A stretch of DNA of 64,000 nucleotides, from assembly GCA_946639185.1 (NCBI GenBank), contig CAMPBR010000002.1:1097-65096 (forward strand), in the 5' to 3' direction. The notes under the pieces were generated by a model, which saw only the letters and a program-made list of their open reading frames with translations, had not been told where the DNA came from and did no database searches. The translations under genes were made by a program, and so were the position numbers. The DNA comes from an uncultured Mycoplasmatota bacterium. Lineage in GTDB: Bacteria > Bacillota_I > Bacilli_A > RF39 > UBA660. Positions 1-64,000 of the stretch are shown piece after piece. Numbering within the stretch: position 1 is the first letter of the stretch; each line of letters opens with the position of its first letter.

Positions 1-668
1 TTCAAGAATTTTTAGATGGAGTATTTGGTAAATGGGGTGATTTTGTTATTAGAGATAAAATTTATCAAAATCATAATAATAATGATGAAATTGCATCCAT
101 TAAAGATTTTTATGGAAATAATTCAGCAGGGCCAATTGAAAGAGCTGCTTTAGCACATAATTGTATGAAATTACTAGGAGCTGAAGATTATTTAGTGTTA
201 GGTGGCATTAGAAAAGATAATGACCAAGTATTTACTCCATATGCTTATAATGTAGTTAAAAATGTAAAAGGCAACTTTATGTTATATGATCCATTTGATG
301 CAGTTAAACTTGAAGATGGTAATACTATTGCACGAGCTGATTTAATTGAAAACTTACATGATATAAATGATTTTAATTCACATAGTTTTGAATTTAAGTC
401 TTTTTTACATAATGTTTCGAAGTATGATAATCATAAAAATGAATATATATCACCTAATTATTATAAAAATATGAATAATAATTTGAGTAGTAAAGCAGAT
501 GAAATGATTAGACAAATGGAACAAGGAATTGATGTTGAGGGAACTGGAGAATATAATAATCAAAATACTTATAGTAAACAAATGGGTTATACAATGTTTG
601 GAATAGTAGGTTTAATATCTATTATAAGTATTATTGGAATTGTAATATTAGGCGTAATGTTTAGATGA
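1..668 (+). CDS. Hypothetical protein, 5'-truncated by the window edge. The reading frame is open from nt 3 and the C-terminus is a hydrophobic membrane anchor.
   Basis: The frame of ORF 165..668 has no stop back to position 3. The C-terminal ~25 residues are hydrophobic (GIVGLISIISIIGIVILGVMF). I recognised no motif. Confidence 0.45.
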   Translation, partial: QEFLDGVFGKWGDFVIRDKIYQNHNNNDEIASIKDFYGNNSAGPIERAALAHNCMKLLGAEDYLVLGGIRKDNDQVFTPYAYNVVKNVKGNFMLYDPFDAVKLEDGNTIARADLIENLHDINDFNSHSFEFKSFLHNVSKYDNHKNEYISPNYYKNMNNNLSSKADEMIRQMEQGIDVEGTGEYNNQNTYSKQMGYTMFGIVGLISIISIIGIVILGVMFR

Positions 669-698
669 ATATTTATTTAATATTATTTGGAGGTATAA

Positions 699-908
699 AT
701 GGATAAATCGTTTTTGAATATTGATGAAGAATATGAATATTATAGTAAATTGTATTATGAAAGGTTTAAAAAGAAGGCTTTTATAGCTATGCCAGGTGGT
801 TCTAAAGAAAAAACTATAGAAGCTATAAAAAAATCGTTAGAACAAAATAGAGATTTATTAAATGAAATATTTTATCCTAATTCTAGTGATAAAAATATTT
901 TATATTAG
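699..908 (+). CDS. Small hypothetical protein (69 aa)
   Basis: ORF with an upstream GGAGG-like SD (ttggaggtataaATG). No recognisable motif. Confidence 0.35.
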   Translation: MDKSFLNIDEEYEYYSKLYYERFKKKAFIAMPGGSKEKTIEAIKKSLEQNRDLLNEIFYPNSSDKNILY

Positions 909-931
909 TCATGTATAAAGGAGAATGAGAT

Positions 932-1207
932 ATGAAAAAGAAAGAGGAAAAGGCTCCATTTAAAGTAGGCGATATATACGTTTTTCCTGAAAAGCCTGAA
1001 ATAGTTAAATATCTAGAAGAAATACGTCAAGAAGTTAATAAGGAATTGGTAAAGCAAGGAGCAGCATATGAGGTACATGGAAAAGTATTAGTGCCTTTGG
1101 AAAGTTTTGATCTAAAGTATCAAATAGAAAAGCGAATTCTAAAAGAAAGATATGGAATTGATTGGCAATCACCAGTAGATAGAAGTAAAAATATGAAATT
1201 AGATTAA
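932..1207 (+). CDS. Small conserved protein of unknown function (91 aa), paralog A of 3115..3342
   Basis: SD aaggagaatgagatATG. The C-terminal half aligns clearly with ORF 3115..3342 (LKERYGIDWQSPVDRSKNMKLD versus LKERYGIDWKSPADLNPEMKFD). A rho-independent terminator follows. Confidence 0.55.
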   Translation: MKKKEEKAPFKVGDIYVFPEKPEIVKYLEEIRQEVNKELVKQGAAYEVHGKVLVPLESFDLKYQIEKRILKERYGIDWQSPVDRSKNMKLD

Positions 1208-1240
1208 TATAAAAAAAGAATTGGTACTTTCAATTCTTTT

Positions 1241-1708
1241 TTAATACATTAATTTAATAGCTTTATAGTAAGATTCAGTTGGTTTACGATGATTTAAATA
1301 ATCTATTGCATTTTTTTTAATATTATAGATTTTAGATAGGTTTGTAAGTATTAAAATTTCTTCTTCTTGAGTAACACCTGTTTTATAATTTATAAATTTT
1401 TTATAGATAGTTGGACTTACTCCAACTATTTTTTTAAATGTTTCAGAAAAATATTCTAGTGAATTAAATCCATTTTTTAAACCTATTGATAAAAAGTAAT
1501 TGTCATCTCTAAATAAAGATAGGCTATTAAGTATTCTTATTGAGTTTATATATTCGTGAATTGATATAGATAATTCTTTTTTAAAACGTTTTATTATGTA
1601 TGTTTTATCAAAATGAAATTGCATGCTTAATTCATCAATAGTTATTTCTTTATTGATGAATTCATTTAAATATTCGATTATATTACATACTAATTCATTT
1701 GAATACAT
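1241..1708 (-). CDS. AraC/XylS-family HTH transcriptional regulator (155 aa, short form)
   Basis: The C-terminal region carries the typical AraC HTH signature (GLKNGFNSLEYFSETFKKIVGVSPTIYKK). It is transcribed divergently from the ATPase gene. Confidence 0.75.
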   Translation of the reverse strand: MYSNELVCNIIEYLNEFINKEITIDELSMQFHFDKTYIIKRFKKELSISIHEYINSIRILNSLSLFRDDNYFLSIGLKNGFNSLEYFSETFKKIVGVSPTIYKKFINYKTGVTQEEEILILTNLSKIYNIKKNAIDYLNHRKPTESYYKAIKLMY

Positions 1709-1818
1709 AATTTTGCCTCCAGCTACATTATAACATGTTTTTTAATAAAAAGCCATTTTTGTTTAAATTGCTATAAAAATTACATGATATATTATTACAC
1801 GAAAGGGAGGGATACTAT

Positions 1819-3099
1819 ATGTATTCAAGATGGGCTACATTTGAAGAATTAACTTCAATGCTAACAAAAATTAATTTAGAAAGTGATATTAACAAGTCTG
1901 GTATACCAATGGTATATAACGGAAAGGATGTTTATATTAAAGATGATGATTCACACACATTGGTAATTGGTTCTACTGGTTCAGGTAAAACACAATCAAT
2001 TTTATTACCACAAACAAAGCTAGCCATTAAAGCAGGAGAATCATTGTTAGTACATGATGTAAATGGTGAAATATATAGTAAAGTAAGTTCTGATTTAAAG
2101 AATGCAAATTATAACACAATAATTATTAATTTAGTTGATACTTTAAAAAGTGATAAATTTAATATTTTAACTTTACCTTATACATTATATAAGAATGGTG
2201 ATAAAGATAAAGCTGTTGATATGTTAGAAAATATTGCTTATTATTTCGTATCTAATGAAAAAGTAAATAACACTAGTGATCCATTCTGGGTAAATTCAGC
2301 TTGTTCATTATTTATTGGATTAGCATTATACTTATTTGAAAATGAAAAAGAAGAAAATATTAATATAAATAAGATCTTTGAGTTATCTACAGAATTTGAT
2401 AAGATTTGTGATTTTATTAAAACAATTAGTAAGTCTTCACCAATTTATATTAATTTATCACCAATCGTACTTGCACCTAACGAAACTAAAGGAAGCATAC
2501 TTGCTGTTTTTGGGCAACGAATGAGATACTTTGTTACTAAGAAACAATTATCACAAGTTTTATCTGATGAAACATTAGATTTAAAAAAGATACTTGCTGA
2601 AAAAACAGCTATATTTGTTATAAGTAACAATGATTTAGCATCTCGTAGATTAACACCATTAATTATTGATGAAATTTATAATATGTTTAAAATCAATGAA
2701 AGTAATAGAAGATTTAATTTTATATTAGATGAATTTGAAAACTTTATACCTATTAAAGATTTCAATAATATGGTTACTTTATTAAGAAGTTATAATATAA
2801 AAATGACTGTATTTATTAGAAGCTTCTTAGATTTAAAAAATGTATATGGTGGTGAAAACACCGAATTACTTAAAATAGCTTTTGGAAATATTATTTATTT
2901 GATGGCTAATGATATAGAAACACTAGATGAAATATCTAAAATGTGTGGAAAACAAAAAGTAGATGGTGAATTTATACCATTAATATCAGCAGAAGAATTA
3001 AAATTATTAGAACCATTTGAAGCCGTAATTTTAATTCCTAGACTTAATCCATATAAGACTAAGTTAATTCCAGATTACAAAATAGATTGGAATAAATAG
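1819..3099 (+). CDS. Soluble VirD4/TraG/TraD-family (type IV coupling-protein-like) P-loop ATPase with no transmembrane segments
   Basis: Strong SD (aagggagggatactatATG). The Walker A context HTLVIGSTGSGKTQSILLPQ, the downstream DPFW motif and the Walker B segment NFILDEFENF are all typical of the T4SS-DNA_transf/TraG family. No N-terminal hydrophobic helices. Confidence 0.65.
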   Translation: MYSRWATFEELTSMLTKINLESDINKSGIPMVYNGKDVYIKDDDSHTLVIGSTGSGKTQSILLPQTKLAIKAGESLLVHDVNGEIYSKVSSDLKNANYNTIIINLVDTLKSDKFNILTLPYTLYKNGDKDKAVDMLENIAYYFVSNEKVNNTSDPFWVNSACSLFIGLALYLFENEKEENININKIFELSTEFDKICDFIKTISKSSPIYINLSPIVLAPNETKGSILAVFGQRMRYFVTKKQLSQVLSDETLDLKKILAEKTAIFVISNNDLASRRLTPLIIDEIYNMFKINESNRRFNFILDEFENFIPIKDFNNMVTLLRSYNIKMTVFIRSFLDLKNVYGGENTELLKIAFGNIIYLMANDIETLDEISKMCGKQKVDGEFIPLISAEELKLLEPFEAVILIPRLNPYKTKLIPDYKIDWNK

Positions 3100-3114
3100 A
3101 AACTAATAAAGGGG

Positions 3115-3342
3115 GTGAATAAAATGAATAATAATGTTAATAAGTATTTAGATGAAATTAAAGAAGAAGTAGATGCATATTTAATTAAAGAAGGAGCTAT
3201 GACTGTTAAAAATGGTGAAAAAATAGCTTTACCTGGAAGCTGTAACATAAGATGGAAACTAGAAAAGAAATTATTAAAGGAAAGATATGGCATTGATTGG
3301 AAATCACCAGCTGATCTTAATCCAGAAATGAAATTTGATTAA
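3115..3342 (+). CDS. Small conserved protein (75 aa), paralog B of 932..1207
   Basis: SD agggggtgaataaaATG. Alignable with ORF 932..1207 over its whole length. Confidence 0.55.
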   Translation: MNKMNNNVNKYLDEIKEEVDAYLIKEGAMTVKNGEKIALPGSCNIRWKLEKKLLKERYGIDWKSPADLNPEMKFD

Positions 3343-3367
3343 TAAATGATATAGGGGGGTAGAAAAT

Positions 3368-3586
3368 ATGAAAGTATTCGTTGAAATTGATGGTAATTAT
3401 GTATTATTATCAGATGAATTAAATAAGGATAGCTTTGATAACTATTTGATTAGAGAAGATGTAATTAATCAAGCTATGGATAGATTACATGAATATAAGA
3501 TGAAATTAGAAATGGAAAGACATTTAGAAAATCCAGTTAAAATGAAAAAACTTGGTATTCATACTAGTATGAACCAAAGTGCTTAA
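3368..3586 (+). CDS. Small hypothetical protein (72 aa)
   Basis: SD ggggggtagaaaatATG. No motif. Confidence 0.35.
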   Translation: MKVFVEIDGNYVLLSDELNKDSFDNYLIREDVINQAMDRLHEYKMKLEMERHLENPVKMKKLGIHTSMNQSA

Positions 3587-3684
3587 TATTATAAGTTTAC
3601 ATATGTTTACATGCCATTTTCAATAATAACTGTCAATAAAATATAAATGCTGTATAATAAAATCAAGAAAGTAGGTAATAAAAT

Positions 3685-4620
3685 ATGGAAAAAGAAAAGG
3701 TAACTTTAGAAGAATTTAATGAAGCTATTGATAATGCTAAAGATAATTCTAATAGTTTTGAGTTTACAGATATAGATGGTAATACTCAAACAGTAGATTT
3801 AAGTGAATCTACAGAATTTGTTTCTAAAGTAAATGAAGAAGTAAAAAAATCAGATAAACCATTTAGTGATAAGACACTAGCTACAATTAGTGATATATCT
3901 GGTATGGTTAATAAAAGGGTTAGTGGAGTAATAACTGCTGTTTCTAAAGCTTCTAAAGAATTAGTAGCTCAAAAAAAGGTAATAGGACAAGGTTTTGTTA
4001 TTGGATTTATGGTAGCTACTGGTATTGCTTCAATTGGTAAATCTGATTTAGCACCAGAAAATACATTTGGTGGTAGATTATTAAAGGAAATTGGTTATGA
4101 GATGGATTTTGTTCCGGTGGCTAATGATGTTACAGATTATGTTGCTGGTTCTATTAATAGAGCTTTAAAGCATTATCAAGATAGTAAAGGAACAAATGAA
4201 TTTTCTAGAATTGTAGGATTTAATGAAAATAAAGAACAACAAAATGATGATGTATATGGAATGACTCAAGATCAATTAGATGCTTTAAATATTGTATATG
4301 GTGATAATACTAAAGAAGAAATTCAAAATATGTTAAACGATCAATCTAAATCAAATGAAACAATTGAGTTAACTGACAAACAAAAAGCAGATATTCAAAA
4401 AACACAAGAAGCTTATCAAGAAATGTATAATAAACAAGTTGCTGGAGAAGAAGTTCCAACAAACAGTGAAATACGAGATAAGATTGTTGAATATGCTAAC
4501 AAAGATAGTGAAGCTATATTGAACGAGCAATTACAATTTACAGGAGCACAAAAAGAACAAATTCAGAGTTTTGAACAAAACTTAGAAGAATATAAAGAAG
4601 AATCTGGAAGGAGTAGATAA
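3685..4620 (+). CDS. Hypothetical protein (311 aa), acidic and Gln/Glu-rich with one central hydrophobic/amphipathic segment
   Basis: A promoter-like TGcTGTATAAT lies upstream, with SD aagtaggtaataaaatATG. No recognisable catalytic motif. Confidence 0.5.
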   Translation: MEKEKVTLEEFNEAIDNAKDNSNSFEFTDIDGNTQTVDLSESTEFVSKVNEEVKKSDKPFSDKTLATISDISGMVNKRVSGVITAVSKASKELVAQKKVIGQGFVIGFMVATGIASIGKSDLAPENTFGGRLLKEIGYEMDFVPVANDVTDYVAGSINRALKHYQDSKGTNEFSRIVGFNENKEQQNDDVYGMTQDQLDALNIVYGDNTKEEIQNMLNDQSKSNETIELTDKQKADIQKTQEAYQEMYNKQVAGEEVPTNSEIRDKIVEYANKDSEAILNEQLQFTGAQKEQIQSFEQNLEEYKEESGRSR

Positions 4621-4622
4621 TT

Positions 4623-4859
4623 GTGGAAAATAATATAGATAATATTATTACTCTTGATGGTAAAGATAAATATATGGTTATGGATCAAGGTAACTATAAT
4701 GGAAAAGCTTATTATTTATTAACTAAACTTAATGAAAAAGAAGAATTAACAAGTGTTGTTAGTATCGTAGAAAATGATAATGGTAAAATTGAATCTGTAA
4801 CTGATTCAAAGTTACTACAAGCATTAATTAAATATTTTAATGATAGAGCTAGTAAATAA
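4623..4859 (+). CDS. Small hypothetical protein (78 aa), GTG start, translationally coupled to the upstream gene
   Basis: GTG at 4623 lies immediately after the upstream stop. SD ggaaggagtagataattGTG. Confidence 0.4.
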   Translation: MENNIDNIITLDGKDKYMVMDQGNYNGKAYYLLTKLNEKEELTSVVSIVENDNGKIESVTDSKLLQALIKYFNDRASK

Positions 4860-4891
4860 TATATTTAATTGTTTGAAAGTGGGGTGTCAAC

Positions 4892-6979
4892 ATGTCAGAA
4901 CTTTTTAGAGAAGATAATACACGTGAAGATTATCAACGAGCTGGAATAAAGCTAGAAATTGCTAATATAGATATTTCTGATTTATATGATAAAAAGATTA
5001 TTACAAAGGATGATTTAGAAAGATTAAGGAATAAATATATTAATAAAATAGGTGATTTATTGTTAGTAGAAAGTCGCTATATGCGAGATTATATAGATTA
5101 TTCAAAATTAGAAAAAATACAAGAATATTTTAGAAATTTAAATTGTACAATTTTTGATAAGAAAGTATATCGTGAATCTCAAAATCGTAATGTTTTAGAA
5201 GAAGATATATACGATTATTCTGATGTGGCTAATAAAACTACTATTTATGAATTAAATCAACAGAAAGTACTATCAAAACAAGCAGTTGATAAACTAGTAA
5301 ATAATGGAGTTTTTTATCTTGATGATATATTAAAATTGACTAATGAAGAATTGTGTAATTGTATTGGTAAGAATGCTTATAATAAAATTTTGGGATATTT
5401 AGATGAAAACAATCTTAAATTACTTGAACAAAAAATTGATATATCTGAATATCAAAAAGATCAGTTAAGTCGAGAGTATTATAGTATATATAGAGAAATA
5501 ACTCCGGAGAGTTTTGGTAAGAATGACTTACGTATCTATTGGCCAAAGTATATTAATAAAGAAAATGTTCTTGATTCTATTGAAATTATGTATAATACAT
5601 ATATGGATATATTTGATAGAAAATTAGGATATGATCAAGCTTATGATGAGTTGAAGCATCTTCCTTATGTTAGCTATGAAATAGGAAGCTTTGCAGCGAG
5701 CCTCAAATTTAAGTTTTTTAAGTATTTCGGTAGATATGCTAAAGAAGTATATGGAATTGATAATTTGGAAGAATATGTTTCTAATAAAAAATTATTTAAA
5801 GATAGTTATGAATTATTTATGAAGTATAAAAATAATGAAATAACTATTAAAGAATATGCTGAAAAAGTTGAACAAATGAATTTTGAGGATTATGATATAA
5901 GGGGTGATGGTAGTAAAGTTTTTGATTACCTTGCTGATGATTCGCGCAAAAGTAGTTTTTGTGCAGTAGCTAGTTATTATGCAAAAAATGTTAAAAAAGA
6001 ACAAGATATACTTCATAATGCTGATTTTCGTTCACATACTTTAAGTTTAATTGAAAATTTAACTGATGAAAAAGAAATATTTGATATAGTTAATCAATAT
6101 GCAAGTTATAGATCTATTTCTATCAGTAATACTATCAAAAATGCTGAAAGATTTACTGACCATTTTGTTGTAACATATATTGATAATAATTATAAGAATT
6201 TAACTGAAGAAGAAAGAAAGCTTAAAATAATAACATTGTTAGAAAAAATTGACAAAGTAATTGATACATATAATATTAATAAAGTAGAATATAAAGAAAA
6301 AGAAAAACAAGAAAAAATTGAAGCTAAAAATTTAGAACGTTCTAATTACTTAAAGAGTATATATGATGAATCAATATTAATTGTAAATAATTTTATGCAA
6401 GAAAATTTAAGTATAAAAGATTTTGTAAAAAACAGTGGAATAACAGATCAACAATTTGAAGAAGCTCTTGAATCAGTAAAAGAATTTAATAATGATTTTT
6501 ATATGAAATATGTTGATTATATGGATAAAAAATCTAAGCAAAGTTATGCTGTTATATTAAAAAGGGCTAAAGTAACAGCTGACGAAATTATGCATGGCTT
6601 AACTAATCCTGAAACAAATCAAACAAGAGAATACGATATATTAGATTATTATATGCGTAACTCTATGGATTTAGATATGTTTGTAAATTTTGTTAATAGT
6701 TCTAAAGATAAATTTAGTGATAAAGAATATCGTGCAATTGTGCAATTTTCTAATAAAAACTATAATCAAAAGGATGAAAGAAAAATAATTTATGAATCTA
6801 AGATGATAATAGGTGGAGTAGAGATAACCCCTGAAATGAAGAAAGAAGTTATAAAATATTTAACTGATATTCACGCCCCATATAATTTAAAAATATTTAA
6901 AATTGCATTACGTCGTAAATTAGCAGGTGTATTAGAAGATGAAAATAGTGTTAAAGATTCTAACACAAGAGTTAAATAA
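4892..6979 (+). CDS. Large hypothetical protein (695 aa) with N-terminal tandem helix-hairpin-helix modules like the RNA-polymerase alpha-CTD
   Basis: SD aaagtggggtgtcaacATG. Residues ~120-180 (IYELNQQKVLSKQAVDKLVNNGVFYLDDILKLTNEELCNCIGKNAYNKILGYLDENNL) follow the alphaCTD/HhH pattern I.EL...LS....L...G...L.DLL.LT.EEL..I.G....EI...L. The rest is alpha-helical with no motif I recognise. A terminator follows. Confidence 0.5.
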   Translation: MSELFREDNTREDYQRAGIKLEIANIDISDLYDKKIITKDDLERLRNKYINKIGDLLLVESRYMRDYIDYSKLEKIQEYFRNLNCTIFDKKVYRESQNRNVLEEDIYDYSDVANKTTIYELNQQKVLSKQAVDKLVNNGVFYLDDILKLTNEELCNCIGKNAYNKILGYLDENNLKLLEQKIDISEYQKDQLSREYYSIYREITPESFGKNDLRIYWPKYINKENVLDSIEIMYNTYMDIFDRKLGYDQAYDELKHLPYVSYEIGSFAASLKFKFFKYFGRYAKEVYGIDNLEEYVSNKKLFKDSYELFMKYKNNEITIKEYAEKVEQMNFEDYDIRGDGSKVFDYLADDSRKSSFCAVASYYAKNVKKEQDILHNADFRSHTLSLIENLTDEKEIFDIVNQYASYRSISISNTIKNAERFTDHFVVTYIDNNYKNLTEEERKLKIITLLEKIDKVIDTYNINKVEYKEKEKQEKIEAKNLERSNYLKSIYDESILIVNNFMQENLSIKDFVKNSGITDQQFEEALESVKEFNNDFYMKYVDYMDKKSKQSYAVILKRAKVTADEIMHGLTNPETNQTREYDILDYYMRNSMDLDMFVNFVNSSKDKFSDKEYRAIVQFSNKNYNQKDERKIIYESKMIIGGVEITPEMKKEVIKYLTDIHAPYNLKIFKIALRRKLAGVLEDENSVKDSNTRVK

Positions 6980-7004
6980 TTTATGACAGAATTTTAAGAT
7001 AATA

Positions 7005-7031
7005 AGAAACTAGTAATAGTTTCTTTTTTTA
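7005..7031 (+). terminator. Rho-independent terminator
   Basis: Stem agaaact/agtttct around loop agtaat, then a T7 run. Confidence 0.6.
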
Positions 7032-7068
7032 TTTCATAAGTTTAAATGAATAGAAAGAGAGTGTTTAT

Positions 7069-8544
7069 ATGGATAAAAATGAAATTATAAAGAATATTGC
7101 CTTGCGTACTGGTGGAGATATTTATTTAGGAGTAGTAGGTGCGGTTAGAACTGGTAAGAGTACTTTTATTAAGAAGGTTGTTGAAAACTTAATTGTTCCC
7201 AATATTACGGATGAATATGAACGTAAAAGAGCGTTAGATGAAGTACCACAAAGTGCTCAAGGAAAAACGATTATGACAACAGAACCTAAGTTTGTTCCTA
7301 ATACAGCTGCTAAAGTACATATTGATGACTTTGACTGTAATATTAGGCTTGTTGATTGTGTTGGTTATTTAATTAATGATTGTAAGGGTGCAGAAGATGA
7401 AAATGGCCCACGCCTTGTTAAAACTCCTTGGTATGATGATCCTATAGCTTTTAGAGAAGCAGCTGAAATTGGTACTGAAAAAGTAATTAAAGATCATTCT
7501 ACTATTGGAATTGTAGTTACTACTGATGGATCTATCTTGGATTTTAATAGAAGTGATTACATAGAAGCAGAAACTAGGGTTTTAAATGAACTAAGAGAAC
7601 TTGGAAAACCATATATCGTTATCGTTAATTCTACACATCCAACATTACCTGATACTTTAAAAATATGTGATAGTATAAAGAATGAATATAATGTACCAGT
7701 TCTTCCTATTAATGTTGAAGAAATGAATAGTAAAGATATGTATGATATTTTAAGAGAAGCCTTATATGAATTTCCAATATTAGAAGTAAAAGTTAATATG
7801 CCAGAATGGATAGCTATTTTAAAACCAAATAATGAAATTAAGAAGAGTTATATTGATTCGATTAAAGAAAGTGTTTTTGAAATAGATAAACTAAGAGATG
7901 TTGAAAAAATTAATAATAATTTTATAAACAATGATAATATCTCAAAATCATATTTAAAAGAATTAGATCCAGCATTAGGTAGTGTAACTATAAATTTAGA
8001 AGCTCCTGAAGAGTTATATAATAAAGTTTTAACTGATATTATTCATATTGATGTTACTAATAAAGCTAATCTTTTATCATTATTTCAGGATTATAGTGAA
8101 GCTAAAAAAGAATATGATCAAATTAAATATGCTTTAAAACAAGTAAAACAAACTGGTTATGGAGTTGCTTCTCCAACACTAGATGATATGAAACTTGCTA
8201 CTCCGGAAATAACTAAACAAGGTTCAAGATATGGAGTTAAACTACGTGCTACTGCTCCTTCTATACATATGATTAGAGTGGATGTTAATTCAACATTTGA
8301 ACCTATTATTGGTAGTGAAGTTCAAAGTAAAGAATTAATTGATTATTTAACTAAAGATAAAGATACTAATCCAACAGGTATTTGGAAAAGTGAAATCTTT
8401 GGAAGAAGTCTAGATTCTATTGTACAAGAAGGGATCCAATCTAAAATAAGTATGATGCCTGATAATATTAGATATAAACTTCAAAATACATTAACTAAGA
8501 TTGTTAATAAGGGTTCTAATAATATGATTGCTTTTGTGTTATAA
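7069..8544 (+). CDS. spoIVA: Stage IV sporulation protein A (spore-coat morphogenetic ATPase)
   Basis: The N-terminus IALRTGGDIYLGVVGAVRTGKSTFIKK is the hallmark SpoIVA Walker A region. Length 491 aa. hup lies downstream, as in Bacillus. Confidence 0.9.
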   Translation: MDKNEIIKNIALRTGGDIYLGVVGAVRTGKSTFIKKVVENLIVPNITDEYERKRALDEVPQSAQGKTIMTTEPKFVPNTAAKVHIDDFDCNIRLVDCVGYLINDCKGAEDENGPRLVKTPWYDDPIAFREAAEIGTEKVIKDHSTIGIVVTTDGSILDFNRSDYIEAETRVLNELRELGKPYIVIVNSTHPTLPDTLKICDSIKNEYNVPVLPINVEEMNSKDMYDILREALYEFPILEVKVNMPEWIAILKPNNEIKKSYIDSIKESVFEIDKLRDVEKINNNFINNDNISKSYLKELDPALGSVTINLEAPEELYNKVLTDIIHIDVTNKANLLSLFQDYSEAKKEYDQIKYALKQVKQTGYGVASPTLDDMKLATPEITKQGSRYGVKLRATAPSIHMIRVDVNSTFEPIIGSEVQSKELIDYLTKDKDTNPTGIWKSEIFGRSLDSIVQEGIQSKISMMPDNIRYKLQNTLTKIVNKGSNNMIAFVL

Positions 8545-8568
8545 GATAGATTATTCTATCTTTTTTTC
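8544..8568 (+). terminator. Rho-independent terminator after spoIVA
   Basis: Stem agatag/ctatct followed by a T7 run. Confidence 0.55.
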
Positions 8569-8602
8569 TTGTTTTGTACTATAATATGTGTTGGTGAAGT
8601 TT

Positions 8603-9058
8603 ATGAATTTAGAAAAAGATAAATATATTATTGTAGAGATTATTCCTACTAGCTTAAAAAAAGAAAATGGACAAGTAGTAGAACTTACTGCTTTAAAAGT
8701 AGATGGATTAAAGCTAATTGATAGATTTAATTATCGTTTAAATAAAGATAATGTATCTATAAAAGAATTTACTGATATGTGTAGTTATGACGATGATAAG
8801 TTTACATATTTAGATCAAAGTAGTGATATTTTAAATGAATTTAAAAATTGGGTAGAAGATTTACCTATATTTATAATTGATAATACTTATACCTTAAATT
8901 ATTTTGATGATTTAGATAATAAACTTGAACTAGTATTTCCTTATTTAGACCTTGATTTTAATGGCAATGTTATCCAAGAAATGATTGATAAATATAAGCT
9001 AGAAGCCAGTAACTATATGGTCGATTTAGTATATGAAGCAATTATTAGACATTTTTAG
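8603..9058 (+). CDS. Hypothetical protein (~151 aa). The likely start is the ATG at 8603; the longer ORF begins at 8588.
   Basis: GGTGAAG lies 5-8 nt upstream of ATG 8603. No confident motif. Confidence 0.45.
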   Translation: MNLEKDKYIIVEIIPTSLKKENGQVVELTALKVDGLKLIDRFNYRLNKDNVSIKEFTDMCSYDDDKFTYLDQSSDILNEFKNWVEDLPIFIIDNTYTLNYFDDLDNKLELVFPYLDLDFNGNVIQEMIDKYKLEASNYMVDLVYEAIIRHF

Positions 9059-9172
9059 TTAAATTTGTCTTTTTTTTTCTTTAAAATTGTTGATTTTGTT
9101 ATAATTTAATGCTATTCTTAATATGTAAGCATAGTATGTGCTTAATAAATTAAATAATATGGAGGTTTTTAC

Positions 9173-9445
9173 ATGAAAAAAGCAGAATTAGTTGAAGCAA
9201 TTGCTGCACAAACTGGTTTAACTAAAGCAGACGCAGATCGTGCTGTTAAAGCATTTGCTGATGTTGTTACAGGAGCATTAAAAAAAGGAGATAAAGTAGC
9301 TGTTCCAGGATTCGGAACTTTCTCAGTAGCTAAGAGAGCTGCACGTGAAGGACGTAATCCACAAACTGGAGCTAAAGTTACTATTAAAGCTAGTCAATCA
9401 GCTAAATTTAAACAAGCTTCAGCATTAAAAGAAGCTCTTAACTAA
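9173..9445 (+). CDS. hup: DNA-binding protein HU
   Basis: The 90-aa sequence [28 protein letters not shown]...[21 protein letters not shown] is canonical HU. GC content is visibly above background, consistent with a highly expressed gene. A terminator follows. Confidence 0.92.
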
Positions 9446-9462
9446 TATTTTTTAGTGGTTTA

Positions 9463-9490
9463 AGGATGTATGAACATCCTTTTTCTTTTG
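9463..9490 (+). terminator. Rho-independent terminator after hup
   Basis: Stem aaggatgt/acatcctt around loop atga, then TTTTTCTTTT. Confidence 0.7.
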
Positions 9491-9524
9491 TGTAAACTTT
9501 GATATAATAATAGTAGGTGATAGT

Positions 9525-10616
9525 ATGCTAGATAAAGCATTAAAATTTTTAAAGAAAATAGAGAGCAATGGTTACGAAGCATATATTGTTGGAGGATTTG
9601 TAAGAGATTATTTACTTGGAATAGAATCTAGTGATATAGATATATGTACTAATGCTAGGCCAAGTGATATAAGAAGAATATTTAAAGATAGTTGTATGCC
9701 TAATGAAGATTATGGTTCTGTTGTTGTTAATACTAAGAATTTAAGATGTGAAGTAACAACATTTAGAAAAGAGATAACTTATGTTAATAATCGTAAACCA
9801 GTAGAATATGTTTATATAGATGATTTATTAGAAGATTTAAAAAGAAGAGATTTTACAATTAATACTATATGTATGAATAAAAATGGTGAAATAATTGATT
9901 TATTAGATGGACAAAAAGATTTAAAAAACTTAGAGATAAATACAGTAGGAAGTTCTAAGTTTAAATTTACTGAAGATTCACTTCGTATTTTACGAGCAAT
10001 TAGATTTGCTACAACTCTAAATTTTAAATTAAATGAAAATGTGAAAAAAGCCATTATTGAAACTAAGCATTTACTTAAAAACTTGTCATATGAAAGAAAA
10101 AAGATGGAACTTGATAAAATATTTTCAAGTATTCATGTTAAATACGGAGTTAAGTTATTAATAGAATTAGGTTTAGATGAAGAATTAGAATTATATAATT
10201 TAAAAAGTATAAGGAATTTTAATAATTTAATTGGTACTTGGACACAACTTGATGTAAGTAATATTTATCCATTTACAAAAAATGAAAAAGATATGATGGA
10301 GGATATTAAAGAAGTATTAGAACTTGATAATTTAAATCCATTAGTATTATATAAATATGGATCTTATGTTAATACGATAGCTGGCGATTTAAAAGGTATA
10401 GATAGAAAAGTAATAATTTCTAAATATGGAAGCTTAGCTATTAAAGATAAAAGTGAGATTAAGATAACTGGTAATGATATAATGGAAATTCTTAATAAAA
10501 AGCCAGGAGTTTATTTAAAAAATATTTTTTCTGATATAGAAAGAAAAATAATTCTAGGAATGTTAGATAATGACAAAAAAGTATTAAAAGAATATATTAT
10601 TAATAATTATAAATAG
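9525..10616 (+). CDS. cca: CCA-adding tRNA nucleotidyltransferase (short form, no HD domain)
   Basis: N-terminal polymerase-beta-type motif YIVGGFVRDYLLG...DIDICT. 363 aa. Confidence 0.8.
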   Translation: MLDKALKFLKKIESNGYEAYIVGGFVRDYLLGIESSDIDICTNARPSDIRRIFKDSCMPNEDYGSVVVNTKNLRCEVTTFRKEITYVNNRKPVEYVYIDDLLEDLKRRDFTINTICMNKNGEIIDLLDGQKDLKNLEINTVGSSKFKFTEDSLRILRAIRFATTLNFKLNENVKKAIIETKHLLKNLSYERKKMELDKIFSSIHVKYGVKLLIELGLDEELELYNLKSIRNFNNLIGTWTQLDVSNIYPFTKNEKDMMEDIKEVLELDNLNPLVLYKYGSYVNTIAGDLKGIDRKVIISKYGSLAIKDKSEIKITGNDIMEILNKKPGVYLKNIFSDIERKIILGMLDNDKKVLKEYIINNYK

Positions 10617-10666
10617 TAGACTTTTAATAAAAGTTTGATATAATAGACACTTAGGAGGTACGGGAT

Positions 10667-11344
10667 ATGAAAACAAGTAAATTAGTAGCAATGCTAAAAA
10701 AGGGTAATTTTGTTGTTCCTATTTATTTATTTCAATTAAGAGATAAAATAAAACTTGATATGGAAGAATTTATGTTTTTAATATATTTAACTAATTTAGG
10801 AGAAAATATATTATTTGATGTTAATAGATTTTCTAGTGATTTAAATATTAGTGTACCTATAATATTATCTTATATTGATGATTTAACTGAAAAGAAATAT
10901 GTAAGTGTTGATGTTAGAAAAAATGATAAGAATGTAATGGAAGAATATGTTAATTTAGATTTATTTTATGATAAATTAACTAATTTTATGATAGATGATA
11001 TAAATCATGATAATGAAGAGGTTACTGATAAGAGTAATGTGTTTGAAGCAATTGAAAAAGAATTTGCTAGACCACTAACTCCTGTTGAATTTGAAATAGT
11101 TCACGCTTGGTTAGAACAAGGTACTAGTGAAGAACTTATATTAGAAGCTTTAAAAGAAGCTGTATATAGTGGTGTTAGTAATTTAAGATATATTGATAAA
11201 ATAATTTATGAGTGGACTAAGAATGGTATTAAAACTAGATTAGATGTTGAAAATAATCGTAAGAATTTTAAACAAAGACAAGAGAAAAAAGAAAAACTAG
11301 AATTATTTGATTACGATTGGTTTGAAGATGGAGAAGATGAATAA
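10667..11344 (+). CDS. dnaD: DnaD-family replication initiation / membrane attachment protein
   Basis: The C-terminal DnaD-like domain carries YIDKIIYEWTKNGIKT. It sits immediately upstream of nth, as in B. subtilis. Confidence 0.65.
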   Translation: MKTSKLVAMLKKGNFVVPIYLFQLRDKIKLDMEEFMFLIYLTNLGENILFDVNRFSSDLNISVPIILSYIDDLTEKKYVSVDVRKNDKNVMEEYVNLDLFYDKLTNFMIDDINHDNEEVTDKSNVFEAIEKEFARPLTPVEFEIVHAWLEQGTSEELILEALKEAVYSGVSNLRYIDKIIYEWTKNGIKTRLDVENNRKNFKQRQEKKEKLELFDYDWFEDGEDE

Positions 11345-11963
11345 TATTAATAAAATAGAAGATTATCTAGATAGTTTATATCCTAATCCTAAATGTGAAC
11401 TTAATTATAATAAAGATTATGAATTATTAATAGCTATTGTTTTAAGTGCGCAAGCTACTGATAAAAGTGTTAATTTAGTTACTCCTAAATTATTTAGTAA
11501 ATATCCTAATTTAAAACTATTAAAAGAAGCTAATATAGATGATATTATATCTATTATTAGATCTATTGGTACATATAATAGAAAAGCTTTTTATGTAAAA
11601 GAAATAGCTAGAATACTTGATGAAGAATGTAATGGAGTAGTGCCAACTGATAGAGATTTATTAGAAAGTATGCCTGGTGTTGGTAGAAAGGTAGTAAATG
11701 TTTTCTTGAGTGAGTTTTATCATTTACCTAATATAGCTGTTGATACTCATGTCAATAGGGTTAGTAAGAGATTAGGTTTAGCTAAAGAAAAAGATGATGT
11801 TTTAAAAGTTGAAAGAAGATTAGAAAAATGTTTTTCAAAAGATAATTGGGCTAAAAGACATCTTCAATTAGTATTATTTGGAAGATATCATTGTAAAAGT
11901 ATTAGACCTAATTGTGATAATTGTTTATTAAAAGATATATGTAAGTATAAAGAAAAAAAGTAG
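11337..11963 (+). CDS. nth: Endonuclease III (DNA-(apurinic/apyrimidinic site) lyase)
   Basis: LIAIVLSAQATDKSVN, a helix-hairpin-helix GVGRKVVNVFL and a C-terminal 4Fe-4S cluster CKSIRPNCDNCLLKDIC. I chose the ATG at 11337 because GGAGAAG precedes it; the ORF track opens earlier, at 11307. Confidence 0.85.
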   Translation: MNNINKIEDYLDSLYPNPKCELNYNKDYELLIAIVLSAQATDKSVNLVTPKLFSKYPNLKLLKEANIDDIISIIRSIGTYNRKAFYVKEIARILDEECNGVVPTDRDLLESMPGVGRKVVNVFLSEFYHLPNIAVDTHVNRVSKRLGLAKEKDDVLKVERRLEKCFSKDNWAKRHLQLVLFGRYHCKSIRPNCDNCLLKDICKYKEKK

Positions 11964-11980
11964 CTCAGCTACTTTTTTAT
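11953..11980. terminator. Bidirectional terminator between nth (+) and mscL (-)
   Basis: Stem gtagc/gctac flanked by an A7 run and a T6 run. Confidence 0.55.
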
Positions 11981-12363
11981 TTGTTTTTTAATTCATTTAA
12001 GATTTGTTCAAGTAATTCTGTTTCGGTAGGACCTGTAGGTACTTGTTTTTCTTCTTCTTTCTTTTTACCAATTGACATTATTTTATTAACAACTTTTAAT
12101 AGTGTAAATAATACAAATGCCATTATTATAAAATTAATTATAGATGTTAGAAAATCTCCCCAATTAATATATTGTCCACCATAAATTTTTAATTTTCCTG
12201 CTACTTCAGCACCACCAATACCATTTATTAATGGATTAATAACATCATTAGTTAAAGCAGTAACGATATTACCAAATGCAGCACCTATAATAACACCTAC
12301 TGCCATATCCATTACATTTCCTCTTAATATAAATTCTTTAAATTCTTTAGCAAAATTTCTCAT
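11977..12363 (-). CDS. mscL: Large-conductance mechanosensitive channel
   Basis: MRNFAKEFKEFILRGNVMDMAVGVIIGAAFGNIV is canonical MscL. 128 aa. Confidence 0.88.
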   Translation of the reverse strand: MRNFAKEFKEFILRGNVMDMAVGVIIGAAFGNIVTALTNDVINPLINGIGGAEVAGKLKIYGGQYINWGDFLTSIINFIIMAFVLFTLLKVVNKIMSIGKKKEEEKQVPTGPTETELLEQILNELKNK

Positions 12364-12452
12364 ATTATCCTCCTTATGTTTATTATAATCTTTTTAGATT
12401 TTCTAAACAAGCATAATTATTAAAATAATACATATACTTTATTGGTGATTAT

Positions 12453-13178
12453 ATGCCTTTTTTAATTAGTTTTTTAGCTGGATGTAGTACTTTAATAGGT
12501 TATTTGTTTATATTCTTAAATGGGCATAAAAACTATGTTTTAACGGGTTCTTTAAGTTTTGCTAGTGGAGTTATGTTTTATGTATCATTATTTGATTTAA
12601 TACCAGAAGGTATTAAACTTATAAGTAAAAATTATTTTATATTATTTTCTTTTGGTTTAACTTTATTTTTTTTATCTTTTGGTATTATATTATCATATTA
12701 TTTAGATAAATTTATTCCAGATAATGATTCTTATTTATATAGAATTGGTCTTATTTCTATGATAGCTATAATTATTCACAATATCCCCGAAGGTATGGCT
12801 ACTTATTTAGCATCAAGTTATGATTTAAAACTTGGTTATATATTAGCTATATCTATAGCTTTACATAATATACCTGAAGGTATTAGTATAAGTATACCTA
12901 TTTATTATAGTACAAGTAGTAAATTAAAGGCTTTTTTATATACTTTTATATCAGGCTTTAGTGAACTTATTGGTTCTTTAATTGCTAGTACTTTTATTTC
13001 TTGTGTTAATTTTGTTTTTATGGGATGTTTATATTCTTTAATTGCTGGGATTATGCTTTATATTAGTATGTGCACTTTATTACCTGCTAGTTTTAAATAT
13101 AATAATATAATATTTTCTATCATTATATTTATTTTTGGTATTATTTTTATTAGATTTAGTATTGTTTTAATTAAATGA
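12453..13178 (+). CDS. ZIP-family (ZupT-like) divalent metal transporter
   Basis: Polytopic membrane protein with two HNIPEG motifs (IIHNIPEGMA and LHNIPEGISI), which are diagnostic of ZIP/ZupT. Confidence 0.7.
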   Translation: MPFLISFLAGCSTLIGYLFIFLNGHKNYVLTGSLSFASGVMFYVSLFDLIPEGIKLISKNYFILFSFGLTLFFLSFGIILSYYLDKFIPDNDSYLYRIGLISMIAIIIHNIPEGMATYLASSYDLKLGYILAISIALHNIPEGISISIPIYYSTSSKLKAFLYTFISGFSELIGSLIASTFISCVNFVFMGCLYSLIAGIMLYISMCTLLPASFKYNNIIFSIIIFIFGIIFIRFSIVLIK

Positions 13179-13205
13179 AAAAAAGCTCTTTCGAGCTTTT
13201 TATTG
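13178..13205. terminator. Bidirectional terminator between the zupT-like gene (+) and ponA (-)
   Basis: Stem aaagctc/gagcttt around loop tttc, with A and T runs on either side. Confidence 0.6.
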
Positions 13206-15794
13206 TTTTGGTGAAGCAGTTGGTGAAGTAGTAGGTGATGTTGTTGGATTAGTAGTTTGAGGCGTATATGTAAATTCATATGTAGCTGCATCAGAATGAT
13301 TATTTGTATAATTTTCATATGTTGTTACTACTTTATATGTTCCTGAAATATTAGTGTTTGCAGTTATTGAATAAGAATTATCAGTAACAAATCCTAATAA
13401 TACATCTCCATAATATACATTATATCCAAATGCTCCGTAGCTTTCTTCACTATCTGCTGGAGTAGCTACTTTATCCCAAGTTATATTTATTTTTTCTTTC
13501 TTTTCATCATAAGTTACTTTTAAGTTTTTAACTTTATCTAATTTATTATATGCTGTAGATACTGTTGTAGGTTCATGACCTTTTTTAAAGTATTCACATA
13601 CTAATTGATCTTCTGGGGTATATTGACTAGGAAGTGTAGCTTCCATATGTCCTTTTTCTACACAAACTCTCGATACACTACTTGGTACTGTGAATTCTTT
13701 ATTATCTCTTGTAAATATTATTCCTCCAATTGCTTGGAATAATCTCTTTCTTTGTACAACCGCTGTTACTGATGAATTGTAGTTACAATTATCCATGTTT
13801 TCATAACCATACCACATAGCTATTGAATATTCTGGATCATATCCAACTAACCATGCATCGTTAACACCATCAGTTATGTGACATTTTTGCTTAACTGTTG
13901 GATCAAAATTTGTTGTACCTGTTTTAGCTGCTACATGAACACCATTCATTTTAGCACCACTACTTAATCCATTTTCAACAGCTGTTTCTAGCATACTTGT
14001 TATCATATAAGCAGTAGCTTCACTCATAGCTTTTTTACCTTCAACTTTAATTGTTTTAACTTCATTATTATTACGATAAACAATTTTGTTTATAGTAGTT
14101 GGTTCATAATATGTACCACCATTAGCAAAGGCAGCATATGCAGCAGCCATTTGTAGTGGAGTAGTACCATCGAATGCTCCAAGCGCATGAGATTCATATA
14201 CGATACCATTTGAAGTTTGAGGTTTAATTCCTAAGTTTGTAGCAAATTCATAAATTTTATTATTACCAGCTTCACTAGCTACAGTTTGGAATGCTTTTAA
14301 AGCTGGGATATTTCTTGATTGAGCAAGTGCAGTACGCATACTTATTTGACCCATGAAGCCACCGTCAGAGTTACCGATTACTTGACCAGTTGAATATTGC
14401 CATGGTTCATCAACTATTTGTTGATATGTTGACCAGTTTAGATATTCGATAGCTGGACCATAATCGAATATTGGTTTAGCAGTTGAACCGATTTGTTTTT
14501 TACCTTGAGTAGCTAAATTTAATCCAAGTGTTCCTTTATTACGTCCACCGGCTAGAGCTACAACTTTACCAGTATCAACATCTATAATAGCAGCAGCACC
14601 TTGAACTGCATCATTATGCCATGAGAATGTTTCACCACTCATTATTTTATCGATACCTTCTTGTTTAGATCTATCCATATTAGTATAAACTAAAACAGAA
14701 GTAGTATTTGGATTGATTCCATATTTATTTTTTAACTCATCATATACTGCTTTAGTATATGCGCCATATTTTGAATTACCATTTGATGGATTTAATAGAG
14801 AAGAAACTGGTATGTTACTAGCTATATCTGCTTCTTCTTGAGTAATGTAGCCATGATGTACCATTAATCTAAGTACTGTATTACGTCTATTATAACTTGC
14901 TTCTGGATGATAAATTGGGTTATATTTTGTTGGATTATTAAATATTCCTACTAAAAGTGCAGCTTCTGATAAATTTAACTCAGTTACACTTTTACTAAAT
15001 AATGTTTGACTTGCTTCTTCAACACCCCAAGCATTATTACCTAAATCATAATTATTAACATAGTATTCAATAATTTCTTCTTTACTATAATTTTTTTCTA
15101 ATTTGAATACTGAAATATATATATCTTCGAATTTACGAATAATTCCATCTAATCCATGACTTCTTTTTTGGGCTGGATCAGTAAAAGTATTTTTACTTAA
15201 TTGCATTGTTAGGGTTGAAGCACCACCGGCATTTTTACCAAGTACTTGACCAATACTAGCTTTAATAAAACGAGGAGCATCAAATCCATTATGTTGGAAG
15301 TATCTTGAGTCTTCTGTAGCAATTAAAGCATCTATAAATACTTCTGGTAAATCATCGTAACTAATGTTTTCTCTTTTTTGCTCTCCTAATTTAGCAAAGT
15401 CTACACCATTCATATCATAAAAGATACTTGATTCTTTTTTATTAAGTTTACTAATATCAAAATCAGGTGAGATTTTAACTATCATAATACAGAAGATAGC
15501 TACTCCAGTACATATTAAAATAGCAAATACAAAGAATATTATTAAAATGATATTTAATATTTTTCTTCTTTTTTTATGACTTTTAACATTATCTAATAAT
15601 CTAGCTATACCTAATATAATAAGTACACCTACTAGTAATACTATAGTAAATTCTAAACCAAATGTTATATAGCAAGCTACTAGTAATGCTAATAATATAC
15701 TTAATATTATTAACATAGGTTTATCTATATTTTTCATTACTCTTTCTATAATATTTTTACTTTTAGTCTTATGACTATTTTTCTTCTTTGCCAT
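13200..15794 (-). CDS. ponA: Class A penicillin-binding protein 1A/1B (glycosyltransferase + transpeptidase)
   Basis: The GT51 motif EDSRYFQHNGFD, the SxxK active site GSTAKP and a KTGT motif are present. There is an N-terminal membrane anchor and a C-terminal Thr/Pro-rich tail. The start overlaps recU, as in Bacillus. Confidence 0.85.
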   Translation of the reverse strand: MAKKKNSHKTKSKNIIERVMKNIDKPMLIILSILLALLVACYITFGLEFTIVLLVGVLIILGIARLLDNVKSHKKRRKILNIILIIFFVFAILICTGVAIFCIMIVKISPDFDISKLNKKESSIFYDMNGVDFAKLGEQKRENISYDDLPEVFIDALIATEDSRYFQHNGFDAPRFIKASIGQVLGKNAGGASTLTMQLSKNTFTDPAQKRSHGLDGIIRKFEDIYISVFKLEKNYSKEEIIEYYVNNYDLGNNAWGVEEASQTLFSKSVTELNLSEAALLVGIFNNPTKYNPIYHPEASYNRRNTVLRLMVHHGYITQEEADIASNIPVSSLLNPSNGNSKYGAYTKAVYDELKNKYGINPNTTSVLVYTNMDRSKQEGIDKIMSGETFSWHNDAVQGAAAIIDVDTGKVVALAGGRNKGTLGLNLATQGKKQIGSTAKPIFDYGPAIEYLNWSTYQQIVDEPWQYSTGQVIGNSDGGFMGQISMRTALAQSRNIPALKAFQTVASEAGNNKIYEFATNLGIKPQTSNGIVYESHALGAFDGTTPLQMAAAYAAFANGGTYYEPTTINKIVYRNNNEVKTIKVEGKKAMSEATAYMITSMLETAVENGLSSGAKMNGVHVAAKTGTTNFDPTVKQKCHITDGVNDAWLVGYDPEYSIAMWYGYENMDNCNYNSSVTAVVQRKRLFQAIGGIIFTRDNKEFTVPSSVSRVCVEKGHMEATLPSQYTPEDQLVCEYFKKGHEPTTVSTAYNKLDKVKNLKVTYDEKKEKINITWDKVATPADSEESYGAFGYNVYYGDVLLGFVTDNSYSITANTNISGTYKVVTTYENYTNNHSDAATYEFTYTPQTTNPTTSPTTSPTASPKQ

Positions 15795-16374
15795 AATTTA
15801 CCTCCATATATTTTTTTATGATTTTCAAGTAATCTAATCTTGGCGAAAATTTTTCTTCTATTTCATATCCTTTTTCTTTAAAGTAGTCATATGGAATAGA
15901 TTTTCTTTCATTATTATCTATAAAGTTAAAGAAATCGCTAGCAAATAATAAATAAGTTTTATTATATTCATTAAATCTTACTATTAAAAAACATATTCCA
16001 CCATTATTTAAAATATTTCTTAAATGCTTTATTTGATGAAGATGTATATTTTCTAGCGGAAAATAAGATTTATTATTTGTTTCTTTAGCTTCAAAATCAA
16101 TATATTTACCACTATACAGTCCATTATAGTCTGTCGTAGATGGACTTTCAAAATAAGCTTCTTTAATTTTGATTTTATTTACTTTATTTATCTTGGTTGG
16201 ATAGTCTACTTTTACTATTTTAATAGGAGTAGGCTTTTTATATATGTAAGCTTGATTTGTGTCGATATAATATTGATTTGATAGATTGATATCATTTTCT
16301 AAATTCATACCACGATTACTATGAAGTGTTTTTTTCTCTTTTAAAATCTCTCTTAAAGGATTTATTGTATTCAT
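15775..16374 (-). CDS. recU: Holliday-junction resolvase RecU
   Basis: NRGMNLENDINLSNQYY ... KKPTPIKIVKVDYP ... TTDYNGLYSGKYIDFEAKET ... GGICFLIVRF matches B. subtilis RecU almost motif for motif. It overlaps the ponA start by 20 nt. Confidence 0.88.
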   Translation of the reverse strand: MNTINPLREILKEKKTLHSNRGMNLENDINLSNQYYIDTNQAYIYKKPTPIKIVKVDYPTKINKVNKIKIKEAYFESPSTTDYNGLYSGKYIDFEAKETNNKSYFPLENIHLHQIKHLRNILNNGGICFLIVRFNEYNKTYLLFASDFFNFIDNNERKSIPYDYFKEKGYEIEEKFSPRLDYLKIIKKYMEVNYGKEEK

Positions 16375-16511
16375 CTAATCACCTATCTAGTTAATTATAC
16401 AATATTTTTATATTTTTTTCTACTATTTATAGCAAATGTTTTGTCTTGTTTTGTCGATTTACTTTATTTTACATATATAAATGTTTATAATACTTTTTAA
16501 AGGAGGATTTT

Positions 16512-16604
16512 ATGTCAAATACTGATTTATTAGAAATACTTAATCGTATGAATAATAAAGTTTTAGAATGTAAATTGGCATTGTATAAAGATATTACTAA
16601 TTGA
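16512..16604 (+). CDS. Possible 30-aa micro-protein (MSNTDLLEILNRMNNKVLECKLALYKDITN)
   Basis: A perfect SD (aaaggaggattttATG) sits 7 nt upstream. It lies in the recU-upstream intergenic region and was not in the ORF track because it is under the length cutoff. Confidence 0.3.
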   Translation: MSNTDLLEILNRMNNKVLECKLALYKDITN

Positions 16605-16662
16605 CTTTTTTATTAAAATACTGTATAATAAAGCCACTTTATACAAAAAGGGGGATGTTACG

Positions 16663-17190
16663 ATGTTTGGATTATATGTTCTAACTACTGCTATTAGTGG
16701 TGGAGTTTTTTATTTAACTTCAAAGGCTTATGATGGTTATTTAAAGCGTAATCATTATATATCTACAACAGGTGAAAAAAAATTAGCTGAACTTAATTTT
16801 GAAATTTTGTCTTATGCTTTTAAAGCATTAATGCCAGGATATAATATTTATATGGCTGTTAAAATGTTATGGGATGGACCTAAACAATTTGAAGCTCAAG
16901 CTTTAGAATCTTTAAAAAAGGGTAAGATTCGTGAAATGACTGATGAAGAAATAGAAAATGAAGAAGCTTTAGAATCTTATGAATTGGTCGACAATAATTA
17001 TAATAATACTGAAAATGAAACTTTTTTGGTTGATGCTACAACAATTAAGCAACATTCAAGTGTTAAATCTTATAATGAGTTAACTGCAGAAGAAAAATTA
17101 GCTTTTTTAAGACAAGAACAAGCTTTTCTTCTTGAAAGTTCTGAAGAGAAAAAAGAAGCTCCAGTTCAGTTTAAATTAGGACAAAAATAG
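16663..17190 (+). CDS. Hypothetical membrane-anchored protein (175 aa)
   Basis: SD aaagggggatgttacgATG. N-terminal hydrophobic helix. No motif. Confidence 0.45.
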   Translation: MFGLYVLTTAISGGVFYLTSKAYDGYLKRNHYISTTGEKKLAELNFEILSYAFKALMPGYNIYMAVKMLWDGPKQFEAQALESLKKGKIREMTDEEIENEEALESYELVDNNYNNTENETFLVDATTIKQHSSVKSYNELTAEEKLAFLRQEQAFLLESSEEKKEAPVQFKLGQK

Positions 17191-17278
17191 TGCTTTTCAC
17201 TATTTTTTTCTTTTATGCTATATATTGACAATTTACCTTAATTTTGGGATAATATTAGCGTAAGGGATTGGTGATAAG

Positions 17279-17611
17279 ATGCAAGGAAAAATTTCTTTAA
17301 CACCTCAAGAAATACTAAAGAAAGAATTTAAAATTGACATGAGAGGTTATTCTCTTAAAGAAGTAGATCAATTCTTAGATGAAATTATTGGGGATTATGA
17401 ACAATTTAATGTAATAATTGAAAATTATGAAGCAAAGATAGAAGAATACTTAAAGGAAATTATGAATTTGAAACAAGAACTTCGTAATGTTAAAATGAGT
17501 ATTGATGTTGCTAAAACAGGGGATAAGGAAGTAACTAATCTTGATGTTTTAAGAAGAATTTCAAATTTAGAAAAAATTGTTTACGGAAAAGATAAGGATA
17601 TGGAAGATTAA
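17279..17611 (+). CDS. gpsB: Cell-cycle/divisome protein GpsB (DivIVA-domain)
   Basis: ISLTPQEILKKEFKIDMRGYSLKEVDQFLDEIIGDYE is the DivIVA/GpsB N-terminal domain. 110 aa. rnpB is adjacent, as in B. subtilis. Confidence 0.8.
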   Translation: MQGKISLTPQEILKKEFKIDMRGYSLKEVDQFLDEIIGDYEQFNVIIENYEAKIEEYLKEIMNLKQELRNVKMSIDVAKTGDKEVTNLDVLRRISNLEKIVYGKDKDMED

Positions 17612-17957
17612 AATACTTTGACAAACGCTATATTCTAGTAATATAGAGGAAAGTCCATGCTCACACAGTACTGTGATGTCTGTAGTGTTCGTGCTAGGGG
17701 AATAAATAACCCTAGGTAGCAATAGCTAACGGCGATAACTATTCCTAAACTTCGGCATGGAATAGTATCATAAAGTGCCACAGTGACGATGCTTTTTTGA
17801 AAAAAGAAGAGTGAAACGATGGTAAACCCCACGAGTGAGAAACCCAAAATTGGTAGGGGAGTCTTAACGAAAGAATCGAATGGAGTTAAGGACCGAAAGG
17901 TAGATAGATGTTTGTCACCTCTAAAGAGGTACAGAACATGGCTTATAAAGTATTTTT
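17612..17957 (+). ncRNA. rnpB: RNase P RNA, type B (Bacillus-type)
   Basis: The conserved blocks AGAGGAAAGUCCAUGCUCACACAG, GUAGUGUUCGUGCUAGGG, AGUGCCACAGUGACGAUG, GGUAAACCCCACGAGUGAGAAACCCAAAAUUGGUAGGGGA and ACAGAACAUGGCUUAUAAAG align almost base for base with the B. subtilis RNase P RNA. A P1 helix is formed by AUACUUUGACAAAC at the 5' end and GUUUGUCA...AAAGUAU at the 3' end. The ends are approximate to +/-10 nt. Confidence 0.88.
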
Positions 17958-17982
17958 TTATTTTGTTAGAAGGTGAATAACT

Positions 17983-18492
17983 TTGAAAGAAATAGGAGAG
18001 TTTTTAAAGCAAGCAAGAATATCTAATGGTGTTAGTTTAGATGAAGCTTGTGAGGATTTAAACTTAACTAATGATTATTTAGAAAATTTAGAAGAAGGTA
18101 ACGTTAGAGCATTTAAAGATGTATATGCTTTAAAAGAATCTGTTAGAGAATATAGTAAATATTTAGGACTTGATCCTGATAAAATAATGGATGAATTTAA
18201 TGACTTTATGTTTGAACACACATCTAAGATATCTTTAGATGATATAATTGAAGCAAGAAAAATTTCCAAAGAAATAGATGAAAAGAATAAAGTTATTTCT
18301 CCATATACTAAAATTCCAAAAAAGAAAATAGATTTAAGTAAAATTAAGTGGAAAAAGATTATTACTATTATTGGCGCTTTAGTATTAATAGTAGTGGCAA
18401 TTATTATATTTTATAAACTTAATGATAAAGAAGAAAAGATAACTAATGAATTAATGGGAAGGGTTAGTGAATATTATGAATTTTCCAACTAA
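17983..18492 (+). CDS. RodZ-like protein: an XRE-type HTH, one transmembrane helix and a short C-terminus. TTG start.
   Basis: N-terminal HTH (FLKQARISNGVSLDEACEDLNLTNDYLENLEEG) followed by a TM segment (IITIIGALVLIVVAIIIF). It sits upstream of pgsA, as ymfM/rodZ does in Bacillus. Confidence 0.55.
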   Translation: MKEIGEFLKQARISNGVSLDEACEDLNLTNDYLENLEEGNVRAFKDVYALKESVREYSKYLGLDPDKIMDEFNDFMFEHTSKISLDDIIEARKISKEIDEKNKVISPYTKIPKKKIDLSKIKWKKIITIIGALVLIVVAIIIFYKLNDKEEKITNELMGRVSEYYEFSN

Positions 18493-19078
18493 ATTAACAG
18501 TAACTAGAATTGTTTTATCAATTTTAATAATGATTATTATGGTATTTCCATTTGAAACAATTGGTATTAGTTTACCCACTTTAAGAACTGGAGTAGATAT
18601 TAGTGTTAAGTATCTTGTATGTTGTTTATTGTTTATTGTAGCTAGTTTAACTGATTTTTTTGATGGATATTTAGCTAGAAAGAATAATCAAGTTACTGAT
18701 TTAGGAAAAATGTTAGATTCAATAGCTGATAAGATTTTAGTTAATCCAGTTTTAGTTATTTTTGCAAGTGAGGGAATTATTAGTCCAATCGTACCAGTAG
18801 TCGTAGTTACACGTGATATAGTAGTTAATGCTATTAAGATGGAAGCTGCATCTCATGGTAAAGTAGTTGCAGCAATTGGATCTGGAAAAATTAAAGCCGC
18901 TGCACTTATGGTTGGTATTGTTTTATTATTTATAAGTGATGTACCATTTATTTATATTAATGTTAGAATAGATTTATTACTTATCTATTTTGCAACAATT
19001 ATGTCACTTGTATCAATGGTTCAATATTATAATTTAAATAAGCATCTTTTTAAGAAAGAAGATACTGAAACAATTTAG
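18476..19078 (+). CDS. pgsA: CDP-diacylglycerol--glycerol-3-phosphate 3-phosphatidyltransferase
   Basis: The CDP-alcohol phosphatidyltransferase motif DFFDGYLARKNNQVTDLGKMLDSIADK is present. I chose the ATG at 18476 (MNFPTKLTVTRIVL...); the ORF track starts 9 nt earlier. Confidence 0.85.
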   Translation: MNFPTKLTVTRIVLSILIMIIMVFPFETIGISLPTLRTGVDISVKYLVCCLLFIVASLTDFFDGYLARKNNQVTDLGKMLDSIADKILVNPVLVIFASEGIISPIVPVVVVTRDIVVNAIKMEAASHGKVVAAIGSGKIKAAALMVGIVLLFISDVPFIYINVRIDLLLIYFATIMSLVSMVQYYNLNKHLFKKEDTETI

Positions 19079-19100
19079 TAGCGAAAGCTACTTTTTTTTT
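19077..19100 (+). terminator. Rho-independent terminator after pgsA
   Basis: Stem agtagc/gctact around loop gaaa, then a T9 run. Confidence 0.7.
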
Positions 19101-19187
19101 GAAAAAATGTATAAAAATCTTTTGAAAAATTAAAATTTCTATATAGAATAAGGATTTTTCATTGCTTTTTCTAAATGAAAAATCAAT

Positions 19188-19201
19188 AAAACAAATGTTC
19201 G
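19188..19201 (+). promoter_or_regulatory. Possible degenerate LexA (Cheo/SOS) box upstream of recA
   Basis: AAAACAAATGTTCG set against the consensus CGAACNNNNGTTCG. The right half is perfect; the left half matches 3 of 5 positions. Confidence 0.3.
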
Positions 19202-19209
19202 AAAAAAGC

Positions 19210-19238
19210 TTGCATTTTTATTTAAAGTAGTGTATGAT
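19210..19238 (+). promoter_or_regulatory. Sigma-A-type promoter of recA
   Basis: TTGCAT, a 17-nt spacer, then TATGAT, about 30 nt upstream of the recA SD (aggagaggaaaaattATG). Confidence 0.5.
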
Positions 19239-19270
19239 TAATTTGTAAGCCAAGAAGGAGAGGAAAAATT

Positions 19271-20287
19271 ATGACAAAAAATACTGATAAAGATGAAGCA
19301 TTACAAAAAGTATTAAGTGATATAGAAAAACAATTTGGTAAAGGTGCGGTTATGAAGTTAGGAGATAGTTCACATATGGAATTAGATGTAACTTCTAGTG
19401 GTAGTTTATCTTTAGATATACAATTAGGTGTAGGTGGATATCCTAAGGGAAGAATTATAGAAATTTATGGACCAGAATCTTCTGGTAAAACTACTTTAGC
19501 ATTACATGCAATTGCTGAAGTTCAAAAAACTGGAGGACGTGCTGCATTTATAGATGCTGAACATGCACTTGATCCGGTTTATGCTAAAAGTTTAGGTGTA
19601 GATATTAATGAATTATTACTTGCTCAACCAGATACTGGTGAACAAGCACTTGAAATTTGTGAAGCACTTGTTAGAAGTGAAGCTGTTAATATAGTTGTTA
19701 TTGACTCAGTTGCTGCATTAGTTCCGAAAGCAGAAATTGATGGGGAAATGGGAGACAGCCATGTTGGACTTCAAGCTAGATTAATGAGTCAAGCTCTTCG
19801 TAAATTAGCAGGTACTATTAATAAAACACAAACTACTGCAATTTTTATTAATCAATTACGTGAAAAAGTTGGAGTTATGTTTGGTAATCCTGAAACTACT
19901 ACTGGTGGTAGAGCTTTAAAATTTTATGCTAGTGTTAGACTTGATGTAAGACGTAGTGAAGCATTAAAGATTGGGGATAATATTATTGGTAATAGAACTA
20001 CTATTAAAGTTGTTAAGAACAAAGTTGCTCCTCCATTTAAAACAGCTGTTGTTGATATTATGTATGGAGAAGGTATTAGCCATGAAGGTGAAATTATCGA
20101 TTTAGGTAGTGAATGTGGTGTTATTGAAAAATCTGGTGCTTGGTATTCATATAATGGTGAAAAAATTGGCCAAGGTAAAGAAAATGTTAAATTATTCTTA
20201 AAAGATCATCCTGAAATTAGAGATGAAGTAGAAACTAAGATTAGAGAATACTACGGAATAAATAAAGATAAAAAATCAAAGAAGTAA
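19271..20287 (+). CDS. recA: Recombinase RecA
   Basis: Walker [14 protein letters not shown], the L2 loop and the overall 338-aa sequence are canonical RecA. Confidence 0.97.
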
Positions 20288-20313
20288 AAGATGTTTACCA
20301 ACATCTTTTTTTA
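20287..20313 (+). terminator. Rho-independent terminator after recA
   Basis: Stem aaagatgtt/aacatcttt followed by a T7 run. Confidence 0.7.
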
Positions 20314-20411
20314 AGTTTAATTATCTTGACTAATTTTATATTTGAATTTACAATATAGTTAGAAGTTATGATTTATAATTTTAAATTTTAAATATAGAAT
20401 GGAGGGATAAT

Positions 20412-21971
20412 ATGCCAAGACCAAATCCGGTCAACTCCATTTTGCTCGTTGTAATTGGATTAGTTGTAGGTTTTATAGTAAACCTAATTGTAAATTCTTT
20501 TCGTGAAAATAACGCTAATAAAAAAGCAGATAACATCTTAGAAAAAGCTAGACGTGATGCTGAAAAAGTAAAAAGAGATCAAGTTTTAGAAACAAAAGAA
20601 GAAATCCATAAAATGAAAATGGATTATGAAAAAGAATTAAAAGAGAAAAAACAGGAGTTAAAAGAATCTGAAGATAGATTAATGCTTCGTGAACAAAATA
20701 TGGATAAACGTGATGAACTATATCAAAAGCGTGAATCTACATTAGATGAAAGAGAAAATAAGTTATTTGAAAAACAAAAAGAAATCCAAGATGAACAAGT
20801 AAAAGTGGAAGAAATTAAACAACAACAATTAGATTTACTTGAAAATATTTCAGGAATCAGTAAAGAAAAAGCTAAAGAAATGGTAATGACAAAAGTAAGA
20901 GAAGCTATGTCTATGGAAATAGCTGCTTACATTAAAGAAAGAGAAAATGAAGCTAAGCTTGAAGTTGATAAGAAAGCTAGAAATTTATTAGTTTCATCAA
21001 TGCAAAAATTTGCCTCAGATGTAGCTAATGAACAAACAGTTACAGTAGTTACTTTACCAAATGATGAATTAAAAGGAAGAATCATTGGTAGAGAAGGTAG
21101 AAATATTCGTACTTTAGAAGCTATTACAGGAGTAGATTTAATTATTGATGATACACCTGAAGCTGTAGTACTTTCAAGTTTCGATCCTTTAAGAAGAGAA
21201 ATTGCGAGAGTTACTCTTGAAACATTATTAAAAGATGGAAGAATTCATCCTACAAGAATTGAAGAAGTTTATGATAAAACTTGTAAGGATATGAAAGCTA
21301 AAATTATTGAATATGGTAATAATGCTTTATTTGAATTGGGTCTTACAAAAGTAGAGCCTGATTTAATTGAGATATTAGGTAGACTTCATTTTAGAACAAG
21401 TTATGGTCAAAATGTTTTACAACATTCAATAGAAGTAGCTCATTTATGTGGAATTATAGCTGGTGAATTAGGTGAAAATGTTACTTTAGCTAAGAGAGCT
21501 GGTTTATTCCATGATATTGGAAAAGCTATTGATCATGAAATTGAAGGAAGTCACGTAGATATTGGCGTTGATATCGCCAAGAAATATCATGAACCAGAAA
21601 CAGTTATTAATGCAATCGCATCTCACCATGGTGATTGTGATGCTACTTCAGTAATTTCTGTAGTAGTAGCAGTTGCTGATGCACTTTCTGCATCACGTCC
21701 TGGTGCTAGAAATGATTCGTTAGAAAATTACATTAAACGTCTTGAACAATTAGAAGCAGTTGGAAACGATATTGAAGGTGTTGAAAAAACATTTGCTGTT
21801 CAAGCTGGACGTGAACTTAGAGTTATTGTTAAACCAGAAGAAATTGATGATTTAACTGCTCATAAAGTGGCTCGTGATATTAAGGATAAAATTGAAGAAA
21901 CAATGCAATATCCTGGAACAATTAAAATCACAGTTATTCGTGAGGTTCGTGCACAAGAAGAAGCTAAATAG
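20412..21971 (+). CDS. rny: Ribonuclease Y
   Basis: N-terminal TM helix, a long coiled coil, a KH domain ([24 protein letters not shown]) and an HD domain ([10 protein letters not shown]...HDIGKA). Confidence 0.9.
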
Positions 21972-22042
21972 TTTCTTCTTTTTCTATACTTTTTTATTAA
22001 AATATGATATAGTTGTTCTAGAATAGAAAAAGGAATGATTGT

Positions 22043-22906
22043 ATGCAAACATATGAAAGAAAAAGTCATAAATTAGGTAAAATAATTAGTGCTTCAGTAA
22101 TGGGTGTTAGTTTTATATGTATTATTGTTTTTTCTGTATTATTATACTTGGATAATAGTAAGAAACCGTTAATTAAGTATCCATTATATGAATTGTCTAC
22201 TAGGGATTGGACTAGTGGTAATGTTGTTATTAAAGTTACTAATGATTTAAAAAATGTCAATCCTAAAATAGAAGCATATTCATTTGATGGTGGGAAAAAC
22301 TTTCAAGAAAGCAATGAGTATGAAGCATTAGAAAATGGTAATTTTATTTTAGTAGTTAGAGATATAAATGGTAGACTTAGTAAATCAGTAATTGTAGCTA
22401 TTAGAAATATTGATAAAGATAGTCCACAAATAAATTTTGAAAATCCAACTACAGTTCAATTAAATAGTCCTTTTTCAGTTAGAACTGGTGTTGTTGTTAC
22501 TGAAAATGGTTCAGGACTTGCTAATAGTTATGTAGCTACTCCTAATACTATTGATACTAAAACAGAAGGTACTTATGAAGTTACTTATACAGCTGTTGAT
22601 AAAGTAGGTAATTACTCTGAAAAAACACGTACTATTATTGTTAAGGATGTAGTAGGTAGAACTTATTATAGATCTCGTTCTATATTTCAAGAAAGTTATC
22701 AATGTGAACCATATATGTGTAATTGTTTTAAACCAGCTACTGATATAGGTACATGTCCTACTGGATTTACTTTGAATGATGAAGCTAAATGCTGTAATAC
22801 TTGTTATAAAACTTGTAAGAAAACAGTATATGGAGAATGGAGTGAATGGAGTAAAGATAAAGTTACTCCAAGTGCCGTACTAGAAGTTGAAACTAAAATG
22901 GAATAA
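22043..22906 (+). CDS. Membrane-anchored protein with two Ig-like (DUF5011-like) domains and a Cys-rich C-terminal module
   Basis: N-terminal TM helix. The Ig-like signature TEGTYEVTYTAVDKVGNYSEKTRTIIV is present. The C-terminal 70 aa hold 11 Cys (CEPYMCNCF...CPTGF...CCNTCYKTCKK). Confidence 0.5.
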   Translation: MQTYERKSHKLGKIISASVMGVSFICIIVFSVLLYLDNSKKPLIKYPLYELSTRDWTSGNVVIKVTNDLKNVNPKIEAYSFDGGKNFQESNEYEALENGNFILVVRDINGRLSKSVIVAIRNIDKDSPQINFENPTTVQLNSPFSVRTGVVVTENGSGLANSYVATPNTIDTKTEGTYEVTYTAVDKVGNYSEKTRTIIVKDVVGRTYYRSRSIFQESYQCEPYMCNCFKPATDIGTCPTGFTLNDEAKCCNTCYKTCKKTVYGEWSEWSKDKVTPSAVLEVETKME

Positions 22907-22942
22907 AAAAATAATCCACAAATTTGTGGATTATTTTTATTT
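22906..22942. terminator. Bidirectional terminator between 22043..22906 (+) and rnj (-)
   Basis: The perfect palindrome AATAATCCACAAATTTGTGGATTATT flanked by A6 and T5. Confidence 0.7.
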
Positions 22943-24615
22943 TATCTTTGTACATCGATTATTACTGGTAAGATAATTGGTCTACGTCCAGTTTTTTCTT
23001 CGATAAATGGAATTAAATCATTAGTTATTTTAGCTTTTATATCATTTATTCCATCTCTAGTTTTTAAAGATTCTATTATAGTTTTTTCTGAAACATTTTC
23101 TATTTCATGAATTAGTTCTTCATTTTCATTTACCATGATGAATCCACGAGTAGTAATATTTGGTTTAATTAATAGATTACGTTTTTTCATATCGATATTA
23201 GCTATTACTACTAAGATACCATCATTAGACATTATTTTTCTATCTTTTAATACAACACTTCCAACTTCTCCAACACGATTTCCATCAACATAAATGTCAT
23301 CTCCTGGAACTGTTTCTTTTGCTTTAGTAATAACATGGTCTTTTAATATTAACATTTCACCATTTCTTAAAACAAAAGTATTTTCTTTTGGAATTCCACA
23401 AGCTTGACCAATATTAGCATGTTTTTTTAACATTCTATAATCACCATGGAATGGCATTAAATATTTTGGCTTAGCAAGTCTAATCATTAATTTTAATTCT
23501 TCTTCATTAGCATGTCCTGATGTGTGTAATTCTCTTAATGAATCAGTAGTTAATACTTTGATTCCTTTTAAATATAATTTATTTATTGTTCTAGAAATAC
23601 TTAATTGGTTTCCAGGAATTGCACTAGATGAGAATATTACTATATCATCTGGTCTTAATGATACTTGTCTAAATGTACCATCTGCCATTCTTGATAAAGC
23701 AGCTAGTGGTTCTCCTTGAGATCCTGTACATAAGATACATACTTCACTAGGTTTTAAGCTTTTAGCTTCATCTGGTGTGATAATAATTTCTTTATGATTT
23801 ATATATCCACCTTCAATAGAAATTTTAATGTTATTATCCATACTTCTACCAAATACACAGACTTTTCTATTATGCTTATAACAAGTTTCAATAATATGTT
23901 TTAATCTATATATATTTGAGGCAAATGTTGCTATTAAAATTCTATTATTTGCATATTTATCAAATACACTATTAAGTGCATTATCGACTTTAGATTCACT
24001 TATTGACATACCTTCATTTAAAGCATTTGTAGAATCTGCTATAAGTAAATCAACACCATCTTCTCCTAAATGTACAATTTTTTGTAAATCAGCCATTGGT
24101 CCAATAGGTGTTAAATCAAATTTAAAGTCTCCTGTAGTTATAACACTACCATTTACTGTTTTTAGGTAAATTCCGTGTGAGTCTGGAATAGAGTGTGTCA
24201 TTTTAAAGAATTGAATCTCAAAATGTTTAGTTTTTAACACATCTTTATCGGTATAACTATATAAGTTATCATAACGAATATTGCGATCTTCTAACTTAAT
24301 AGCTATTAATTGTTTAGCCTGATTTGGGGCGTAAATAGCCGGTATGTTTACAGCTTGTAATAGGAACGGAATAGCTCCTATGTGGTCTTCATGACCATGT
24401 GTAATAATTAAAGCTTTAATTTTATCTTCATTTTGTTTTAAGAAAGTATAATCAGGTAAAACGTAATCGATTCCTAATAATTCTTCCTCTGCAAAACTAA
24501 TACCCGCATCTATAATAATAATTTCATCTTCATGCATTAAACAATACATGTTTTTTCCGACTTCACCTAAACCACCTAAAACAATAATTTTTGTTTCACT
24601 ATTGTTTTGGTTCAT
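22942..24615 (-). CDS. rnj: Ribonuclease J (metallo-beta-lactamase/beta-CASP RNase)
   Basis: ITHGHEDHIGAIPFL is the MBL motif. The beta-CASP layout and the 557-aa length are typical of RNase J1/J2. Confidence 0.88.
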   Translation of the reverse strand: MNQNNSETKIIVLGGLGEVGKNMYCLMHEDEIIIIDAGISFAEEELLGIDYVLPDYTFLKQNEDKIKALIITHGHEDHIGAIPFLLQAVNIPAIYAPNQAKQLIAIKLEDRNIRYDNLYSYTDKDVLKTKHFEIQFFKMTHSIPDSHGIYLKTVNGSVITTGDFKFDLTPIGPMADLQKIVHLGEDGVDLLIADSTNALNEGMSISESKVDNALNSVFDKYANNRILIATFASNIYRLKHIIETCYKHNRKVCVFGRSMDNNIKISIEGGYINHKEIIITPDEAKSLKPSEVCILCTGSQGEPLAALSRMADGTFRQVSLRPDDIVIFSSSAIPGNQLSISRTINKLYLKGIKVLTTDSLRELHTSGHANEEELKLMIRLAKPKYLMPFHGDYRMLKKHANIGQACGIPKENTFVLRNGEMLILKDHVITKAKETVPGDDIYVDGNRVGEVGSVVLKDRKIMSNDGILVVIANIDMKKRNLLIKPNITTRGFIMVNENEELIHEIENVSEKTIIESLKTRDGINDIKAKITNDLIPFIEEKTGRRPIILPVIIDVQR

Positions 24616-24776
24616 TTTTATAAACTCCTTTCTTTTTAAGTTCTAAGAACTAACCACGTAACATTATACTAAATTTTTAATGATTTGTCTAGTCTTAGGA
24701 ATATTAGAAGGCTAAACTAATAGATATGTCTTTTATTTTATAGTGATGTTTGATATAATTTTATTATGAATGGAGG

Positions 24777-25835
24777 ATGGATATGGGCTTATTTAATAAG
24801 ATTAAGAATATGTTTTCTAATAAACAAGAAGAAACTGAATTAATAAATGAAAATGTAGATTTAGAAGAAGCAAAAAAAGAAAATGTAAAAGCTGAAAAAA
24901 GAGAGGAAACAAAAGTAAAAGTATATGAAAAAGGTCTTACTAAAACAAGAAATACTTTTGTATCTAGTTTAATAAATTTAACTAATAAATATGCTCGTAT
25001 TAATGAAGAATATTTCGAAGAATTAGAAGAAATATTAATTATGGCAGATATTGGTGTTAATACGGTTATGGAATTTATGGATAGATTAAGAGATAGAGTT
25101 AATAAAGAGAAGATTACCGATCCTAATTTATTAAAAGAAGTTATAGTAGATGAATTATTTATTATATATGTTAATGATGATATTTTGGAAAGTAAGATTA
25201 AGTATGCTAGTAGCGGTCCAACTGTTTTGTTATTTGTTGGTGTTAATGGAGTAGGAAAAACTACTACTATTGCTAAACTTGCTAATAAAATGGTTGATTC
25301 TGGTAAGAAAGTATTATTAGTTGCTGGTGATACTTTTAGAGCAGGAGCTACTAAACAATTAGAAGAATGGGCAACTCGCGTAGGAGCATCTTTTGTAGGA
25401 AAAGAAGAAGGCGCTGATCCAGCAGCAGTTGTATTTGATGGAATAAAGAAAGCTAAAGAAGAGAATTATGATGTTGTATTTATAGATACAGCAGGTAGAC
25501 TTCAAAATAAAGTTAATCTTATGAAAGAATTAGAAAAGATTAATCGTGTTATAACTCGTGAAATACCTGATGCTCCTCATGAAACACTACTTGTAATCGA
25601 TGCTACTACTGGTCAAAATGGAATTAGCCAAGCTAAAAGTTTTAAAGAAATAACTAATATAACTGGTATAGTATTAACTAAGTTAGATGGTACAGCTAAA
25701 GGTGGTATAGTTTTAGCTATTAAAGATGAAGTAAATATTCCAGTTAAATATATAGGGTTTGGTGAAACTAAGGACGATTTACAAGCTTTTGATATAGAAG
25801 ATTATATATATGGATTATTTAAGGATATGATGTAG
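24777..25835 (+). CDS. ftsY: Signal recognition particle receptor FtsY
   Basis: The SRP-GTPase NG domain carries GVNGVGKTTTIAKLA, DTAGR and TKLDG. The N-terminal region is acidic. Confidence 0.9.
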   Translation: MDMGLFNKIKNMFSNKQEETELINENVDLEEAKKENVKAEKREETKVKVYEKGLTKTRNTFVSSLINLTNKYARINEEYFEELEEILIMADIGVNTVMEFMDRLRDRVNKEKITDPNLLKEVIVDELFIIYVNDDILESKIKYASSGPTVLLFVGVNGVGKTTTIAKLANKMVDSGKKVLLVAGDTFRAGATKQLEEWATRVGASFVGKEEGADPAAVVFDGIKKAKEENYDVVFIDTAGRLQNKVNLMKELEKINRVITREIPDAPHETLLVIDATTGQNGISQAKSFKEITNITGIVLTKLDGTAKGGIVLAIKDEVNIPVKYIGFGETKDDLQAFDIEDYIYGLFKDMM

Positions 25836-25836
25836 T

Positions 25837-26127
25837 ATGGATAAAACAATATATTATAATGTGTTATATGATTATTATGGATCATTATTAACTGATAAGC
25901 AAAAGAGTTATTATGAAGATTATTATTTTAATGATCTATCACTTTCTGAAATAGCTGAAAATAATAATGTTAGTAGAAATGCTGTTCATAATCAGTTAAA
26001 AATAGTAATAGAAAAATTAGAATTTTATGAAAATAATTTAAAACTCTATGAAAAATCAAAAAAAATTGGTACAATATTAAAGAGACTAGACGAAAAGACT
26101 AAAAAAGAAATAGAAGAATTAATATAG
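25837..26127 (+). CDS. ylxM: YlxM/UPF0122 putative SRP-associated DNA-binding protein
   Basis: LYDYYGSLLTDKQKSYYEDYYFNDLSLSEIAENNNVSRNAV aligns residue for residue with B. subtilis YlxM. Confidence 0.75.
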   Translation: MDKTIYYNVLYDYYGSLLTDKQKSYYEDYYFNDLSLSEIAENNNVSRNAVHNQLKIVIEKLEFYENNLKLYEKSKKIGTILKRLDEKTKKEIEELI

Positions 26128-26138
26128 GGGTTGATATT

Positions 26139-27893
26139 GTGTTTAAGAATATTCTTTATGTAGGGGATGTAGATGTTGAAATTGCTTTATTAGAAGATGC
26201 TTCTATTAATACTGATATTATGAATATGCCAATAGTATTAGTAGATAGTGAAAAAGCCATTCTAGCTGAAATTAAGGAAATGAATCCTAAAAGTGTTAAG
26301 GCTAAAATGTTAGGTGAGCTTGTTGATGGTAAATTTATTGGTGGTATTTTAAGAAAACCAAATCTAACAGCTACTATTCGTAGTTTAACACCTGATGAAT
26401 TAAGATATATTGTAGGTGAAGCTAATAAAGGAAATTTATTATTAGGAATAAGCCCATTTTATAATAAACAAAATGTGTATGTTGAATTAAATGAATTATT
26501 TAGTAAACATTTATGTGTATTTGGTAATACTGGATCAGGTAAAAGTTGCGGTGTATCTAGAATTATTCAAAATATATTTACAAACAAGGATTTTGTTCCA
26601 TATAAATCTAATTTTTTAATATTTGATTCATCAAGTGAGTACTATACAGCATTTTCTAGTATAAATAGTATTAATCCTAATTATAATTATAGATTTATTA
26701 CTACTAATAATAAGAGTCCATATCCACATGAAATACTTAGTATTCCATTATGGTTACTTAACGTAGAAGATATAAGCTTATTATTAAATGTTAATACATA
26801 TACACAAATATCTATTCTAGAAAAGACTTTAAAATTGGTTAAGATATTTGCTGAATCTAGTGATAAAGCTATTGAATATCAAAACCATTTAATAGCTAGT
26901 GCGATTATGACAATTCTTTATTCTAATCAGGGATCTGCTAGTAAAAGAGATGAAATCTTCTCATTATTTAATACATGTCAAACAGAAGCATTTAATTTAA
27001 ATGCTACTGTACAAGGTATTGGATATACAAGAAGATTACAAGAATGTTTCTTAATAGATAATTCAGATAATTTCTCAGAAAGAGTATTACTTACAGAATA
27101 TGTTAATAAATATATAAGACCTGATTTAAATCAATATGAACCAGAAAAAGTTGAAAAGTATGGTTTAGTTGAATTAGAAAAAGCTTTAAACTTTGCTTTA
27201 ATTAGTGAAGGTTGGTTAAGAAATAAAAATGTATATGCTGATGCTATTACATTAAAAGTTAAATTACATGAATTAGTAATTGGTCCTAATAGTAAGTTCT
27301 TTAATTATAGTGAATTTGTTACATTAGATCAATTTATTAGTAAATTAATAGTTAAGAATAATAAGAAATATCAAATTATTAATATTAACTTAGAAGATGT
27401 AGATGATAGTTTTGCTAAAGCTATTGTTAAAGTTATGTCTAGAATGGTATTTGATCTTTCTAAAAGAATTGAAAGAGGTAGTTTACCTTTTAATATAATT
27501 CTAGAAGAAGCACATAGATATGTACAAAGAGATTCAGATACTCAATTATTTGGATATAATATATTTGATAGAATTGCTAAAGAAGGACGTAAATATGGCG
27601 TTTTATTATCTTTAATAAGTCAAAGACCAGTTGAACTTTCTGATACAGTTATTTCTCAATGCTCTAACTTTATTATATTTAAGATGAGCCATCCTAGAGA
27701 TATTGAATATATTACTAAGATGATTCCAAATATAACAGATGATACAATTGAAAAACAAAAAGCTTTACAAGTTGGTAACTGTTTAGCCTTTGGTAGTGGA
27801 TTTAGAATACCTATTATAGTAAGACTTGATATGCCTAATCCAATGCCTCAAAGTAACAGCTGTGATGTTGTAGAGAAGTGGACAAGTAGATAG
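26139..27893 (+). CDS. HerA/FtsK-superfamily (DUF87-like) P-loop ATPase, orphan. GTG start.
   Basis: Walker A VFGNTGSGKSCGV, Walker B NIILEEAHRYV and the sensor motif LISQRP are present. The N-terminal ~120 aa suggest a HAS-barrel-like domain. The gene has its own terminator. No NurA-like partner is adjacent. Confidence 0.6.
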   Translation: MFKNILYVGDVDVEIALLEDASINTDIMNMPIVLVDSEKAILAEIKEMNPKSVKAKMLGELVDGKFIGGILRKPNLTATIRSLTPDELRYIVGEANKGNLLLGISPFYNKQNVYVELNELFSKHLCVFGNTGSGKSCGVSRIIQNIFTNKDFVPYKSNFLIFDSSSEYYTAFSSINSINPNYNYRFITTNNKSPYPHEILSIPLWLLNVEDISLLLNVNTYTQISILEKTLKLVKIFAESSDKAIEYQNHLIASAIMTILYSNQGSASKRDEIFSLFNTCQTEAFNLNATVQGIGYTRRLQECFLIDNSDNFSERVLLTEYVNKYIRPDLNQYEPEKVEKYGLVELEKALNFALISEGWLRNKNVYADAITLKVKLHELVIGPNSKFFNYSEFVTLDQFISKLIVKNNKKYQIININLEDVDDSFAKAIVKVMSRMVFDLSKRIERGSLPFNIILEEAHRYVQRDSDTQLFGYNIFDRIAKEGRKYGVLLSLISQRPVELSDTVISQCSNFIIFKMSHPRDIEYITKMIPNITDDTIEKQKALQVGNCLAFGSGFRIPIIVRLDMPNPMPQSNSCDVVEKWTSR

Positions 27894-27914
27894 AGACTTA
27901 GGTCTCTTTTTTTG
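27892..27914 (+). terminator. Rho-independent terminator after the HerA-like gene
   Basis: Stem agagac/gtctct around loop ttag, then a T7 run. Confidence 0.65.
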
Positions 27915-27920
27915 TGGGAT

Positions 27921-27948
27921 AAAAAAATGCTTGACTTTTTTTTATTTT
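27921..27948 (+). promoter_or_regulatory. Near-consensus sigma-A promoter with extended -10, driving the secreted-protein cluster
   Basis: TTGACT, a 16-nt spacer, then TGtTATAAT. Confidence 0.6.
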
Positions 27949-27991
27949 GTGTTATAATATCAGCTAAACTTATTTATGGGGGGTTTGTGGT

Positions 27992-29554
27992 ATGAAAAAA
28001 TGGGGGTCAAAACATACTAACAACAACGATAGAACTAAGTTATTAATTTATATGTTAAAACATAAAAATAGAAATATTTATGCAGCAAGTTTATTAGCAC
28101 TTGCTACTATATTAATGATTGCTCAAGCTAAGAAAGATAATATTGAAGATACGGATTTAAGTGATATAGCACTTGAGCAAGAAAGTACAATTGATATGAG
28201 TAATGAAATTATTGAAGAAATAGATAATGAATTACAACAAGAAATAACTCCAGATGATAATAGTGTTATCTATTATACAGATTGGAGTTATTTTCATATT
28301 AAACACATAGGCAATAAAAAAGTGGTAGAAAGTCACCACTATTCAGATTATATATATAATGAAGAAACTGGAAATTATGAAGCTACATGTTTAGAATGTG
28401 GACACGTTGATACTAAGAAACATGTAGAAGAAGTTAGTATAGAAAGTTCAGTAGAAAATTCTAAACCTGTTTCTACAAGTAATAAAGATAATAATAAAGT
28501 TAATGATTCTAGTAATACTAGTAGTACTACTACAACAAATAATTCTAATAATAATGTAGCAGAAGAAAGTAATACTAATCAAGAAACTAATAATGGAAAT
28601 AATAACAACAATAATAATACAGAAGGAACTAAACCAACACCAAAACCTGTACATCAACATACATGGTCAGGTTGGTCATACTATAATGATAGTCAAGAAG
28701 TAAGTAGTTGTTCTGATTGTAATGAAAAGAAATATCAATCACATAGTTATGGTTCTTATTCATATAATCAAGCTAGTGGTTTAGAAGAAGCTACCTGTTC
28801 ATCTTGTGGACACGTTATAACAAGATCACATACACATCAATTTAGTGGATGGGTTGCTGATAATGATTCAACACACTCAAGAACATGTACTGTAAATGGT
28901 GATAATACTAAAGAAACAGTTAGTCACAATTATTCATTAATTGGACAAGATGGTGTTAATGATACATATAGATGTTCTGATTGTGGACATACAATGGCAC
29001 TTCCACATTCACATACATTTAATGGAACTAATACTAGAACTATAGGTAGCGCTTCTGAATGTTACCAAACATATCAAGTATGTTCTGGATGTGGTAATGA
29101 AGTAGTTATTGAGACAAAAACATCTCATAATTATGGGGCACCAACAACATCAGAAAGTGGTGGAATGATATATGAAGTATATACATGTTCAGATTGTGGA
29201 TATTCATATCAAGAAGAACATGGACATACAGCTTCATATGTTGAACGAGTAGAAGATGTTGGTAGTGATGATGTATGTTATCGTGTATATCTACATTGTG
29301 ATTATCCTGGATGTAGTCAACACGAAGATATTCTTCAAGGAGAATATGGACATAATTATCAACATGGTAGTGAAACAGTATTTGATACAACTATCGAATT
29401 CGATGAATGTACTCGTTGTCATAAAGTGATAAATGAAGTTGAAACAATAAATACAGGAGCTAAAGTAAATTTCTTTAATATTTTCGATTATCTATATGAT
29501 GACAAATTATTAGCTAAAGAAGATAAAGAGAAAACTTTAAGTTTAAAAATATAA
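27992..29554 (+). CDS. Secreted or membrane-anchored protein built from about eight tandem Cys/His-rich modules, possibly extracellular zinc-ribbon-like
   Basis: N-terminal signal/anchor (IYAASLLALATILMIAQA). The recurring unit is H-x-[YFW]...C-x-x-C-G-[HYN]-x(5-8)-H-x-H, for example ATCLECGHVDTKKH, SCSDCNEKKYQSH, ATCSSCGHVITRSHTH, YRCSDCGHTMALPHSH, VCSGCGNEV and YTCSDCGYSYQEEHGH. An Asn/Thr-rich linker is also present. Confidence 0.55.
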   Translation: MKKWGSKHTNNNDRTKLLIYMLKHKNRNIYAASLLALATILMIAQAKKDNIEDTDLSDIALEQESTIDMSNEIIEEIDNELQQEITPDDNSVIYYTDWSYFHIKHIGNKKVVESHHYSDYIYNEETGNYEATCLECGHVDTKKHVEEVSIESSVENSKPVSTSNKDNNKVNDSSNTSSTTTTNNSNNNVAEESNTNQETNNGNNNNNNNTEGTKPTPKPVHQHTWSGWSYYNDSQEVSSCSDCNEKKYQSHSYGSYSYNQASGLEEATCSSCGHVITRSHTHQFSGWVADNDSTHSRTCTVNGDNTKETVSHNYSLIGQDGVNDTYRCSDCGHTMALPHSHTFNGTNTRTIGSASECYQTYQVCSGCGNEVVIETKTSHNYGAPTTSESGGMIYEVYTCSDCGYSYQEEHGHTASYVERVEDVGSDDVCYRVYLHCDYPGCSQHEDILQGEYGHNYQHGSETVFDTTIEFDECTRCHKVINEVETINTGAKVNFFNIFDYLYDDKLLAKEDKEKTLSLKI

Positions 29555-29574
29555 AAAAGAAAGGATGAAAGGGT

Positions 29575-30351
29575 ATGAAAAATAAAAAGTGGTATCAAAA
29601 AATAAGTAACTGGATTTTTATACTACTAGTAATGATATTATTACCAATATTGCTTATTAATATTTATATCATGATACAAGCAAATAATGATAATGATAAA
29701 GTACCTAGTGTATTTGGTTATAAACCATTTATTGTATTATCTGGTTCGATGGAAACTAAAATACATGTTGGTGACTTAATCATTACTAAAGAAATAGATC
29801 CAACTACTTTGGTAGTAAATGACGTTATAGCATTTAGAGACCAAGAAAATACCGTTACTACACATAGAATTATAGATATTGTAGAAAAAGATGGTGTTAC
29901 TTATTTTATAACTAAAGGTGATAATAATAATTCACAAGACCAAAATCTTGTAGAATATAAAGATGTTGAAGGTTTATATATCACACGTATTCCTAGTGTT
30001 GGTAATATGTTAAATGAAATTTCTAAACCAACAACAGTAGTAATTATTGGATTAGGATTAACAGTAGTATTTATACTAGCTTTCCAAATATCTAATAATA
30101 AATATAAAGATCAAGAAAAACAAGAATTTTTAGAATATAAGAAGATGAAAGAAAAGGAACAAAAAGAAAAAGAAGCAAAAGAGTCTTTAGAAGCAAAACA
30201 AACAAAAACTTCTAAAAAAACTACTGCTAAGAAATCTACTTCCAAAAAAGAAGAAAGTACTCCTAAGAAACAATCTTCTAAGACTACTAGCAAAAAGACT
30301 AGTACTAAAAGTACACAGTCTAAAAAGGTAGTTTCTAAAAAAACTAAATAA
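29575..30351 (+). CDS. sipW: SipW-type (archaeal/ER-type) signal peptidase I with a C-terminal Lys/Thr/Ser-rich tail of about 90 aa
   Basis: One TM helix, then the catalytic region LSGSMETKIHVGDLIITKEI ... VTTHRIIDI ... ITKGDNN. Tail: KKTTAKKSTSKKEESTPKKQSSKTTSKKTSTKSTQSKKVVSKKTK. Confidence 0.75.
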   Translation: MKNKKWYQKISNWIFILLVMILLPILLINIYIMIQANNDNDKVPSVFGYKPFIVLSGSMETKIHVGDLIITKEIDPTTLVVNDVIAFRDQENTVTTHRIIDIVEKDGVTYFITKGDNNNSQDQNLVEYKDVEGLYITRIPSVGNMLNEISKPTTVVIIGLGLTVVFILAFQISNNKYKDQEKQEFLEYKKMKEKEQKEKEAKESLEAKQTKTSKKTTAKKSTSKKEESTPKKQSSKTTSKKTSTKSTQSKKVVSKKTK

Positions 30352-30482
30352 TAATTTAACTACTCTGGTATTTGAACTACCTCAAGTAAATTTGGGTAAA
30401 CATTCTTAGGAGTGTTTACATAGATAGGATATATCTTTGGATATACTCCTAAGAAAGTTTTATTATGGGGGAGGTGAATCAA

Positions 30483-31067
30483 ATGACTAAAAAATTATCA
30501 ATCTTAGCTGCATTAGTATTAGCTGTTTTAGTAACTGCTAACTCTGTAGGTGGTACATACGCTAAGTATACTAGTACTTTTACTGGTGCTACATCATCTG
30601 CAAGAGTTGCTAAATGGGCTTTCGAAATTAATGATACTGCTGTAACAAATTCATTTACTTTCAATTTATTTGAAACTGTAAATGATACTAATGTTGCAAC
30701 TGGTACTAACGAAAATATAATTGCACCTGGTACATCTGGTTCATTTGCTATCAAATTAGCTAATAAGTCAGAAGTTAATGCAGTTTATACAGTAGATTAT
30801 ACAGTTACAAATGCAGCTAATATCCCAGTAGAATTTAGTATCGATGGTACTACTTGGACTACTGATTTAGCTGATGTAACTACACCAGTAGCTATCAATA
30901 TGAATGCTGATACTACTATCACAGTTCAATGGAGATGGGCATTCGTTGGTACTGGTAGTGCTAACTATGCTGATACTCAAACTGATGCTACTGATACTAC
31001 TTTAGGTATTGCTGGTACTGGTACTATTTCAGTTCAAGCTAATATTACTGCTACTCAAGTTGACTAA
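30483..31067 (+). CDS. TasA/camelysin-like secreted protein with a SipW-cognate signal peptide
   Basis: Strong SD (gggggaggtgaatcaaATG). The signal peptide ends in VGGTYAKYTSTFTG, comparable to the TasA GGTWAAFND motif. The C-terminal TITVQWRWAF resembles the TasA LQFSFEATQWNG strand. 194 aa. Confidence 0.55.
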   Translation: MTKKLSILAALVLAVLVTANSVGGTYAKYTSTFTGATSSARVAKWAFEINDTAVTNSFTFNLFETVNDTNVATGTNENIIAPGTSGSFAIKLANKSEVNAVYTVDYTVTNAANIPVEFSIDGTTWTTDLADVTTPVAINMNADTTITVQWRWAFVGTGSANYADTQTDATDTTLGIAGTGTISVQANITATQVD

Positions 31068-31165
31068 TAATAGATAGAAAGTTATTTTTATAACTTTCTG
31101 CTAAGTTCATTATTAGTAATGAATTTAGTAGAGCGTTATTAAATGCTAGAGAGGGGGAATTTATT

Positions 31166-33970
31166 ATGAATAATAATATATCTGATAATAAAAGAAATAA
31201 AAAAGTTATTATTAAGATAATTATGCTTATTGTGATTATCCTTCTTTTAGTATGTAGTTGTACTGCTACTAGATATTTTGGTAGAATTGGAAAACGTAAT
31301 TTGGAATTAAATAAAGATATTAATAATAAACCAGAACTTCCAATTATAAATAATGAAAACTTAAAATTTGATTTAGATAGTGATACTAATATTACTATTA
31401 GCGGTGATAAATATAAAATTAGTTATACAACTAAAGGTGTTAAATTAAAAAATCTAACATGTTCTACATCTGATTCTAAAATCGCTACATGTTATGTAGA
31501 AGATGGATATATAGTAGTTGTACCTAAAGGAAATGGTACAGTTGATATTATATTAGAAGGTATTACTAATGATACTAGATATCAATCTACTACTACAATA
31601 ACTGTTGGTAATAGTGAAGCATCTAGTAGTAATAATGATAGTAATGATGGTAACAATAGTAGTAATGGTAATAGTGGTACTAATACTAATACTCAAGTAG
31701 ATCCTGGTACTACTAGTGGTGGTAATACTGATGTTACTCCTGAAGTTGGAGATATAGTTGTAGATAGTGATTCTAGATTAAAATCTTTAACTGTTGGATC
31801 TTATTTATTAAAACCAAGTTTTAATTCTGAAGTTTATGATTATGTAGTTACTGTTGATAGCAGTGTTAACAAAGTTAATATTAAAGCTAAAACTAATTCA
31901 AATAGAGCTAAAATATTATCTGGTACTGGTAATATTAGATTAAATAGTAATTCGACTATAGTTTCTATTATTGTAGAAGCAGAAGATGGAACTACTAGTA
32001 CATATACAGTTAAGATTAATAAAAAAGATAATCCTACTGTTTTATCAAATGATGCGACTTTAAAGAAATTAGAAGCTACTAATTATACTTTAAATCCAAC
32101 TTTTGAAAGTAATACATTTAATTATGTTTTAGAAGTTGGATATAATGTAAATAGTTTAGATTTAACAGCTATAGCTAACTCTGAATATGCTAATGTAACT
32201 ATTAAAAATAATTTTAATTTTGTTACTGGAAATAATATAGTAGAAATAGTAGTAGTTGCAGAAGATGGAACTACTAATACTTATAAAATAACTGTTAATA
32301 AACAAGCTAAAGAAGAAGCATCTAAAGCTTCACTTAAAGATATTAAAATTAATGGTAATTCAATTAATAACTTTGATTCTAATGTTTTAACATATAATGT
32401 TACAGTAGATTCAAATACTAATAGTTTAAATATTGAAGGTATACCAGAATATGATAATACTAGTGTTGTAGTAACTGGTAATACTAATCTTAATCCAGGT
32501 ACTAATACAGTAGCTATTCTAGTTACTGGTAGTGATGGAAGTAGTAAAACTTATAATATTATAGTTAATAAAGAGAAAGATAGTACTAATACATTAACTA
32601 GTTTAGGAATTAAGAATTATTTATTAAATGAAGTATTTAGTGAAAATAAATTTAATTATTCTGTTAATGTAGGAGCTGATGTTACTGACTTAGAAGTTTT
32701 ATATACTAAGAAAGATTCTAGAGAAACAGTAGAAATTACTGGTAATACTAATATTGGTGTTAGTGGAAGTGAAATTTTAGTTAAAGTAATAGCTGAAGAT
32801 GGTATTTATAATACTTATAAGATTACAGTAATTAAAGCTATAGATCTTTCTCAATATTATATTTATTCAATAGAAAATTATACTCTAGGATATAATCCTA
32901 GTAATGATAATTCTAAAACTATTATTATTAATAATAATATTTTAGAAGGAAGTGTAGTAGTAGAAAAAACAAATTCATCTATTACATTAACTGATAGTAA
33001 TAATTCTAAAGTTGTTTTAACTTATAATGATTTAGATATTACTTATATTGAAGATACAACTCTTTCTTCATTAGCATTTAAAGTTAATTATACTTCTAGT
33101 GGTGTTAAGACTATTAATGTTACAGGTAGTATAGGAAATAATATTATTAAGACATATGATATTACTTTAAATATTACTAAACAATTTAATGTAGTATTAG
33201 ATGCTAATAATGGATTCTTTACTGAATTATCTGATAAGTATGAATTTATTGTTGATGATGGTGAAATGTTTGATTTAAGTATCTATAATACAGCATATAA
33301 ATTAGTTGATGATACTAGTTGTTTAACTTATAAGTTTATTGGTTATGATATAGATAAAACTAGTAATACTCCATTATATGAAGTTGATAGTTTATCTAGT
33401 ATTAGTATAACTAGTGATATAACTTTATATGCGGTATATAGTACTACAGATACTACTACATATGTATCTACTAATAATAGATTATATTTAACTAATATTG
33501 ATTTATTTGTACTTGAAGATGGTACTAAGAATTTAATATATCCTGGTACTAATGGATCATATGTTATGAGAATTAAAAATACAACTAATGATAAAGTAGT
33601 AATTGATTCAATTAAATTAGAAGAAAATAATATATGTATTGATAGTAATACTTGTGTCAATATGGGATATAAAGTTAGATATACAGAAAATAATAGTAAT
33701 ATTTATTCTTATGCGATAGGCTCTAGTAATAATTATAGAGTTATCTATAAAGAAGGAACTAGTGTAGATGCTAATTTTAATAATTTAGAATTAAATCCAG
33801 GAGAAGAGACAGAAATAACTTTATTCTGGATGTGGGCTTATTCAGAGTCTAGTAGTCAAGATAATATTGATACTAGTATTGGTAATTATATGAATTCTCA
33901 TCCAAACCTAACTTATGATATAACAGTATCATTTACATATTCTAAAGAAAGTAGTCAGTGTGGTAACTAA
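31166..33970 (+). CDS. Giant SipW-cognate surface protein: N-terminal anchor, five cadherin-like repeats and a C-terminal TasA-like domain
   Basis: Five ~90-aa repeats each end in ...AEDGTT(S/N)TYK(I/V)T(V/I)NK. The C-terminal region (NGSYVMRIKNTTNDKV ... ETEITLFWMWAY) parallels ORF 30483..31067 (TSGSFAIKLANKSEVN ... TITVQWRWAF). Confidence 0.6.
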   Translation: MNNNISDNKRNKKVIIKIIMLIVIILLLVCSCTATRYFGRIGKRNLELNKDINNKPELPIINNENLKFDLDSDTNITISGDKYKISYTTKGVKLKNLTCSTSDSKIATCYVEDGYIVVVPKGNGTVDIILEGITNDTRYQSTTTITVGNSEASSSNNDSNDGNNSSNGNSGTNTNTQVDPGTTSGGNTDVTPEVGDIVVDSDSRLKSLTVGSYLLKPSFNSEVYDYVVTVDSSVNKVNIKAKTNSNRAKILSGTGNIRLNSNSTIVSIIVEAEDGTTSTYTVKINKKDNPTVLSNDATLKKLEATNYTLNPTFESNTFNYVLEVGYNVNSLDLTAIANSEYANVTIKNNFNFVTGNNIVEIVVVAEDGTTNTYKITVNKQAKEEASKASLKDIKINGNSINNFDSNVLTYNVTVDSNTNSLNIEGIPEYDNTSVVVTGNTNLNPGTNTVAILVTGSDGSSKTYNIIVNKEKDSTNTLTSLGIKNYLLNEVFSENKFNYSVNVGADVTDLEVLYTKKDSRETVEITGNTNIGVSGSEILVKVIAEDGIYNTYKITVIKAIDLSQYYIYSIENYTLGYNPSNDNSKTIIINNNILEGSVVVEKTNSSITLTDSNNSKVVLTYNDLDITYIEDTTLSSLAFKVNYTSSGVKTINVTGSIGNNIIKTYDITLNITKQFNVVLDANNGFFTELSDKYEFIVDDGEMFDLSIYNTAYKLVDDTSCLTYKFIGYDIDKTSNTPLYEVDSLSSISITSDITLYAVYSTTDTTTYVSTNNRLYLTNIDLFVLEDGTKNLIYPGTNGSYVMRIKNTTNDKVVIDSIKLEENNICIDSNTCVNMGYKVRYTENNSNIYSYAIGSSNNYRVIYKEGTSVDANFNNLELNPGEETEITLFWMWAYSESSSQDNIDTSIGNYMNSHPNLTYDITVSFTYSKESSQCGN
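31770..32830 (+). repeat. Five tandem ~270-bp coding repeats (cadherin-like beta-sandwich modules) inside ORF 31166..33970
   Basis: DNA-level recurrences such as gcagaagatggaactactagtacatatacagttaagattaataaa, gcagaagatggaactactaatacttataaaataactgttaataaa and gctgaagatggtatttataatacttataagattacagtaattaaa. Confidence 0.55.
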
Positions 33971-34458
33971 TGAAAACTATTAGAAGAATAATAAAGTGGT
34001 TAGTATTAATTATATTATTACTTATTATGACATTTAATATGTATAGTTATATTAATGTTAAAGTTTTAGGTAATAAATTAAATACAGTAGGTGGATATTC
34101 TATTTTACAAGTTGTATCTCCATCTATGGAACCAACTATTCATGTTGGCAGTTTAGTATTAATTAATACAAAAGAAAGTAATTATAAAGTAAATGATATA
34201 GTTACTTATGAAGATGAGAATGGGTTGTTGGTTACCCATAGAATTATTGATATAGATGATGATTTTATGGTAACTAAGGGTGATAATAATGATAGTGATG
34301 ATGGTTTAATTAGTTTAGATGTTATTAAAGGAAAACTAATTTATCAATCACATATAGTAGGAGAAATTATTACAATTCTACAAAATAAAATAGTATTAAT
34401 ATTAATATTTATAATAGGAATACTTGGATGTGTAGAATTAGATAATAAAAAAGAATAA
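33970..34458 (+). CDS. Second SipW-type signal peptidase I (162 aa, no Lys-rich tail)
   Basis: VVSPSMEPTIHVGSLVLINTKE ... LVTHRIIDI ... VTKGDNN is paralogous to 29575..30351. The start overlaps the upstream stop (ATGA). Confidence 0.72.
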   Translation: MKTIRRIIKWLVLIILLLIMTFNMYSYINVKVLGNKLNTVGGYSILQVVSPSMEPTIHVGSLVLINTKESNYKVNDIVTYEDENGLLVTHRIIDIDDDFMVTKGDNNDSDDGLISLDVIKGKLIYQSHIVGEIITILQNKIVLILIFIIGILGCVELDNKKE

Positions 34459-34474
34459 AGAAAGGAAGATTAAT

Positions 34475-35026
34475 ATGAATATGTTACTGCATAGTAAGAC
34501 ATTTAAGAAAAACTTACTTAAATGGATAATTATATATTTTGGTGTAATTGCACTGTTTACTAGTGTAGTCACATATTCAAAATATATATCTAGTCAAGTA
34601 GCAGGATCGACTGCTAGTATAGCTAAGTTCCAAGTAGATATAATAAAAACTAAGATATGTTCTACGTTGGATACAGAACGTTGTAATTACTATGATACAG
34701 ATGGTAATTTACTTAATGAAGAATATAAGTTTAAACCATATGATTCTTTAGATTTTTACTTCAATGTTGATACACAAGAATTAGAGGTTTCTACTAAACT
34801 TGTTCTTACTATTCATGTAGATTCATCTAAAGTAAAAGTTATTTCTATAAATGGAGAAGAACAAGAAGAAGATAGATCTTTAATAACACTAATAGATCCT
34901 AAGATGGATATGGGTACTATTAAAGAATATATAATTAGAGTAGAGCCTAAGGGAACTTTGTATGAAAGTGAAGTTAATATGACTGAAGCAATTAAAATAG
35001 ATTATTCAGCTGTACAAATAGATTAA
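34475..35026 (+). CDS. Small putative SipW-cognate secreted protein (183 aa)
   Basis: A TM/signal segment is followed by TYSKYISSQVAGSTASIAKF, which resembles the TYAKYTSTFTGATSSARVAKW of the TasA-like protein. Confidence 0.45.
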   Translation: MNMLLHSKTFKKNLLKWIIIYFGVIALFTSVVTYSKYISSQVAGSTASIAKFQVDIIKTKICSTLDTERCNYYDTDGNLLNEEYKFKPYDSLDFYFNVDTQELEVSTKLVLTIHVDSSKVKVISINGEEQEEDRSLITLIDPKMDMGTIKEYIIRVEPKGTLYESEVNMTEAIKIDYSAVQID

Positions 35027-35042
35027 TAAGAAAGGTGGGATT

Positions 35043-36617
35043 TTGGTGAAAACTAAATTAAGAATTTATGTAGTTATATTACTTATTTGCTTTTTTAATA
35101 TTTCATGTTTTTCTGTTTTTCCAGAATCTCATGCTAAATATATTAAGGAAGAAGTAGATAAACTTACTTATGATGCTACTTTATATAAACTAACTGGTAA
35201 TTATAAAACTATAGGTATTAATAGAAATAGATCTACATCAACAACTGGTTATTTCTATATCTTATTTGATAGAAATACACTTATGTATGATAATGACACT
35301 ACTGATAATTATACGATTACAGTAGGATCTAATAATACTAGTACTTCTAGTATTTGTAAAATTGATTCTATTATATCTAGTGGTACTAATAGTAAAGTAA
35401 GTGATTATATATATGATGTTACATATGACCATAATGATAGTAATACAATTACTATAAATGTTATATGTGATATGGATGAAGAATACTATTTTAGTAATCC
35501 AAGTGATTATATAAATGTATCTTTATCAGTATCAGAAAATATCGATGGTGAAAAGACATTTACTTATATTAATACATCATATGTATTAACAACATATCAA
35601 GAGTATTATGAAGTATATGGATCTTTATACAATAAAGCTTTATATTTTATAAGAAATACATATGCTGATGATAGTTCATTAAGAGAAGTTGCTATGAGTT
35701 ATTTCAATTCAGTATTTTTAACTGATAGTGATATAGAAACTAAAACATTAGATGGATTTAATTATGATAGTTCTACTGGTACTTTCAGTTTAAGTAGTGA
35801 TTTCTTAAAATATGCTAGAACATATTATAGTACTACTAATGGTAATGGAAAATATTATTTCTATTTTGATAGTAGTAGTACTGATAGTAGTGCATTAAAT
35901 AGTTTATTTGAATATTATTTAAGTAAATATACTAATTTTAATGAAAGTGATTATAATGAATTAATAACATATGTTAATACTAAACCTAATGGTATTTTAG
36001 ATGTATTAACTAGTGGTTTAACTGGATTCTCTGTAGTAGATGATACAGCTTATAATCATAAGATATTATCATTTAAGGATTCTATTATTAATATAGCTAA
36101 CTATGTTAATAATCCAACTCCTGTTTCAGTAATAGCTATTAATAATGATAAAGTTTTTAATATGAAAGCTTATTTAAGAAATTATATTAATAATTATGAA
36201 GGTTTATCAGATACTGTTAAATCTGGATTAATAAATAATATAATTAGTGATGCTAATTATCAATTAAGTTTATTAGTGACAGCTAATGCTACTAATAATG
36301 GTACTCAATCAACAAACGATAGTTTCTCTGAATTATTCTTTGATACATTTGGTGAAGCTGGTCAAGAAGAAAAGATTATGGCAAATGTTTATGCTGATGG
36401 AGTTGAAGCTATTACGTATGTTAAGTTCTATAACTTAGAAGAAGGTAATACTGTTATATATACTTCACCAACTGAAATAACTGAAACTGATTATAATAGT
36501 TTTGTAGATGAAGTACATGAAGATGTATATGGTGAACCATTAGATACAGATTTACCATTACCGGATGCAACTTTAGAAAATGGATTCTATACATATGATT
36601 ATGTTATTGAAGAGTAA
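35043..36617 (+). CDS. Putative SipW-cognate secreted protein (524 aa), Ser/Thr/Asn/Tyr-rich. TTG or GTG start.
   Basis: SD aaaggtgggattTTG. The signal segment is followed by PESHAKYIKEE. A terminator follows. Confidence 0.45.
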   Translation: MVKTKLRIYVVILLICFFNISCFSVFPESHAKYIKEEVDKLTYDATLYKLTGNYKTIGINRNRSTSTTGYFYILFDRNTLMYDNDTTDNYTITVGSNNTSTSSICKIDSIISSGTNSKVSDYIYDVTYDHNDSNTITINVICDMDEEYYFSNPSDYINVSLSVSENIDGEKTFTYINTSYVLTTYQEYYEVYGSLYNKALYFIRNTYADDSSLREVAMSYFNSVFLTDSDIETKTLDGFNYDSSTGTFSLSSDFLKYARTYYSTTNGNGKYYFYFDSSSTDSSALNSLFEYYLSKYTNFNESDYNELITYVNTKPNGILDVLTSGLTGFSVVDDTAYNHKILSFKDSIINIANYVNNPTPVSVIAINNDKVFNMKAYLRNYINNYEGLSDTVKSGLINNIISDANYQLSLLVTANATNNGTQSTNDSFSELFFDTFGEAGQEEKIMANVYADGVEAITYVKFYNLEEGNTVIYTSPTEITETDYNSFVDEVHEDVYGEPLDTDLPLPDATLENGFYTYDYVIEE

Positions 36618-36640
36618 GTAAAACTTACTCTTTTTTTATT
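36612..36640 (+). terminator. Rho-independent terminator
   Basis: Stem gagtaag/cttactc followed by a T7 run. Confidence 0.65.
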
Positions 36641-36689
36641 TTCTTTTTTTGATTAGTTTGATATAATTTTTTTAGATTAGAGATGATAC

Positions 36690-37352
36690 ATGATGGGAAA
36701 AGAAAAATATTCAACATCTTTTTTGGAATTTTTAGAACCAAATAAGAATAAAGCTATAGCTGTTATTTCTAAGTGTCAATATGCTATTAATATAGATAGT
36801 GGTACTCATGAAGGAATGCTTGCTGATTTAATATCAAATATTAGACCTAGATTTTCTAAAAATAATTTTTCTATAGGGGATTGTATAATAATACTTGCAG
36901 ATAATGGTTATCCAGGTATTATATATATAGAACTTCCAAAAAGTCAAACGATAAGTTTAGAACAATATAATTGTTTAAGTGAAATACTTTATTATATTAA
37001 GAATTATAATCGTATATGTGCTTGGGAAAGACCTGGTTATGAATATGAAATAAATGTTAAGAATGGTAATAATGATATTGATATTAAGAAGAATTATGCT
37101 AATGATATAGATGGTTTATTAAAAATATTAAATAATTATGTTATTAATGATAATACTTTTTATAAAGAAAGAATTATAGGTAGAAAGTTTGATAATAAAG
37201 AAGAATATGTTGATAAAATAATTGAGTCTATGGATAGTGATACTAATAATTTAAAATATAAGGGTTATAGTAGTTTACCTATACTTATATTATTTTCTAC
37301 ATTTACTTCAATTACTGTTTTAATATTAGCTATATTTCTAATAATAGACTAG
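36690..37352 (+). CDS. Hypothetical protein (220 aa) with a C-terminal TM anchor
   Basis: The C-terminal hydrophobic helix is LPILILFSTFTSITVLILAIFLII. No motif. Confidence 0.4.
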   Translation: MMGKEKYSTSFLEFLEPNKNKAIAVISKCQYAINIDSGTHEGMLADLISNIRPRFSKNNFSIGDCIIILADNGYPGIIYIELPKSQTISLEQYNCLSEILYYIKNYNRICAWERPGYEYEINVKNGNNDIDIKKNYANDIDGLLKILNNYVINDNTFYKERIIGRKFDNKEEYVDKIIESMDSDTNNLKYKGYSSLPILILFSTFTSITVLILAIFLIID

Positions 37353-37412
37353 TTTTACTGGTCTTTTTTATATGTTTTTAGTATAATAATATTATGTGCT
37401 AGGAGGGATAAT

Positions 37413-38720
37413 ATGTTTGAATCACTTGGAGATAGACTACAAAATGCTCTTCATAAAATAAAGGGATATGGAAAAATAACTGAAGATAATATATCTGATA
37501 TGATGCGTGAAATTAGACTTGCATTATTAGAGGCAGATGTTAATTATCAAGTAGTAAAAGAGTTTACAAATACCGTTAAAGAGAAAGCTTTAGGTGAGGA
37601 AGTACAAAAATCAATTAAGCCTGGAGATTTGTTTGTTAAAATTGTACAAGATGAATTAACTGAATTATTAGGTGGAGAAAGTTCTCCTTTAAATACAAAT
37701 GGTAATCCAGCTATTTTAATGTTAGTTGGTTTACAAGGTTCAGGTAAAACTACTACTATTGGTAAGTTAGCTAATTATTTAAGAAAAAAACATGCTAAAA
37801 AGCCTCTTCTTGTTGCTTGTGATGTATATCGTCCAGCTGCTATTGATCAATTAAAACAATTAGGTAAACAACTTAATATAGAAGTATATGAAGAAGGAAA
37901 AGATGATCCTGTTAAGATTAGTAAAAATGCTATTAATTATGCTAAAGAAAATGGATATGATTATGTATTAATAGATACTGCTGGACGACTTCATATTGAT
38001 AGCGAATTAATGGAAGAAGTTAAAAATATTAGTTTAGAAGTTAAACCTCAAGAAATATTATTAGTAATTGATTCTATGATGGGTCAAGATGCTATTAATG
38101 TTATTAATGGATTTAATGATGCTCTAAAATTAACTGGTGTTATTTTAACTAAGTTAGATGGGGATACTAGAGGTGGAGTTGCTTTATCTGTTAGACATTT
38201 AACTAATGTTCCAATTAAGTTTATTGGTGTTTCTGAAAAATTAGATGGTTTAGATATGTTTGACCCAGAAAGAATGGCTGGAAGAATTTTAGGTATGGGT
38301 GATATTGTTTCACTTGTTGAAAAAGCTCAAGAAGCAATTTCAGAAGAAGAAGCTATGGATACTGCTAAAAAAATGCAATCTGGTAAGTATGATTTAGAAG
38401 ATTTCTTAAAACAAATGAAACAAATTAAGAAATTAGGACCACTTGAAAATATTATTAAGATGTTACCAGGAGCTAAAAAAATGGGACTTAATAATGTTAA
38501 TATTGATCCTAAACAAATGGCTCATGTTGAAGCTATAGTTTTATCTATGACGCCATATGAAAGACGTCATCCTGAAATAATTAAAGCAAGTAGAAAAACT
38601 AGAATTGCTAAAGGATGTGGATTATCAGTTTCAGAAGTAAATAAACTTTTAATGCAATTTGATAACATGAAAAAAATGATGAAACAAATGACATCAGGTA
38701 ATATGAAATTACCTTTCTAG
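37413..38720 (+). CDS. ffh: Signal recognition particle protein Ffh
   Basis: The NG domain carries GLQGSGKTTTIGKLA, DTAGR and TKLDG, and the C-terminal M domain is Met-rich. Confidence 0.92.
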   Translation: MFESLGDRLQNALHKIKGYGKITEDNISDMMREIRLALLEADVNYQVVKEFTNTVKEKALGEEVQKSIKPGDLFVKIVQDELTELLGGESSPLNTNGNPAILMLVGLQGSGKTTTIGKLANYLRKKHAKKPLLVACDVYRPAAIDQLKQLGKQLNIEVYEEGKDDPVKISKNAINYAKENGYDYVLIDTAGRLHIDSELMEEVKNISLEVKPQEILLVIDSMMGQDAINVINGFNDALKLTGVILTKLDGDTRGGVALSVRHLTNVPIKFIGVSEKLDGLDMFDPERMAGRILGMGDIVSLVEKAQEAISEEEAMDTAKKMQSGKYDLEDFLKQMKQIKKLGPLENIIKMLPGAKKMGLNNVNIDPKQMAHVEAIVLSMTPYERRHPEIIKASRKTRIAKGCGLSVSEVNKLLMQFDNMKKMMKQMTSGNMKLPF

Positions 38721-38729
38721 GGGGAAATT

Positions 38730-39110
38730 ATGGAACGTATCGTAACAATTAAATGTAGTGATCCATATACTAATAGTGAGTTATGGAATGGAAAAGTATT
38801 AGTTGATGATGGTAATATTGAAGGAATAAGTAATAATATTGATATTACTTATATAAGTGGACACTTCTTATTAGATGGTATCACTCTTTCTTTAATTAGA
38901 AATAATTGTGAAGATGAAATTTATAATTTAGGAAAAATTAAATCGGATGATGGAATAGATTATTATGATGGTACTTGTACTAATGTTTTTAATAAGCAAT
39001 ATAAAAGAATGATATCTTTTGAAGAAGATAATGATTTAATTGAAGCTAAAGTAATAGGTTTAAAGAAAAAAATAAATGATTATAAAAAAAATATAGTTGT
39101 TGGGATATAA
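38730..39110 (+). CDS. Hypothetical protein (126 aa) in the position where rpsP normally follows ffh
   Basis: SD ctagggggaaattATG. It does not resemble ribosomal protein S16. Confidence 0.4.
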   Translation: MERIVTIKCSDPYTNSELWNGKVLVDDGNIEGISNNIDITYISGHFLLDGITLSLIRNNCEDEIYNLGKIKSDDGIDYYDGTCTNVFNKQYKRMISFEEDNDLIEAKVIGLKKKINDYKKNIVVGI

Positions 39111-39138
39111 AGAAATGTAAACATTTCTTTTTCTTTTA
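39110..39138 (+). terminator. Rho-independent terminator
   Basis: Stem agaaatgt/acatttct followed by TTTTCTTTT. Confidence 0.6.
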
Positions 39139-39200
39139 GGCCAAAGAATTATGAACTAATAGTTATTCTTCATACTATAAAGTAGATAGGAGGAAAAACT

Positions 39201-39545
39201 ATGTTTAGTAGATGTTATGAAAGAGATAACGATATAAACAATACATTTATAGCTGATAATATGGATGTTGATATGAATGCAAATTATATGAATAATATGT
39301 CTATGCCTATGAATATGGATCCAGGTATGCAAATAAATGGAGGCATTCAACCACCAATTATTGAGCCAATGCAAGAAAATATTGTTAATCGTACTATCAT
39401 TCATGAAGTTCCACATATATGTCCTAAACAAACTAGAATAATAAATCATCATGTATTTAAACACACTTATCAACCATCTTATTCTTGTTGTGAAGAAAAT
39501 GTATGTAGCGAGATTCAATGTGGTAGTTGTTGTAATTTTAGATAA
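39201..39545 (+). CDS. Possible CotD-family spore-coat protein, Met/Asn/His/Cys-rich
   Basis: Strong SD (ataggaggaaaaactATG). IIHEVPHICPKQTRIINHHVFKHTYQPSY fits the CotD-like H..P.I.P.QT..IN.H.F.H.Y.P pattern. Cys-rich C-terminus (CCEENVCSEIQCGSCCNF). A terminator follows. Confidence 0.45.
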   Translation: MFSRCYERDNDINNTFIADNMDVDMNANYMNNMSMPMNMDPGMQINGGIQPPIIEPMQENIVNRTIIHEVPHICPKQTRIINHHVFKHTYQPSYSCCEENVCSEIQCGSCCNFR

Positions 39546-39568
39546 AAGCCTGTTTAGGCTTTTTTCTT
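39544..39568 (+). terminator. Rho-independent terminator
   Basis: Stem aaagcct/aggcttt around loop gttt, then a T6 run. Confidence 0.65.
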
Positions 39569-39611
39569 TTATTATAATAATGGTATAATATATGTAGAAA
39601 GGAATGATTAT

Positions 39612-41780
39612 ATGGTAGTTAAAGTACTTGTTGAATTATCTAATAAAAATATTGATAGAACTTTTGATTATATCGTTCCTAAAACTTTAGAAAATGATAT
39701 TAAAATTGGAATTAGAGTTAAAGTACCATTTGCGCATCAAGAACTTGAAGGTTTTGTTTTAGAAATAAGTAATTGCAGTGAATATAATGATTTAAAAGAG
39801 ATTATTGATGTTGTTGATAATGATATTATTCTAAATAAAGAATTATTAGAACTTGGTAAATATATGCAATCTACTTTATTATGTACATTAATATCTTGTT
39901 ATCAAGCAATGTTACCAAAAGCTTTAAAAGCTAAGAATGGAGTTAATATTGGAAAGAAAATAGACACTTATTTAACACTTTCTAATATTCCTTTTACAAA
40001 AATTACGACTAAGCAGGCTGAAGTTATTAATTTTGTAAAAACTAATGGTAGAGTTTTAAAGAAAGAGGCTAATTTAATATCTACTTCAAGTGTTAAAACG
40101 TTATTAAAAAATGGTGTTTTAATAGAAGAATGCGAAGAAGTTTATAGACTTAAACATGATAGTGATAAGTGTCAAAAGCATGAACTAACTTGTTGTCAAC
40201 AAGATGCTGTGGATAAAGTTATGTCAAGTGAAAATAAAAGCGATGTTTTCTTAATTCATGGAGTTACTGGTAGTGGAAAAACCGAAATATATATGGAAAT
40301 TATTGAAAATATGTTAAAAAAAGGTAAATCTAGTATTATGTTAGTACCTGAAATATCTTTGACAGAACAAATTGTGTCAAGATTTAAGAAAAGATTTACG
40401 TCTGATATAGCTATTTTACATAGTAGACTTAGTGAAGGTGAAAAGTATGATGAATGGCGTAGAATTGCTAAAGGAGAAGTTAAAATAGTAATTGGGGCAA
40501 GAAGTGCTGTTTTTGCTCCGTTATCAAATATTGGAGTTATCATAATTGATGAAGAGCATACTGATAGTTATAAACAAGATAGTGCTAATCCTAAATATCA
40601 TGCTTTAGATATTGCTAAATGGAGAAGTAGCTATGGATCATTTCCAGTAGTTTTAGGAAGTGCTACTCCAACACTAGAAAGTTATGCTAGAAGTGAAAAA
40701 GGACTTTACACTTTGATTACACTTGATAAACGTGTTAATGGACAAAATCTTCCAGAAACAATTATTGTTGATATGAATAAAGAAATGAAACGAAAAAGTG
40801 GAAGTTTTTCTAAAAAATTGGTCGAATCCATGGAAGATACTTTTTCTAGAGGTGAACAAGTAATACTGTTACTTAATAGACGTGGTTATTCATCTTTTAT
40901 AACATGTAAAAATTGTGGATATGTTTCTAAATGTCCTAATTGTGATATTACTTTAACTTATCATAAAAGTAGTAACACTTTACGCTGCCATTATTGTGGA
41001 TATGGAACTAAACTTGACGTAAAGTGTCCTAATTGCCATGAGGAAGCTATTTCTACTTTAGGTCTTGGTACAGAAAAAGTGGAAGAGGAATTGAATAAAA
41101 TGTTTCCAGATAAAAAAGTTATTAGAATGGATTATGATACTACTAGTAAGAAAGGTAGCCATGAAAAAATAATTAATGCTTTTCAAAATCATGAATATGA
41201 TATTTTACTTGGTACGCAAATGATAGCTAAGGGACTTGATTTTCCTAATGTAACATTAGTTGGTGTTATTAATGCTGATACTAGTTTAAATATTCCTGAT
41301 TTTAGAAGTAGTGAAACTACCTTTGATCTTTTATGTCAAGTAGCAGGTAGAAGTGGTAGAGGAGATAAAAAAGGAAAAGTTTTAATTCAAACTTTTAATC
41401 CAGAACATTATGCAATTACTTATGCTAAGAATCATGACTATTTAGGATTTTATAAACAAGAGATGTCTATTAGAAGAACTCTTGGTTATTCTCCATATTA
41501 TTTTTTAACGTCAATTAAAATATCTAGTAAAGATTATGAAGAAGCTCGTGATATTAGTAATAAAATTGGTGTTTATTTAAAGAAAAATCTTTTAAAAACA
41601 GTTGTGCTTGGACCAAGTGTTGCAGCAGTTTTTAGAATAAATAATGTATATCGTTTTCAAATAGTATTAAAATATAAAAAAGAAGATAATTTGTATAAAA
41701 CTTTAAATGATTTAATAGAACATTATAAAACTAATAATAATATTAAAATTGATATAGATTTTAATCCAATACATATATAG
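39612..41780 (+). CDS. priA: Primosomal protein N' (replication restart helicase PriA)
   Basis: Walker A GVTGSGKTE, DEEH, and the Cys4 zinc ribbons CKNCGYVSKCPNCD...CHYCGY...CPNC. Confidence 0.88.
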   Translation: MVVKVLVELSNKNIDRTFDYIVPKTLENDIKIGIRVKVPFAHQELEGFVLEISNCSEYNDLKEIIDVVDNDIILNKELLELGKYMQSTLLCTLISCYQAMLPKALKAKNGVNIGKKIDTYLTLSNIPFTKITTKQAEVINFVKTNGRVLKKEANLISTSSVKTLLKNGVLIEECEEVYRLKHDSDKCQKHELTCCQQDAVDKVMSSENKSDVFLIHGVTGSGKTEIYMEIIENMLKKGKSSIMLVPEISLTEQIVSRFKKRFTSDIAILHSRLSEGEKYDEWRRIAKGEVKIVIGARSAVFAPLSNIGVIIIDEEHTDSYKQDSANPKYHALDIAKWRSSYGSFPVVLGSATPTLESYARSEKGLYTLITLDKRVNGQNLPETIIVDMNKEMKRKSGSFSKKLVESMEDTFSRGEQVILLLNRRGYSSFITCKNCGYVSKCPNCDITLTYHKSSNTLRCHYCGYGTKLDVKCPNCHEEAISTLGLGTEKVEEELNKMFPDKKVIRMDYDTTSKKGSHEKIINAFQNHEYDILLGTQMIAKGLDFPNVTLVGVINADTSLNIPDFRSSETTFDLLCQVAGRSGRGDKKGKVLIQTFNPEHYAITYAKNHDYLGFYKQEMSIRRTLGYSPYYFLTSIKISSKDYEEARDISNKIGVYLKKNLLKTVVLGPSVAAVFRINNVYRFQIVLKYKKEDNLYKTLNDLIEHYKTNNNIKIDIDFNPIHI

Positions 41781-41785
41781 TAATT

Positions 41786-41817
41786 AAATCACCATAATAA
41801 AAATGGTGATTTTTTTT
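41786..41817 (+). terminator. Rho-independent terminator after priA
   Basis: Stem aaatcaccat/atggtgattt followed by a T8 run. Confidence 0.65.
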
Positions 41818-43083
41818 ATGTTTAATAATTATAAGATTGTAGAAAAAAATGGCGAAAAAATACTTATTTTGTATATCGATTCTTTCTATGAATTTGGAAT
41901 AGATTTTAGAAAAAATAATAATAATAGTAATATGAAGAATGAAATAAAAAAAATAATTAGAAAAATTAATTTTACTGGTGAAAAAATCGCATTAATGTTA
42001 GGTGGAATTATGCTTGCTACTATATTAGTATTTGAGAATCCTAAGATTAGTAATAATTTGGACTTAGTATATGTTACAGATAATATTTTATCTATTAATC
42101 AAGTTCAAGATAATAAAAAGGAAAGTAAAACAATTGAAAATAATAAAATAGAAGATACAATTGTTTTAGAAAATGTTACCAAAGATAAAAAGGTAGAAGA
42201 AAAAAATGAAAAAACAATTGAAAAAAATGTAGAAAATATGAATGTTATAGAAAAAGAAGAAATTAAAGAAAAAGAAAAGGTAGAAGAAAATGTTACGCCT
42301 TTTAAACAGCTTATAACTGTATATCGTAAAAATGGATCTGTTTTAGAACTAGATTTAGAAGATTATTTAATAGGTGTTGTTGCGAGTGAAATGCCTGCTA
42401 GTTTTAATATGGAAGCATTAAAAGCCCAAGCTATTATTTCTAGAACTTATACTTTAAAAAGTATTGAGATTGGTAGAAGATTAACAGATGATGTTTCTAC
42501 TCAAACATATAAAGATAATAGTGAATTAAAAGAAATGTGGGGAAGTTCTTATGAAAAGTATTATTCTAAAGTAAGAGATGCTGTTCTTAGCACTGATGGT
42601 TTAGCTATATATTATAATAATAAATACATAGATGCGGTTTTTCATTCAACTAGTAATGGTAAAACAGAAGATGCTAGTTATGTATGGAAAAATAGTGTGC
42701 CATATTTAAAAAGTGTTGATAGCCATTGGGATATAGATAGTAGTTCTTATTTAAGAAGTGAGGAAAAAGATTTAGATAATGTTTTAAATATTTTAGGTGT
42801 TAATTCTAATTCATTTGATATTGTTTCTCGTGATGACAGTGGTAGAGTATTAGAAATAAAAGTTGGAGATAAGAGTTATAGTGGTGTTGAATTTAGAAAT
42901 TTATTAGGACTTAGAAGTGCAGATTTTGATATCGAAATTATGGAAAATAAGTTAAAAATTACAACACGTGGATATGGGCATGGTGTTGGACTTAGTCAGT
43001 ATGGAGCTAATGGTATGGCAAAAGCAGGCTATAATTTTACCGATATAATAAAGCACTATTATAGTGATGTTGAAATAAAATAA
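41818..43083 (+). CDS. SpoIID/LytB-domain protein (sporulation lytic transglycosylase-like)
   Basis: The C-terminal motif TRGYGHGVGLSQYGANGMAKAGYNFTDIIKHYY is the SpoIID/LytB signature. There is an N-terminal TM helix. I moved the start to the ATG at 41818 because the ORF-track start at 41803 lies inside the priA terminator. Confidence 0.72.
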   Translation: MFNNYKIVEKNGEKILILYIDSFYEFGIDFRKNNNNSNMKNEIKKIIRKINFTGEKIALMLGGIMLATILVFENPKISNNLDLVYVTDNILSINQVQDNKKESKTIENNKIEDTIVLENVTKDKKVEEKNEKTIEKNVENMNVIEKEEIKEKEKVEENVTPFKQLITVYRKNGSVLELDLEDYLIGVVASEMPASFNMEALKAQAIISRTYTLKSIEIGRRLTDDVSTQTYKDNSELKEMWGSSYEKYYSKVRDAVLSTDGLAIYYNNKYIDAVFHSTSNGKTEDASYVWKNSVPYLKSVDSHWDIDSSSYLRSEEKDLDNVLNILGVNSNSFDIVSRDDSGRVLEIKVGDKSYSGVEFRNLLGLRSADFDIEIMENKLKITTRGYGHGVGLSQYGANGMAKAGYNFTDIIKHYYSDVEIK

Positions 43084-43151
43084 TAAAATTAGTATTTTAA
43101 ATTTTTACTTTATGTGTTATTATTAACTTAGAGTAAGAAAGTAGGTAAATT

Positions 43152-44303
43152 ATGGATCGTGGTTATGTAAAAAATAACTTCATTGACGACGACATAAATA
43201 ATTCAAAAGAAAAAAATCAAGCTCTAGATAATTTAAACAGATTAAAAATTGAAATTGGTGATACTACAGCTGTTGCAGAACTCATGGTTTTAGTATCATC
43301 TTTTTTATCAGAAAATGAAATACCTGAAGAAATAAGAAAAGAAATTGTTGATACTTGTAATCAATTTGATGAAATGATTGATGTCAAAATAGCTAAAAGT
43401 AAACTTGAAGAATGCCTAAAAAAATTTGAAATAGAAACAGAAGAAAATGATAAAAGTATCGATAATTATCAATCTTTATCAGATGATGATGTAGTGGTTG
43501 AAGGACCAAAAGATGATATATTTATTGATGATTTAAATGATTCTAAAATAGATAATTCTAAATTATTTGAAGTTAATAATGATGGCACTGTTCAAGTTAA
43601 TGGTAATTTTAATGATAAAAATTCTATGAATTTTGCTATTATGATGACTATGTCATTGTTAGTTGCTAATGATAGTAAAATAAAACCTAATTTAGATATG
43701 AAATTTATTAAGAATGATGATAAAGATAAATTTAAAATTATTTATGGAAATTTTCCAATTATTAATCATCCAGATAATAGACTTAATTCTGAATTAGTTT
43801 CTAATATTACTAAATTATCAAATACATATAAATCTCAAGTTAATTATATGAATCTTTTAGAAAAAACTTCTCCTGAAATAAAAGAAGCTATGGTAATTAT
43901 TTATAATTATGTATTAAATAGAGAAGGCTCTTTTCAAATGGCTATTAGAGATAATGGAAAGAAACATGATATGGCATTTGGTATGGATGATAATTATAGC
44001 GATATTATAGATGCATTTAATATCAATGGAGCTTATGTTTCATATGATAGTAATGAACGTGCTATTATTACAGTAAATGAAACTCTTCCAGGAAATCAAT
44101 TGTTGATACTTAATACTACGCATGAAACTTTAGGGTTTAATTTAGAAGAAGAATTTAATACTTCATTAGTAAGTGATAATCAATATGTTAAAAAGATGGA
44201 TAAAAAAGAGGCAGCTAATGTAAATTTTGTGGTATTAATCATTCTAGCTATTGTTGAAACTTTAATAATTGCTGGATATTTTATATTCGTGGGTAATAAA
44301 TAA
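43152..44303 (+). CDS. Hypothetical protein (383 aa) with a C-terminal TM anchor
   Basis: Acidic and Asn-rich, with a C-terminal hydrophobic helix. No motif. Confidence 0.42.
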   Translation: MDRGYVKNNFIDDDINNSKEKNQALDNLNRLKIEIGDTTAVAELMVLVSSFLSENEIPEEIRKEIVDTCNQFDEMIDVKIAKSKLEECLKKFEIETEENDKSIDNYQSLSDDDVVVEGPKDDIFIDDLNDSKIDNSKLFEVNNDGTVQVNGNFNDKNSMNFAIMMTMSLLVANDSKIKPNLDMKFIKNDDKDKFKIIYGNFPIINHPDNRLNSELVSNITKLSNTYKSQVNYMNLLEKTSPEIKEAMVIIYNYVLNREGSFQMAIRDNGKKHDMAFGMDDNYSDIIDAFNINGAYVSYDSNERAIITVNETLPGNQLLILNTTHETLGFNLEEEFNTSLVSDNQYVKKMDKKEAANVNFVVLIILAIVETLIIAGYFIFVGNK

Positions 44304-44328
44304 AATAGGTATTATTACCTATTTTTTT
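44302..44328 (+). terminator. Rho-independent terminator
   Basis: Stem aaataggta/tacctattt followed by a T6 run. Confidence 0.6.
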
Positions 44329-44356
44329 ATGATATAATAATTTCATTGGTGATAAC

Positions 44357-44938
44357 ATGAAAAGAAGATTTATAATATTAGGAACAATTATTTTAATCAT
44401 AGTTTTACTTGGGATATTTTGCTATTCTAAGGATAATATTAGATTAAAACTTGATTATGAATTAATAAATAAAGTAGAACTTGCTAAAAATAAAAAAATA
44501 AAAGTTAATATACCTATTGATAATAGAGTTAAATATGTAAAAAGCGGTAAAGAATTAATTAAATTATTAAAGACTGGTACAGGTATTATTTATATGGGAT
44601 ATGAGACTTGTCCTTGGTGTAGAAATGCTTTACCTGTTTTAATTGATAGTGTTACTTCTAATAATTTAAATGAATTTTATTATGTAGATATTCATGATGT
44701 ATCTTTTAGTGATGTTAAAGATGAATTATATGAAGTATTAGATAGTTATTTAAAAGTTAAGGATGATGGTGAAAAAGTATTAGCTGTTCCTGATGTATAT
44801 GCAATTAAGAATGGTAAAATATTTTCTCATCATAGAGGATGCGTAGAAAGTTATAATAATCCTTTTAAAAAAATGAATGATGAACAAATAAATGAATTAA
44901 GAAGCATTTATAATGAAATGATAAAGGAGATAAAATAA
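44357..44938 (+). CDS. Membrane-anchored thioredoxin-fold protein with a CPWC motif (putative thiol-disulfide oxidoreductase)
   Basis: N-terminal TM helix, then YMGYETCPWCRNALPVL, which is a CxxC in a thioredoxin-like context. Confidence 0.45.
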   Translation: MKRRFIILGTIILIIVLLGIFCYSKDNIRLKLDYELINKVELAKNKKIKVNIPIDNRVKYVKSGKELIKLLKTGTGIIYMGYETCPWCRNALPVLIDSVTSNNLNEFYYVDIHDVSFSDVKDELYEVLDSYLKVKDDGEKVLAVPDVYAIKNGKIFSHHRGCVESYNNPFKKMNDEQINELRSIYNEMIKEIK

Positions 44939-45876
44939 TGGATAAATTAAAAATATTATTTATGGGTACACCTGATTTTAGTGTTAATGTACTTGAAGGA
45001 TTAATAAAAAATTATGATGTTGTTGGTGTTGTTACACAACCAGATAAAGAAGTTGGAAGACATAAAGAATTAAAAGCTCCTCCTGTAAAAGTAGTTGCTA
45101 ATAAATATAACATTCCTGTTTTTCAACCTAATAGAATTAAACAAGAATATGAGTGCTTATTGAATTTAGATGTTGATATGATAGTTACATGTGCTTATGG
45201 ACAAATTATTCCTAAGGTACTTTTAGATTTTCCTAAATATGGATGTATTAATGTACATGCATCTTTACTTCCAAAGCTTAGAGGTGGTGCTCCAATTCAT
45301 AAGGCTATTATTAATAATTATGCTAGAACTGGCGTTACTATTATGTATATGGTTGAAAAGATGGATGCTGGTGATATTATTAGTCAAGTTGAAACAGAGA
45401 TTTTACCTAGTGATAATTTAGAAAGTTTACATGATAGATTAAGCATTTTAGGAACTAAATTATTACTTGAAACTATACCTAATATTGTTAGTGGAAATAT
45501 TAATCCAATTAAACAAGATGAAAGTGAAGTTACATATGCTTGGAATATAACTAGAGAAGAAGAACATATTGATTTTAATAAGAGCAAGATTGATGTATTT
45601 AATCAAATTAGAGGTTTATCTCCACATCCAGGAGCTTATGCCATGTTAGATGGAAATATAGTTAAAATATATGCTTCACGTATAAGTGATAGTTTCTTTA
45701 CTACGTTAAAGAATGGTGAAATAGGCAAGATTTATAAAGATGGTATAGGTGTTTCATGTAAAGATGGAGAAGTAATTATAACTGAAATCCAATTTGCTGG
45801 TAAAAAACGTATGAAAGTAGTAGATTATTTAAATGGTAGTGATGGTACTAAGTTAATTGGTAAAGTTTTTGAATAG
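44938..45876 (+). CDS. fmt: Methionyl-tRNA formyltransferase
   Basis: KILFMGTPDFSV, HASLLPKLRGGAPI and the SLHD motif are present. 312 aa. Confidence 0.88.
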   Translation: MDKLKILFMGTPDFSVNVLEGLIKNYDVVGVVTQPDKEVGRHKELKAPPVKVVANKYNIPVFQPNRIKQEYECLLNLDVDMIVTCAYGQIIPKVLLDFPKYGCINVHASLLPKLRGGAPIHKAIINNYARTGVTIMYMVEKMDAGDIISQVETEILPSDNLESLHDRLSILGTKLLLETIPNIVSGNINPIKQDESEVTYAWNITREEEHIDFNKSKIDVFNQIRGLSPHPGAYAMLDGNIVKIYASRISDSFFTTLKNGEIGKIYKDGIGVSCKDGEVIITEIQFAGKKRMKVVDYLNGSDGTKLIGKVFE

Positions 45877-45883
45877 GTGAATT

Positions 45884-46651
45884 ATGGATGAATTAAAAAG
45901 AATTATAGATTATTTTAAAAATAAAAATAATAATAATGATGATGATAATGAAAAAAGAAAACATTCACTTACTATGTTAGCTATTTATGGGATATTTTTA
46001 ATAGTAGTTATTATATTTGTAAGAGTAGGATCTGATTCTACTAATGAAGTAGAAAAAGAAAATATAACTAATGAAAAACAAGAAGTTAAAGAAGAGGTAA
46101 AAAAAGAATCTGAAATAGAAAAGAAAGGTAGTATGTCTACTTTAAATGATGTTAATTATGGATATATGTATACAGTAACTATAGATGGTGTGGTTGAGAC
46201 GTATATTGGTAAAAGAATTGATGATAAAGAAAAGTTTTCTTATAGTAAAAATGATGAAGTAAAAGAATATGCTATTAAGGATGATAATTATTTTATTTTG
46301 GATGGTGATACTTATCATATTATTGATAAACTCAATAATAGCTTTAAGTATTGTGATGTTGATAAAGTATTATTACTTATTGAAAATATTGAGCCAACTG
46401 TTTCTGATAATATGCTGATTTTTAATGTAGAAAATAAGCAAATTTCTCGTATTTTTAATGAAACTATGAGTACTGATAATAGTGGTTTAAATACTATTAT
46501 TATTAGTACGAATGGTAGTGATATTAGTGAAATTAATTTAGACTTTTCTAACTATATTTCATCTTTAGAAAATAGTGGCCATACTATGAGTATTAAAATG
46601 GAATTTGTTAATGTTGGTACGGTTGAAGATTTTACTATAAAATTAAAGTAA
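45884..46651 (+). CDS. Hypothetical membrane-anchored protein (255 aa)
   Basis: N-terminal TM helix. No motif. Confidence 0.42.
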   Translation: MDELKRIIDYFKNKNNNNDDDNEKRKHSLTMLAIYGIFLIVVIIFVRVGSDSTNEVEKENITNEKQEVKEEVKKESEIEKKGSMSTLNDVNYGYMYTVTIDGVVETYIGKRIDDKEKFSYSKNDEVKEYAIKDDNYFILDGDTYHIIDKLNNSFKYCDVDKVLLLIENIEPTVSDNMLIFNVENKQISRIFNETMSTDNSGLNTIIISTNGSDISEINLDFSNYISSLENSGHTMSIKMEFVNVGTVEDFTIKLK

Positions 46652-46705
46652 AAAACTAGAGATTATCGTTTAAGATAATCTCTTTTTATGTTATAATTAT
46701 GTAGA

Positions 46706-47737
46706 GTGGTGATTTGGGTGAATAATATATATAATTTAACTTTAATAGATTTAGAAGAATACTTTTTAAGTATTGGAGAAAAGAAATTTAAAGGACAACA
46801 AGTATTTGATTGGTTATATCGTAAAAAGGTTAAATCTTTTGATGAAATGACTAATCTAAAAAAAGAAATTATTGAGGTACTTAAAAATAATTTTACTATG
46901 AATACTGTTTCTATTACTAAAGTAGAAAGAGATGTCGATGTTAACAAATATTTATTTAAGCTTAATGATAATGAGAAAGTAGAAGCTGTACTTATGAATC
47001 ATTTGTATGGAAATAGTTTATGTATTTCTACACAAGTTGGATGTAATATGGGATGCAAGTTCTGTGAAAGTGGAAGACTTAAAAAGGTAAGAAACTTAGA
47101 AACTCATGAAATGATTGAACAAATTCTACTGGTAGAAGAAGAATGTGGTAAAAGAATTAGTCATATTGTTATTATGGGAATTGGTGAACCATTTGATAAT
47201 TATGATAATTTAATTAAGTTTATTGAAATAGTTAATAATCCTAAAGGATTAGAACTTGGTAGTAGACATATTACAGTTTCTACTTGTGGTTTAGTGCCTA
47301 AGATTAAAGAATTTACTAAACTTCCTTATCAAGTTAATTTAGCTATAAGTTTACATGCTCCAAATAATGAGATTAGGGGAAGTATAATGCCTATTAATAA
47401 AGCATATCCTTTAGATGTATTAATTCCAACTTTAAAAGATTATATTAAAGAAACTAATAGACGTGTTACTTTTGAATATATTTTATTAGATGAAATTAAT
47501 GATACTAAAGAGTGTGCACAAGAATTATGTGATTTAGTTAGAGGTATGAATTGTTATATTAATCTTATTCCTTATAATGAAACTAATAATATTTCATATA
47601 AACGTTCAAAAAAAGAGAAAATTTCTGCATTTTATGATATACTAAAGAAGAATAGAATTAATGTTACTGTAAGGAGAGAATATGGAAGTAATATTAGTGC
47701 AGCATGTGGGCAATTAAGAAGCAAGAAGGAGGATTAA
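46706..47737 (+). CDS. rlmN: 23S rRNA (A2503-C2)/tRNA methyltransferase RlmN (radical SAM). GTG start; an alternative GTG lies at 46718.
   Basis: The radical-SAM CNMGCKFC motif is present, with a conserved C-terminal Cys (ACGQL). Confidence 0.85.
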   Translation: MVIWVNNIYNLTLIDLEEYFLSIGEKKFKGQQVFDWLYRKKVKSFDEMTNLKKEIIEVLKNNFTMNTVSITKVERDVDVNKYLFKLNDNEKVEAVLMNHLYGNSLCISTQVGCNMGCKFCESGRLKKVRNLETHEMIEQILLVEEECGKRISHIVIMGIGEPFDNYDNLIKFIEIVNNPKGLELGSRHITVSTCGLVPKIKEFTKLPYQVNLAISLHAPNNEIRGSIMPINKAYPLDVLIPTLKDYIKETNRRVTFEYILLDEINDTKECAQELCDLVRGMNCYINLIPYNETNNISYKRSKKEKISAFYDILKKNRINVTVRREYGSNISAACGQLRSKKED

Positions 47738-47738
47738 T

Positions 47739-48497
47739 ATGAAATCGTTTTTTCTAACAGATAGTGGTAAGGTACGTAGTCATAATGAAGATAGTGTGAT
47801 TATTGTACGTAATATAGATGATGATTATTTATTAGCTGTTGCTGATGGAATGGGAGGACATAGTTGTGGAGAAGTTGCTTCATCCATAGCTATTAGCTAT
47901 TTAGGAAAACACTTCCAAGATACATTTAAAAATATGAGTAAAGAGAAAGCTATTGCTTGGATGAGAGCAGCTGTTCAAGAAATAAATAAACAAATATTTG
48001 AACATGAAAAAAATCATACAGAAACTACTGGAATGGGTACTACATTAGTAATGGCTATTAGTACTAAGGATTACGTATTATTTGGTAATATTGGTGATTC
48101 AAGTGGTTTTGCTATGAAAAATAATAAACTTCATAAAATAACTTATGATCATACTTTAGTTAATTTGCTTGTAACAGCTGGTGAACTTACAGAAGAAGAA
48201 GCTAAAGATCATCCTAAGAAAAATGTACTTATGAAAGCATTAGGAGCTAATAATCCAATTGAAGTAGATATTTTTGATTGTGATAATGATATAAGTGATA
48301 TATTACTTTGTAGTGATGGGCTTACTAATATGTTAGAAATGGATAATATTGAAAGAGTATTACTTTCTGATTATACAACTGAAGATAAAGTACTTAGATT
48401 AATGAAAAAAGCTATTAATCGCGGTGGTACTGATAATATTAGTATTGCTTATTTAGATAGAAGTGATAAAAAAGAGGAAGAAGGTCGTAGTGAATGA
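47739..48497 (+). CDS. prpC: PP2C-family Ser/Thr phosphatase
   Basis: LAVADGMGGH and LLCSDGL are present. It is adjacent to, and overlaps, the kinase gene. Confidence 0.82.
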   Translation: MKSFFLTDSGKVRSHNEDSVIIVRNIDDDYLLAVADGMGGHSCGEVASSIAISYLGKHFQDTFKNMSKEKAIAWMRAAVQEINKQIFEHEKNHTETTGMGTTLVMAISTKDYVLFGNIGDSSGFAMKNNKLHKITYDHTLVNLLVTAGELTEEEAKDHPKKNVLMKALGANNPIEVDIFDCDNDISDILLCSDGLTNMLEMDNIERVLLSDYTTEDKVLRLMKKAINRGGTDNISIAYLDRSDKKEEEGRSE

Positions 48498-50293
48498 TCG
48501 AAAAGGGGCAAAAAATTAATGATCGATATGAAATCATTAAGTCAATAGGTGAAGGTGGAATGGCTAATGTTTATTTAGCCTATGATACTATTTTGGATAG
48601 ACGTGTTGCGGTAAAGGTTTTAAGAGGAGATTTATCTAATGATGAAAAATTTGTTAGAAGATTTCAAAGAGAAGCTCTTTCAGCATCAAGTCTTTCTCAT
48701 CCTAATATAGTTGAAATGTATGATGTAGGTGAAGATAATGGAATATACTATATCATTATGGAATATATTGAGGGAAAAACATTAAAACAATTAATTAAAA
48801 AACGTGGGGCTTTAACTTTATCTGAAGCTATTGATATTATGCTTCAAATAACTGATGGTATAAGTGAGGCTCATAATAGTTATATTATTCATAGAGATTT
48901 AAAACCTCAAAATATTATGATTAAAGATGATGGTTCTATTAAAATTACTGATTTTGGTATTGCGATGGCACTTAATTCAACACAACTTACTCAAACTAAT
49001 TCAGTAATGGGTAGTGTTCATTATCTACCACCAGAACAAGCTAGTGGTAAGGGTTCTACTATTAGAAGTGATATTTATTCAATGGGTATTTTATTCTATG
49101 AACTTTTAACTGGTAATTTACCATTTAGAGGAGATAATGCTGTTGAAATAGCTTTAAAACAAATGCGTGATGAGATTCCTAGCGTTCGTAAAAAGAATCC
49201 ATCAATCCCACAAAGTGTGGAAAACGTTATTATAAAAGCTACAGCTAAAAATCCTAAAAATAGATATAGTGATAGTAAAGAAATGCATGCTGATTTATTA
49301 ACTGTACTTAATGATGATAGAATTAATGAAGAAAAGATTAAATTTAAATATCCAGAACATGAAGTAGAAGAAAATACTGCAGTTTTAGATGAAGTAAAAG
49401 AAAAAACTCAAGAAAAATTAAAAGAAGAAAAAGAAGTTTCCAAAGATGAAACTGAAGAAATAGATGAATTAATCTTTGATAAAGATGATAAACAAATAAA
49501 AAATACTAATAAGATAATTTTAGTATTAGCTATTATCTTCTCAGTTATAGTAATAGCTTTATTATCAATAGTTTTAATTATTCCTATATTTACTAAAGTT
49601 CCTGATGTTACAGTACCTGATGTTAGTGGATTAAGTGTTGTTAGCGCTGAAAAGAAACTTAAAAAAGCAGGATTTGAAGTGGCTTTAGAAACAGTAAAAG
49701 AAGAAAATGAAAAGGTTGAAAAAGGTAAAGTTATTAAGACTGAACCTCAAGCTGAAAGAACTATTAAAAAAGGAAGTACAATTACTATTTATGAATCTTT
49801 AGGTGAAGAAACTTACACTGTTGAAGATTATACTGGTAGTAATTATATTGAAATTAAAACTTTACTTGTTAATGTACATGGCTTAGATGTAAAAATTGAA
49901 GAAAAAGATGTTGATTCATCAACTAATTATGGTGAGCAAGAAATTATTGATCAAAGTGTTAAAGCTGGTACTGTTGTTGGAAAAGGAGATACTATAATTT
50001 TATATATTCCTAATGTACTTGAAACATATCCAGATATGGATGGATGGACTGTTAATGAAGTAGAAGATTTCTGTGCTAAATATGAATTAAAATGTACAAT
50101 TAAGTATGAAGAAACAACTGATTTTGAAGAAGGTGCTTTAATTTCACAATCTAGAACTATGAAAGATATAATAGCTAAGGGAGCAACATTTGTTGTTAAA
50201 TTTGCTAAGAAACCAACAACTTCTACTGATAAAACTGATAATATATCCGGACCAGTAGAAGAGGAAACTAATAAAAGTAAAACTACTCAATAA
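48494..50293 (+). CDS. prkC: Ser/Thr protein kinase with C-terminal PASTA repeats
   Basis: Hanks kinase motifs are present (GEGGMANVY, HRDLKPQN, DFGIA), followed by a TM helix and three PASTA-like repeats. Confidence 0.88.
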   Translation: MIEKGQKINDRYEIIKSIGEGGMANVYLAYDTILDRRVAVKVLRGDLSNDEKFVRRFQREALSASSLSHPNIVEMYDVGEDNGIYYIIMEYIEGKTLKQLIKKRGALTLSEAIDIMLQITDGISEAHNSYIIHRDLKPQNIMIKDDGSIKITDFGIAMALNSTQLTQTNSVMGSVHYLPPEQASGKGSTIRSDIYSMGILFYELLTGNLPFRGDNAVEIALKQMRDEIPSVRKKNPSIPQSVENVIIKATAKNPKNRYSDSKEMHADLLTVLNDDRINEEKIKFKYPEHEVEENTAVLDEVKEKTQEKLKEEKEVSKDETEEIDELIFDKDDKQIKNTNKIILVLAIIFSVIVIALLSIVLIIPIFTKVPDVTVPDVSGLSVVSAEKKLKKAGFEVALETVKEENEKVEKGKVIKTEPQAERTIKKGSTITIYESLGEETYTVEDYTGSNYIEIKTLLVNVHGLDVKIEEKDVDSSTNYGEQEIIDQSVKAGTVVGKGDTIILYIPNVLETYPDMDGWTVNEVEDFCAKYELKCTIKYEETTDFEEGALISQSRTMKDIIAKGATFVVKFAKKPTTSTDKTDNISGPVEEETNKSKTTQ

Positions 50294-50310
50294 TAATATT
50301 AGGGGGTATT

Positions 50311-51144
50311 ATGGAAGGACAGATTGTTAAGATATTAAGTAATTTATATACTGTTAATTCTAATGGGAAAGATTATCTTTGCCATGTTAGAGGAAGATTT
50401 CGTAATGATAAAATCACGCCAACTGTAGGTGATTATGTAAAGTTTGATGTAGAAAACTGTTATATAATGGAAATTCTTCCTCGCAAAAATACTCTTTTAA
50501 GACCATTAGTATCTAATATTGATAGATGTATTATTGTTACTAGTTGTAAGAAACCTGATTTTAGTTCTAATTTACTTGATAAATTAATAGTTGTCTTAGA
50601 ATATAATAATATCGAGCCTGTTATTTGTTTTACTAAATTAGATTTATTAAATGATAGTGAATTAAAAGAAATTAATATTATTAGAGATTATTATACTAGT
50701 ATTGGTTATATTGTTTTAGATAATCAAAATATAGAAGAAGTAAAAGAAATATTAAAGAATAAGACTGTTGCTTTAACTGGTCAAACAGGAGCTGGTAAGT
50801 CTTCTTTAATAAATAAACTTGATCCTAATTTAAAGTTAGAAACAGGTGAAATATCCATTGCTCTTGGAAGAGGGAAACATACAACTCGTCATGTTGAACT
50901 TATAGAAATGTTTGGAGGTAAAATACTTGATACTCCAGGTTTTTCTTCTATTGATTTAAATAGTTTGACCAAAGAAGATATTAAGAATGGATTTATTGAA
51001 TTTAGTAATTTTAACTGTTTATATAGTGATTGTATGCATATAAGAGAATCAGAATGTAAAGTTATAGAAGCAGTTAAAAATGGTGAAATATTAGAAAGTA
51101 GATATGAAAACTATAAAAAGTTTATAAATCCTGATGGGAGGTAA
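50311..51144 (+). CDS. rsgA: Ribosome small-subunit biogenesis GTPase RsgA (CpgA)
   Basis: A circularly permuted GTPase carrying TKLDL and GQTGAGKSSLIN, with a C-terminal zinc-binding Cys/His cluster (CLYSDCMHIRESEC). Confidence 0.85.
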   Translation: MEGQIVKILSNLYTVNSNGKDYLCHVRGRFRNDKITPTVGDYVKFDVENCYIMEILPRKNTLLRPLVSNIDRCIIVTSCKKPDFSSNLLDKLIVVLEYNNIEPVICFTKLDLLNDSELKEINIIRDYYTSIGYIVLDNQNIEEVKEILKNKTVALTGQTGAGKSSLINKLDPNLKLETGEISIALGRGKHTTRHVELIEMFGGKILDTPGFSSIDLNSLTKEDIKNGFIEFSNFNCLYSDCMHIRESECKVIEAVKNGEILESRYENYKKFINPDGR

Positions 51145-51146
51145 AC

Positions 51147-51776
51147 ATGAAAATTTCAACTTCTTTTTTATCTTGTAAGAATTTAGAAAAGGGTATAAAA
51201 GAACTTAATTTTACGGATACAGATTATATTCATGTTGATTTTATAGATGGTAAGTTTGTTGTTGGTAAGACTATTCCTTTTAGAAAACTAAAGAAAATTC
51301 CAAAACTTTCTTCTAAAAGATTAGATGTTCATTTAATGACTGATAAACTTGATAAATATATAAAAAAGTTTTCAATACTTAATTGTGAATATATTACTTT
51401 TCATGTAGAAGCAACAAAACAAGTAGAAAAATATATTAGTATGATTCATAGTTATGGTATTAAATGTGGATTAGCTATTAATCCTAGTACTAGTATTGAA
51501 GAAGTTATTCCATATCTTGATATGGTTGATTTAGTATTAGTTATGAGTGTAGTACCTGGATATGGTGGTCAAAGCTTTATAGAAGAAACTACTAATAAAT
51601 TATTAGAATTAAAAAAATATATCCAAAAGGAAAAATTAGACATTATTATTAATGTCGATGGTGGCATTAATAATGAAACTATTGGTAAAGTAAAAGATTA
51701 TGTTGATATGGTTGTATCAGGATCTTATATTACTAATAGTAGTAATTATCAAGAAAAAATAGATACTTTAAGATAA
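51147..51776 (+). CDS. rpe: Ribulose-phosphate 3-epimerase
   Basis: ISTSFLS ... HVDFIDGKFV ... VDLVLVMSVVPGYGGQ are RPE signatures. Confidence 0.85.
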   Translation: MKISTSFLSCKNLEKGIKELNFTDTDYIHVDFIDGKFVVGKTIPFRKLKKIPKLSSKRLDVHLMTDKLDKYIKKFSILNCEYITFHVEATKQVEKYISMIHSYGIKCGLAINPSTSIEEVIPYLDMVDLVLVMSVVPGYGGQSFIEETTNKLLELKKYIQKEKLDIIINVDGGINNETIGKVKDYVDMVVSGSYITNSSNYQEKIDTLR

Positions 51777-51808
51777 GTATCTATTTTTTTATAAAAAAAA
51801 ATAAGTGA

Positions 51809-52000
51809 TTATTCACTTACTTCTTCTATTTTTTCACTTTTTCTAGCTGTTCTTAATTCTCTTGCACTAACTCTAACTTTAGTTCCATCTTCTAATCTAA
51901 CTACTTGAAGATTAACTCCTTGTTTTTTACGAGTAGCGTTTAAAGCATGAGAACGTTTGTTACCGAATAAAGGTTTTCTATTTGTAGCTTTAACTGCCAT
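51809..52000 (-). CDS. rpmB: 50S ribosomal protein L28
   Basis: MAVKATNRKPLFGNKRSHALNATRKK... I trimmed the ORF to the conserved Met; the ORF track extends a further 8 codons upstream. Confidence 0.85.
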   Translation of the reverse strand: MAVKATNRKPLFGNKRSHALNATRKKQGVNLQVVRLEDGTKVRVSARELRTARKSEKIEEVSE

Positions 52001-52188
52001 TTTATTCCCTCCTTTGATATGCATATCAACTTGCTCTTATAACTTTACCATAAAAAGTCATTTAAGTCAAACATTTAAGTAAAAAAATTAAATTTGTTGA
52101 ATTTTTGATATTAATAGAAAATACTAGTAGAATAAAGATATTTTATTTATTGAAAATTAATTTTTCTATTCTTTTTTACCTTTAATAT

Positions 52189-52262
52189 TTGAAAATGGTG
52201 ATTTGTTTATAAATTTATTGTGTGTTATAGTGTCGTTACTGGAGGAAAAAAATATGGATTTT
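52189..52262 (+). promoter_or_regulatory. Copy A of a duplicated promoter/leader element: -35 TTGTTT, a 17-nt spacer, an extended -10 TGtTATAGT, a 22-nt leader and a GGAGG SD, followed by the 13-codon mini-ORF MDFYGKIKSELLY (52254..52295) ahead of dnaE
   Basis: About 75% identical over ~70 nt to 61151..61216. The -35/-10 geometry and the leader ACTGGAGGAAAAA-ATATG are shared between the two copies. Confidence 0.5.
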
Positions 52263-52373
52263 TATGGAAAAATAAAAAGTGAATTATTATATTGATAAAA
52301 ATATTTGTAGAAGTATGTATATTCTAGTGTAATTTAGGTATTTTGTGTTAAAATATAAATAGGGAGGGATATT

Positions 52374-55310
52374 ATGTATACACCACTATATGTTAAAACT
52401 AATTATTCACTATTATCTAGTTTAATAACAGTAGATAAATATATAGAATATAGTAAAAAGCATAATATCAAATCTCTTGCTATAACAGATAATAATATGT
52501 TTCTAACAATGGAATTTTATAAAAAATGTATAAATAATAATATAAAACCAATTATCGGATTAGAACTTAATATAAATGATAAAATATTGGTTATATATGC
52601 TAAAGATTATATAGGTTATCAAACTTTAATTAAACTATCTACTATTCAAGAATCAAGAAAAGTAGAAATAGACGATATAAAGACTTATCATAATAATATA
52701 ATTGGAGTTGTTCCATTTATTTATAATGATTTATATAATTCTTTATTTAATATCATAGAAGATTTATATATAGGGTATAGTAATAAACAAGAAGAAAGGG
52801 AAGCTAGTCTTTTTTGTAAAAAAATAGTTTTCTTTAGAAAAAATTTATATATAGAAGAATCTGATAAAGAATTTTTAAAATATTTATATATGATTCGCGA
52901 TGGTAAGACTATTTTAGATGATACTAATTATATGGTAGATGATTATTATTTAGATATACCTGATATTTATTTATATACTAGTAATGAAAATTTATTTAAT
53001 ACTGATAGAATTGCCAGCAAATGTAATTTAGAATTTCCTAAAAGTGAATTATTATTACCAATATATTCAGAAACTAATGGATTATCTAGTTTTGATTATT
53101 TAAAAGGATTGTCTTCTTTTGGACTTAATAAAAGACTTAATGGCATGGTTAGAGAAAGATATATTAATCGTTTAAATTATGAACTTGATATTATTAATAA
53201 GATGGGATTTTCTAATTATTTTTTAGTTGTTTATGATTTTATTAGATATGCAAAAAAGAATAAGATTTTAGTTGGACCAGGAAGAGGTAGTGGAGCTGGA
53301 TCTTTAGTATGTTATTCTTTAGGTATTACGGATATTGATCCTTTAAAGTATGATTTATTATTTGAAAGATTTTTAAATCCAGAACGTGTTACTATGCCTG
53401 ATATTGATACTGACTTTCCAGACAAATATCGTGATCAAGTAATAAATTATGTTGTAGATAAATATGGAAAAAAGCGTGTAAGTGGAATAGTTACTTTTGG
53501 TACTCTTGCTGCTAAACAAGCATTACGTGATACAGCCAGAGTTTTAAATATTCCTTCTTATCAAGTTGATTTAGTTACTAAGAGGATTCCTACATTTACT
53601 AAGTTAAAACTATCTGATTTTTATAATAATGATAAAGAATTTGCTAGTCTTATTGATAGTGATTCTAAACTTAAATTAATGTTTAAAGTGGCTTCATTTA
53701 TTGAAGGATATCCAAGGCATACTTCAAGTCATGCAGCTGGTATTATTATGTCTAAAAAAGATTTAGATGAAGTTATTCCATTAACTATTTCAGATGGTAT
53801 GTACTTATCTGGATATACTATGGAATATTTAGAAGAATTAGGTCTTTTAAAAATGGATTTCTTAGGATTAAAAACTTTAACTACAATTATGAATATTATT
53901 TCTGATATAAAGAAAAATGAAGGAGTAGATATTGATTTTAATAAGATACCTCTTGATGATAAAAATGTATTAGAATTATTTAGTAAAGCACTAACAGTAG
54001 GTATATTCCAATTTGAAAGTGAAGGAATGAAAAATTTCTTAAGAAAATTAAAGCCTAATAGTTTTGAAGATATTTTTGCTGCTATTGCGTTATTTAGACC
54101 AGGACCAGCGGATAATATTGATACTTATATTAGAAGAAAATATGGAAAAGAAAAAATTGATTATATTGATCCATCATTAGAACCAATTTTAAAGAATACT
54201 TATGGTATTATTATTTATCAGGAACAAATTATGCAGATTGCTGTTAAATTAGCTAATTATAGTTTGGGAGAAGCTGATATCTTAAGAAGAGCTATGAGTA
54301 AAAAGAAAAAAGATATTTTAATTAAAGAAGAAGAAAAGTTTATTTACCGTAGTTGTGAAAATGGATATAGTAGAGAAGTAGCTAAAAAAGTATATGATTT
54401 AATACTTAAATTTGCGGGATATGGATTTAATAGAAGTCACTCTGTTGCTTATTCGATGGTAGCTTATAAAATGGCATATTTAAAATATTATTATCCTAAA
54501 TATTTTTATGCAAGTTTACTTTCTTCAGTAATAGGAGCTACTATAAAAGAAAGTGATTATATAAGAGAAGCTAAGATTAGCGGAATCAGTATATTAAAAC
54601 CAGATATTAATAAAAGTGGAGTAAATTATACAGTATCCAAAGAAGGCATCTATTATCCAATAACTGGTATTAATGGAATTGGCAGTATTATAGGAAAACA
54701 AATAGTTGATAATAAGAATGGCACTTATACTGATATTTTTGACTTTTTAATTAAGAATAGTAATGTTAATAAAAAGGTATTGGAATCATTAATAATGGCT
54801 GGATGCTTTGATAGTTTTAAACTTACTAGAAAAACATTAATGGAAAATTTAGATGAACTTCTTAATTATCAAGAATTAGTTAGTACGTTGGATAAAGATT
54901 TTGTTTTAAAACCAGAACTTGAAAATATGCAAGAATATACTAATGATGAACTTATAGGAATAGAAAAAGAATTATTTGGTTTTTATTTAAGTAATCATCC
55001 AGTGGCTAATTATAAAGCTAAATTCGATAATATAATTTCTTTAGAAGAAGTACCAAATTATTTTAATAAGAACATAAATTGTGTAGTATTAGTTGAAAAA
55101 GTAAAGACTATAAATACTAAAAAGGGTGATACTATGATGTTCTTAGATGGTAGTGATGAATACTTAAAAAGAGATTTTACTTTGTTTCCTAAAATTTATC
55201 AAAAATATAAGAATATTAGAGTAGGAGATATAGTAAAAATAAGTGGAAAAGTAGAAAGAAGATATGATGCTTATCAAATAATAGTAGATACTATTGAAAA
55301 ATTAAATTAA
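52374..55310 (+). CDS. dnaE: DNA polymerase III alpha subunit, DnaE-type (compact, 978 aa)
   Basis: N-terminal PHP domain. The PolIIIA signature GPGRGSGAGSLVCYSLGITDIDPL...ERFLNPERVTMPDIDTDF is present, with an OB fold at the C-terminus. Confidence 0.87.
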   Translation: MYTPLYVKTNYSLLSSLITVDKYIEYSKKHNIKSLAITDNNMFLTMEFYKKCINNNIKPIIGLELNINDKILVIYAKDYIGYQTLIKLSTIQESRKVEIDDIKTYHNNIIGVVPFIYNDLYNSLFNIIEDLYIGYSNKQEEREASLFCKKIVFFRKNLYIEESDKEFLKYLYMIRDGKTILDDTNYMVDDYYLDIPDIYLYTSNENLFNTDRIASKCNLEFPKSELLLPIYSETNGLSSFDYLKGLSSFGLNKRLNGMVRERYINRLNYELDIINKMGFSNYFLVVYDFIRYAKKNKILVGPGRGSGAGSLVCYSLGITDIDPLKYDLLFERFLNPERVTMPDIDTDFPDKYRDQVINYVVDKYGKKRVSGIVTFGTLAAKQALRDTARVLNIPSYQVDLVTKRIPTFTKLKLSDFYNNDKEFASLIDSDSKLKLMFKVASFIEGYPRHTSSHAAGIIMSKKDLDEVIPLTISDGMYLSGYTMEYLEELGLLKMDFLGLKTLTTIMNIISDIKKNEGVDIDFNKIPLDDKNVLELFSKALTVGIFQFESEGMKNFLRKLKPNSFEDIFAAIALFRPGPADNIDTYIRRKYGKEKIDYIDPSLEPILKNTYGIIIYQEQIMQIAVKLANYSLGEADILRRAMSKKKKDILIKEEEKFIYRSCENGYSREVAKKVYDLILKFAGYGFNRSHSVAYSMVAYKMAYLKYYYPKYFYASLLSSVIGATIKESDYIREAKISGISILKPDINKSGVNYTVSKEGIYYPITGINGIGSIIGKQIVDNKNGTYTDIFDFLIKNSNVNKKVLESLIMAGCFDSFKLTRKTLMENLDELLNYQELVSTLDKDFVLKPELENMQEYTNDELIGIEKELFGFYLSNHPVANYKAKFDNIISLEEVPNYFNKNINCVVLVEKVKTINTKKGDTMMFLDGSDEYLKRDFTLFPKIYQKYKNIRVGDIVKISGKVERRYDAYQIIVDTIEKLN

Positions 55311-55376
55311 TGGTTGAAAAAGCTTCAAATACTATATTATTTATGATATATTATTTAAAGAAAAGGTAGTGGTAGT

Positions 55377-56207
55377 ATGCGACTTCATTTTAAAACAAAT
55401 GATTATTTACTTACTTGGAATTTATTATATGGGGCTTCATTTTCACAATCTGTTCATAATTTTAAAACTAAGCTATATAAAACTCATAAGAGACAATATA
55501 AAAGTATCCAAAAAGATATGAAGGAAATGTTATCGGATATAAAGAATTTTATACCTGATGATGAAACTTTATATAATTATGTTTTCGAGACAGAATTATT
55601 TGTAAGACTTAAAGAAGATACAGATAGACATAGATTAGAACTTTTAAAAATTTGGGATCAAAATAAGAAAGCAGCTAACGATATATTAAAACAAATTTTA
55701 AAATTGAATTTTAAAGAAGATTATAGTGTAGTAGTACTTCATCCAGTTATGGATACAGTATTAGTAGAAAAAGGAAGTACTACTATTGGGTGGGGTACTA
55801 AAAAAGATTTAGTTGATCCTTTAATGACATTAACTAATATAGTTTATACTGTAGTAAAAAATGAAACACATTTTTTTGAAAAGAAATATAAGGATATAGT
55901 TAATGCTGTTTTAGAACTTGCTATAGGTAATGAATTCTATGCAAGATTATCTGGTAAAAGTGCTTATTTAAAAGGAGATAATTCTTTAACATATTTAAAA
56001 AGGCAAATTTATCCATATTGGTTAATGTATTTAGGATGTGAAAAAGAAGATTTTACAAGTTATATGATGCGTGATAAAGTTTCATTTGATATAGATAAAT
56101 ATAAAGTGGAAAAAGAATTAAGAAATTTAAATTTATTAGAATTTATAGAATTTTGTATTCAAAATCAATTTAAAATAATACGTATAAATCAATTAGAGAT
56201 TATTTAA
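55377..56207 (+). CDS. Hypothetical protein (276 aa) encoded between dnaE and polC
   Basis: SD aaaaggtagtggtagtATG. No motif. A terminator-like hairpin follows. Confidence 0.42.
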   Translation: MRLHFKTNDYLLTWNLLYGASFSQSVHNFKTKLYKTHKRQYKSIQKDMKEMLSDIKNFIPDDETLYNYVFETELFVRLKEDTDRHRLELLKIWDQNKKAANDILKQILKLNFKEDYSVVVLHPVMDTVLVEKGSTTIGWGTKKDLVDPLMTLTNIVYTVVKNETHFFEKKYKDIVNAVLELAIGNEFYARLSGKSAYLKGDNSLTYLKRQIYPYWLMYLGCEKEDFTSYMMRDKVSFDIDKYKVEKELRNLNLLEFIEFCIQNQFKIIRINQLEII

Positions 56208-56240
56208 TAGATTTCATTATTGAAATCTATTTTAATTAGG
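56208..56240 (+). terminator. Hairpin and T-rich tract, probably a weak terminator
   Basis: Stem atagatttca/tgaaatctat followed by TTTAATT. Confidence 0.35.
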
Positions 56241-56250
56241 GGGTGATGAC

Positions 56251-59200
56251 ATGAAGGAAGACAAGATAAAAATCCTATTTGAACAGATTAATCTAGATAG
56301 TGAAACAAAAGAAAAATTAAAAGATATGTCTTTAGATAAAGTAAAAGTAAATGAAAAAAATGCTACTTGGACTTTTGTTTTAAAAAATGATAGTATTCTT
56401 GATATAGAAGATTATATAAAGTTAGAAGAATTAGGAAATCATGCTTTTAAAAATATAAAGAAAGTTTATTTTGAAATAGTACCTAAATGTAAAGATTTAA
56501 CAAAATTACAAGATTATTATAATTATGCTTTAGCTAAATTAAAAAATGTATTAATATTTTCTGATATATTTAATAATAGATTAGATGTACATAATATGAC
56601 TGTAGAAGTAGTTAATATAGAAGAAGAAAAACAATTAAAAGAGATACTTCCTAAAATTAATTCTTTACTTAATTTATATGGTTTTGATGTATCACTTACT
56701 ATCTATTTAAATATGGATGATAATGATATAAAAGATATTATTAATAAAGATTTAAGAGAAGCTACTAAGAATGTAGTTGTTACTACTCCTAGTGAAACAT
56801 TAAGTGAAAAGAAAGATTTTACTAAGTTTAAAAGAAGACCTAAAATTGAAGATGATAAAGAAAATCCTAATGTAGTAGTTGGAAGAGTAATAGAAACTAC
56901 TCCAACTAGTATTAAAAACTTAGTAGGTGAACAAGATGATGTAACTGTAGAAGGTTATGTGTTTGGAATTGATTATTTTGAATCTACTAAGAGTGATTTT
57001 AGAATTATAACTTTAAAGATTACTGATTATACTGATAGTATTTATTGTAAAGTTTTCTGTAAGGGCAATGAAATTTATGGTGAAAGAAAGAAAGCTTTAA
57101 AAGAAAAGAAATGGTATGTTATTCGTGGAGATATAAAGAAAGATCAATGGTCTAATTTTGAAGAAGTATTAAATGTTACTGATATTAATATCTTAGAAAG
57201 AAGCGAAGAAAAAAGAGTAGACAATGCTCCTATAAAAAGAGTTGAACTACATGCTCATACTATGATGAGTCAAATGGATGGTATTACTAAACTTGATTTA
57301 GGTAAACATACATGTGAACTTGTTGAAAGATGTATAGATATGGGTTATAGAGGAGTTGCTATTACTGATCATAATGGATGTCAAGCTTTTCCTATTTCGT
57401 TTGGTATTATAAAAGGATATAATAAAAAAGTTAGAGGTAAGATTAAAGATAAAATAGTAGAACTTGAATCTACTTTAAGTGAATTAACTGATGAAGAAGA
57501 AAAGAAAAAAGTAGAAGAAGAGTTAGAATTAAAAAAAGAAGAATTAAAAAATCCACCTATATTTAAAGGGTTATATGGGACTGAGTTAACGTTAGTAGAT
57601 GATACAGTAAATATTGTTGTTAGACCAACTGAAGATAGTTTAATTGATTCTACTTATGTTGTATTCGATACTGAAACTACTGGTTTTAATGCTGGTGGTG
57701 CTGACCAGATGATTGAAATTGGTGCTGTTAAACTTAAGAACGGTGAAATAATAGATAGATTTGATGAGTTAATTGATCCTAAACGTCATATTCCAGATAA
57801 GATTACTGAACTTACTTTAATTAGTGATGATATGGTTAAAGGATGTAGAAGTGAAGAGGAAGTTACTAAAAGCTTCATGGAATGGACTGGTAATTTACCA
57901 ATGGTTGCTCATAATGCAAAGTTTGATATTTCATTTATTTCTAGCGCTATGAAAAAATATAATCTTGGTGAATTTACTAATACAGTAGTAGATACATTAG
58001 AATTATCTAGAACACTAGATCAAGGTTATGCGAGACATAGTTTATCAGCTTTAGTAAAAAGATATGATGTACCTTGGGATGAAGAATCTCATCATAGAGC
58101 AGATTACGATGCTGAAGGAACTGCTTTAGTTTTTGCTAAAATGTTAAAGAAGTTAGAAATGCAAAAGTTTGAAAAGATTACTGATTTAGATAAGTTAATA
58201 TCTAAAGATGAAATCCACAAGTTTGGTAGAACTTTCCATTTCAATGCTATAGCTTTAAATAAAACCGGTTTAAAAAATTTATTTACAATTATATCTTTAG
58301 CTAATACAGTTTATTTATATAAGACTCCTAGAATTCTTCGTAGTAAGCTTCAAGAATTAAGAGAAGGCTTATTAATAGGTAGTGGATGTTATGAATCTGA
58401 AGTATTTAATGAAGCTAGAAGTAAAGAAGGAGAAGAATTAACTAATATTATTAATTTCTATGATTATGTTGAAGTTCAACCACCAGAAGTATATGATCAC
58501 CTACTTCAAACTGGAGACTTTAAAGACAAAGAAGAATTACAGAATCATATTAAAAAAATAATAGATGAAACAATGGCAGCTGGTAAGATTATAGTAGCAA
58601 CAGGAGACGTGCATCATTTTGATCCTGAAGATAAGATTTATCGTAAGATAATAGTTAATCAAAAAGTACCTGGTGGTGGAAGACACCCACTTGCTAAAAA
58701 GGATATTACGGAAATACCTAGTCAACATTTTAGAACTACAGAAGAAATGTTAGAAAACTTTAATTTCTTAGATAAAGATTTAGCTTATAAAATAGTTGTT
58801 GAAAATACTAATAAAGTACTTGATATGGTAGAAGAAATTGAAGTTATTCCTGATACTGGTGGAACACCATTTTCTCCTCGTGTAAAGGCAGATGATGGAG
58901 AAACTTATCTTGATTGTCCTAGAGTAGTAACAGATCTTGTTTATACAAGAGCTAAAGATTGGTATGGAGAACCACTTCCATATTCAATAGAAGAGCGAAT
59001 TGCTACTGAGTTATATGGAGATATCGTTTTAACATCTGTTAAATATAATCTTGGTAGTGATGCTAAAAAAGAAGATATATTTAAAAAACTTCATGACGTA
59101 ATTGTTGCTGGTAAAGATTCTGTTAATAATTATGTTAAAGATTATTTAAAGAAAACTAGTGAAGAAGAACTTGATGATAAAGCATTAGAAACTAAGTTAA

Positions 59201-61020
59201 AGAAATCTTTAGGTGGAGTTATTGGTGCAGGATTCGATCCAATTTACTTAATTGCCCAAAGACTTGTTAAACACTCTAATGATGAAGGATATTTAGTTGG
59301 TTCCCGTGGATCAGTTGGATCTAGTTTCGTTGCTACAATGATGGGAATTACTGAGGTTAATCCGTTATCAGCTCATTATAGATGTAAGAATTGTAAGACT
59401 AGTATATTTGAAGATGATAATGGTAATAGTTTAGGAGCTACATATTCGAGTGGATTTGATTTACCTGATAAAGTATGTCCTAATTGTGGTAAACCAATGT
59501 ATAAAGATGGACAAGATATGCCGTTTGCGACATTCTTAGGATTTAATGCTGATAAAGTACCTGATATTGATTTAAACTTCTCAGATTTAAATCAAGCATC
59601 AACTCATGCTTATACTAAGGTATTATTCGGAGCTGATAATGTATATCGTGCTGGTACTATTGGTACTGTTGCTGATAAAACAGCATTTGGTTTTGTAAAA
59701 GGATATTGTGAAGATAAAGGTTATACTATGCGTACTGCAGAAGTTGAACGTTTAGCTATTGGATGTACTGGTGTTAAAAGAACTACTGGGCAACATCCTG
59801 GTGGAATTGTAGTTATTCCTGATTATATGGATTGTTTTGATTTCACACCATTCCAATTTCCTGCAGAAGATCCTAATTCTCCATGGAGAACAACGCACTT
59901 TGATTACCACTCAATTGAAGAGTGTGTATTAAAACTGGATATTTTAGGACATTCTGATCCAACACAACTTCGTTTAATTCAACTTCAATCTGGAACTGAT
60001 ATTATGGCTGTTCCACTTGATGATAAAGATACAATGAGTATATTTACATCTCCTGATGTTTTAGGGGTTACAAAAGATGAAATTATGTGTAATACAGGAA
60101 CGTTAGGTATTCCAGAGTTTGGTACACCATTTACTATTCAGTTAGTTGAAGATACTAAACCAACAACATTCGGAGAACTTATAAAAATATCTGGTTTATC
60201 ACACGGTACTGATGTTTGGTTAGGAAATGCAAAGGACTTATGTACACCAGATGAAAATGGAAATATCTTAGTTCCATTTAAAGAGACTATTGGCTGTCGT
60301 GATGATATCATGGTTTATTTAATGTATCATGGTGTAAAACCAATTAAAGCATTTAAGATAATGGAGTTTGTTCGTAAAGGTAAAGCTTCAAAAGACCCTG
60401 AAACATGGAAAGAACATGTTAAGACGATGCAAGAAGCTGATATTCCAGAATGGTTTATAGAGTCTTGTCGTAAGATTAAATACATGTTCCCAAAAGCCCA
60501 TGCTGCTGCTTACGTTATTAGTGCGTTTAGAATTGCTTGGTATAAAGTTCATATGCCAGTATATTATTACGCATCATGGTTTTCTTGTAAGGCAACTGAT
60601 GTTGATGTTGAAGCAATGATAGCTGGATATGATGCTATTAAGACTAGAATACTAGATATTCAAGCTAAAGGTTATGAAGCAAGTAATAAAGAAAATGGAC
60701 AACTTGAAAGTTTAAAACTTGCTTTAGAAGCTACTGCTCGTAAAATAGTTTTCACACCAATTGATTTATATAAGAGTGAAGCAACAGTTTGGAAAGCAGA
60801 TGGTGATAAAAATGTCATTCCACCATTCTTAGCTATTGATGGCTTAGGTGAAACAGTTGCTCAAAATATAGTTGAAGAAAGAAATAAAAAAGAATTTATT
60901 TCAATCGAAGACTTCCAAAAGAGATGTAAAGTTTCAGCTACATTAGTTGATAAAATGCGTAGTATGGGAATCTTAAAAGGATTACCTGAATCAAGCCAAA
61001 TGACATTATTTGAGTTATAG
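56251..61020 (+). CDS. polC: DNA polymerase III PolC-type (1589 aa, longer than most PolC)
   Basis: N-terminal PolC-specific domains, an OB fold, a PHP domain, the DEDDh proofreading exonuclease (VVFDTETTGF...HNAKFDISF...HRADYDA) and a zinc finger (CKNCK...CPNCG). Confidence 0.92.
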   Translation: MKEDKIKILFEQINLDSETKEKLKDMSLDKVKVNEKNATWTFVLKNDSILDIEDYIKLEELGNHAFKNIKKVYFEIVPKCKDLTKLQDYYNYALAKLKNVLIFSDIFNNRLDVHNMTVEVVNIEEEKQLKEILPKINSLLNLYGFDVSLTIYLNMDDNDIKDIINKDLREATKNVVVTTPSETLSEKKDFTKFKRRPKIEDDKENPNVVVGRVIETTPTSIKNLVGEQDDVTVEGYVFGIDYFESTKSDFRIITLKITDYTDSIYCKVFCKGNEIYGERKKALKEKKWYVIRGDIKKDQWSNFEEVLNVTDINILERSEEKRVDNAPIKRVELHAHTMMSQMDGITKLDLGKHTCELVERCIDMGYRGVAITDHNGCQAFPISFGIIKGYNKKVRGKIKDKIVELESTLSELTDEEEKKKVEEELELKKEELKNPPIFKGLYGTELTLVDDTVNIVVRPTEDSLIDSTYVVFDTETTGFNAGGADQMIEIGAVKLKNGEIIDRFDELIDPKRHIPDKITELTLISDDMVKGCRSEEEVTKSFMEWTGNLPMVAHNAKFDISFISSAMKKYNLGEFTNTVVDTLELSRTLDQGYARHSLSALVKRYDVPWDEESHHRADYDAEGTALVFAKMLKKLEMQKFEKITDLDKLISKDEIHKFGRTFHFNAIALNKTGLKNLFTIISLANTVYLYKTPRILRSKLQELREGLLIGSGCYESEVFNEARSKEGEELTNIINFYDYVEVQPPEVYDHLLQTGDFKDKEELQNHIKKIIDETMAAGKIIVATGDVHHFDPEDKIYRKIIVNQKVPGGGRHPLAKKDITEIPSQHFRTTEEMLENFNFLDKDLAYKIVVENTNKVLDMVEEIEVIPDTGGTPFSPRVKADDGETYLDCPRVVTDLVYTRAKDWYGEPLPYSIEERIATELYGDIVLTSVKYNLGSDAKKEDIFKKLHDVIVAGKDSVNNYVKDYLKKTSEEELDDKALETKLKKSLGGVIGAGFDPIYLIAQRLVKHSNDEGYLVGSRGSVGSSFVATMMGITEVNPLSAHYRCKNCKTSIFEDDNGNSLGATYSSGFDLPDKVCPNCGKPMYKDGQDMPFATFLGFNADKVPDIDLNFSDLNQASTHAYTKVLFGADNVYRAGTIGTVADKTAFGFVKGYCEDKGYTMRTAEVERLAIGCTGVKRTTGQHPGGIVVIPDYMDCFDFTPFQFPAEDPNSPWRTTHFDYHSIEECVLKLDILGHSDPTQLRLIQLQSGTDIMAVPLDDKDTMSIFTSPDVLGVTKDEIMCNTGTLGIPEFGTPFTIQLVEDTKPTTFGELIKISGLSHGTDVWLGNAKDLCTPDENGNILVPFKETIGCRDDIMVYLMYHGVKPIKAFKIMEFVRKGKASKDPETWKEHVKTMQEADIPEWFIESCRKIKYMFPKAHAAAYVISAFRIAWYKVHMPVYYYASWFSCKATDVDVEAMIAGYDAIKTRILDIQAKGYEASNKENGQLESLKLALEATARKIVFTPIDLYKSEATVWKADGDKNVIPPFLAIDGLGETVAQNIVEERNKKEFISIEDFQKRCKVSATLVDKMRSMGILKGLPESSQMTLFEL

Positions 61021-61043
61021 GAAGCAAGTGCTTCCTTTTTTTT
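61019..61043 (+). terminator. Rho-independent terminator after polC
   Basis: Stem ggaagc/gcttcc followed by a T9 run. Confidence 0.7.
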
Positions 61044-61150
61044 ATAAAATTTAAATTTTTTGAAAATTAATAATTAAAAATAGTTTTATGATGAAAAATA
61101 ATTTTTCTTTTATAGAAAAGTAATTTTTCATCTTTTATTTTTTTTAAAAC

Positions 61151-61216
61151 TTGAAAAGTGCGATTTGTCTTCTTTATTTTTCTATGTTATAGTGCTACTA
61201 CTGGAGGAAAAATATG
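61151..61216 (+). promoter_or_regulatory. Copy B of the duplicated promoter/leader element: -35 TTGTCT, a 17-nt spacer, TGtTATAGT and a GGAGG SD, driving the YhcG-like gene
   Basis: See copy A. Confidence 0.5.
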
Positions 61217-62131
61217 TTAAAGACTGAAAAATATTATAAAGATATAAAAGATAAAATTATTGATACTGAAACTACTATTAGAGTAAAGGATTATAGTAAG
61301 AATAAAGTAATATTAGAAAATTACTATGAAATAGGAAGATTAATAGTAGAAGCACAAGGAGGTGAAGAAAGGGCTAGGTATGGAGATGGACTAATTAAAG
61401 AATTTTCAAGTAGATTAGTTAATGAGGTAGGAAAAAAGTATAGCTATAGAACTTTATTTAGAATAAGGCAATTTTATATTTTGTTTAATAACGAAAAAGT
61501 GTCAGCAATGCCGACAATATTATCTTGGAGTCATTATACTGAACTATTGGTATTAGATGACTATGATGCTATTAATTATTATATTGATATTTCTATTAAA
61601 CAAAATCTAACTTATAGACAACTTCATGAAAAAATAAAAAATAAAGAATATGAAAGTTTATCTTTAGATACTAAACAAAAATTAATTGAAAATAAAAATC
61701 CAGAAATTACTGAATTAGTTAAAGAAACTATAATTATAAATAATCCTAAAAATATTGAAGTAATTAATGAAAAAAAACTTCAAAAATTGATAATGGAAGA
61801 TATCTATAGATTTTTGAATCAGTTTGGTAGTGGTTATATGTTTGTAGGAAATGAATATCCTCTTAAGATAGGAGATAGCTATTATAAGATTGATTTACTT
61901 TTATATAATGTAGAATATGAATCTTATGTAGTAGTTGAATTAAAAATAGGAAAGTTAAAGCACGAACATGTAGGACAGGTAGAATTATATATGAACTATA
62001 TTGATAAACATATTAAAAAGCCTTCTCATAATAAAACAATCGGAATAATATTATGTCATAAAAATAATAAATTAATAATGGAATATTGTAGTAATCCAAG
62101 TATTATTTCTAGAGAATATATTTTATGTTAA
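61214..62131 (+). CDS. YhcG-like protein: DUF1016-type N-terminal domain plus a C-terminal PD-(D/E)XK nuclease fold
   Basis: The C-terminal IDLLLYNVEYESYVVVELKIGK is a D...E.K restriction-endonuclease-like motif. The overall architecture matches the YhcG/DUF1016 family. Confidence 0.55.
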   Translation: MLKTEKYYKDIKDKIIDTETTIRVKDYSKNKVILENYYEIGRLIVEAQGGEERARYGDGLIKEFSSRLVNEVGKKYSYRTLFRIRQFYILFNNEKVSAMPTILSWSHYTELLVLDDYDAINYYIDISIKQNLTYRQLHEKIKNKEYESLSLDTKQKLIENKNPEITELVKETIIINNPKNIEVINEKKLQKLIMEDIYRFLNQFGSGYMFVGNEYPLKIGDSYYKIDLLLYNVEYESYVVVELKIGKLKHEHVGQVELYMNYIDKHIKKPSHNKTIGIILCHKNNKLIMEYCSNPSIISREYILC

Positions 62132-62197
62132 ATTGGTGTTTTCTCTTTATAAAATATGTTAGATATTGTATAATTATATTGATAGGAGAGTAGCATT

Positions 62198-64000
62198 ATG
62201 ATAGATATAAACAACTTAAATGAAAATCAAAGACAAGCAGTTACTACAACTGAAGGACCATTATTAATTCTAGCAGGAGCAGGATCTGGTAAAACGAAAG
62301 TTTTAACTACTAGAATTGCTTATTTAATAGAAGAAAAAAATGTTAGTCCATATAATATTTTAGCTATAACATTTACTAATAAAGCAGCAAAAGAGATGCA
62401 GTCACGTGTTATTAATTTAGTAGGAGAATATGCTAAAAATATGCAAGTATCAACATTCCATTCATTTGGACTTAGATTATTAAGAGAAAATTATGATAAA
62501 CTTGGATATGATAGAAATTTCGTTATTATGGATAGTGATGACTCACTAACTGTAGTAAAAAAAATATTAAAAGAATTAAATTTAGATCCTAAACAATATA
62601 ATCCTAATGCTATTAGAAATAAAATAAGTGGATGTAAGAATGAACTTATGAGTCCTAAAGATTATGAAAGATATGCATCTAGTGAATTTGAAAAAGTAGT
62701 ACTATCTGTATATGAAAAATATGAACATAAATTAAAAACAAATAATTCAGTAGATTTTGATGATTTATTAATATTACCTATTAAATTATTTAGAGAACAT
62801 GAAGATATATTAGATAAGTATCAAGAACATTTTAAATATATATTAGTAGATGAGTATCAAGATACAAATGAAGCTCAGTATATTTTAACTAAATTACTTG
62901 CATCTAAATATCGTAATTTATGTGTAGTTGGTGATGAAAATCAATCTATATATTCATTTAGAGGTGCAAATTATAGAAATATTTTGAATTTTGAAAAGGA
63001 TTATAAAGAAGCTAATGTTATTAAACTAGAACAGAATTATCGTTCTACTGAAAATATTTTAGATGCTGCGAATTCAGTCATAAAAAATAATGAAAGTAGA
63101 AAAGATAAAAATCTTTGGAGTGATAAAGGTAAAGGTGATAAGATTATTTATTATCGTAGCTATGATGAAAAAGATGAAGTTCATTATGTTGCATCAAATA
63201 TCAAACGATTAATTAGTGAAGGTAAAAATCCATCAGAAATAGCTATCCTTTATAGAACTAATGCTCAATCTAGAACTATGGAAGAAGAAATGTTAAAAGA
63301 AAATATTCCATATCATGTAGTTGGAAGTTTTCAATTCTATAGTCGTAAAGAAATTAAAGATTTGATGGCTTATTTAAGACTTATTCATAATGAAAAAGAT
63401 AATATTAGTTTAACTAGAGTTATTAATAGTCCTAAACGTGGAATTGGTTTAAAGACTATTTCTAATTTAACGGAAAAAGCTGATTTAGAAAATAAAAGTA
63501 TTTATGAAGTTATAAATAGTGGTAAAGAATTAGAGTTTAAAAAAGTTATTGAAGACTTAAAAAAAGTATCTGAAAATGTTACTTTAACTGAGTTAATTGA
63601 TAAAATATTAGATACAACTGGATATAGAAGAGAGCTTGAAAGTGAAAAAACTTTAGAAGCAGATATTAGACTTGAAAACTTAGAAGAATTTAAATCTATT
63701 ACTAAAGCATTTGAAGAAAGAGATGGACTTGTATCTTTAGAAGATTTCTTATTTGAAGTAAGTTTAGTGAGTGATAGAGATGAATATCAAGATAGTAGAG
63801 ATAAAGTTAGTTTAATGACAGTACATGCTGTTAAAGGACTTGAGTTTAATGATGTATTTGTAATTGGCTTAGAAGAAGGAATATTCCCACATATGAATTC
63901 TTTAATGGAAAACTCAGAATTAGAAGAAGAAAGAAGACTTATGTATGTAGCTATAACTAGAGCTAAAGAAAGACTTTATTTAGTTAATGCAAGACGTAGA
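62198..64000 (+). CDS. pcrA: ATP-dependent DNA helicase PcrA/UvrD, 3'-truncated by the window edge
   Basis: MIDINNLNENQRQAVTTTEGPLLILAGAGSGKTKVLTTRIAYLI is the PcrA N-terminus. Motifs Ia-VI follow, and the frame is open to the end of the window. Confidence 0.9.
   Translation, partial: MIDINNLNENQRQAVTTTEGPLLILAGAGSGKTKVLTTRIAYLIEEKNVSPYNILAITFTNKAAKEMQSRVINLVGEYAKNMQVSTFHSFGLRLLRENYDKLGYDRNFVIMDSDDSLTVVKKILKELNLDPKQYNPNAIRNKISGCKNELMSPKDYERYASSEFEKVVLSVYEKYEHKLKTNNSVDFDDLLILPIKLFREHEDILDKYQEHFKYILVDEYQDTNEAQYILTKLLASKYRNLCVVGDENQSIYSFRGANYRNILNFEKDYKEANVIKLEQNYRSTENILDAANSVIKNNESRKDKNLWSDKGKGDKIIYYRSYDEKDEVHYVASNIKRLISEGKNPSEIAILYRTNAQSRTMEEEMLKENIPYHVVGSFQFYSRKEIKDLMAYLRLIHNEKDNISLTRVINSPKRGIGLKTISNLTEKADLENKSIYEVINSGKELEFKKVIEDLKKVSENVTLTELIDKILDTTGYRRELESEKTLEADIRLENLEEFKSITKAFEERDGLVSLEDFLFEVSLVSDRDEYQDSRDKVSLMTVHAVKGLEFNDVFVIGLEEGIFPHMNSLMENSELEEERRLMYVAITRAKERLYLVNARRR

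Follow-up and report, generated by a model that had tools for sequence, protein, structure and literature searches.

Within the 64-kb window (the whole stretch of DNA analysed here), the core unit is a pair of divergently transcribed genes, one encoding a 155-aa AraC/MarA-like protein and the other a 426-aa VirD4/TrwB-like ATPase without transmembrane (TM) helices. More probably than not, this pair is a two-gene chromosomal module that stands on its own and is passed on vertically among uncultured low-GC gut Bacilli. The region around it, which a sequence-only reading had called an "island", is a mosaic of the pair and add-ons—two small paralogous proteins, a 69-aa ORF, and a cassette of 311-, 78-, and 695-aa genes—that are limited to the species or the strain and have the character of mobile-element genes (Table 1). 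That reading was right to place the ATPase in an unexplored module, but had its composition wrong: the conserved partner is the AraC-like gene, together with a shared candidate operator, and not the duplicated small protein.

A conserved gene pair in a mosaic region

In 60 of 62 loci, which come from 58 species-level genomes of uncultured gut Bacilli, the AraC and ATPase genes lie side by side in divergent orientation; where the AraC gene is not found divergently upstream of the ATPase, one locus lies at a contig edge and the other has a truncated gene. Flanking genes are otherwise unrelated between loci and are frequently housekeeping genes. The arrangement is kept even in divergent relatives with a degenerate P-loop (P0143 and P0192), and a 534-aa relative in housekeeping surroundings is followed by its AraC gene, encoded on the same strand. 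One genome has a truncated copy, indicating that the pair is dispensable, at least there.

Table 1. Coordinates of the features discussed, counted from the first nucleotide of the window
Feature	Position	Strand	Basis
69-aa ORF, species-specific	699..908	+	Cluster only in window and L001; no family match
91-aa small protein, paralogue 1	932..1207	+	Cluster only in window and L001 among 62 loci
MarA/SoxS-like AraC-family protein, 155 aa	1241..1708	-	Pfam HTH_AraC and HTH_18, AF2, Foldseek
RBS of AraC-like gene, GGAGG	complement of 1716-1720	-	Read from sequence
Putative extended -10 of AraC-like gene, TGtTATAAT	1727..1735	-	Read from sequence; inferred
Candidate operator, aaaaAGCCATTTTTGTTTAA	1747..1766	+	Conservation and position
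Putative extended -10 of ATPase gene, TGaTATATT	1785..1793	+	Read from sequence; inferred
RBS of ATPase gene, GAAAGGGAGG	1801-1810	+	Read from sequence
TM-less VirD4/TrwB-type ATPase, 426 aa	1819..3099	+	Pfam, structure model, PDB profile matches
Small protein, paralogue 2, 75 aa (GTG start)	3115..3342	+	Between ATPase and 72-aa follower, species-only
72-aa follower of ATPase, lineage-restricted	3368..3586	+	Family HMM
Strain-variable cassette	3693..7002	+	blastn break against L069
311-aa gene, cassette	3685-4620	+	ORF
78-aa gene, cassette	4623-4859	+	Sub-threshold DUF1292 match
695-aa gene, cassette	4892-6979	+	ORF
spoIVA	7069-8544		ORF

The ORFs, motifs, and small paralogues of the sequence-only reading were all recovered where it had placed them, but its grouping of the ATPase, the duplicated small protein, the AraC regulator, and three further proteins into one accessory island or decaying ICE remnant is extremely improbable and by now largely refuted. 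The genes are indeed contiguous, tightly spaced, and mostly in one orientation, and the small paralogues, which proved to be related as claimed (45% identity over 65 aa, E 2e-20), share at the 3' ends of their genes an 88-nt direct repeat (77%) that brackets the AraC and ATPase genes. Set against this, none of the 58 other pair-bearing genomes has the paralogues or the genes for the 69-, 311-, 78-, and 695-aa proteins. The small-protein family is rare (17 matches in 5.8 billion proteins), and its relatives occur in plasmid-, phage-, and ICE-like contexts where such an ATPase is absent. Paralogue 2 begins 15 nt after the ATPase stop codon; the gene caller placed the start at an ATG 9 nt downstream of the GTG, for a protein of 72 aa.

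Strain comparison separates the cassette from the pair as well. In blastn, L069 aligns to the window at 98-99% identity on either side of the cassette; between breaks at 3692/3693 and 7002/7003 it carries instead an unrelated 1.8-kb segment coding for proteins of 514 and 80 aa. The 311-, 78-, and 695-aa proteins gave no significant family match. The best-conserved small ORF beside the ATPase here is instead a 72-aa follower that had been overlooked: its family HMM finds it directly 3' of the ATPase in the window, L069/L070, L071, L028, L059, and L021 and nowhere else across 72 loci, and the protein has no family match.

Machinery for mobility is likewise missing. Homologues of the Gram-positive T4SS components VirB4, VirB6, and PrgI or of relaxases were not detectable in the 64 kb, confirming the earlier view that there is no relaxase, VirB4, or integrase context; T4SS genes were also absent within +/-10 kb of 58 of 60 loci, and T4SS/relaxase homologues from L001. 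Neither the window region nor L001 has an integrase or recombinase, attachment repeat, relaxase, or oriT, and the window has no tRNA gene and no att-like repeat—findings that again speak against an integrated element comprising all of these genes.

Structure and descent of the ATPase

The ATPase had been described as a homologue of T4SS coupling proteins (T4CPs) that lacks TM helices and lies outside any conjugative element, and Pfam, hydropathy, and gene context bear this out. It carries the motifs HTLVIGSTGSGKTQSILLPQ, DPFW, and DEFENF, with GSTGSGKT as Walker A and LDEFE as Walker B, and matches T4SS-DNA_transf (E 1e-35), TraG-D_C (5e-18), and TrwB_AAD_bind (PF10412, E 3e-17) in Pfam. The best-scoring curated family was NCBIfam conju_CD1115 (NF045973; 174.2 bits, E 4e-51), below that family's equivalog cut-off of 250 bits. 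A profile search of the PDB matched TrwB and Cag5, and the AF2 model (pLDDT 92.6) aligned over its full length in Foldseek with TrwBdeltaN70 and Cagbeta at TM-scores of 0.70-0.77 (E 1e-19 to 1e-20). An all-alpha domain (helices at 118-260, pLDDT >85) is inserted in the nucleotide-binding domain, a P-loop domain of the FtsK/HerA-related T4CP type, and falls inside the superposition on TrwBdeltaN70 (TM 0.73-0.77); as modelled, the protein thus comprises the entire cytoplasmic part of a T4CP, nucleotide-binding and all-alpha domains alike. The N-terminal TM anchor is missing: before Walker A, no 19-residue window has a mean Kyte-Doolittle value >1.8, and the AraC gene starts only 110 nt upstream, leaving no space for a lost N-terminal exon. 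A few accepted T4CPs of plasmids share this lack of an anchor.

Both genes of the pair are under strong purifying selection, with median dN/dS of 0.12 for the ATPase and 0.08 for the AraC-like gene (165 pairs), and values of ~0.1 contradict the proposal of a decayed ICE remnant. The two proteins co-diverge (r = 0.93, 1540 pairs). At syntenic loci, identities of 44-45% for the ATPase and 46-51% for the AraC-like protein stand beside 43-47% for DnaD, 53-55% for CCA, and 74-75% for SpoIVA; because the pair's divergence keeps step with syntenic housekeeping genes, "accessory island" does not describe it. Synteny, like the selection on the pair, also speaks against a remnant of an integrative element. 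A rough NJ tree of the ATPase, without support values, sorts loci by synteny type. The family was not found in IMG/VR, and plasmid or phage matches to the ATPase all fall below 30% identity. The nearest relatives (60-62% identity) have a synteny different from that of the window, implying some relocation or within-clade transfer.

The closest outgroup is a set of T4CPs from related gut Bacilli (P0150, P0155, P0159, and others) that have 2 TM helices and long tails and score 400-440 bits against the family profile. These sister proteins are 580-940 aa long and have a low-complexity tail ending in DDFFDDFF; the motif GYSRWAT, which follows directly after their TM domain, forms the N-terminus of the window ATPase. 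P0159, the sole sister T4CP whose context was checked, is the last gene of a cluster of TrbL_4, TraC-like, and VirB4-like genes, with housekeeping genes downstream, in a genome of related sporulating Bacilli. Since the nearest outgroup is thus made up of 2-TM T4CPs, one of which closes a T4SS cluster, the ATPase looks like a domesticated T4CP cytoplasmic domain and not a decaying ICE. Relative to these closest T4CPs, it would have lost two N-terminal TM helices and a long acidic C-terminal tail.

The same ancestry raises the alternative that the ATPase still serves conjugation or secretion, as a second, cytoplasmic substrate receptor for, or regulator of, a T4SS whose genes lie elsewhere in the genome—forming mixed rings with a TM-anchored paralogue, or delivering substrate, at a level set by the AraC-like protein. 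We regard this as unlikely. The sister clade is TM-anchored, with P0159 in a T4SS cluster, every element of the T4CP fold is kept, and TM-less VirD4 homologues of Gram-positive plasmids, such as pELF TraD, are reported to work with a separate membrane partner (PMC13492992). However, T4SS genes are absent from the window and from the surroundings of nearly all loci, as given above, the protein lacks the acidic C-tail seen in the sister T4CPs, and canonical T4CP mutants without the TM domain fail in transfer (PMC7431656). Walker A is degenerate in ~13 of 34 divergent relatives, which argues against a universal motor function, and the pairing survives in such P-loop-degenerate members.

The regulator, the conserved box, and possible functions

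The regulator consists of a two-HTH DNA-binding domain (residues ~5-106), an extra long helix (114-139), and a basic/hydrophobic, conserved C-terminal tail that reads HRKP....VK.L.IFK in an alignment of relatives. Both HTHs lie in a single ~100-aa domain of 7 helices, and a ligand-binding/dimerisation domain is absent. Its AF2 model has a pLDDT of 91.4 overall and 64-69 in the tail; its Foldseek matches, to the DNA-binding domains of MarA, SoxS, Rob, and AraC, span only ~100 residues.

Between two divergent putative extended -10 promoters lies a conserved box with the consensus aaaaRYCRYTWTTGTTTAA. It is asymmetric, two-part (RYCR ... TTGTTTAA), and marbox-like, and 57 of 57 loci have the same TTGTTTAA core. 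In each of 44 loci there is a single exact match to the degenerate 15-mer, always in the same orientation and ~55-72 nt before the ATPase start. The putative -10 of the ATPase gene is 21 nt 3' of the box, with TGnTATAAT at equal distance in relatives; that of the AraC gene is 18 nt from it, with attatatca / ttataaca kept in relatives. Some relatives with a degenerate P-loop retain both the AraC pairing and the box. No second box was found in the 64-kb window (allowing <=2 mismatches) or in ~1 Mb of locus flanks. In a metagenome scan with the exact 18-mer, 27 of the 80 matches listed were AraC-ATPase intergenic regions, and the majority of the 13 low-GC unpaired matches examined fall within coding frames. 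With no further box found in these sequences, there is no sign of a regulon beyond the pair.

Going by the position and conservation of the box, the regulator would bind it, and would do so as a monomer, like MarA. The box would be centred at ~-42 of the ATPase promoter and overlap the -35 region of the divergent promoter from which the regulator itself is transcribed, and both promoters appear to be of the extended -10 type without a -35 element, a layout suggesting a closed loop in which the regulator controls both genes, most likely as an activator. The ATPase-like protein would be the output, a former substrate receptor now serving as a cytoplasmic ring NTPase or binder, which may act on DNA or a protein tail but would not dock to a channel on its own. 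Our best guess for its role is the sensing or handling of mobile or transferred DNA; more speculatively, it could bind the C-terminal tail of the regulator and so provide feedback.

A rival reading is an anti-mobile-element system, in which a host-encoded, channel-less copy of the receptor acts as a decoy or sensor that binds relaxase-DNA complexes or incoming DNA, is induced by the MarA-like protein, and interferes with conjugative elements or phages. This would be consistent with the variable flanks rich in mobile-element genes in the window's and several other lineages (RelB/ParE, a Y-family polymerase, serine-recombinase fragments, and the strain-swapped cassette), and a binding-only function would fit the tolerated loss of the P-loop. 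We nonetheless find it doubtful. PADLOC-DB gave no convincing defence family; the matches to its HerA and mad8 models were weak (E 1e-6 to 2e-2) and came without partner genes, the HerA match covering mainly the P-loop region. They count slightly in favour but are at P-loop level (E 1e-6 to 1e-2). An effector domain (such as a nuclease, Sir2, or TIR) is absent, and the pair is inherited vertically in single copy and in many lineages is flanked by housekeeping genes, unlike typical patchy defence genes.

Alternatively, the pair could be a transcription switch, in which the T4CP-like protein is chiefly a sensor that captures the regulator's tail, as T4CPs do with the signal of a substrate, and releases it on nucleotide or DNA, with further unlinked targets. 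Such a sensor would suit a regulator that has no sensor domain of its own and whose conserved, low-confidence tail follows a confidently modelled extra helix, and the association has outlasted both a change in gene order and P-loop degeneration. The type III secretion AraC activators are an analogy, being controlled by proteins of the secretion system (InvF-SicA, MxiE-IpgC, ExsA-ExsD). Yet the lack of a second box in the window, in the flanks, or among the 13 low-GC unpaired metagenome matches examined counts against additional targets, and we judge a switch of this kind to be improbable.

A broader reading, of fairly low probability, is that a T4CP has become a cytoplasmic device with a MarA-like partner, either a switch that reads the regulator's tail as though it were a secretion signal or host-encoded immunity that captures the DNA-protein complexes of conjugation. 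What defines a T4CP is its function at the entrance of the type IV secretion channel; a family that retains the full receptor/motor fold minus its anchor is thus a natural experiment on the soluble part alone. If the broader reading is correct, the pair would make up a functional class that is new among systems derived from T4CPs and is fixed across a whole gut-bacterial lineage. With only two genes and a 20-bp site, the pair is small enough for testing in a heterologous host, and it could point to a new means of sensing or handling transferred DNA in gut Firmicutes. The pair is also a clean marker of an uncultured, reduced-genome, spore-forming lineage. In annotation, such ATPase genes should not count as a sign of a conjugative element.

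Comparison with known systems

Compared with the VirD4/TrwB/TraD T4CPs (PF02534; TrwB of R388, 1E9R; Cagbeta, 8DOL), on whose cytoplasmic part it superposes, the window ATPase has no TM domain, C-terminal tail, or linkage to VirB4, VirB6, or relaxase genes, and is chromosomal, single-copy, and vertically inherited, always in the company of an AraC-like gene and the conserved candidate operator. The CD1115 family (NF045973) is a Firmicute T4CP lineage; its member on pBMB68 of B. thuringiensis is ~27% identical to the window ATPase but, unlike it, has 648 aa and 2 TM helices and lies between a MobP3 relaxase gene and TrbL, PrgI, and VirB4 genes. The sister 2-TM T4CPs share GYSRWAT with the window ATPase and differ in their TM helices, length, and DDFFDDFF tail. 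TM-less VirD4/FtsK-type ATPases of Gram-positive plasmids, such as pELF TraD, are predicted hexamers without TM helices; their genes lie in a transfer operon beside that of a membrane ATPase partner, and they are essential for plasmid transfer (PMC13492992). They share the TM-less state with the window ATPase but have no AraC partner.

The regulator resembles MarA, SoxS, and Rob (1BL0, 7W5W, 1D5Y) in having a MarA-size DNA-binding domain only, with two HTHs. Its presumed site is asymmetric, two-part, and overlaps a -35 region, the promoter geometry of class II marboxes. It differs in its extra 26-residue helix and conserved tail, and in having no MarR- or SoxR-type upstream regulator gene and a sole detectable site in its own divergent promoter region. 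The same architecture—a ring translocase, a dedicated DNA-binding regulator, and a nearby cis site—is found in Streptomyces plasmids, in TraB and the divergent TraR/KorA; unlike the pair, however, TraB is FtsK-like and membrane-associated, TraR/KorA is of GntR type, and the system is a plasmid-borne, proven conjugative dsDNA pump.

Pairing and inheritance of the AraC-like and ATPase genes

The AraC/MarA-like gene and the divergent gene for a VirD4/TrwB-like ATPase without transmembrane (TM) helices are a real, previously undescribed variant of type IV coupling protein (T4CP)-type protein, made up of two genes and an operator—an anatomy that makes the pair easy to test. Relatives of the ATPase number more than 2000; scanning with one genome per species yielded 58 loci, all in metagenome-assembled genomes of uncultured Bacilli from animal and human guts (for example, Clostridium sp. 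CAG:710, Firmicutes bacterium CAG:321, Ca. Coprovivens, and Ca. Onthocola). Open reading frames (ORFs) were called and clustered across all loci, and the 155-aa AraC-like gene lay directly upstream of, and divergent from, the ATPase gene in 60 of 62, the exceptions being one contig that starts at the ATPase gene and one truncated copy. Besides this pair, nothing was conserved among loci; flanks varied by lineage and were often housekeeping genes (ychF, uppS, HU, CCA enzyme, polA, spoIVA). The sequence-only reading had drawn a wider module around the pair: its association of regulator and ATPase holds, but the small paralogues and the 311-, 78-, and 695-aa genes, like a 69-aa gene, clustered only within the window and L001, a metagenome contig from the same organism.

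The ATPase and the regulator had median dN/dS values of 0.12 and 0.08, respectively (165 locus pairs), and the pairwise identities of the two proteins were strongly correlated (r = 0.93, 1540 pairs). Across the four loci sharing the window's spoIVA-HU-CCA-dnaD-nth order, the pair (ATPase 44-45% identity, AraC 46-51%) had diverged to the same extent as DnaD (43-47%) and the CCA enzyme (53-55%), and in a rough neighbor-joining (NJ) tree of the ATPase the loci clustered by synteny type. Pattern and tblastn searches found no family member in IMG/VR, and plasmid and phage records matched the ATPase only below 30% identity; a phage origin was rejected on the IMG/VR result and on phage-record matches of just 22-29% across most of the protein. 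Given purifying selection, co-divergence, housekeeping-like divergence, and the lack of IMG/VR members, the pattern is that of lineage-specific resident genes, neither a decaying nor a currently mobile element, and we discarded the earlier suggestion of a decayed ICE remnant on the same selection and synteny evidence. The closest ATPase relatives (60-62%) have flanks that differ from the window's; the pair has therefore moved at times, within chromosomes or within the clade.

Operator, promoters, and regulator

Alignment of the intergenic regions brought out the motif aaaaRYCRYTWTTGTTTAA (the box). A degenerate 15-mer of the box had a single exact occurrence per locus in 44 loci, 55-72 nt upstream of the ATPase start and in constant orientation; under relaxed matching, the box was present in 57 of 57 loci, with its core TTGTTTAA invariant. 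Predicted extended -10 elements of both genes were conserved in relatives, neither being accompanied by a -35 hexamer. Judging from these sequence elements, the center of the box would lie at about -42 in the ATPase promoter, and the box would overlap the -35 region of the promoter that drives the regulator gene; class II MarA-type sites share this geometry.

Neither the 64-kb window nor the compared loci held a second copy of the box. When the exact 18-mer was scanned metagenome-wide, 27 of the 80 matches listed were the pair's intergenic region with the same geometry; among the remaining 53, we inspected the 13 of low G+C, most of which fell within coding frames, in unrelated organisms. On these grounds we rejected a regulon extending past the pair, of which no sign was seen.

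The regulator model (pLDDT 91.4) has a seven-helix MarA fold at residues 5-106, with Foldseek matches to MarA, SoxS, Rob, and AraC DNA-binding domains, and no sensor domain. A confidently modelled additional helix (114-139) follows, and then a tail of lower model confidence that is still conserved in sequence (HRKP....VK.L.IFK). The ATPase-like protein might act as the regulator's sensing partner via this tail, a reading that we hold to be improbable. In the mechanism that we propose, the MarA-like protein would bind the box and control both divergent promoters in a closed loop, and the T4CP-derived protein would be the cytoplasmic output.

Coordinates of the features discussed (in the window unless a contig is named)
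Feature	Position	Strand	Remarks
Shared hydrophobic tail	572-666; L069 6729-6971		ORF end 668; full 537-aa ORF at L001 7237-8850
Small paralogue, 91 aa	932-1207
88-nt direct repeat	1122-1209; 3257-3344		3' ends of the small paralogues
AraC/MarA-like gene	1241-1708	-	155 aa
Putative extended -10, AraC-like gene	1727-1735	-	TGtTATAAT; 18 nt from box
Box	1747-1766		Between the divergent AraC-like and ATPase genes; from intergenic alignment
Putative extended -10, ATPase gene	1785-1793	+	TGaTATATT; 21 nt downstream of box
ATPase gene	1819-3099	+	426 aa
Small paralogue, 75 aa	3115-3342
72-aa ORF	3368-3586
Cassette	3693-7002		311-, 78-, and 695-aa genes
695-aa gene	4892-6979
21-nt echo	5741-5761		In 695-aa gene
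514-aa gene	L069 5188-6732
Toxin-antitoxin and polymerase genes	L001 4568-7156		Upstream of the window
Truncated copy	L055 9000-10963
T4SS cluster	L196 1533-12217

Variable DNA around the pair

In L069, a strain 98-99% identical on both sides, a 1.8-kb segment with no relation to the cassette takes its place and codes for proteins of 514 and 80 aa. The two small proteins had been called paralogous from the sequence, and indeed are (45% identical, E 2e-20); their family is rare (17 proteins), and the three contexts checked for relatives were a Rep3/topoisomerase element (plasmid- or phage-like), a large jumbo-phage-like contig, and a PrgI/VirB4 element. No VirD4-like ATPase occurred in these three, and the proposed co-occurrence of the small paralogues with such ATPases was rejected. 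On L001, RelB/ParE toxin-antitoxin genes, then a gene for a 499-aa Y-family polymerase (PF00817) and an overlapping 134-aa ORF, separate spoVIF from the first genes of the window and look like imported DNA beside the module. Because of the cassette swap, the small-paralogue contexts, and these L001 genes, we conclude that the module in the window's species is embedded in variable DNA of mobile-element flavor, which is itself outside the module. A composite island was rejected, as its partner genes are confined to the window and L001 and the cassette is swapped in L069.

All ORFs named in the sequence-only reading were recovered where it had placed them; it had omitted the 72-aa ORF after the ATPase gene, which is confined to seven loci, all in the sub-clade closest to the window, and whose product is possibly an accessory factor. 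Pfam, NCBIfam, PHROGs, and PADLOC scans of ten ORFs gave no match for the 69-, 91-, 75-, 72-, 311-, and 695-aa proteins and a sub-threshold DUF1292 match for the 78-aa protein. The flanking direct repeats or attachment sites envisaged earlier came down to one paralogue-derived 88-nt repeat (77% identity, spacing 2135 nt) with the AraC and ATPase genes between its two copies; the stretch coding for KE.YGID is echoed a third time, over 21 nt, inside the 695-aa gene. The window (~25% G+C) has no tRNA genes in its 64 kb and no structured RNA at 1-9500.

A hydrophobic C-terminal tail, ...GYT.xG..GL....I..IGI(V/I)ILGVMFR, is shared by the 537-aa upstream protein and the 80-aa protein encoded in the L069 replacement segment (37% protein and 75% nucleotide identity); variable genes around the module may use it as a common tail anchor or a sorting signal. 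The only similarity between the 695- and 514-aa proteins is one weak segment (25-30% over 63-103 aa, E 2e-4 to 6e-5), which matched no profile and to the eye resembles repeated helix-hairpin-helix units.

Several other loci (L006, L008, L031, L013, L051, and L056) carry large serine recombinase genes, complete or fragmentary, downstream of the ATPase gene at distances from a few hundred bases up to a few kb, and the site beside the module is a possible integration hotspot in that genus. In the truncated copy, the ATPase gene breaks off near residue 129, no AraC gene is present, and the upstream 10 kb contain conjugative-element genes, namely a pBMB68 transfer-region gene homologue and a gene for a 936-aa prepilin-like protein; this copy suggests that an inserted element disrupted the locus. 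That the ATPase-like protein interferes with or senses mobile DNA seems doubtful to us, about as much so as the sensing-partner reading.

The ATPase and its relation to anchored coupling proteins

T4CP signatures without N-terminal TM helices, as the sequence-only reading described them, were borne out: the 426-aa ATPase carries HTLVIGSTGSGKTQSILLPQ, DPFW, and DEFENF, has no hydrophobic N-terminus (the upstream gene begins 110 nt away), and matches Pfam T4SS-DNA_transf (1e-35), TraG-D_C, and TrwB_AAD_bind. The top NCBIfam model was the CD1115 family of VirD4-like proteins, at 174 bits below its 250-bit cut-off. A profile of the ATPase family retrieved TrwB and Cag5 from the PDB, and the AlphaFold2 model (pLDDT 92.6) superposed over its full length on TrwBdeltaN70 and Cagbeta (TM 0.70-0.77). 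On these profile matches and superpositions, the ATPase corresponds to the complete cytoplasmic part of a T4CP—a nucleotide-binding domain plus an all-alpha domain. Gram-positive relaxase, VirB4, VirB6, and PrgI homologues were undetectable in the 64-kb window, in agreement with the earlier remark that a conjugative context is missing; that the protein is an accessory to an unlinked T4SS is unlikely, to roughly the same degree as the two readings already set out.

The motifs of the window ATPase are canonical. Walker A is degenerate in about 13 of 34 divergent relatives that lack TM helices (e.g., GGNRSEKN, ANLDSDKE, TEDDIQKE), some of them with altered Walker B residues too; K57 is kept by these proteins, as are DPFW and AP.ET.GSI, motifs of the all-alpha domain. 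Such degeneration is repeated among relatives P0141-P0213 and at loci L072 and L074, with K57, AraC neighbor, and operator kept; two of the degenerate relatives, P0143 and P0192, retain both the divergent AraC gene and the box. A 534-aa relative has its AraC gene downstream on the same strand, in housekeeping surroundings. Because it survives P-loop degeneration and altered gene order, the pairing exceeds both the order of the genes and the catalytic site in age and robustness, and there is a hint that binding matters in this family, not solely ATP-driven translocation.

An exhaustive profile search and rough NJ tree placed every AraC-paired locus in a single clade of TM-less proteins of 390-470 aa, surrounded by more short TM-less relatives; the next clade outward comprised T4CPs of 580-940 aa with two TM helices and long low-complexity tails ending DDFFDDFF. 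The GYSRWAT motif follows the TM domain in these T4CPs and forms the N-terminus in the window ATPase. From this tree position, the placement of GYSRWAT, and the helices and tails of the sister T4CPs, the window ATPase looks like a coupling protein stripped of anchor and tail. One two-TM T4CP (P0159) is the final gene of a TrbL_4/TraC-like/VirB4-like/SpoIID-like cluster. At L196, where the TM-anchored sister T4CP closes a T4SS cluster of this composition (the SpoIID-like member being a hydrolase), the housekeeping and sporulation genes RmuC, YunB, and YutD follow directly; this arrangement suggests that related Bacilli have a resident T4SS on the chromosome.

Our literature search, CD1115 and orphan or soluble VirD4 included, found no description of an AraC and coupling-protein pairing, and TM-less VirD4 homologues are known only inside plasmid transfer operons (PMC13492992). 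The CD1115-family plasmid relatives differ from the window ATPase in their position, which is between a MobP3 relaxase and T4SS genes.

Follow-up and report, generated by a model that had tools for sequence, protein, structure and literature searches.

A seven-gene operon encoding two SipW-type signal peptidases and a candidate surface fibre or adhesin in uncultured gut Bacilli

The genes g2 to g8, located at positions 27992-36617 of the window (the whole 64,000-nucleotide stretch of DNA analysed in this work), constitute an autonomous seven-gene operon of uncultured gut spore-forming Bacilli. The most economical reading of this cassette is a fibre or adhesin role, the substrates of its two SipW-type peptidases probably building a surface fibre or adhesin. 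Specifically, our analysis suggests, with a probability of about 0.5, that g2-g8, transcribed from a sigma-A-type promoter, encode a sortase-independent structure on the cell surface, which most likely takes the form of a thin fibre ending in an adhesive tip and resembles TasA, Bsa and Tafi in its way of working. This proposal starts from established features of the locus, namely its gene content and conserved synteny, the peptidase family, a common cleavage motif, the paralogy of g4, g7 and the g5 C-terminus, and their beta-sandwich folds.

The ylxM-ffh interval and the boundaries of the operon

As noted in a sequence-only reading of the same DNA, ylxM (25837-26127) and ffh (37413-38720) are separated by nine genes, which proved to be intact ORFs on the + strand, the first one (g1) beginning with a GTG codon at 26139, 11 nt past the ylxM stop. 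All nine ORFs are real and make up three separate units, the g1 HerA-like ATPase, the g2-g8 operon and the orphan g9, with the following features outside the cassette genes:

26139..27893, + strand, g1, HerA-like ATPase (DUF87 E 1.2e-23; PADLOC HerA PDLC04102 E 2.8e-101)
27892..27907, + strand, intrinsic-terminator-like hairpin and T-run at the end of the ftsY-ylxM-HerA unit (scan; fold -8.1 kcal/mol, z -1.9)
27931..27958, + strand, cassette promoter, sigma-A-type (TTGACT, 16-nt spacer, TG-n-TATAAT; 11/12 matches, extended -10)
36609..36633, + strand, intrinsic terminator at the cassette end (11-bp stem and T-run; -11.6 kcal/mol, z -3.6)
36690..37352, + strand, g9, 220 aa, tail-anchored orphan (own -10 box; own terminator, 37346-37364)

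The HerA/FtsK-like ATPase proposed earlier is borne out as HerA-like by both profile matches. The same reading had taken ylxM-ffh adjacency as the norm, the nine genes as one inserted block and their location as unusual, and on these points the comparison with relatives led us elsewhere. Of 58 informative relatives, 7 have ylxM directly next to ffh and 18 have an unlinked ffh, and the interval is generally variable in the clade. Orthologues of g1 (49-74 % identical) lie between ylxM and ffh, or directly 5' of ffh, in 33 of the 58; g1 is a resident of the site and not an insertion. In this clade it is an ancestral member of the ftsY-ylxM unit, outside the cassette, and is split from g2 by a terminator and a promoter. 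Comparing the interval in relatives, as had been suggested, left only g2-g9 as lineage-specific at this site. The idea that all nine genes form a single HerA-powered secretion or fibre-export apparatus inside the SRP operon finds support in their contiguity on one strand, but HerA is conserved at the site in relatives devoid of g2-g9, the terminator and promoter intervene, and the other cassette-bearing contigs carry neither HerA nor another ATPase in the cassette. Comparative synteny refutes this arrangement, which we regard as hardly credible.

The autonomy of g2-g8 is supported by the terminator after HerA, by the consensus promoter kept in 6/6 cassettes and by the terminator after g8. The first of these is weak on energy alone, given its -8.1 kcal/mol and z of -1.9. 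The promoter is the top promoter-like site of the region in our scan, and a TTGACA-17-TATAAT equivalent is present 5' of the g2 orthologue in 5/5 other cassettes compared. In addition, an identical g2-g8 gene order was found in L081/L082, L084, L087/L088, L089 and L090/L091, within differing neighbourhoods. The cassette recurs in at least four other genomic contexts, never adjoining HerA or ffh: after ileS, after spoIVA (directly 3' of it in L084 and L090, which represent two lineages), after smpB, and between ftsEX-pcsB and uvrB. No HerA gene lies beside it in the six other cassette-bearing contigs examined (four distinct neighbourhoods). In conclusion, the cassette has landed between HerA and ffh at a site specific to this lineage and without functional tie to SRP, the neighbourhood being incidental. 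As regards g9, it is absent from five other full cassettes and from 80 ffh loci, and family searches gave no match; it is an unrelated orphan outside the conserved cassette.

The peptidases and the secreted proteins

The cassette comprises the following features (a slash within a motif marks the predicted cut):

27992..29554, + strand, g2, 520 aa, secreted or membrane-anchored, first cassette gene (7 CxxC and 4 HxH modules by motif map)
29575..30351, + strand, g3, SipW/archaeal-type signal peptidase I, paralogue A (TIGR02228 92.3 bits; SGSMET, THR, GDNN motifs)
30390..30470, + strand, structured leader of g4 (MFE -27.2 kcal/mol, z -5.0; conserved in 6 cassettes; inverted repeat I4)
30483..31067, + strand, g4, 194 aa, proposed major subunit (signal peptide, GGTYA/KYTS motif, beta-sandwich core, C-terminal QVD)
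31068..31150, + strand, hairpin cluster after g4 (MFE -26.5 kcal/mol, z -6.6; no U-tract)
31166..33970, + strand, g5, 934 aa, proposed membrane-anchored base or stalk (lipobox VCSC, low-complexity linker, four cadherin-like repeats at 203-558)
33970..34458, + strand, g6, SipW/archaeal-type signal peptidase I, paralogue B (TIGR02228 77.4 bits; SPSMEP, THR, GDNN motifs)
34475..35026, + strand, g7, 183 aa, proposed minor subunit (VTYS/KYIS motif, two conserved Cys, beta-sandwich, C-terminal QID)
35043..36617, + strand, g8, 524 aa, secreted, proposed tip or adhesin (SHA/KY motif, conserved in 6 cassettes)

Both g3 and g6 score above the TIGR02228 cutoff of 51.85 bits and retain the SxSM, THR and GDNN catalytic motifs; judged by sequence, they are bona fide SipW/archaeal-type enzymes, as had been anticipated. 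The g3 protein, which has a second TM segment and ends in a tail rich in Lys, Ser and Thr, is together with g4 among the best-conserved proteins of the cassette (63-67 % identity between cassettes); the corresponding value for g6 is 41-46 %. In g4, g7 and g8, the motif [ST]-[YH]-[AS]-K-Y, with a predicted cut between [AS] and K, is maintained both across cassettes and in L083, a reduced variant, and would give these three proteins with unlike bodies a common mature N-terminus. At least four such proteins had been expected: g4, g7 and g8 retain that assignment, while g5 carries a lipobox and g2 an ordinary signal or lipobox.

The g4 protein, an exact match to P0001, is one of at least 1,838 proteins of a family that lacks annotation and in which no Pfam domain was found. 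It is the best-conserved structural protein of the cassette (53-82 % identity between cassettes). Conservation is highest in the motif (0.94); in the AF2 model (pLDDT 73.7), residues 21-45, which follow the signal helix, are of low confidence although this N-terminal extension is better conserved (0.78) than the core (0.62). The gene has a strong ribosome-binding site, preceded by a leader that contains a 10-bp hairpin and a conserved ACATAGAT box; within it, CTCCTAAG has two alternative predicted pairing partners, CTTAGGAG further upstream and the g4 Shine-Dalgarno sequence. Downstream of g4, three stacked stems are found in the window, two of which are kept across cassettes, and 10 of the 24 predicted pairs show compensatory changes among the six cassettes. 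This cluster may act as an mRNA-stabilising, processing or attenuating element. Hairpins flanking g4 fit the expectation for a subunit that must be made in stoichiometric excess.

The C-terminal domain of g5 (about 770-934), which follows the repeats and further beta domains, aligned with the g4 family in hhalign (probability 94.8 %, E 1.1e-8) and is a g4 paralogue. The giant protein had previously been assigned five cadherin-like repeats and a TasA-like C-terminal domain, a likeness ascribed to the 194-aa protein too; the kinship of the two stands, and the repeats number four, as seen in the PF12733 match (E 2.8e-24, 4 stretches) and upheld by a self-built HMM. In place of a SipW-type motif, g5 shows L-x-S-C followed by T-A-x-x-Y-F-G, and [LIV][TSC]SC is present in 6/6 orthologues. 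It thus looks like a lipoprotein, although it might alternatively be cut by a SipW paralogue instead of being lipidated.

The N-terminal segment of g7 is g4-like (A-x-I-A-K-F; family alignment A5), its AF2 model has a pLDDT of 79.6, and the two families aligned with a probability of 89.8 % (E 2e-7, hhalign); as this similarity is confined mostly to the signal and N-terminal region, it possibly reflects shared peptidase recognition only. The fastest-evolving cassette protein is g8 (22-28 % identity between cassettes): a search of 1.84 billion proteins returned only 20 cluster representatives with E<=1e-3, and g8 has no known domain, Pfam giving none in it or in 10 relatives. The secreted Cys/His-repeat protein recognised earlier is g2, whose modules are putative extracellular Zn-binding repeats; it scores 33 bits against the NF047912 ECs_2282 Zn-binding family, under the cutoff of 37. 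In 5 other cassettes, an orthologue stands at the corresponding place (21-30 % identity), and most of these look like lipoproteins by sequence, a clear lipobox being present in 3/5 (L084, L087, L090).

Proposed assembly and comparison with known systems

We infer the polymerisation, polarity and function of the g2-g8 products as follows. The precursors would be exported by Sec, and g3 and g6, with a putative division of labour between them, would cut g4, g7 and g8 after [ST]-[YH]-[AS], so that all three mature forms would start with Lys-Tyr. The g5 lipoprotein would hold its g4-type domain off the membrane on a stalk built of Ig-like domains, the cadherin-like ones among them; because this domain has the core and lacks the free N-terminal extension, it would act only as a strand acceptor, which suggests g5 as base and nucleator. 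As the shaft subunit, g4 would insert its conserved N-terminal extension, unstructured in the monomer model, into a neighbouring subunit, the kind of donor-strand complementation used by TasA, BsaA and Tafi as well as by chaperone-usher pili. In support, donor-strand pilins (PapG pilin domain, CsuA/B, CS20 fimbria major subunit, FimA, BPSL1626, TasA fibre, Saci_0406 thread) come up repeatedly as weak structural neighbours. A minor or adaptor role could be played by g7, whose N-terminal segment and C-terminal Q-[VI]-D recur in g4. Finally, g8, with the g4/g7 N-terminus and a large, quickly diverging body, would be the distal adhesin, and g2 an accessory extracellular Cys/His (Zn-type) repeat protein.

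The B. subtilis tapA-sipW-tasA operon, like B. cereus sipW-tasA-calY with CapP, shares with the cassette an operon-encoded dedicated peptidase of the ER/archaeal type (TIGR02228 class). Further common traits are a major subunit that is small, secreted and rich in beta structure and has its mature N-terminus after a site of the G-T-aromatic-A type, an accessory protein proposed as anchor or nucleator, sortase independence and a spore-former host. The cassette has seven genes instead of three and two peptidase paralogues. Its anchor candidate is a 934-aa cadherin-like-repeat lipoprotein with a copy of the subunit core, which TapA lacks, and it has two additional proteins, one with Zn-type repeats and a variable one of 524 aa. 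The view of a dedicated SipW-type peptidase and cognate-substrate module far larger than tapA-sipW-tasA, in which a small major protein, a giant protein with a copy of its domain and accessory secreted proteins are combined, is retained. However, g4 and g7 miss PF12389, NF046066 and TIGR04088, and their predicted fold is not specifically TasA-like.

The C. perfringens sipW-bsaA-bsaB-bsaC operon (PMC7395162; PMC11580942) likewise encodes SipW along with a large accessory protein and several secreted subunits that are paralogues of one another. BsaA residues 28-38, just past the SipW site, are disordered in the monomer and become the donor strand (PMC11580942); the equivalent part of g4 is disordered in its AF2 model. 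Unlike Bsa, the cassette has no TIGR04090 match, no vWA protein and no visible link to type IV pili, and it has a second peptidase. In loci of the TasA superfamily, a TIGR02228 peptidase is often encoded together with subunits, a tip adhesin and a membrane-anchoring component (bioRxiv 10.64898/2026.01.04.697558). The archaeal ones (Tafi, AbpA/AbpB, AbpX) follow the plan proposed here for the cassette: an SPase I gene is accompanied by shaft subunit(s), a predicted tip adhesin and an anchor in the membrane. Their subunits are small beta-sandwich or jelly-roll proteins that polymerise by donor-strand complementation, as those of the cassette would. Unlike them, the cassette belongs to a bacterial host and would use Sec, not Tat, and no sequence or profile tie of its proteins was found to these or to any other characterised fibre subunit. 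In chaperone-usher pili, the two-domain adhesins FimH and PapG are terminal components that, as proposed for g5, join functional domains to one pilin-type domain that only accepts a strand, and among the structures closest to the cassette proteins the PapG pilin domain and CsuA/B appear repeatedly. Nevertheless, the cassette host is monoderm, with SipW-type maturation and neither chaperone nor usher, and the two-domain protein is predicted at the cell-proximal end.

Alternative readings of the cassette

The sequence-only reading had likened the 194-aa protein and the g5 C-terminus to TasA/camelysin. It is possible, if on the doubtful side, that the cassette truly belongs to the TasA/BsaA superfamily as a divergent member, with g4, g7 and the g5 C-terminus as jelly-roll homologues past HMM reach. 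The TasA fibre 8aur_A ranks 6 in Foldseek for the g4 model (probability 0.93, E 0.011), sub-threshold PF12389 traces occur in two distant relatives, L083 (182 aa; E 0.018, core region) and L066 (192 aa; E 0.19, signal region), and the G-G-T-Y-A-K-Y signal end resembles the G-G-G-T-W-A-A-F of TasA; moreover, the superfamily is known as extremely divergent, AbpA and BsaA being precedents for drift. On the other hand, none of 43 g4-family and 25 g7-family members matched PF12389, TIGR04088, TIGR04089, TIGR04090 or NF046066 (a genuine TasA scores 38 bits on TIGR04088), hhalign gave the g4 profile a probability of 3.6 % against B. subtilis TasA, and TasA is not among the top 50 structural matches of the g7 model. 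The g4 and g7 matches are weak, and the folds are generic Ig/CARDB/CBM-like sandwiches without a specific pilin signature. Essentially no HMM or structural similarity to TasA was thus observed: the cassette has no detectable TasA homology, and in structure it matches TasA no more closely than it does any Ig-like sandwich.

Such generic folds would also suit a non-polymeric coat or adhesin set, in which the peptidases merely mature surface beta-sandwich proteins: g4 would be a coat protein present in abundance at the wall or membrane, g5 an adhesin of the lipoprotein type and g8 a binding protein that is secreted, all acting as monomers or in a defined complex. Cadherin-like repeats are frequent in non-fibrous adhesins, and the N-terminal conservation possibly derives from peptidase recognition alone. 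We nonetheless consider this set unlikely, as the g5 C-terminus copies the g4 core, usually a consequence of a shared interface (cf. the FimH pilin domain), g4, g7 and g8 keep the same mature N-terminus on unlike bodies, hairpins flank g4, and dedicated TIGR02228 peptidases of bacteria and archaea have so far been linked to fibre or matrix subunits. TasA was initially found as the spore-associated CotN, and SipW is required for its incorporation into spores. A surface fibre, appendage or coat layer built during sporulation would agree with an endospore-forming host (SpoIVA at 7069-8544, SpoIID, a CotD-like gene adjoining ffh), with the cassette lying just 3' of spoIVA in L084 and L090, and with a conserved AAAC-N17-CATAGAT box 5' of g4, readable as a sigma-K-like -35/-10 in 6 cassettes. 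This appears quite improbable, since in 6/6 cassettes the operon has a promoter that matches the vegetative sigma-A consensus almost perfectly, and spoIVA is not adjacent in the window or in three other contexts. Furthermore, the AAAC...CATAGAT box overlaps a hairpin that retains base pairing despite sequence changes, which points to an RNA element rather than a promoter, and the lipoprotein base implies anchoring to the cytoplasmic membrane.

Gene content of the ylxM–ffh interval and its resident HerA gene

The ylxM–ffh interval of the window contains nine intact ORFs (g1 to g9), all on the + strand. The first ORF starts with GTG at 26139; its distance of 11 nt from the ylxM stop, as given in the sequence-only reading, was confirmed.

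Genes of the interval and transcription signals at the unit borders
25837–26127, + strand: ylxM (PF04297, E 1e-26)
26139–27893, + strand: g1, HerA-like ATPase
27892–27907, + strand: terminator-like hairpin after HerA
27931–27958, + strand: promoter of the g2–g8 cassette (TTGACT, 16-nt spacer, TG-n-TATAAT), a better match to a promoter than any other site in the region
27992–29554, + strand: g2, 520 aa
29575–30351, + strand: g3, SipW-type signal peptidase, 258 aa
30483–31067, + strand: g4, 194 aa (ATG at 30483), identical to database protein P0001
31166–33970, + strand: g5, 934 aa
33970–34458, + strand: g6, SipW-type signal peptidase, 162 aa
34475–35026, + strand: g7, 183 aa
35043–36617, + strand: g8, 524 aa
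36609–36633, + strand: strong terminator after g8
36690–37352, + strand: g9, 220 aa
37413–38720, + strand: ffh

Judging from its gene content, the host appears to belong to a peptidoglycan-walled, endospore-forming lineage, because the window encodes the following proteins:
7069–8544: SpoIVA, with 55–62 % identity to SpoIVA of two relatives, L084 and L090
13200–15794: class A PBP
39201–39545: small CotD-like protein
41803–43083: SpoIID-domain protein

As a comparison set we used the 80 closest ffh loci of a species-representative genome collection. All 80 derive from uncultured gut MAGs recorded as 'Bacilli', 'Tenericutes' or 'Clostridium sp. CAG:710 / CAG:302', and two of them are complete chromosomes of ~1.5 Mb each. 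In this apparently endospore-forming lineage of small-genome gut Bacilli, some records are labelled 'Tenericutes' or 'Mycoplasma'.

All window proteins were searched by tblastn against the 80 ffh loci, and 58 relatives were informative. A HerA-like gene of 49–74 % identity lies between ylxM and ffh, or immediately 5' of ffh, in 33/58; ylxM directly adjoins ffh in only 7, and in the other 18 ffh has neither ftsY nor ylxM within 5–10 kb upstream. In several relatives the gap between HerA and ffh is filled by other genes, including fmt (methionyl-tRNA formyltransferase) and genes for membrane proteins. By synteny, the interval is thus generally plastic in the clade, and HerA is its ancestral resident. 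Specifically, in a sub-clade with seven relatives (L004, L022, L023, L025, L026, L033 and L036) the gap holds a conserved gene set: a gene for a ~400-aa tail-anchored protein, then fmt, then one or two genes for ~245-aa membrane proteins. The interval thus takes different cargo by lineage.

None of the 80 ffh loci carries g2–g9 at the ylxM–ffh site, not even that of the closest relative, L001 (Ffh 90 %, HerA 74 % identity), and single g4-like or g5-like genes were found in only four of them (L066, L042, L046 and L024). In L066, a more distant relative, a solitary g4-like gene (9358–9936, 192 aa, 32 % identity, signal end AGTLAYYRS) stands directly 5' of ffh; no SipW gene occurs within 10 kb upstream, where rnf genes and frr are found instead.

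The g1 product is a HerA ATPase by its domain and PADLOC match (PADLOC HerA, E 3e-101) and falls far below the NCBIfam HerA equivalog cutoffs. On one side it adjoins ylxM; its neighbour on the other side is g2 in the window, whereas relatives have variable genes there. The HerA partners NurA, Sir2 and DUF4297 are not present, and the neighbours tested gave no PADLOC match; likewise, g9 and the post-HerA genes of relatives L001 and L004 matched no defence family. Membership in a HerA–NurA repair system or in Sir2–HerA or DUF4297–HerA defence was rejected, no nuclease or effector being adjacent. HerA orthologues in relatives are often longer (650–870 aa), and this orphan HerA gene is apparently co-transcribed with ftsY–ylxM across the whole clade.

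The sequence-only reading had described the block as an insertion in the SRP operon. Its nine ORFs are real, but they split into three units, namely the resident HerA gene, the g2–g8 cassette and g9. This division agrees with the transcription signals: a terminator-like hairpin follows HerA, the cassette is enclosed by its own promoter and a strong terminator, g9 has its own -10 box and terminator, and ffh has its own -10 box.

A relocatable seven-gene cassette

Further cassettes were located through contigs encoding g4 homologues of 53–82 % identity. These contigs repeat the set of seven genes, with its order unchanged, in four other neighbourhoods, and six cassettes (the window, L081, L084, L087, L089 and L090) could be compared.

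Other neighbourhoods of the cassette
L081/L082: after ileS
L084 and L090/L091: after spoIVA
L087/L088: after smpB and small ORFs, before an M18 peptidase gene
L089: between ftsEX-pcsB-ykuD and uvrB

Neither HerA nor ffh nor g9 stands beside the cassette in any of these neighbourhoods, and the window has no cassette downstream of its own spoIVA. A near-consensus TTGACA-17-TATAAT promoter lies 5' of g2 in 6/6 cassettes. As judged by comparative genomics, g2–g8 is a conserved and relocatable seven-gene cassette, whose components diverge to very different extents.

Identity to the window protein across the cassettes
g4: 53–82 %
g3: 63–67 %
g6: 41–46 %
g7: 36–41 %
g5: 27–44 %
g2: 21–30 %
g8: 22–28 %

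The position inside the SRP operon had been noted as unusual; given the four other neighbourhoods, it is not special. The idea of HerA as motor of the block, or of a HerA-driven apparatus, is refuted by the synteny in the 80 ffh loci together with the other cassette contexts. A tempting but mistaken inference is thereby corrected: the cassette has nothing to do with HerA or with the SRP operon in which it lies.

A mobile element was also considered and rejected: apart from AT-rich noise, neither direct nor inverted repeats flank the cassette, no integrase or transposase was found, and the GC content of the interval (0.22–0.31) and its GC skew are continuous with the flanks. A tblastn search with g4 against 72,556 plasmids and 50,697 phages gave no match.

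A reduced variant occurs in L083, another relative, where a g4-like gene, an intact SipW gene, a degenerate SipW gene, a g7-like gene and a gene for another A|KY protein adjoin the gene for a 1,430-aa DUF7601 protein. The degenerate copy (L083, 9197–9886) lies beside the intact one and has its catalytic Ser motif changed from SGSME to SLEEE; it is likely a pseudo-peptidase, on the evidence of this motif.

Signal peptidases, secreted proteins and RNA elements

Both peptidases match TIGR02228, the archaeal/ER-type signal peptidase I class that includes SipW, with 92.3 bits (g3) and 77.4 bits (g6) against a cutoff of 51.85, and both keep the catalytic motifs SGSMET/SPSMEP (SxSM), THR and GDNN. 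On the Bacillus SipW equivalog NF046067 they reach 101.4 and 67.8 bits, below the cutoff of 190. By these profile scores, g3 and g6 belong to the same class as B. subtilis SipW and are not its orthologues. They are old paralogues with a mutual identity of about 30–36 %, and both are conserved across the cassettes. In all 6 cassettes g3 immediately precedes g4, and g6 immediately precedes g7 and g8; the pattern of a TasA-superfamily locus, a dedicated TIGR02228-type peptidase beside a subunit, is present.

The signal peptides of g4, g7 and g8 end in a common motif: G-G-T-Y-A|K-Y-T-S (g4), V-T-Y-S|K-Y-I-S (g7) and S-H-A|K-Y (g8). The predicted cleavage position fits the -3/-1 rule and would leave Lys-Tyr as the mature N-terminus. 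Class III (type IV pilin-like) signals were rejected because the hydrophobic stretch precedes the motif; TIGR04205 matches were faint (E ~0.04–0.07), the topology is wrong and a prepilin peptidase is missing. No domain of sortase/LPXTG, chaperone/usher or prepilin peptidase/assembly ATPase systems was found in the nine products with Pfam and NCBIfam.

By pattern inspection, g5 carries a lipobox of the form [LIV]-[TSC]-S-C (VCSC, ISSC or [IL]TSC) in 6/6 orthologues and is a predicted lipoprotein. The lipobox is followed by a low-complexity linker, cadherin-like repeats, further beta-rich domains and a C-terminal domain resembling the g4 core. Five repeats had been counted from the sequence; we found four, both with PF12733 (85.8 bits over 4 stretches, above the gathering score) and with a self-built HMM, which places exactly four at residues 203–287, 297–380, 388–470 and 475–558. 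In hhalign the C-terminal domain proved to be a homologue of the g4 core (probability 94.8 %, E 1e-8), and the two have the motifs IxPGT.GSF, W.W and D..DT.xG in common. The g7 product resembles g4 (probability 89.8 %) at both ends: in the signal and the N-terminal segment, where g4 reads A-R-V-A-K-W and g7 A-x-I-A-K-F, and in a C-terminal Q-[VI]-D. The body of g8, the fastest-evolving component of the cassette, is unrelated and has no domain match; a full HMMER search of 1.84 billion proteins recovered 20 cluster representatives, a word-index search found 4 proteins, and 10 relatives had no Pfam domain.

The g2 product has 7 CxxC and 4 HxH modules behind a signal anchor and scores just under the cutoff of the putative Zn-binding ECs_2282 family. 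Pattern inspection showed a clear lipobox in 3/5 orthologues compared (L084, L087 and L090), not in the window copy. Repeated CxxC...HxH (zinc-ribbon-like) modules are unusual for a protein that is predicted to be extracellular, and the orthologues have His-rich stretches.

The g4 ORF has a strong ribosome-binding site, GGGGGAGG, and is bracketed by conserved structured RNA:
30390–30470: g4 leader, z -5.0, with equivalents in L081, L084, L087, L089 and L090
31068–31150: hairpin cluster in the 3' spacer, directly after the g4 stop (MFE -26.5 kcal/mol, z -6.6, no U-tract)

The leader forms a 10-bp hairpin (GTAAACATTC/GAGTGTTTAC) and contains a ACATAGAT box. Its element CTCCTAAG has two alternative pairing partners, the upstream CTTAGGAG, which mimics a Shine-Dalgarno sequence, and the genuine Shine-Dalgarno of g4; this suggests translational control. 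The same bases are also readable as a sigma-K-like AC-N17-CATA promoter. In the window the 3' cluster folds into three stacked stems, of which two are conserved across cassettes, and compensatory change is seen in 10/24 pairs among the six cassettes; it may stabilise the mRNA, be a site of processing or work as an attenuator. No structured spacer reached the gathering score of an Rfam family, and the g4 leader had no Rfam match.

Relation to TasA and the fibre reading

The sequence-only reading had likened g4 and the g5 C-terminus to TasA/camelysin, and had named missing HMM and structural similarity as evidence against itself; this is essentially what we found. The g4 family comprises at least 1,838 proteins, none with a Pfam domain, and all members named by their source are 'hypothetical'. 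In Pfam and NCBIfam searches, g4, g7 and g5 (including its C-terminus) gave no match to TasA/camelysin PF12389, NF046066 or BsaA TIGR04090 at E<=0.1. Scanned singly, 43 g4-family and 25 g7-family members gave no match to PF12389, TIGR04088, TIGR04089 or TIGR04090 at E<=1, and the isolated N-termini of g4, g5, g7 and g8 none to the latter three at E<=10. As a positive control, B. subtilis TasA (sequence verified by 513.8 bits on NF046066) scored 38 bits on TIGR04088, for which the cutoff is 19. A bridge to TasA through distant relatives was rejected: two of them have sub-threshold PF12389 matches (12 and 15 bits, cutoff 22.5), and this signal was not reproduced in the g7 family. The g4 profile aligns to the TasA sequence with an hhalign probability of 3.6 %, and the likeness of the g4/g7/g8 signal motif to the TasA site is one by eye only.

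Sequence and profile searches of the PDB found no TasA or fibre protein, whether the query was g4, its family, the g7 family or the C-terminus of g5. The AlphaFold2 model of g4 (pLDDT 73.7) shows a signal helix, low-confidence residues 21–45 and then a beta-sandwich; that of g7 (pLDDT 79.6) begins with a long helix at the N-terminus and continues as a sandwich with about eight strands. Foldseek against the PDB gave no match with E<1e-3 for either model. For g4, the TasA fibre 8aur_A ranked 6 (E 0.011, TMq 0.37), among PapD/MSP-like domains and several donor-strand pilins; for g7, TasA was not in the top 50 and a PapG pilin domain ranked 4. With no HMM or profile match above cutoff and a weak fold match, membership in the TasA/camelysin family is not demonstrated, and a functional analogy is left.

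Where TIGR02228 peptidases are encoded in operons, in bacteria as in archaea, matrix or fibre subunits occur with them, and such loci often include a tip adhesin and a membrane anchor as well (bioRxiv 10.64898/2026.01.04.697558). The g4 segment after the predicted cut is more conserved than the folded core (0.78 vs 0.62) and unstructured in the monomer model. Residues 28–38 of BsaA, which form the donor strand, are reported to behave in this way (PMC11580942). The mature N-terminus common to g4, g7 and g8, together with a subunit core in g5 that has no free N-terminal extension, recalls the combination of strand-donor and acceptor-only parts in chaperone–usher pili.

A fibre or adhesin is the best reading of the cassette, on sequence, models and analogy, because of the TIGR02228 locus pattern, the conserved g4 extension, the common mature N-terminus with the core copy in g5, the RNA around g4 and the fast g8. 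Specifically, the strong ribosome-binding site and structured RNA are compatible with g4 as a subunit needed in excess, the evolution of g8 is as expected of an exposed tip, and g4 would polymerise by N-terminal donor-strand complementation. Polymerisation itself, the polarity of the structure and the cleavage specificity of g3 versus g6 are inferred. With folds as generic as these, a non-polymeric coat or adhesin set is possible. Three observations suggest a role at the spore: a sporulating host, cassettes that adjoin spoIVA in two lineages, and an AAAC-N17-CATAGAT box that is conserved 5' of g4. Against it stand the promoter, which is of consensus vegetative type, and the overlap of the box with a hairpin whose base pairing survives changes in sequence.

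The original observation is in part confirmed and its interpretation in part supported: the cassette is a new architectural variant of a known theme, in which a SipW-type peptidase is combined with cognate secreted subunits, and it rests on a protein family that lacks annotation. A bolder form of the fibre reading, which we consider rather unlikely, would make the g4 family a new class of SipW-dependent donor-strand fibre outside the TasA jelly-roll lineage, with a lipoprotein stalk bearing an acceptor-only subunit copy, two specialised peptidase paralogues and a hypervariable adhesin cap; such a fibre would amount to a major, hitherto overlooked organelle on the surface of uncultured spore-forming gut Bacilli, and its major subunit would be controlled at the translational or RNA level. 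For these uncultured, small-genome gut Bacilli, the conserved seven-gene operon for a surface structure, with its strong promoter, offers a concrete candidate for the means of attachment to mucus, food particles or other microbes. Research on TasA-like fibres gains from it a large family without annotation, an undescribed architecture (two peptidases and a lipoprotein bearing a subunit domain) and a clean construct set for structural work.

Other features of the window were recorded as well. The ffh neighbourhood is rearranged throughout the clade. The genes usually found after ffh are rpsP-rimM-trmD-rplS; here (38730–41780) they are not there, and a gene for a 126-aa orphan, the CotD-like gene and priA follow. 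Between rny and rnj, 22043–22906 encodes a 287-aa membrane-anchored protein that combines a bacterial surface Ig-like domain (PF16403) with a C-terminal tail rich in Cys. An Rfam match to RF03531, a C. difficile sRNA, at 63896–63995 lies within a helicase gene and is barely above the gathering score (65.4 vs 65.2), and a class B RNase P RNA was identified at 17613–17950 (Rfam, 275.8 bits).

Follow-up and report, generated by a model that had tools for sequence, protein, structure and literature searches.

Introduction

Among the described systems closest to the locus studied here is the tapA-sipW-tasA operon of Bacillus subtilis, whose first gene encodes TapA (YqxM), a protein that acts by strand complementation and shows little conservation even across Bacillus (PMC10151520). 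It contains a single Ig-like domain, exerts its effect through a short terminal strand at its N-terminus and carries Cys residues that form dispensable disulfides (PMC10151520). A SipW-type peptidase also lies beside genes for secreted matrix or pilus subunits in sipW-bsaA of Clostridium perfringens and in sipW-calY of the Bacillus cereus group (PMC7395162, PMC10151520).

In Gram-positive surface and cellulosomal proteins, fn3, Big, cadherin-like and X modules serve as spacers or stalks between catalytic, cohesin and dockerin domains; they are small, independently folding units that occur in tandem and part functional domains, and they are beta-sandwiches of 80-100 residues devoid of metal-ligand motifs. 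The zinc ribbon is built from two beta-hairpin knuckles that together supply four ligands, classically as C-x-x-C twice, and Glu and Asp are uncommon ligands in structural zinc ribbons.

The window (the whole stretch of DNA that was analysed, 64,000 nucleotides from an uncultured Mycoplasmatota bacterium) contains a gene that had been proposed to encode a secreted protein composed of a previously unrecognised tandem Cys/His module. Here we describe a computational analysis of this gene, its product and its neighbours.

Results

A Cys/His-repeat gene opens an operon with two SipW-type peptidases

The features of the locus are collected in Table 1. The near-consensus promoter of the original prediction was confirmed, in that the site has 11 of 12 consensus matches plus the extended −10 TG and is the highest-scoring site across 27600-31300. 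Because promoter-like sites as a class do not exceed their frequency in shuffled sequence, only the quality and position of this site count. An intrinsic terminator sets the HerA-like gene upstream apart from the operon, and we rejected the HerA-like ATPase as a member of the system on account of this terminator and because the gene is missing upstream in L002, L003 and nearly all of the genome loci. Horizontal acquisition of the island was likewise rejected, there being no shift in GC or skew. An identical protein is present in public assemblies (P0001, cluster n=6), and four homologues (P0002-P0005) with 56-63% identity have the N-terminus in common, which supports the assigned start codon. 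Short DNA repeats within the gene are confined to the low-complexity Asn/Ser/Thr linker; no DNA-level tandem repeat was found elsewhere in the gene, and the Cys/His units are therefore old and diverged.

Table 1. Positions, within the window, of the Cys/His-repeat gene, its control elements, the segments of its product and the genes downstream.
Feature	Position	Strand	Details
Intrinsic terminator of upstream HerA-like gene	27892..27907	+	6-bp G+C-containing stem, 4-nt loop, T7 run
Sigma-70-type promoter, whole	27931..27958	+	TTGACT, 16-nt spacer, TG-n-TATAAT
Promoter TTGACT element	27931-27936	+	
Promoter TGtTATAAT element	27950-27958	+	
Ribosome-binding site GGGGGG	27978..27983	+	8 nt 5′ of ATG; by reading the sequence
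Cys/His-repeat protein ORF	27992..29554	+	520 aa; 19 Cys, 27 His
Putative export/anchor signal	27992..28129	+	basic n-region aa 1-28 (+8/−1); hydrophobic segment aa 29-46 (ending LMIAQA, followed by KK)
Acidic segment, aa 47-92	28130..28267	+	charge +2/−16; pLDDT <50
First unit pair, 5′ of linker	28274..28426	+	HMM copy 1, aa 95-114 (degenerate, no Cys); HMM copy 2, aa 115-145 (C133/C136)
Asn/Ser/Thr-rich disordered linker, aa 146-218	28427..28645	+	pLDDT 24-30
Eight contiguous ~30-aa Cys/His units, aa 221-485	28652..29446	+	HMM domains, E 1e-8 to 1e-14
Array unit 1	28658-28747	+	HMM copy 3, aa 223-252
Array unit 2	28742-28834	+	HMM copy 4, aa 251-281
Array unit 3	28835-28924	+	HMM copy 5, aa 282-311
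Array unit 4	28925-29011	+	HMM copy 6, aa 312-340
Array unit 5	29012-29125	+	HMM copy 7, aa 341-376
Array unit 6	29126-29224	+	HMM copy 8, aa 379-411
Array unit 7	29225-29350	+	HMM copy 9, aa 412-448
Array unit 8	29351-29446	+	HMM copy 10, aa 454-485
C-terminal tail, aa 486-520	29447..29551	+	ends ...LLAKEDKEKTLSLKI
SipW-type signal peptidase I, copy 1	29575..30351	+	TIGR02228 92.3 bits, cut-off 51.85
200-aa secreted protein	30465..31067	+	VGGTYAKYTS after signal segment; candidate polymer subunit
934-aa cadherin-like protein	31166..33970	+	PF12733 85.8 bits, 4 stretches
SipW-type signal peptidase I, copy 2	33970..34458	+	TIGR02228 77.4 bits, cut-off 51.85
183-aa secreted protein	34475..35026	+	VVTYSKYISS after signal segment
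524-aa secreted protein	35043..36617	+	SHAKYIKE after signal segment; last conserved operon gene

The next gene passes the cut-off of TIGR02228, the model for signal peptidase I of the SipW/archaeal type, and the repeat gene thus lies directly upstream of sipW, as had been stated. Neither SipW copy reaches the cut-off of 190 for NF046067, the Bacillus SipW equivalog (101 bits for copy 1 and 68 for copy 2), and copy 1 has a long Lys/Ser/Thr-rich C-terminal tail. The 934-aa protein, whose position is conserved in related loci, combines an N-terminal hydrophobic segment with four cadherin-like beta-sandwich domains. A [Y/H]-[A/S]-K-Y motif follows the signal segment of the 200-aa, 183-aa and 524-aa proteins, and T-R-Y-F is a looser version of it in the cadherin-like protein.

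Searching a genome collection with the 200-aa neighbour yielded 60 related loci; a scan with the full-length family alignment of the repeat protein found no relative in this collection, which holds species representatives, apparently without the window's own genome. The order first gene, SipW, 200-aa, cadherin-like, second SipW, 183-aa is seen in L002, L003 and the 60 genome loci, among which the 200-aa protein always follows SipW and the 183-aa protein is kept after the second SipW in most. Homologues of the 524-aa protein occupy the same position in L002, L015, L037 and L059. The first-gene proteins of L002 and L003 are merely 27-32% identical to that of the window. The gene directly 5′ of SipW is usually Cys/His-rich in related genomes as well: it matches the unit profile at E<1e-5 in 19 of the 60 loci and at E<2e-3 in about six more, and about 11 further loci have a Cys/His-rich gene with several CxxC at this place. 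In roughly one-quarter of the loci the corresponding gene is short and not Cys-rich, and the operon can therefore exist without such a protein. A C-terminal acidic stretch followed by [K/E]-x-L-[T/S/V]-L-x-basic, a motif defined post hoc from the same data, ends 24 of 36 related first-gene proteins as compared with 53 of 633 control ORFs.

Like TapA, the Cys/His-repeat protein is the product of the first operon gene, directly before genes for a SipW-type peptidase and a secreted subunit. Both proteins are exported, have a long basic n-region, contain Cys and bear a negatively charged C-terminal part, and both are poorly conserved among relatives. Unlike TapA, the Cys/His-repeat protein is predicted to be an array of hairpin repeats and not Ig-like, its conserved short strand is C-terminal, and it has no sequence similarity to TapA, of which neither a model nor a PDB chain matched it. 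The one resemblance of the 200-aa protein to TasA is a G-G-T-[Y/W]-A motif behind its signal segment. The 200-aa protein had no Pfam or PDB sequence match, either alone or as a 20-sequence profile, and an assignment to TasA/camelysin (Peptidase_M73) was rejected; a "TasA-like" label for it would reflect context and motif only. Because no similarity of this protein to TasA or camelysin is detectable, the TapA analogy is one of gene order alone, and the parallel with tapA-sipW-tasA is a common gene position rather than family membership. The operon also departs from sipW-bsaA and sipW-calY in having two SipW copies, a cadherin-like giant and subunits that lack similarity to TasA or BsaA. No first gene of the Cys/His-repeat kind appears in the described sipW operons, to judge from the papers found.

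The protein is predicted to be exported and tethered

Residues 29-46 form the sole hydrophobic segment of the protein, and AlphaFold2 places a helix at aa 27-49. The charge changes from +8/−1 before this segment to +2/−16 over the 46 residues after it, an asymmetry that predicts an N-in/C-out orientation and therefore places the repeats outside the cell. The A-Q-A motif at the end of the segment would allow cleavage. At the same position, a lipobox-like motif is present in 13 of the 29 full-length counterparts that related operons encode. These features agree with the export that had been claimed and with the interpretation of the N-terminal hydrophobic segment as a signal, and the protein is read as exported and as probably membrane-tethered.

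Of the 74 residues at aa 145-218, which take in the linker, 22 are Asn, 12 Ser and 11 Thr. The repeats had been placed behind a poly-Asn/Thr linker, which is correct for the eight-unit array but not for the pair at aa 95-145, which is located before the linker and was modelled at a pLDDT of 50-60.

The repeat unit combines a C-x-x-C knuckle with putatively interchangeable ligand candidates

An HMM built from the units detected 10 copies, nine good and one degenerate, rather than the eight or so originally counted. The unit is about 30 aa long and reads H-x-[YFW]...[H/E/D or upstream C]-x3-C-x-x-C-G...H. The stricter form proposed before, H-x-[YFW]-x(8-15)-C-x-x-C-G-[HYN]-x(5-8)-H-x-H, fits only two units, and a relaxed H-x-[YFW]...C-x-x-C fits seven. 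The repetition itself withstood statistical self-alignment: one double unit scored 17.7 bits against the rest of the array, whereas 500 composition-matched shuffles gave a maximum of 4.0 and a mean of −4.3. Pairwise E-values between units were as low as 1e-10 (unit 1b with unit 2b). Two unit subtypes alternate along the array, giving a larger period of about 60 aa. Unit 3a has a single Cys and unit 1a has none; the idea that His102 and His105 replace the Cys knuckle in degenerate unit 1a was dropped, because the automatic alignment did not support it and confidence in the model is low at this point.

Each unit of the window protein offers three or four ligand-capable residues as candidate ligands. 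Column statistics over 1035 units showed His at position 1 in 77% (every case in which the position was aligned), Cys in 100% and 93% at the two knuckle columns, and H/E/D at position −4 in 74%. In 1772 units defined by regular expression, an upstream Cys was present in 43% of those lacking H/E/D at −4 versus 14% of those having it (odds ratio 0.22, p 2e-42), a trade-off that is the pattern expected from interchangeable metal ligands. Of the set of two Cys and two or three His with zinc-ribbon or treble-clef-like geometry that had been predicted, the C-x-x-C knuckle in a small all-beta unit is supported, but the ligand set of each unit is more likely His + [His/Glu/Asp or upstream Cys] + C-x-x-C. 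A His at −4 lies on the same strand as the first Cys and may be poorly placed for binding the same ion.

The predicted fold resembles a zinc ribbon

In the AlphaFold2 model of the full protein, the array units are all-beta hairpins with pLDDT values of 80-90. The double unit aa 221-281, modelled separately, reached a pLDDT of 94.3 and a pTM of 0.67; DSSP assigned strands to residues 9-10, 15-20 and 26-30, then 37-39, 44-49 and 55-59, with Cys 20/23 and 49/52 in turns. Each modelled unit would accordingly have three antiparallel strands in one sheet and its knuckle in the turn from the second to the third, as in a zinc ribbon, and a zinc-ribbon-like small all-beta unit with a C-x-x-C knuckle is thereby upheld at the level of prediction. 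The closest solved structures in a fold search with the double unit were XPA, ELOF1 and Rpb9, which are classical zinc ribbons or fingers. Local superposition on XPA gave an rmsd of 1.4-2.1 Å across 32-37 residues, and local low-rmsd matches were also obtained to small phage zinc-ribbon proteins. All of the fold matches, those to solved zinc ribbons included, were statistically insignificant (best E 0.4 in the PDB and 0.026 in BFVD), so that homology to zinc ribbons is not established. A fold search with the full-length model returned beta-propeller and hairpin-rich noise (TM ~0.06) and was set aside as meaningless for a beads-on-a-string model.

The Cys/His unit is like XPA, ELOF1 and Rpb9 in its length of about 30 residues, its three antiparallel strands, the C-x-x-C-G knuckle between the last two and the distance of about 16-18 residues from the N-terminal ligand element to the knuckle. 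It differs from the classical zinc ribbon in its first knuckle, where His (or H-x-H) would be joined by His/Glu/Asp or a lone upstream Cys, and in that the units are extracellular and follow one another head to tail, up to about 50 in an array.

The module lacks a curated family and is widespread

Neither Pfam-A nor NCBIfam gave a match above threshold for the window protein or for the strongest repeat-bearing proteins, and the view that the repeats belong to no known family, intracellular zinc fingers included, was thus sustained. The best Pfam-A matches were DUF7576 (14.1 bits, cut-off 27) and Zn_Ribbon_TF (11.7 bits, cut-off 29), and all sub-threshold sequence matches of the window protein were to zinc-binding families. 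Newer precomputed Pfam assignments for two strong module-bearing proteins contained "faint" matches only (DUF8106, Rv1322 and DUF7836). The best curated match, NF047912, fell below its 37-bit cut-off at 33.0 bits (E 4.1e-8), and scored 21.5 bits with a canonical repeat protein. In this putative zinc-binding ECs_2282 family, profile positions 4-42 align with aa 239-281 and share C-x-x-C, 25 residues and C-x-x-C; the family differs in being a single small 60-aa protein of E. coli O157 without a repeat. Our searches found no literature on ECs2282, no tblastn match of two window units to phage records, and no publication that describes zinc-ribbon or CxxC repeats outside the cell in connection with dockerin or surface proteins.

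A word-index search with the 61-aa double-unit profile, a query too short for this method, produced nine candidates and one match. In an exhaustive HMMER search, the same profile matched the representatives of 3984 clusters at E<=1e-3, a number that fell to 899 at E<=1e-10 and to 79 at E<=1e-30. The maximum was 52 matched stretches in one protein of 6446 aa. Most module-bearing proteins are large and exported, with Dockerin_1, Cohesin, LRR_5, SLH or fn3 domains, and 100 of the top 141 have an N-terminal hydrophobic segment. Long arrays adjoin dockerin, cohesin, protease and lectin domains, the usual place of a spacer or stalk. "Previously unrecognised" is therefore apt insofar as no curated family or paper was found, but a great many surface proteins of gut Firmicutes contain the module, and the assertion that it is unusual on the outside of a Gram-positive cell does not hold, the 899 clusters making it neither specific to this protein nor rare. 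The Cys/His unit has one-third of the size of the beta-sandwich spacers and seems to be dependent on its Cys/His site.

Discussion

We estimate at about 55% the probability that the protein is an exported, metal-stapled stalk that anchors or nucleates the secreted polymer of its operon. In this model, the gene product of a spore-forming, low-GC (26%) Firmicute is exported to the cell surface. The basic region and hydrophobic segment would carry the protein across the membrane and probably keep it tethered, a role that a lipoprotein signal may take over in many counterparts from related genomes. Outside the cell, a flexible acidic and Asn-rich tether would lead to a string of nine or ten ~30-residue mini-domains, each with three predicted beta strands and a C-x-x-C knuckle between the second and third. 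The conserved His would open the unit, with a fourth ligand-capable residue on the strand leading into the knuckle (His/Glu/Asp at −4) or, as a Cys, further upstream, and each unit could chelate one Zn2+ or similar ion in the manner of a zinc ribbon. We consider metal binding by the units likely. The beads might jointly form a stiff, disulfide-independent stalk fit for an anaerobe, which seems to us probable, though slightly less so than metal binding. More tentatively, the stalk protein would anchor or nucleate a polymer or surface layer made of the secreted proteins of the operon, and the C-terminal K-x-L-x-L-basic strand after its acidic stretch would be the likely contact with these products, much as TapA works through a short terminal strand.

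If the units do bind metal, they constitute a compact extracellular zinc-ribbon repeat, which occurs in no fewer than about 900 protein clusters from Firmicutes of the gut and rumen and is passed over by current domain libraries; with a curated model, long "hypothetical" stretches in cellulosomal and other surface proteins would gain an annotation. As a small, disulfide-free and metal-switchable spacer, the unit might also be of use in protein engineering. The operon, conserved across many uncultured gut Bacillota, combines two ER/archaeal-type signal peptidases with four secreted proteins that have no known relatives, which suggests that it builds an undescribed surface structure (fibre, sheath or matrix), and the Cys/His protein offers the easiest way into this putative structure. 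That both propositions are true together, namely an uncurated and very widespread family of extracellular metal-stapled mini-domains and a membrane-tethered stalk that anchors an undescribed two-SipW polymer with TasA-unrelated subunits, is a possibility that we put forward with reserve; anaerobic gut Firmicutes would then employ such units in place of disulfide-stabilised or large beta-sandwich spacers.

One could envision instead that the protein is a free-standing surface stalk or adhesin for ligands on the host, on food particles or on neighbouring cells, and is merely co-transcribed with the operon without a role in assembly. The module is found in hundreds of unrelated surface proteins outside any SipW context, together with dockerin, cohesin, LRR or protease domains; some genomes have the operon without a Cys/His first gene; and the first-gene protein evolves faster than its neighbours (32% identity in L002 versus 57% for SipW1), which is typical of exposed, ligand-facing proteins. 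Yet the gene keeps its same-strand place directly 5′ of SipW across divergent operons even where its sequence is barely alignable, and the sole element kept in nearly all versions is the short C-terminal strand and not a globular binding domain. We think that this alternative is rather unlikely.

Another alternative, improbable in our view, is that the Cys pairs form extracellular disulfides or redox-active C-x-x-C centres and that the conserved His is structural. C-x-x-C is also a motif of thiol-disulfide oxidoreductases, Cys residues of extracellular proteins are often oxidised, and TapA itself has disulfides (PMC10151520), but the C-x-x-C of the predicted unit lies in a beta-hairpin knuckle, whereas that of the thioredoxin fold lies at the N-terminus of a helix. 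Most units have two Cys only, and a disulfide between them, within one knuckle, would contribute little to stability. The His at the start of the unit is almost invariant, H/E/D at −4 trades off with an upstream Cys, which disulfides do not explain, and the host bacteria are anaerobes of the gut.

Still less probable is a metal-buffering or scavenging surface protein whose many Cys/His sites would bind zinc or another metal in order to import or detoxify it. A molecule would have nine or ten potential sites, His accounts for 5.2% of its residues, and some homologues (e.g. P0002 and P0006) have His-rich stretches near the N-terminus. On the other hand, no gene for a metal transporter, regulator or chaperone was found in or beside the operon in the window and the 60 related loci, the sites lie within mini-domains that are predicted with confidence to be folded, as structural sites do, and the module serves chiefly as a spacer in enzymes and scaffold proteins. 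Finally, a cytoplasmic zinc-finger protein, such as an anti-sigma-like regulator, is hardly credible: although the sub-threshold sequence matches are all to intracellular zinc-finger families, none reaches its family threshold, the charge distribution points to N-in/C-out, counterparts carry lipoprotein signals, and the module is found alongside dockerin, cohesin and SLH domains.

The Cys/His repeat and its gene

The original prediction was that positions 27992 to 29554 encode about eight tandem Cys/His repeats. That observation stands, and the interpretation given to it finds partial support. The open reading frame is intact, and the repeat itself is confirmed: the double unit at residues 221-280 scored 17.7 bits against the remainder of the array, whereas 500 shuffles of the same residues gave a mean of −4.3 and none above 4.0, and unit-pair comparisons reached E-values down to 1e-10. 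The number of copies and the strict regular expression did not stand, as an HMM iterated across six family members found 10 units (domain E-values of 1e-8 to 1e-14 for nine, the remaining one being degenerate), and the expression fits only two units, or seven when relaxed. The ~30-residue unit consists of His, any residue, an aromatic residue (often as G-x-W), 8-17 residues, C-x-x-C, usually Gly, 5-8 residues and His. Two flavours alternate, giving the array a second period of ~60 residues. Because no DNA-level repeat of the units is present in the gene, they are taken to be old duplications.

The start codon is confirmed by the N-terminus (MKK...KHTNN..R.KLL) common to the protein and four homologues of 56-63% identity (P0002-P0005). 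The near-consensus promoter proposed earlier is the top match of its region, and the gene next downstream does encode a SipW-type peptidase (table below). Two small opposite-strand ORFs (28448-28660 and 29106-29390), for which no support was found, were rejected as chance products of AT-rich sequence.

Features of the window, of the Cys/His protein (residues, aa) and of its repeat unit (positions)
Feature	Coordinates	Strand	Remarks
ftsY	24777-25835
ylxM	25837-26127
HerA/DUF87-like ATPase	26139-27893	+	upstream of Cys/His gene
Hairpin terminator	27892-27907		closes HerA/DUF87-like gene
Promoter	27931-27958		TTGACT, 16 nt, TG-t-TATAAT; 11/12 matches
Ribosome-binding site	8 nt upstream of ATG		GGGGGG
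Cys/His gene	27992-29554	+	520 aa
SipW copy 1	29575-30351	+	unusual Lys/Ser/Thr-rich tail, ~85 residues past second hydrophobic segment
200-aa protein	30465-31067
934-aa protein	31166-33970		four cadherin-like domains
SipW copy 2	33970-34458		without the tail of copy 1
183-aa protein	34475-35026
524-aa protein	35043-36617
220-aa protein	36690-37352	+	no family match; sole hydrophobic segment at extreme C-terminus (tail-anchored)
ffh	37413-38720
N-terminal region	aa 1-28		strongly basic, +8/-1
Sole hydrophobic segment	aa 29-46		ends LMIAQA, then KK
Acidic segment	aa 47-92		+2/-16
First unit pair	aa 95-145		HMM
Asn/Ser/Thr-rich linker	aa 145-218		predicted disorder
Eight contiguous units	aa 221-485		HMM
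Tail	aa 486-520		ends LLAKEDKEKTLSLKI
Unit conservation	position 1		His 77%; remainder alignment gaps
Unit conservation	position 15 (-4 from first Cys)		His 46%, Glu 22%, Asp 6%
Unit conservation	position 19		Cys 100%
Unit conservation	position 22		Cys 93%
Unit conservation	position 23		Gly 73%
Candidate ligands, unit 1b	H115 or H116, E130, C133, C136
Candidate ligands, unit 2a	H223, E236, C240, C243
Candidate ligands, unit 2b	H251, E265, C269, C272
Candidate ligands, unit 3a	H282, H295, C299		one ligand short
Candidate ligands, unit 3b	H312, D324, C328, C331
Candidate ligands, unit 4a	H341, C357, C364, C367
Candidate ligands, unit 4b	H379, E395, C399, C402
Candidate ligands, unit 5a	H412, C429, C436, C441
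Candidate ligands, unit 5b	H454, E469, C473, C476

The SipW operon and its conservation

In Firmicutes, ylxM and ffh normally adjoin within ftsY-ylxM-ffh. Here ~11 kb (26139-37352) lie between them, comprising the HerA-like ATPase gene and an eight-gene SipW cluster, with no GC or skew discontinuity across the SipW island; contig L001 shows the same arrangement. The ATPase (584 aa, GTG start) has no visible partner gene, scores 175 bits against anti-phage HerA models (cut-off 850), is parted from the operon by the terminator and is not kept beside the operon in other genomes. The 220-aa protein gene, which follows the operon in the window, is absent from the related contig L002, which makes it a doubtful member of the operon. 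Directly past their signal segments, the 200-aa, 183-aa and 524-aa proteins carry GGTYAKYTS, VVTYSKYIS and SHAKYIKE, respectively, and the cadherin-like protein carries a looser version, TATRYFG; the motif may serve the two SipW peptidases for recognition or cleavage, or it may act as a donor strand.

On L002 and L003, distant homologues (27-32% identity to the Cys/His protein) lead the same run of genes, with the order unchanged. The 200-aa family matched nothing in Pfam or the PDB, also when searched as a profile. Used to scan a single genome from each species, it returned 60 loci, nearly all in uncultured gut MAGs whose labels read Bacilli, Tenericutes, Firmicutes or Clostridia, and in most of them the order is SipW, 200-aa, cadherin-like, SipW, 183-aa. 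Immediately before the first SipW, and reading in the same direction, lies a gene that the unit profile picks up in 19 loci at E<1e-5 and in about six further loci at E<2e-3. In about 11 other loci this upstream gene encodes a protein of 430-980 aa, of which 2.4-6.7% is Cys and which contains 2-20 CxxC, in about a quarter it is a short Cys-poor ORF, and in several the contig end cuts the region. The most Cys-rich proteins without a profile match (up to 6.7% Cys and 20 CxxC, among L008-L067; for example L044:6217-9150 and L027:5255-7168) may be more divergent variants of the module.

Besides the repeats, the sole element that these first-gene proteins share lies at the extreme C-terminus, where an acidic stretch runs into [K/E]-x-L-[T/S/V]-L and then into basic residues; a motif defined post hoc from the same data finds it in 24 of 36 proteins, as against 53 of 633 control ORFs. 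One alternative is that the Cys/His protein is a free-standing adhesin or stalk merely co-transcribed with the operon; set between the loci led by a Cys-poor ORF and those sharing gene order and C-terminus, it seems to us unlikely. The SipW operon led by the Cys/His gene is conserved, interesting and uncharacterised.

Spread and predicted fold of the module

The view that the module belongs to no known family holds for the libraries and literature searched. Pfam-A gave nothing near threshold, the PDB sequence search no match, and NCBIfam at best NF047912 ('ECs_2282 family putative zinc-binding protein') at 33 bits, below its cut-off of 37; the full-text literature search found no description of the repeat. 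A 63-position double-unit profile, run with HMMER on 1.84 billion cluster representatives, matched 3984 proteins with E-values of 1e-3 or lower, of which 899 also reach 1e-10 and 79 reach 1e-30, with up to 52 matched stretches in one protein; a typical sequence is ...GHTYGAWTSVDGTNHKRVCACGHEETAAHTWNDGVVTTPATHSATGVKTYTCTACGATKTETI... The top matches are large; of the 141 that begin with Met, 100 carry a hydrophobic segment for export at the N-terminus, and many contain dockerin, cohesin, papain-like protease, lectin-like, LRR_5, SLH or fn3 domains. Their source names run from 'hypothetical' to 'dockerin type I repeat-containing', 'cohesin domain-containing' and 'leucine-rich repeat'. No family was found on the repeats of the strongest of them, and newer precomputed Pfam matches on two were only faint (DUF8106, Rv1322, DUF7836, Rubredoxin). 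Among Clostridia-type organisms the module is common as an extracellular repeat and usually occupies spacer-domain positions, so its supposed rarity on the exterior of Gram-positive cells was overstated; what is unusual is the absence of curation.

In an AlphaFold2 model of the full protein (six-sequence alignment), the N-terminus, linker and tail have low confidence, and residues 221-487 reach pLDDT 80-90 with short beta-strands throughout. The double-unit model (25 aligned units; pLDDT 94.3, pTM 0.67) places three strands in each unit and C-x-x-C in the turn between strands 2 and 3, an arrangement that matches a zinc ribbon. Foldseek found no significant PDB match; its low-rmsd local matches, none significant, were zinc fingers or ribbons of XPA (1.4-2.1 A across 32-37 residues), ELOF1 and Rpb9, and a viral structure library returned small phage zinc-ribbon-type proteins. 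The repeat fold is well supported, and the modelled units would work like a zinc ribbon, although membership of that class falls short of proven. The unit is an uncurated kind of zinc-ribbon-like mini-domain, common in nature.

Candidate metal ligands

Column statistics (see table) were drawn from 1035 units of the protein's family and 147 representative proteins. In a second set of 1772 units, defined by a simple pattern independent of the HMM, H, E or D occupies -4 in 46% (background 18.7%), and an extra Cys lies 5-12 residues upstream in 43% of units without such a residue versus 14% with it (odds ratio 0.22, p 2e-42). Cys, His and acidic residues thus trade places, a pattern of metal ligands and not of disulfide partners, and we infer that the units probably bind metal. 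Use of the nearly invariant C-x-x-C pairs as disulfides or redox centres is accordingly improbable, and metal scavenging is slightly more improbable still.

Location and proposed role of the Cys/His protein

The charge distribution predicts an N-in/C-out topology, which would place everything past residue 46 outside the cell. The A-Q-A ending the hydrophobic segment is a plausible signal-peptidase site; alternatively, the segment could be retained as an anchor. Lipobox-like motifs (such as L-T-G-C) past the hydrophobic segment in 13 of 29 full-length first-gene proteins support a surface-tethered location. Export is well supported, as first claimed, and an intracellular zinc finger is very improbable. 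The expected Asn/Thr linker is present, but the repeats do not all lie behind it, since the first pair precedes it.

We propose that the protein is exported and kept at the membrane, that its flexible segments, acidic and rich in Asn, together with the rod of metal-stapled beads beyond them, would hold the C-terminal strand away from the cell, and that this strand would bind one of the operon's secreted proteins. We put a spacer or stalk role at roughly 60%. The gene's position matches that of tapA, first in tapA-sipW-tasA; TapA, which is poorly conserved even inside Bacillus, donates a terminal strand and thereby starts TasA filaments (PMC10151520). By this analogy the protein might be an anchor or nucleator, which we regard as tentative: the step is weak because Pfam and PDB sequence searches detected no similarity of the Cys/His or 200-aa protein to TapA or TasA.

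Other features of the window

The window encodes SpoIVA and SpoIID (7069-8544 and 41803-43083, both exceeding curated cut-offs), PBP1A, a PASTA kinase, PolC and DnaE, which indicates a walled, spore-forming, 26%-GC Firmicute. Many related operon-bearing MAGs are labelled 'Tenericutes' or 'Muribaculaceae', which look like loose or wrong binning labels. A VirD4-like coupling-protein fragment near the window start (1819-3099, +; CD1115 family, 174 bits, cut-off 250) may be a conjugative-element remnant. A gene flanked by those for RNase Y and RNase J (22043-22906, +) encodes a protein of 287 aa that contains a bacterial surface Ig-like domain (PF16403), and it is kept at the same place on L001.
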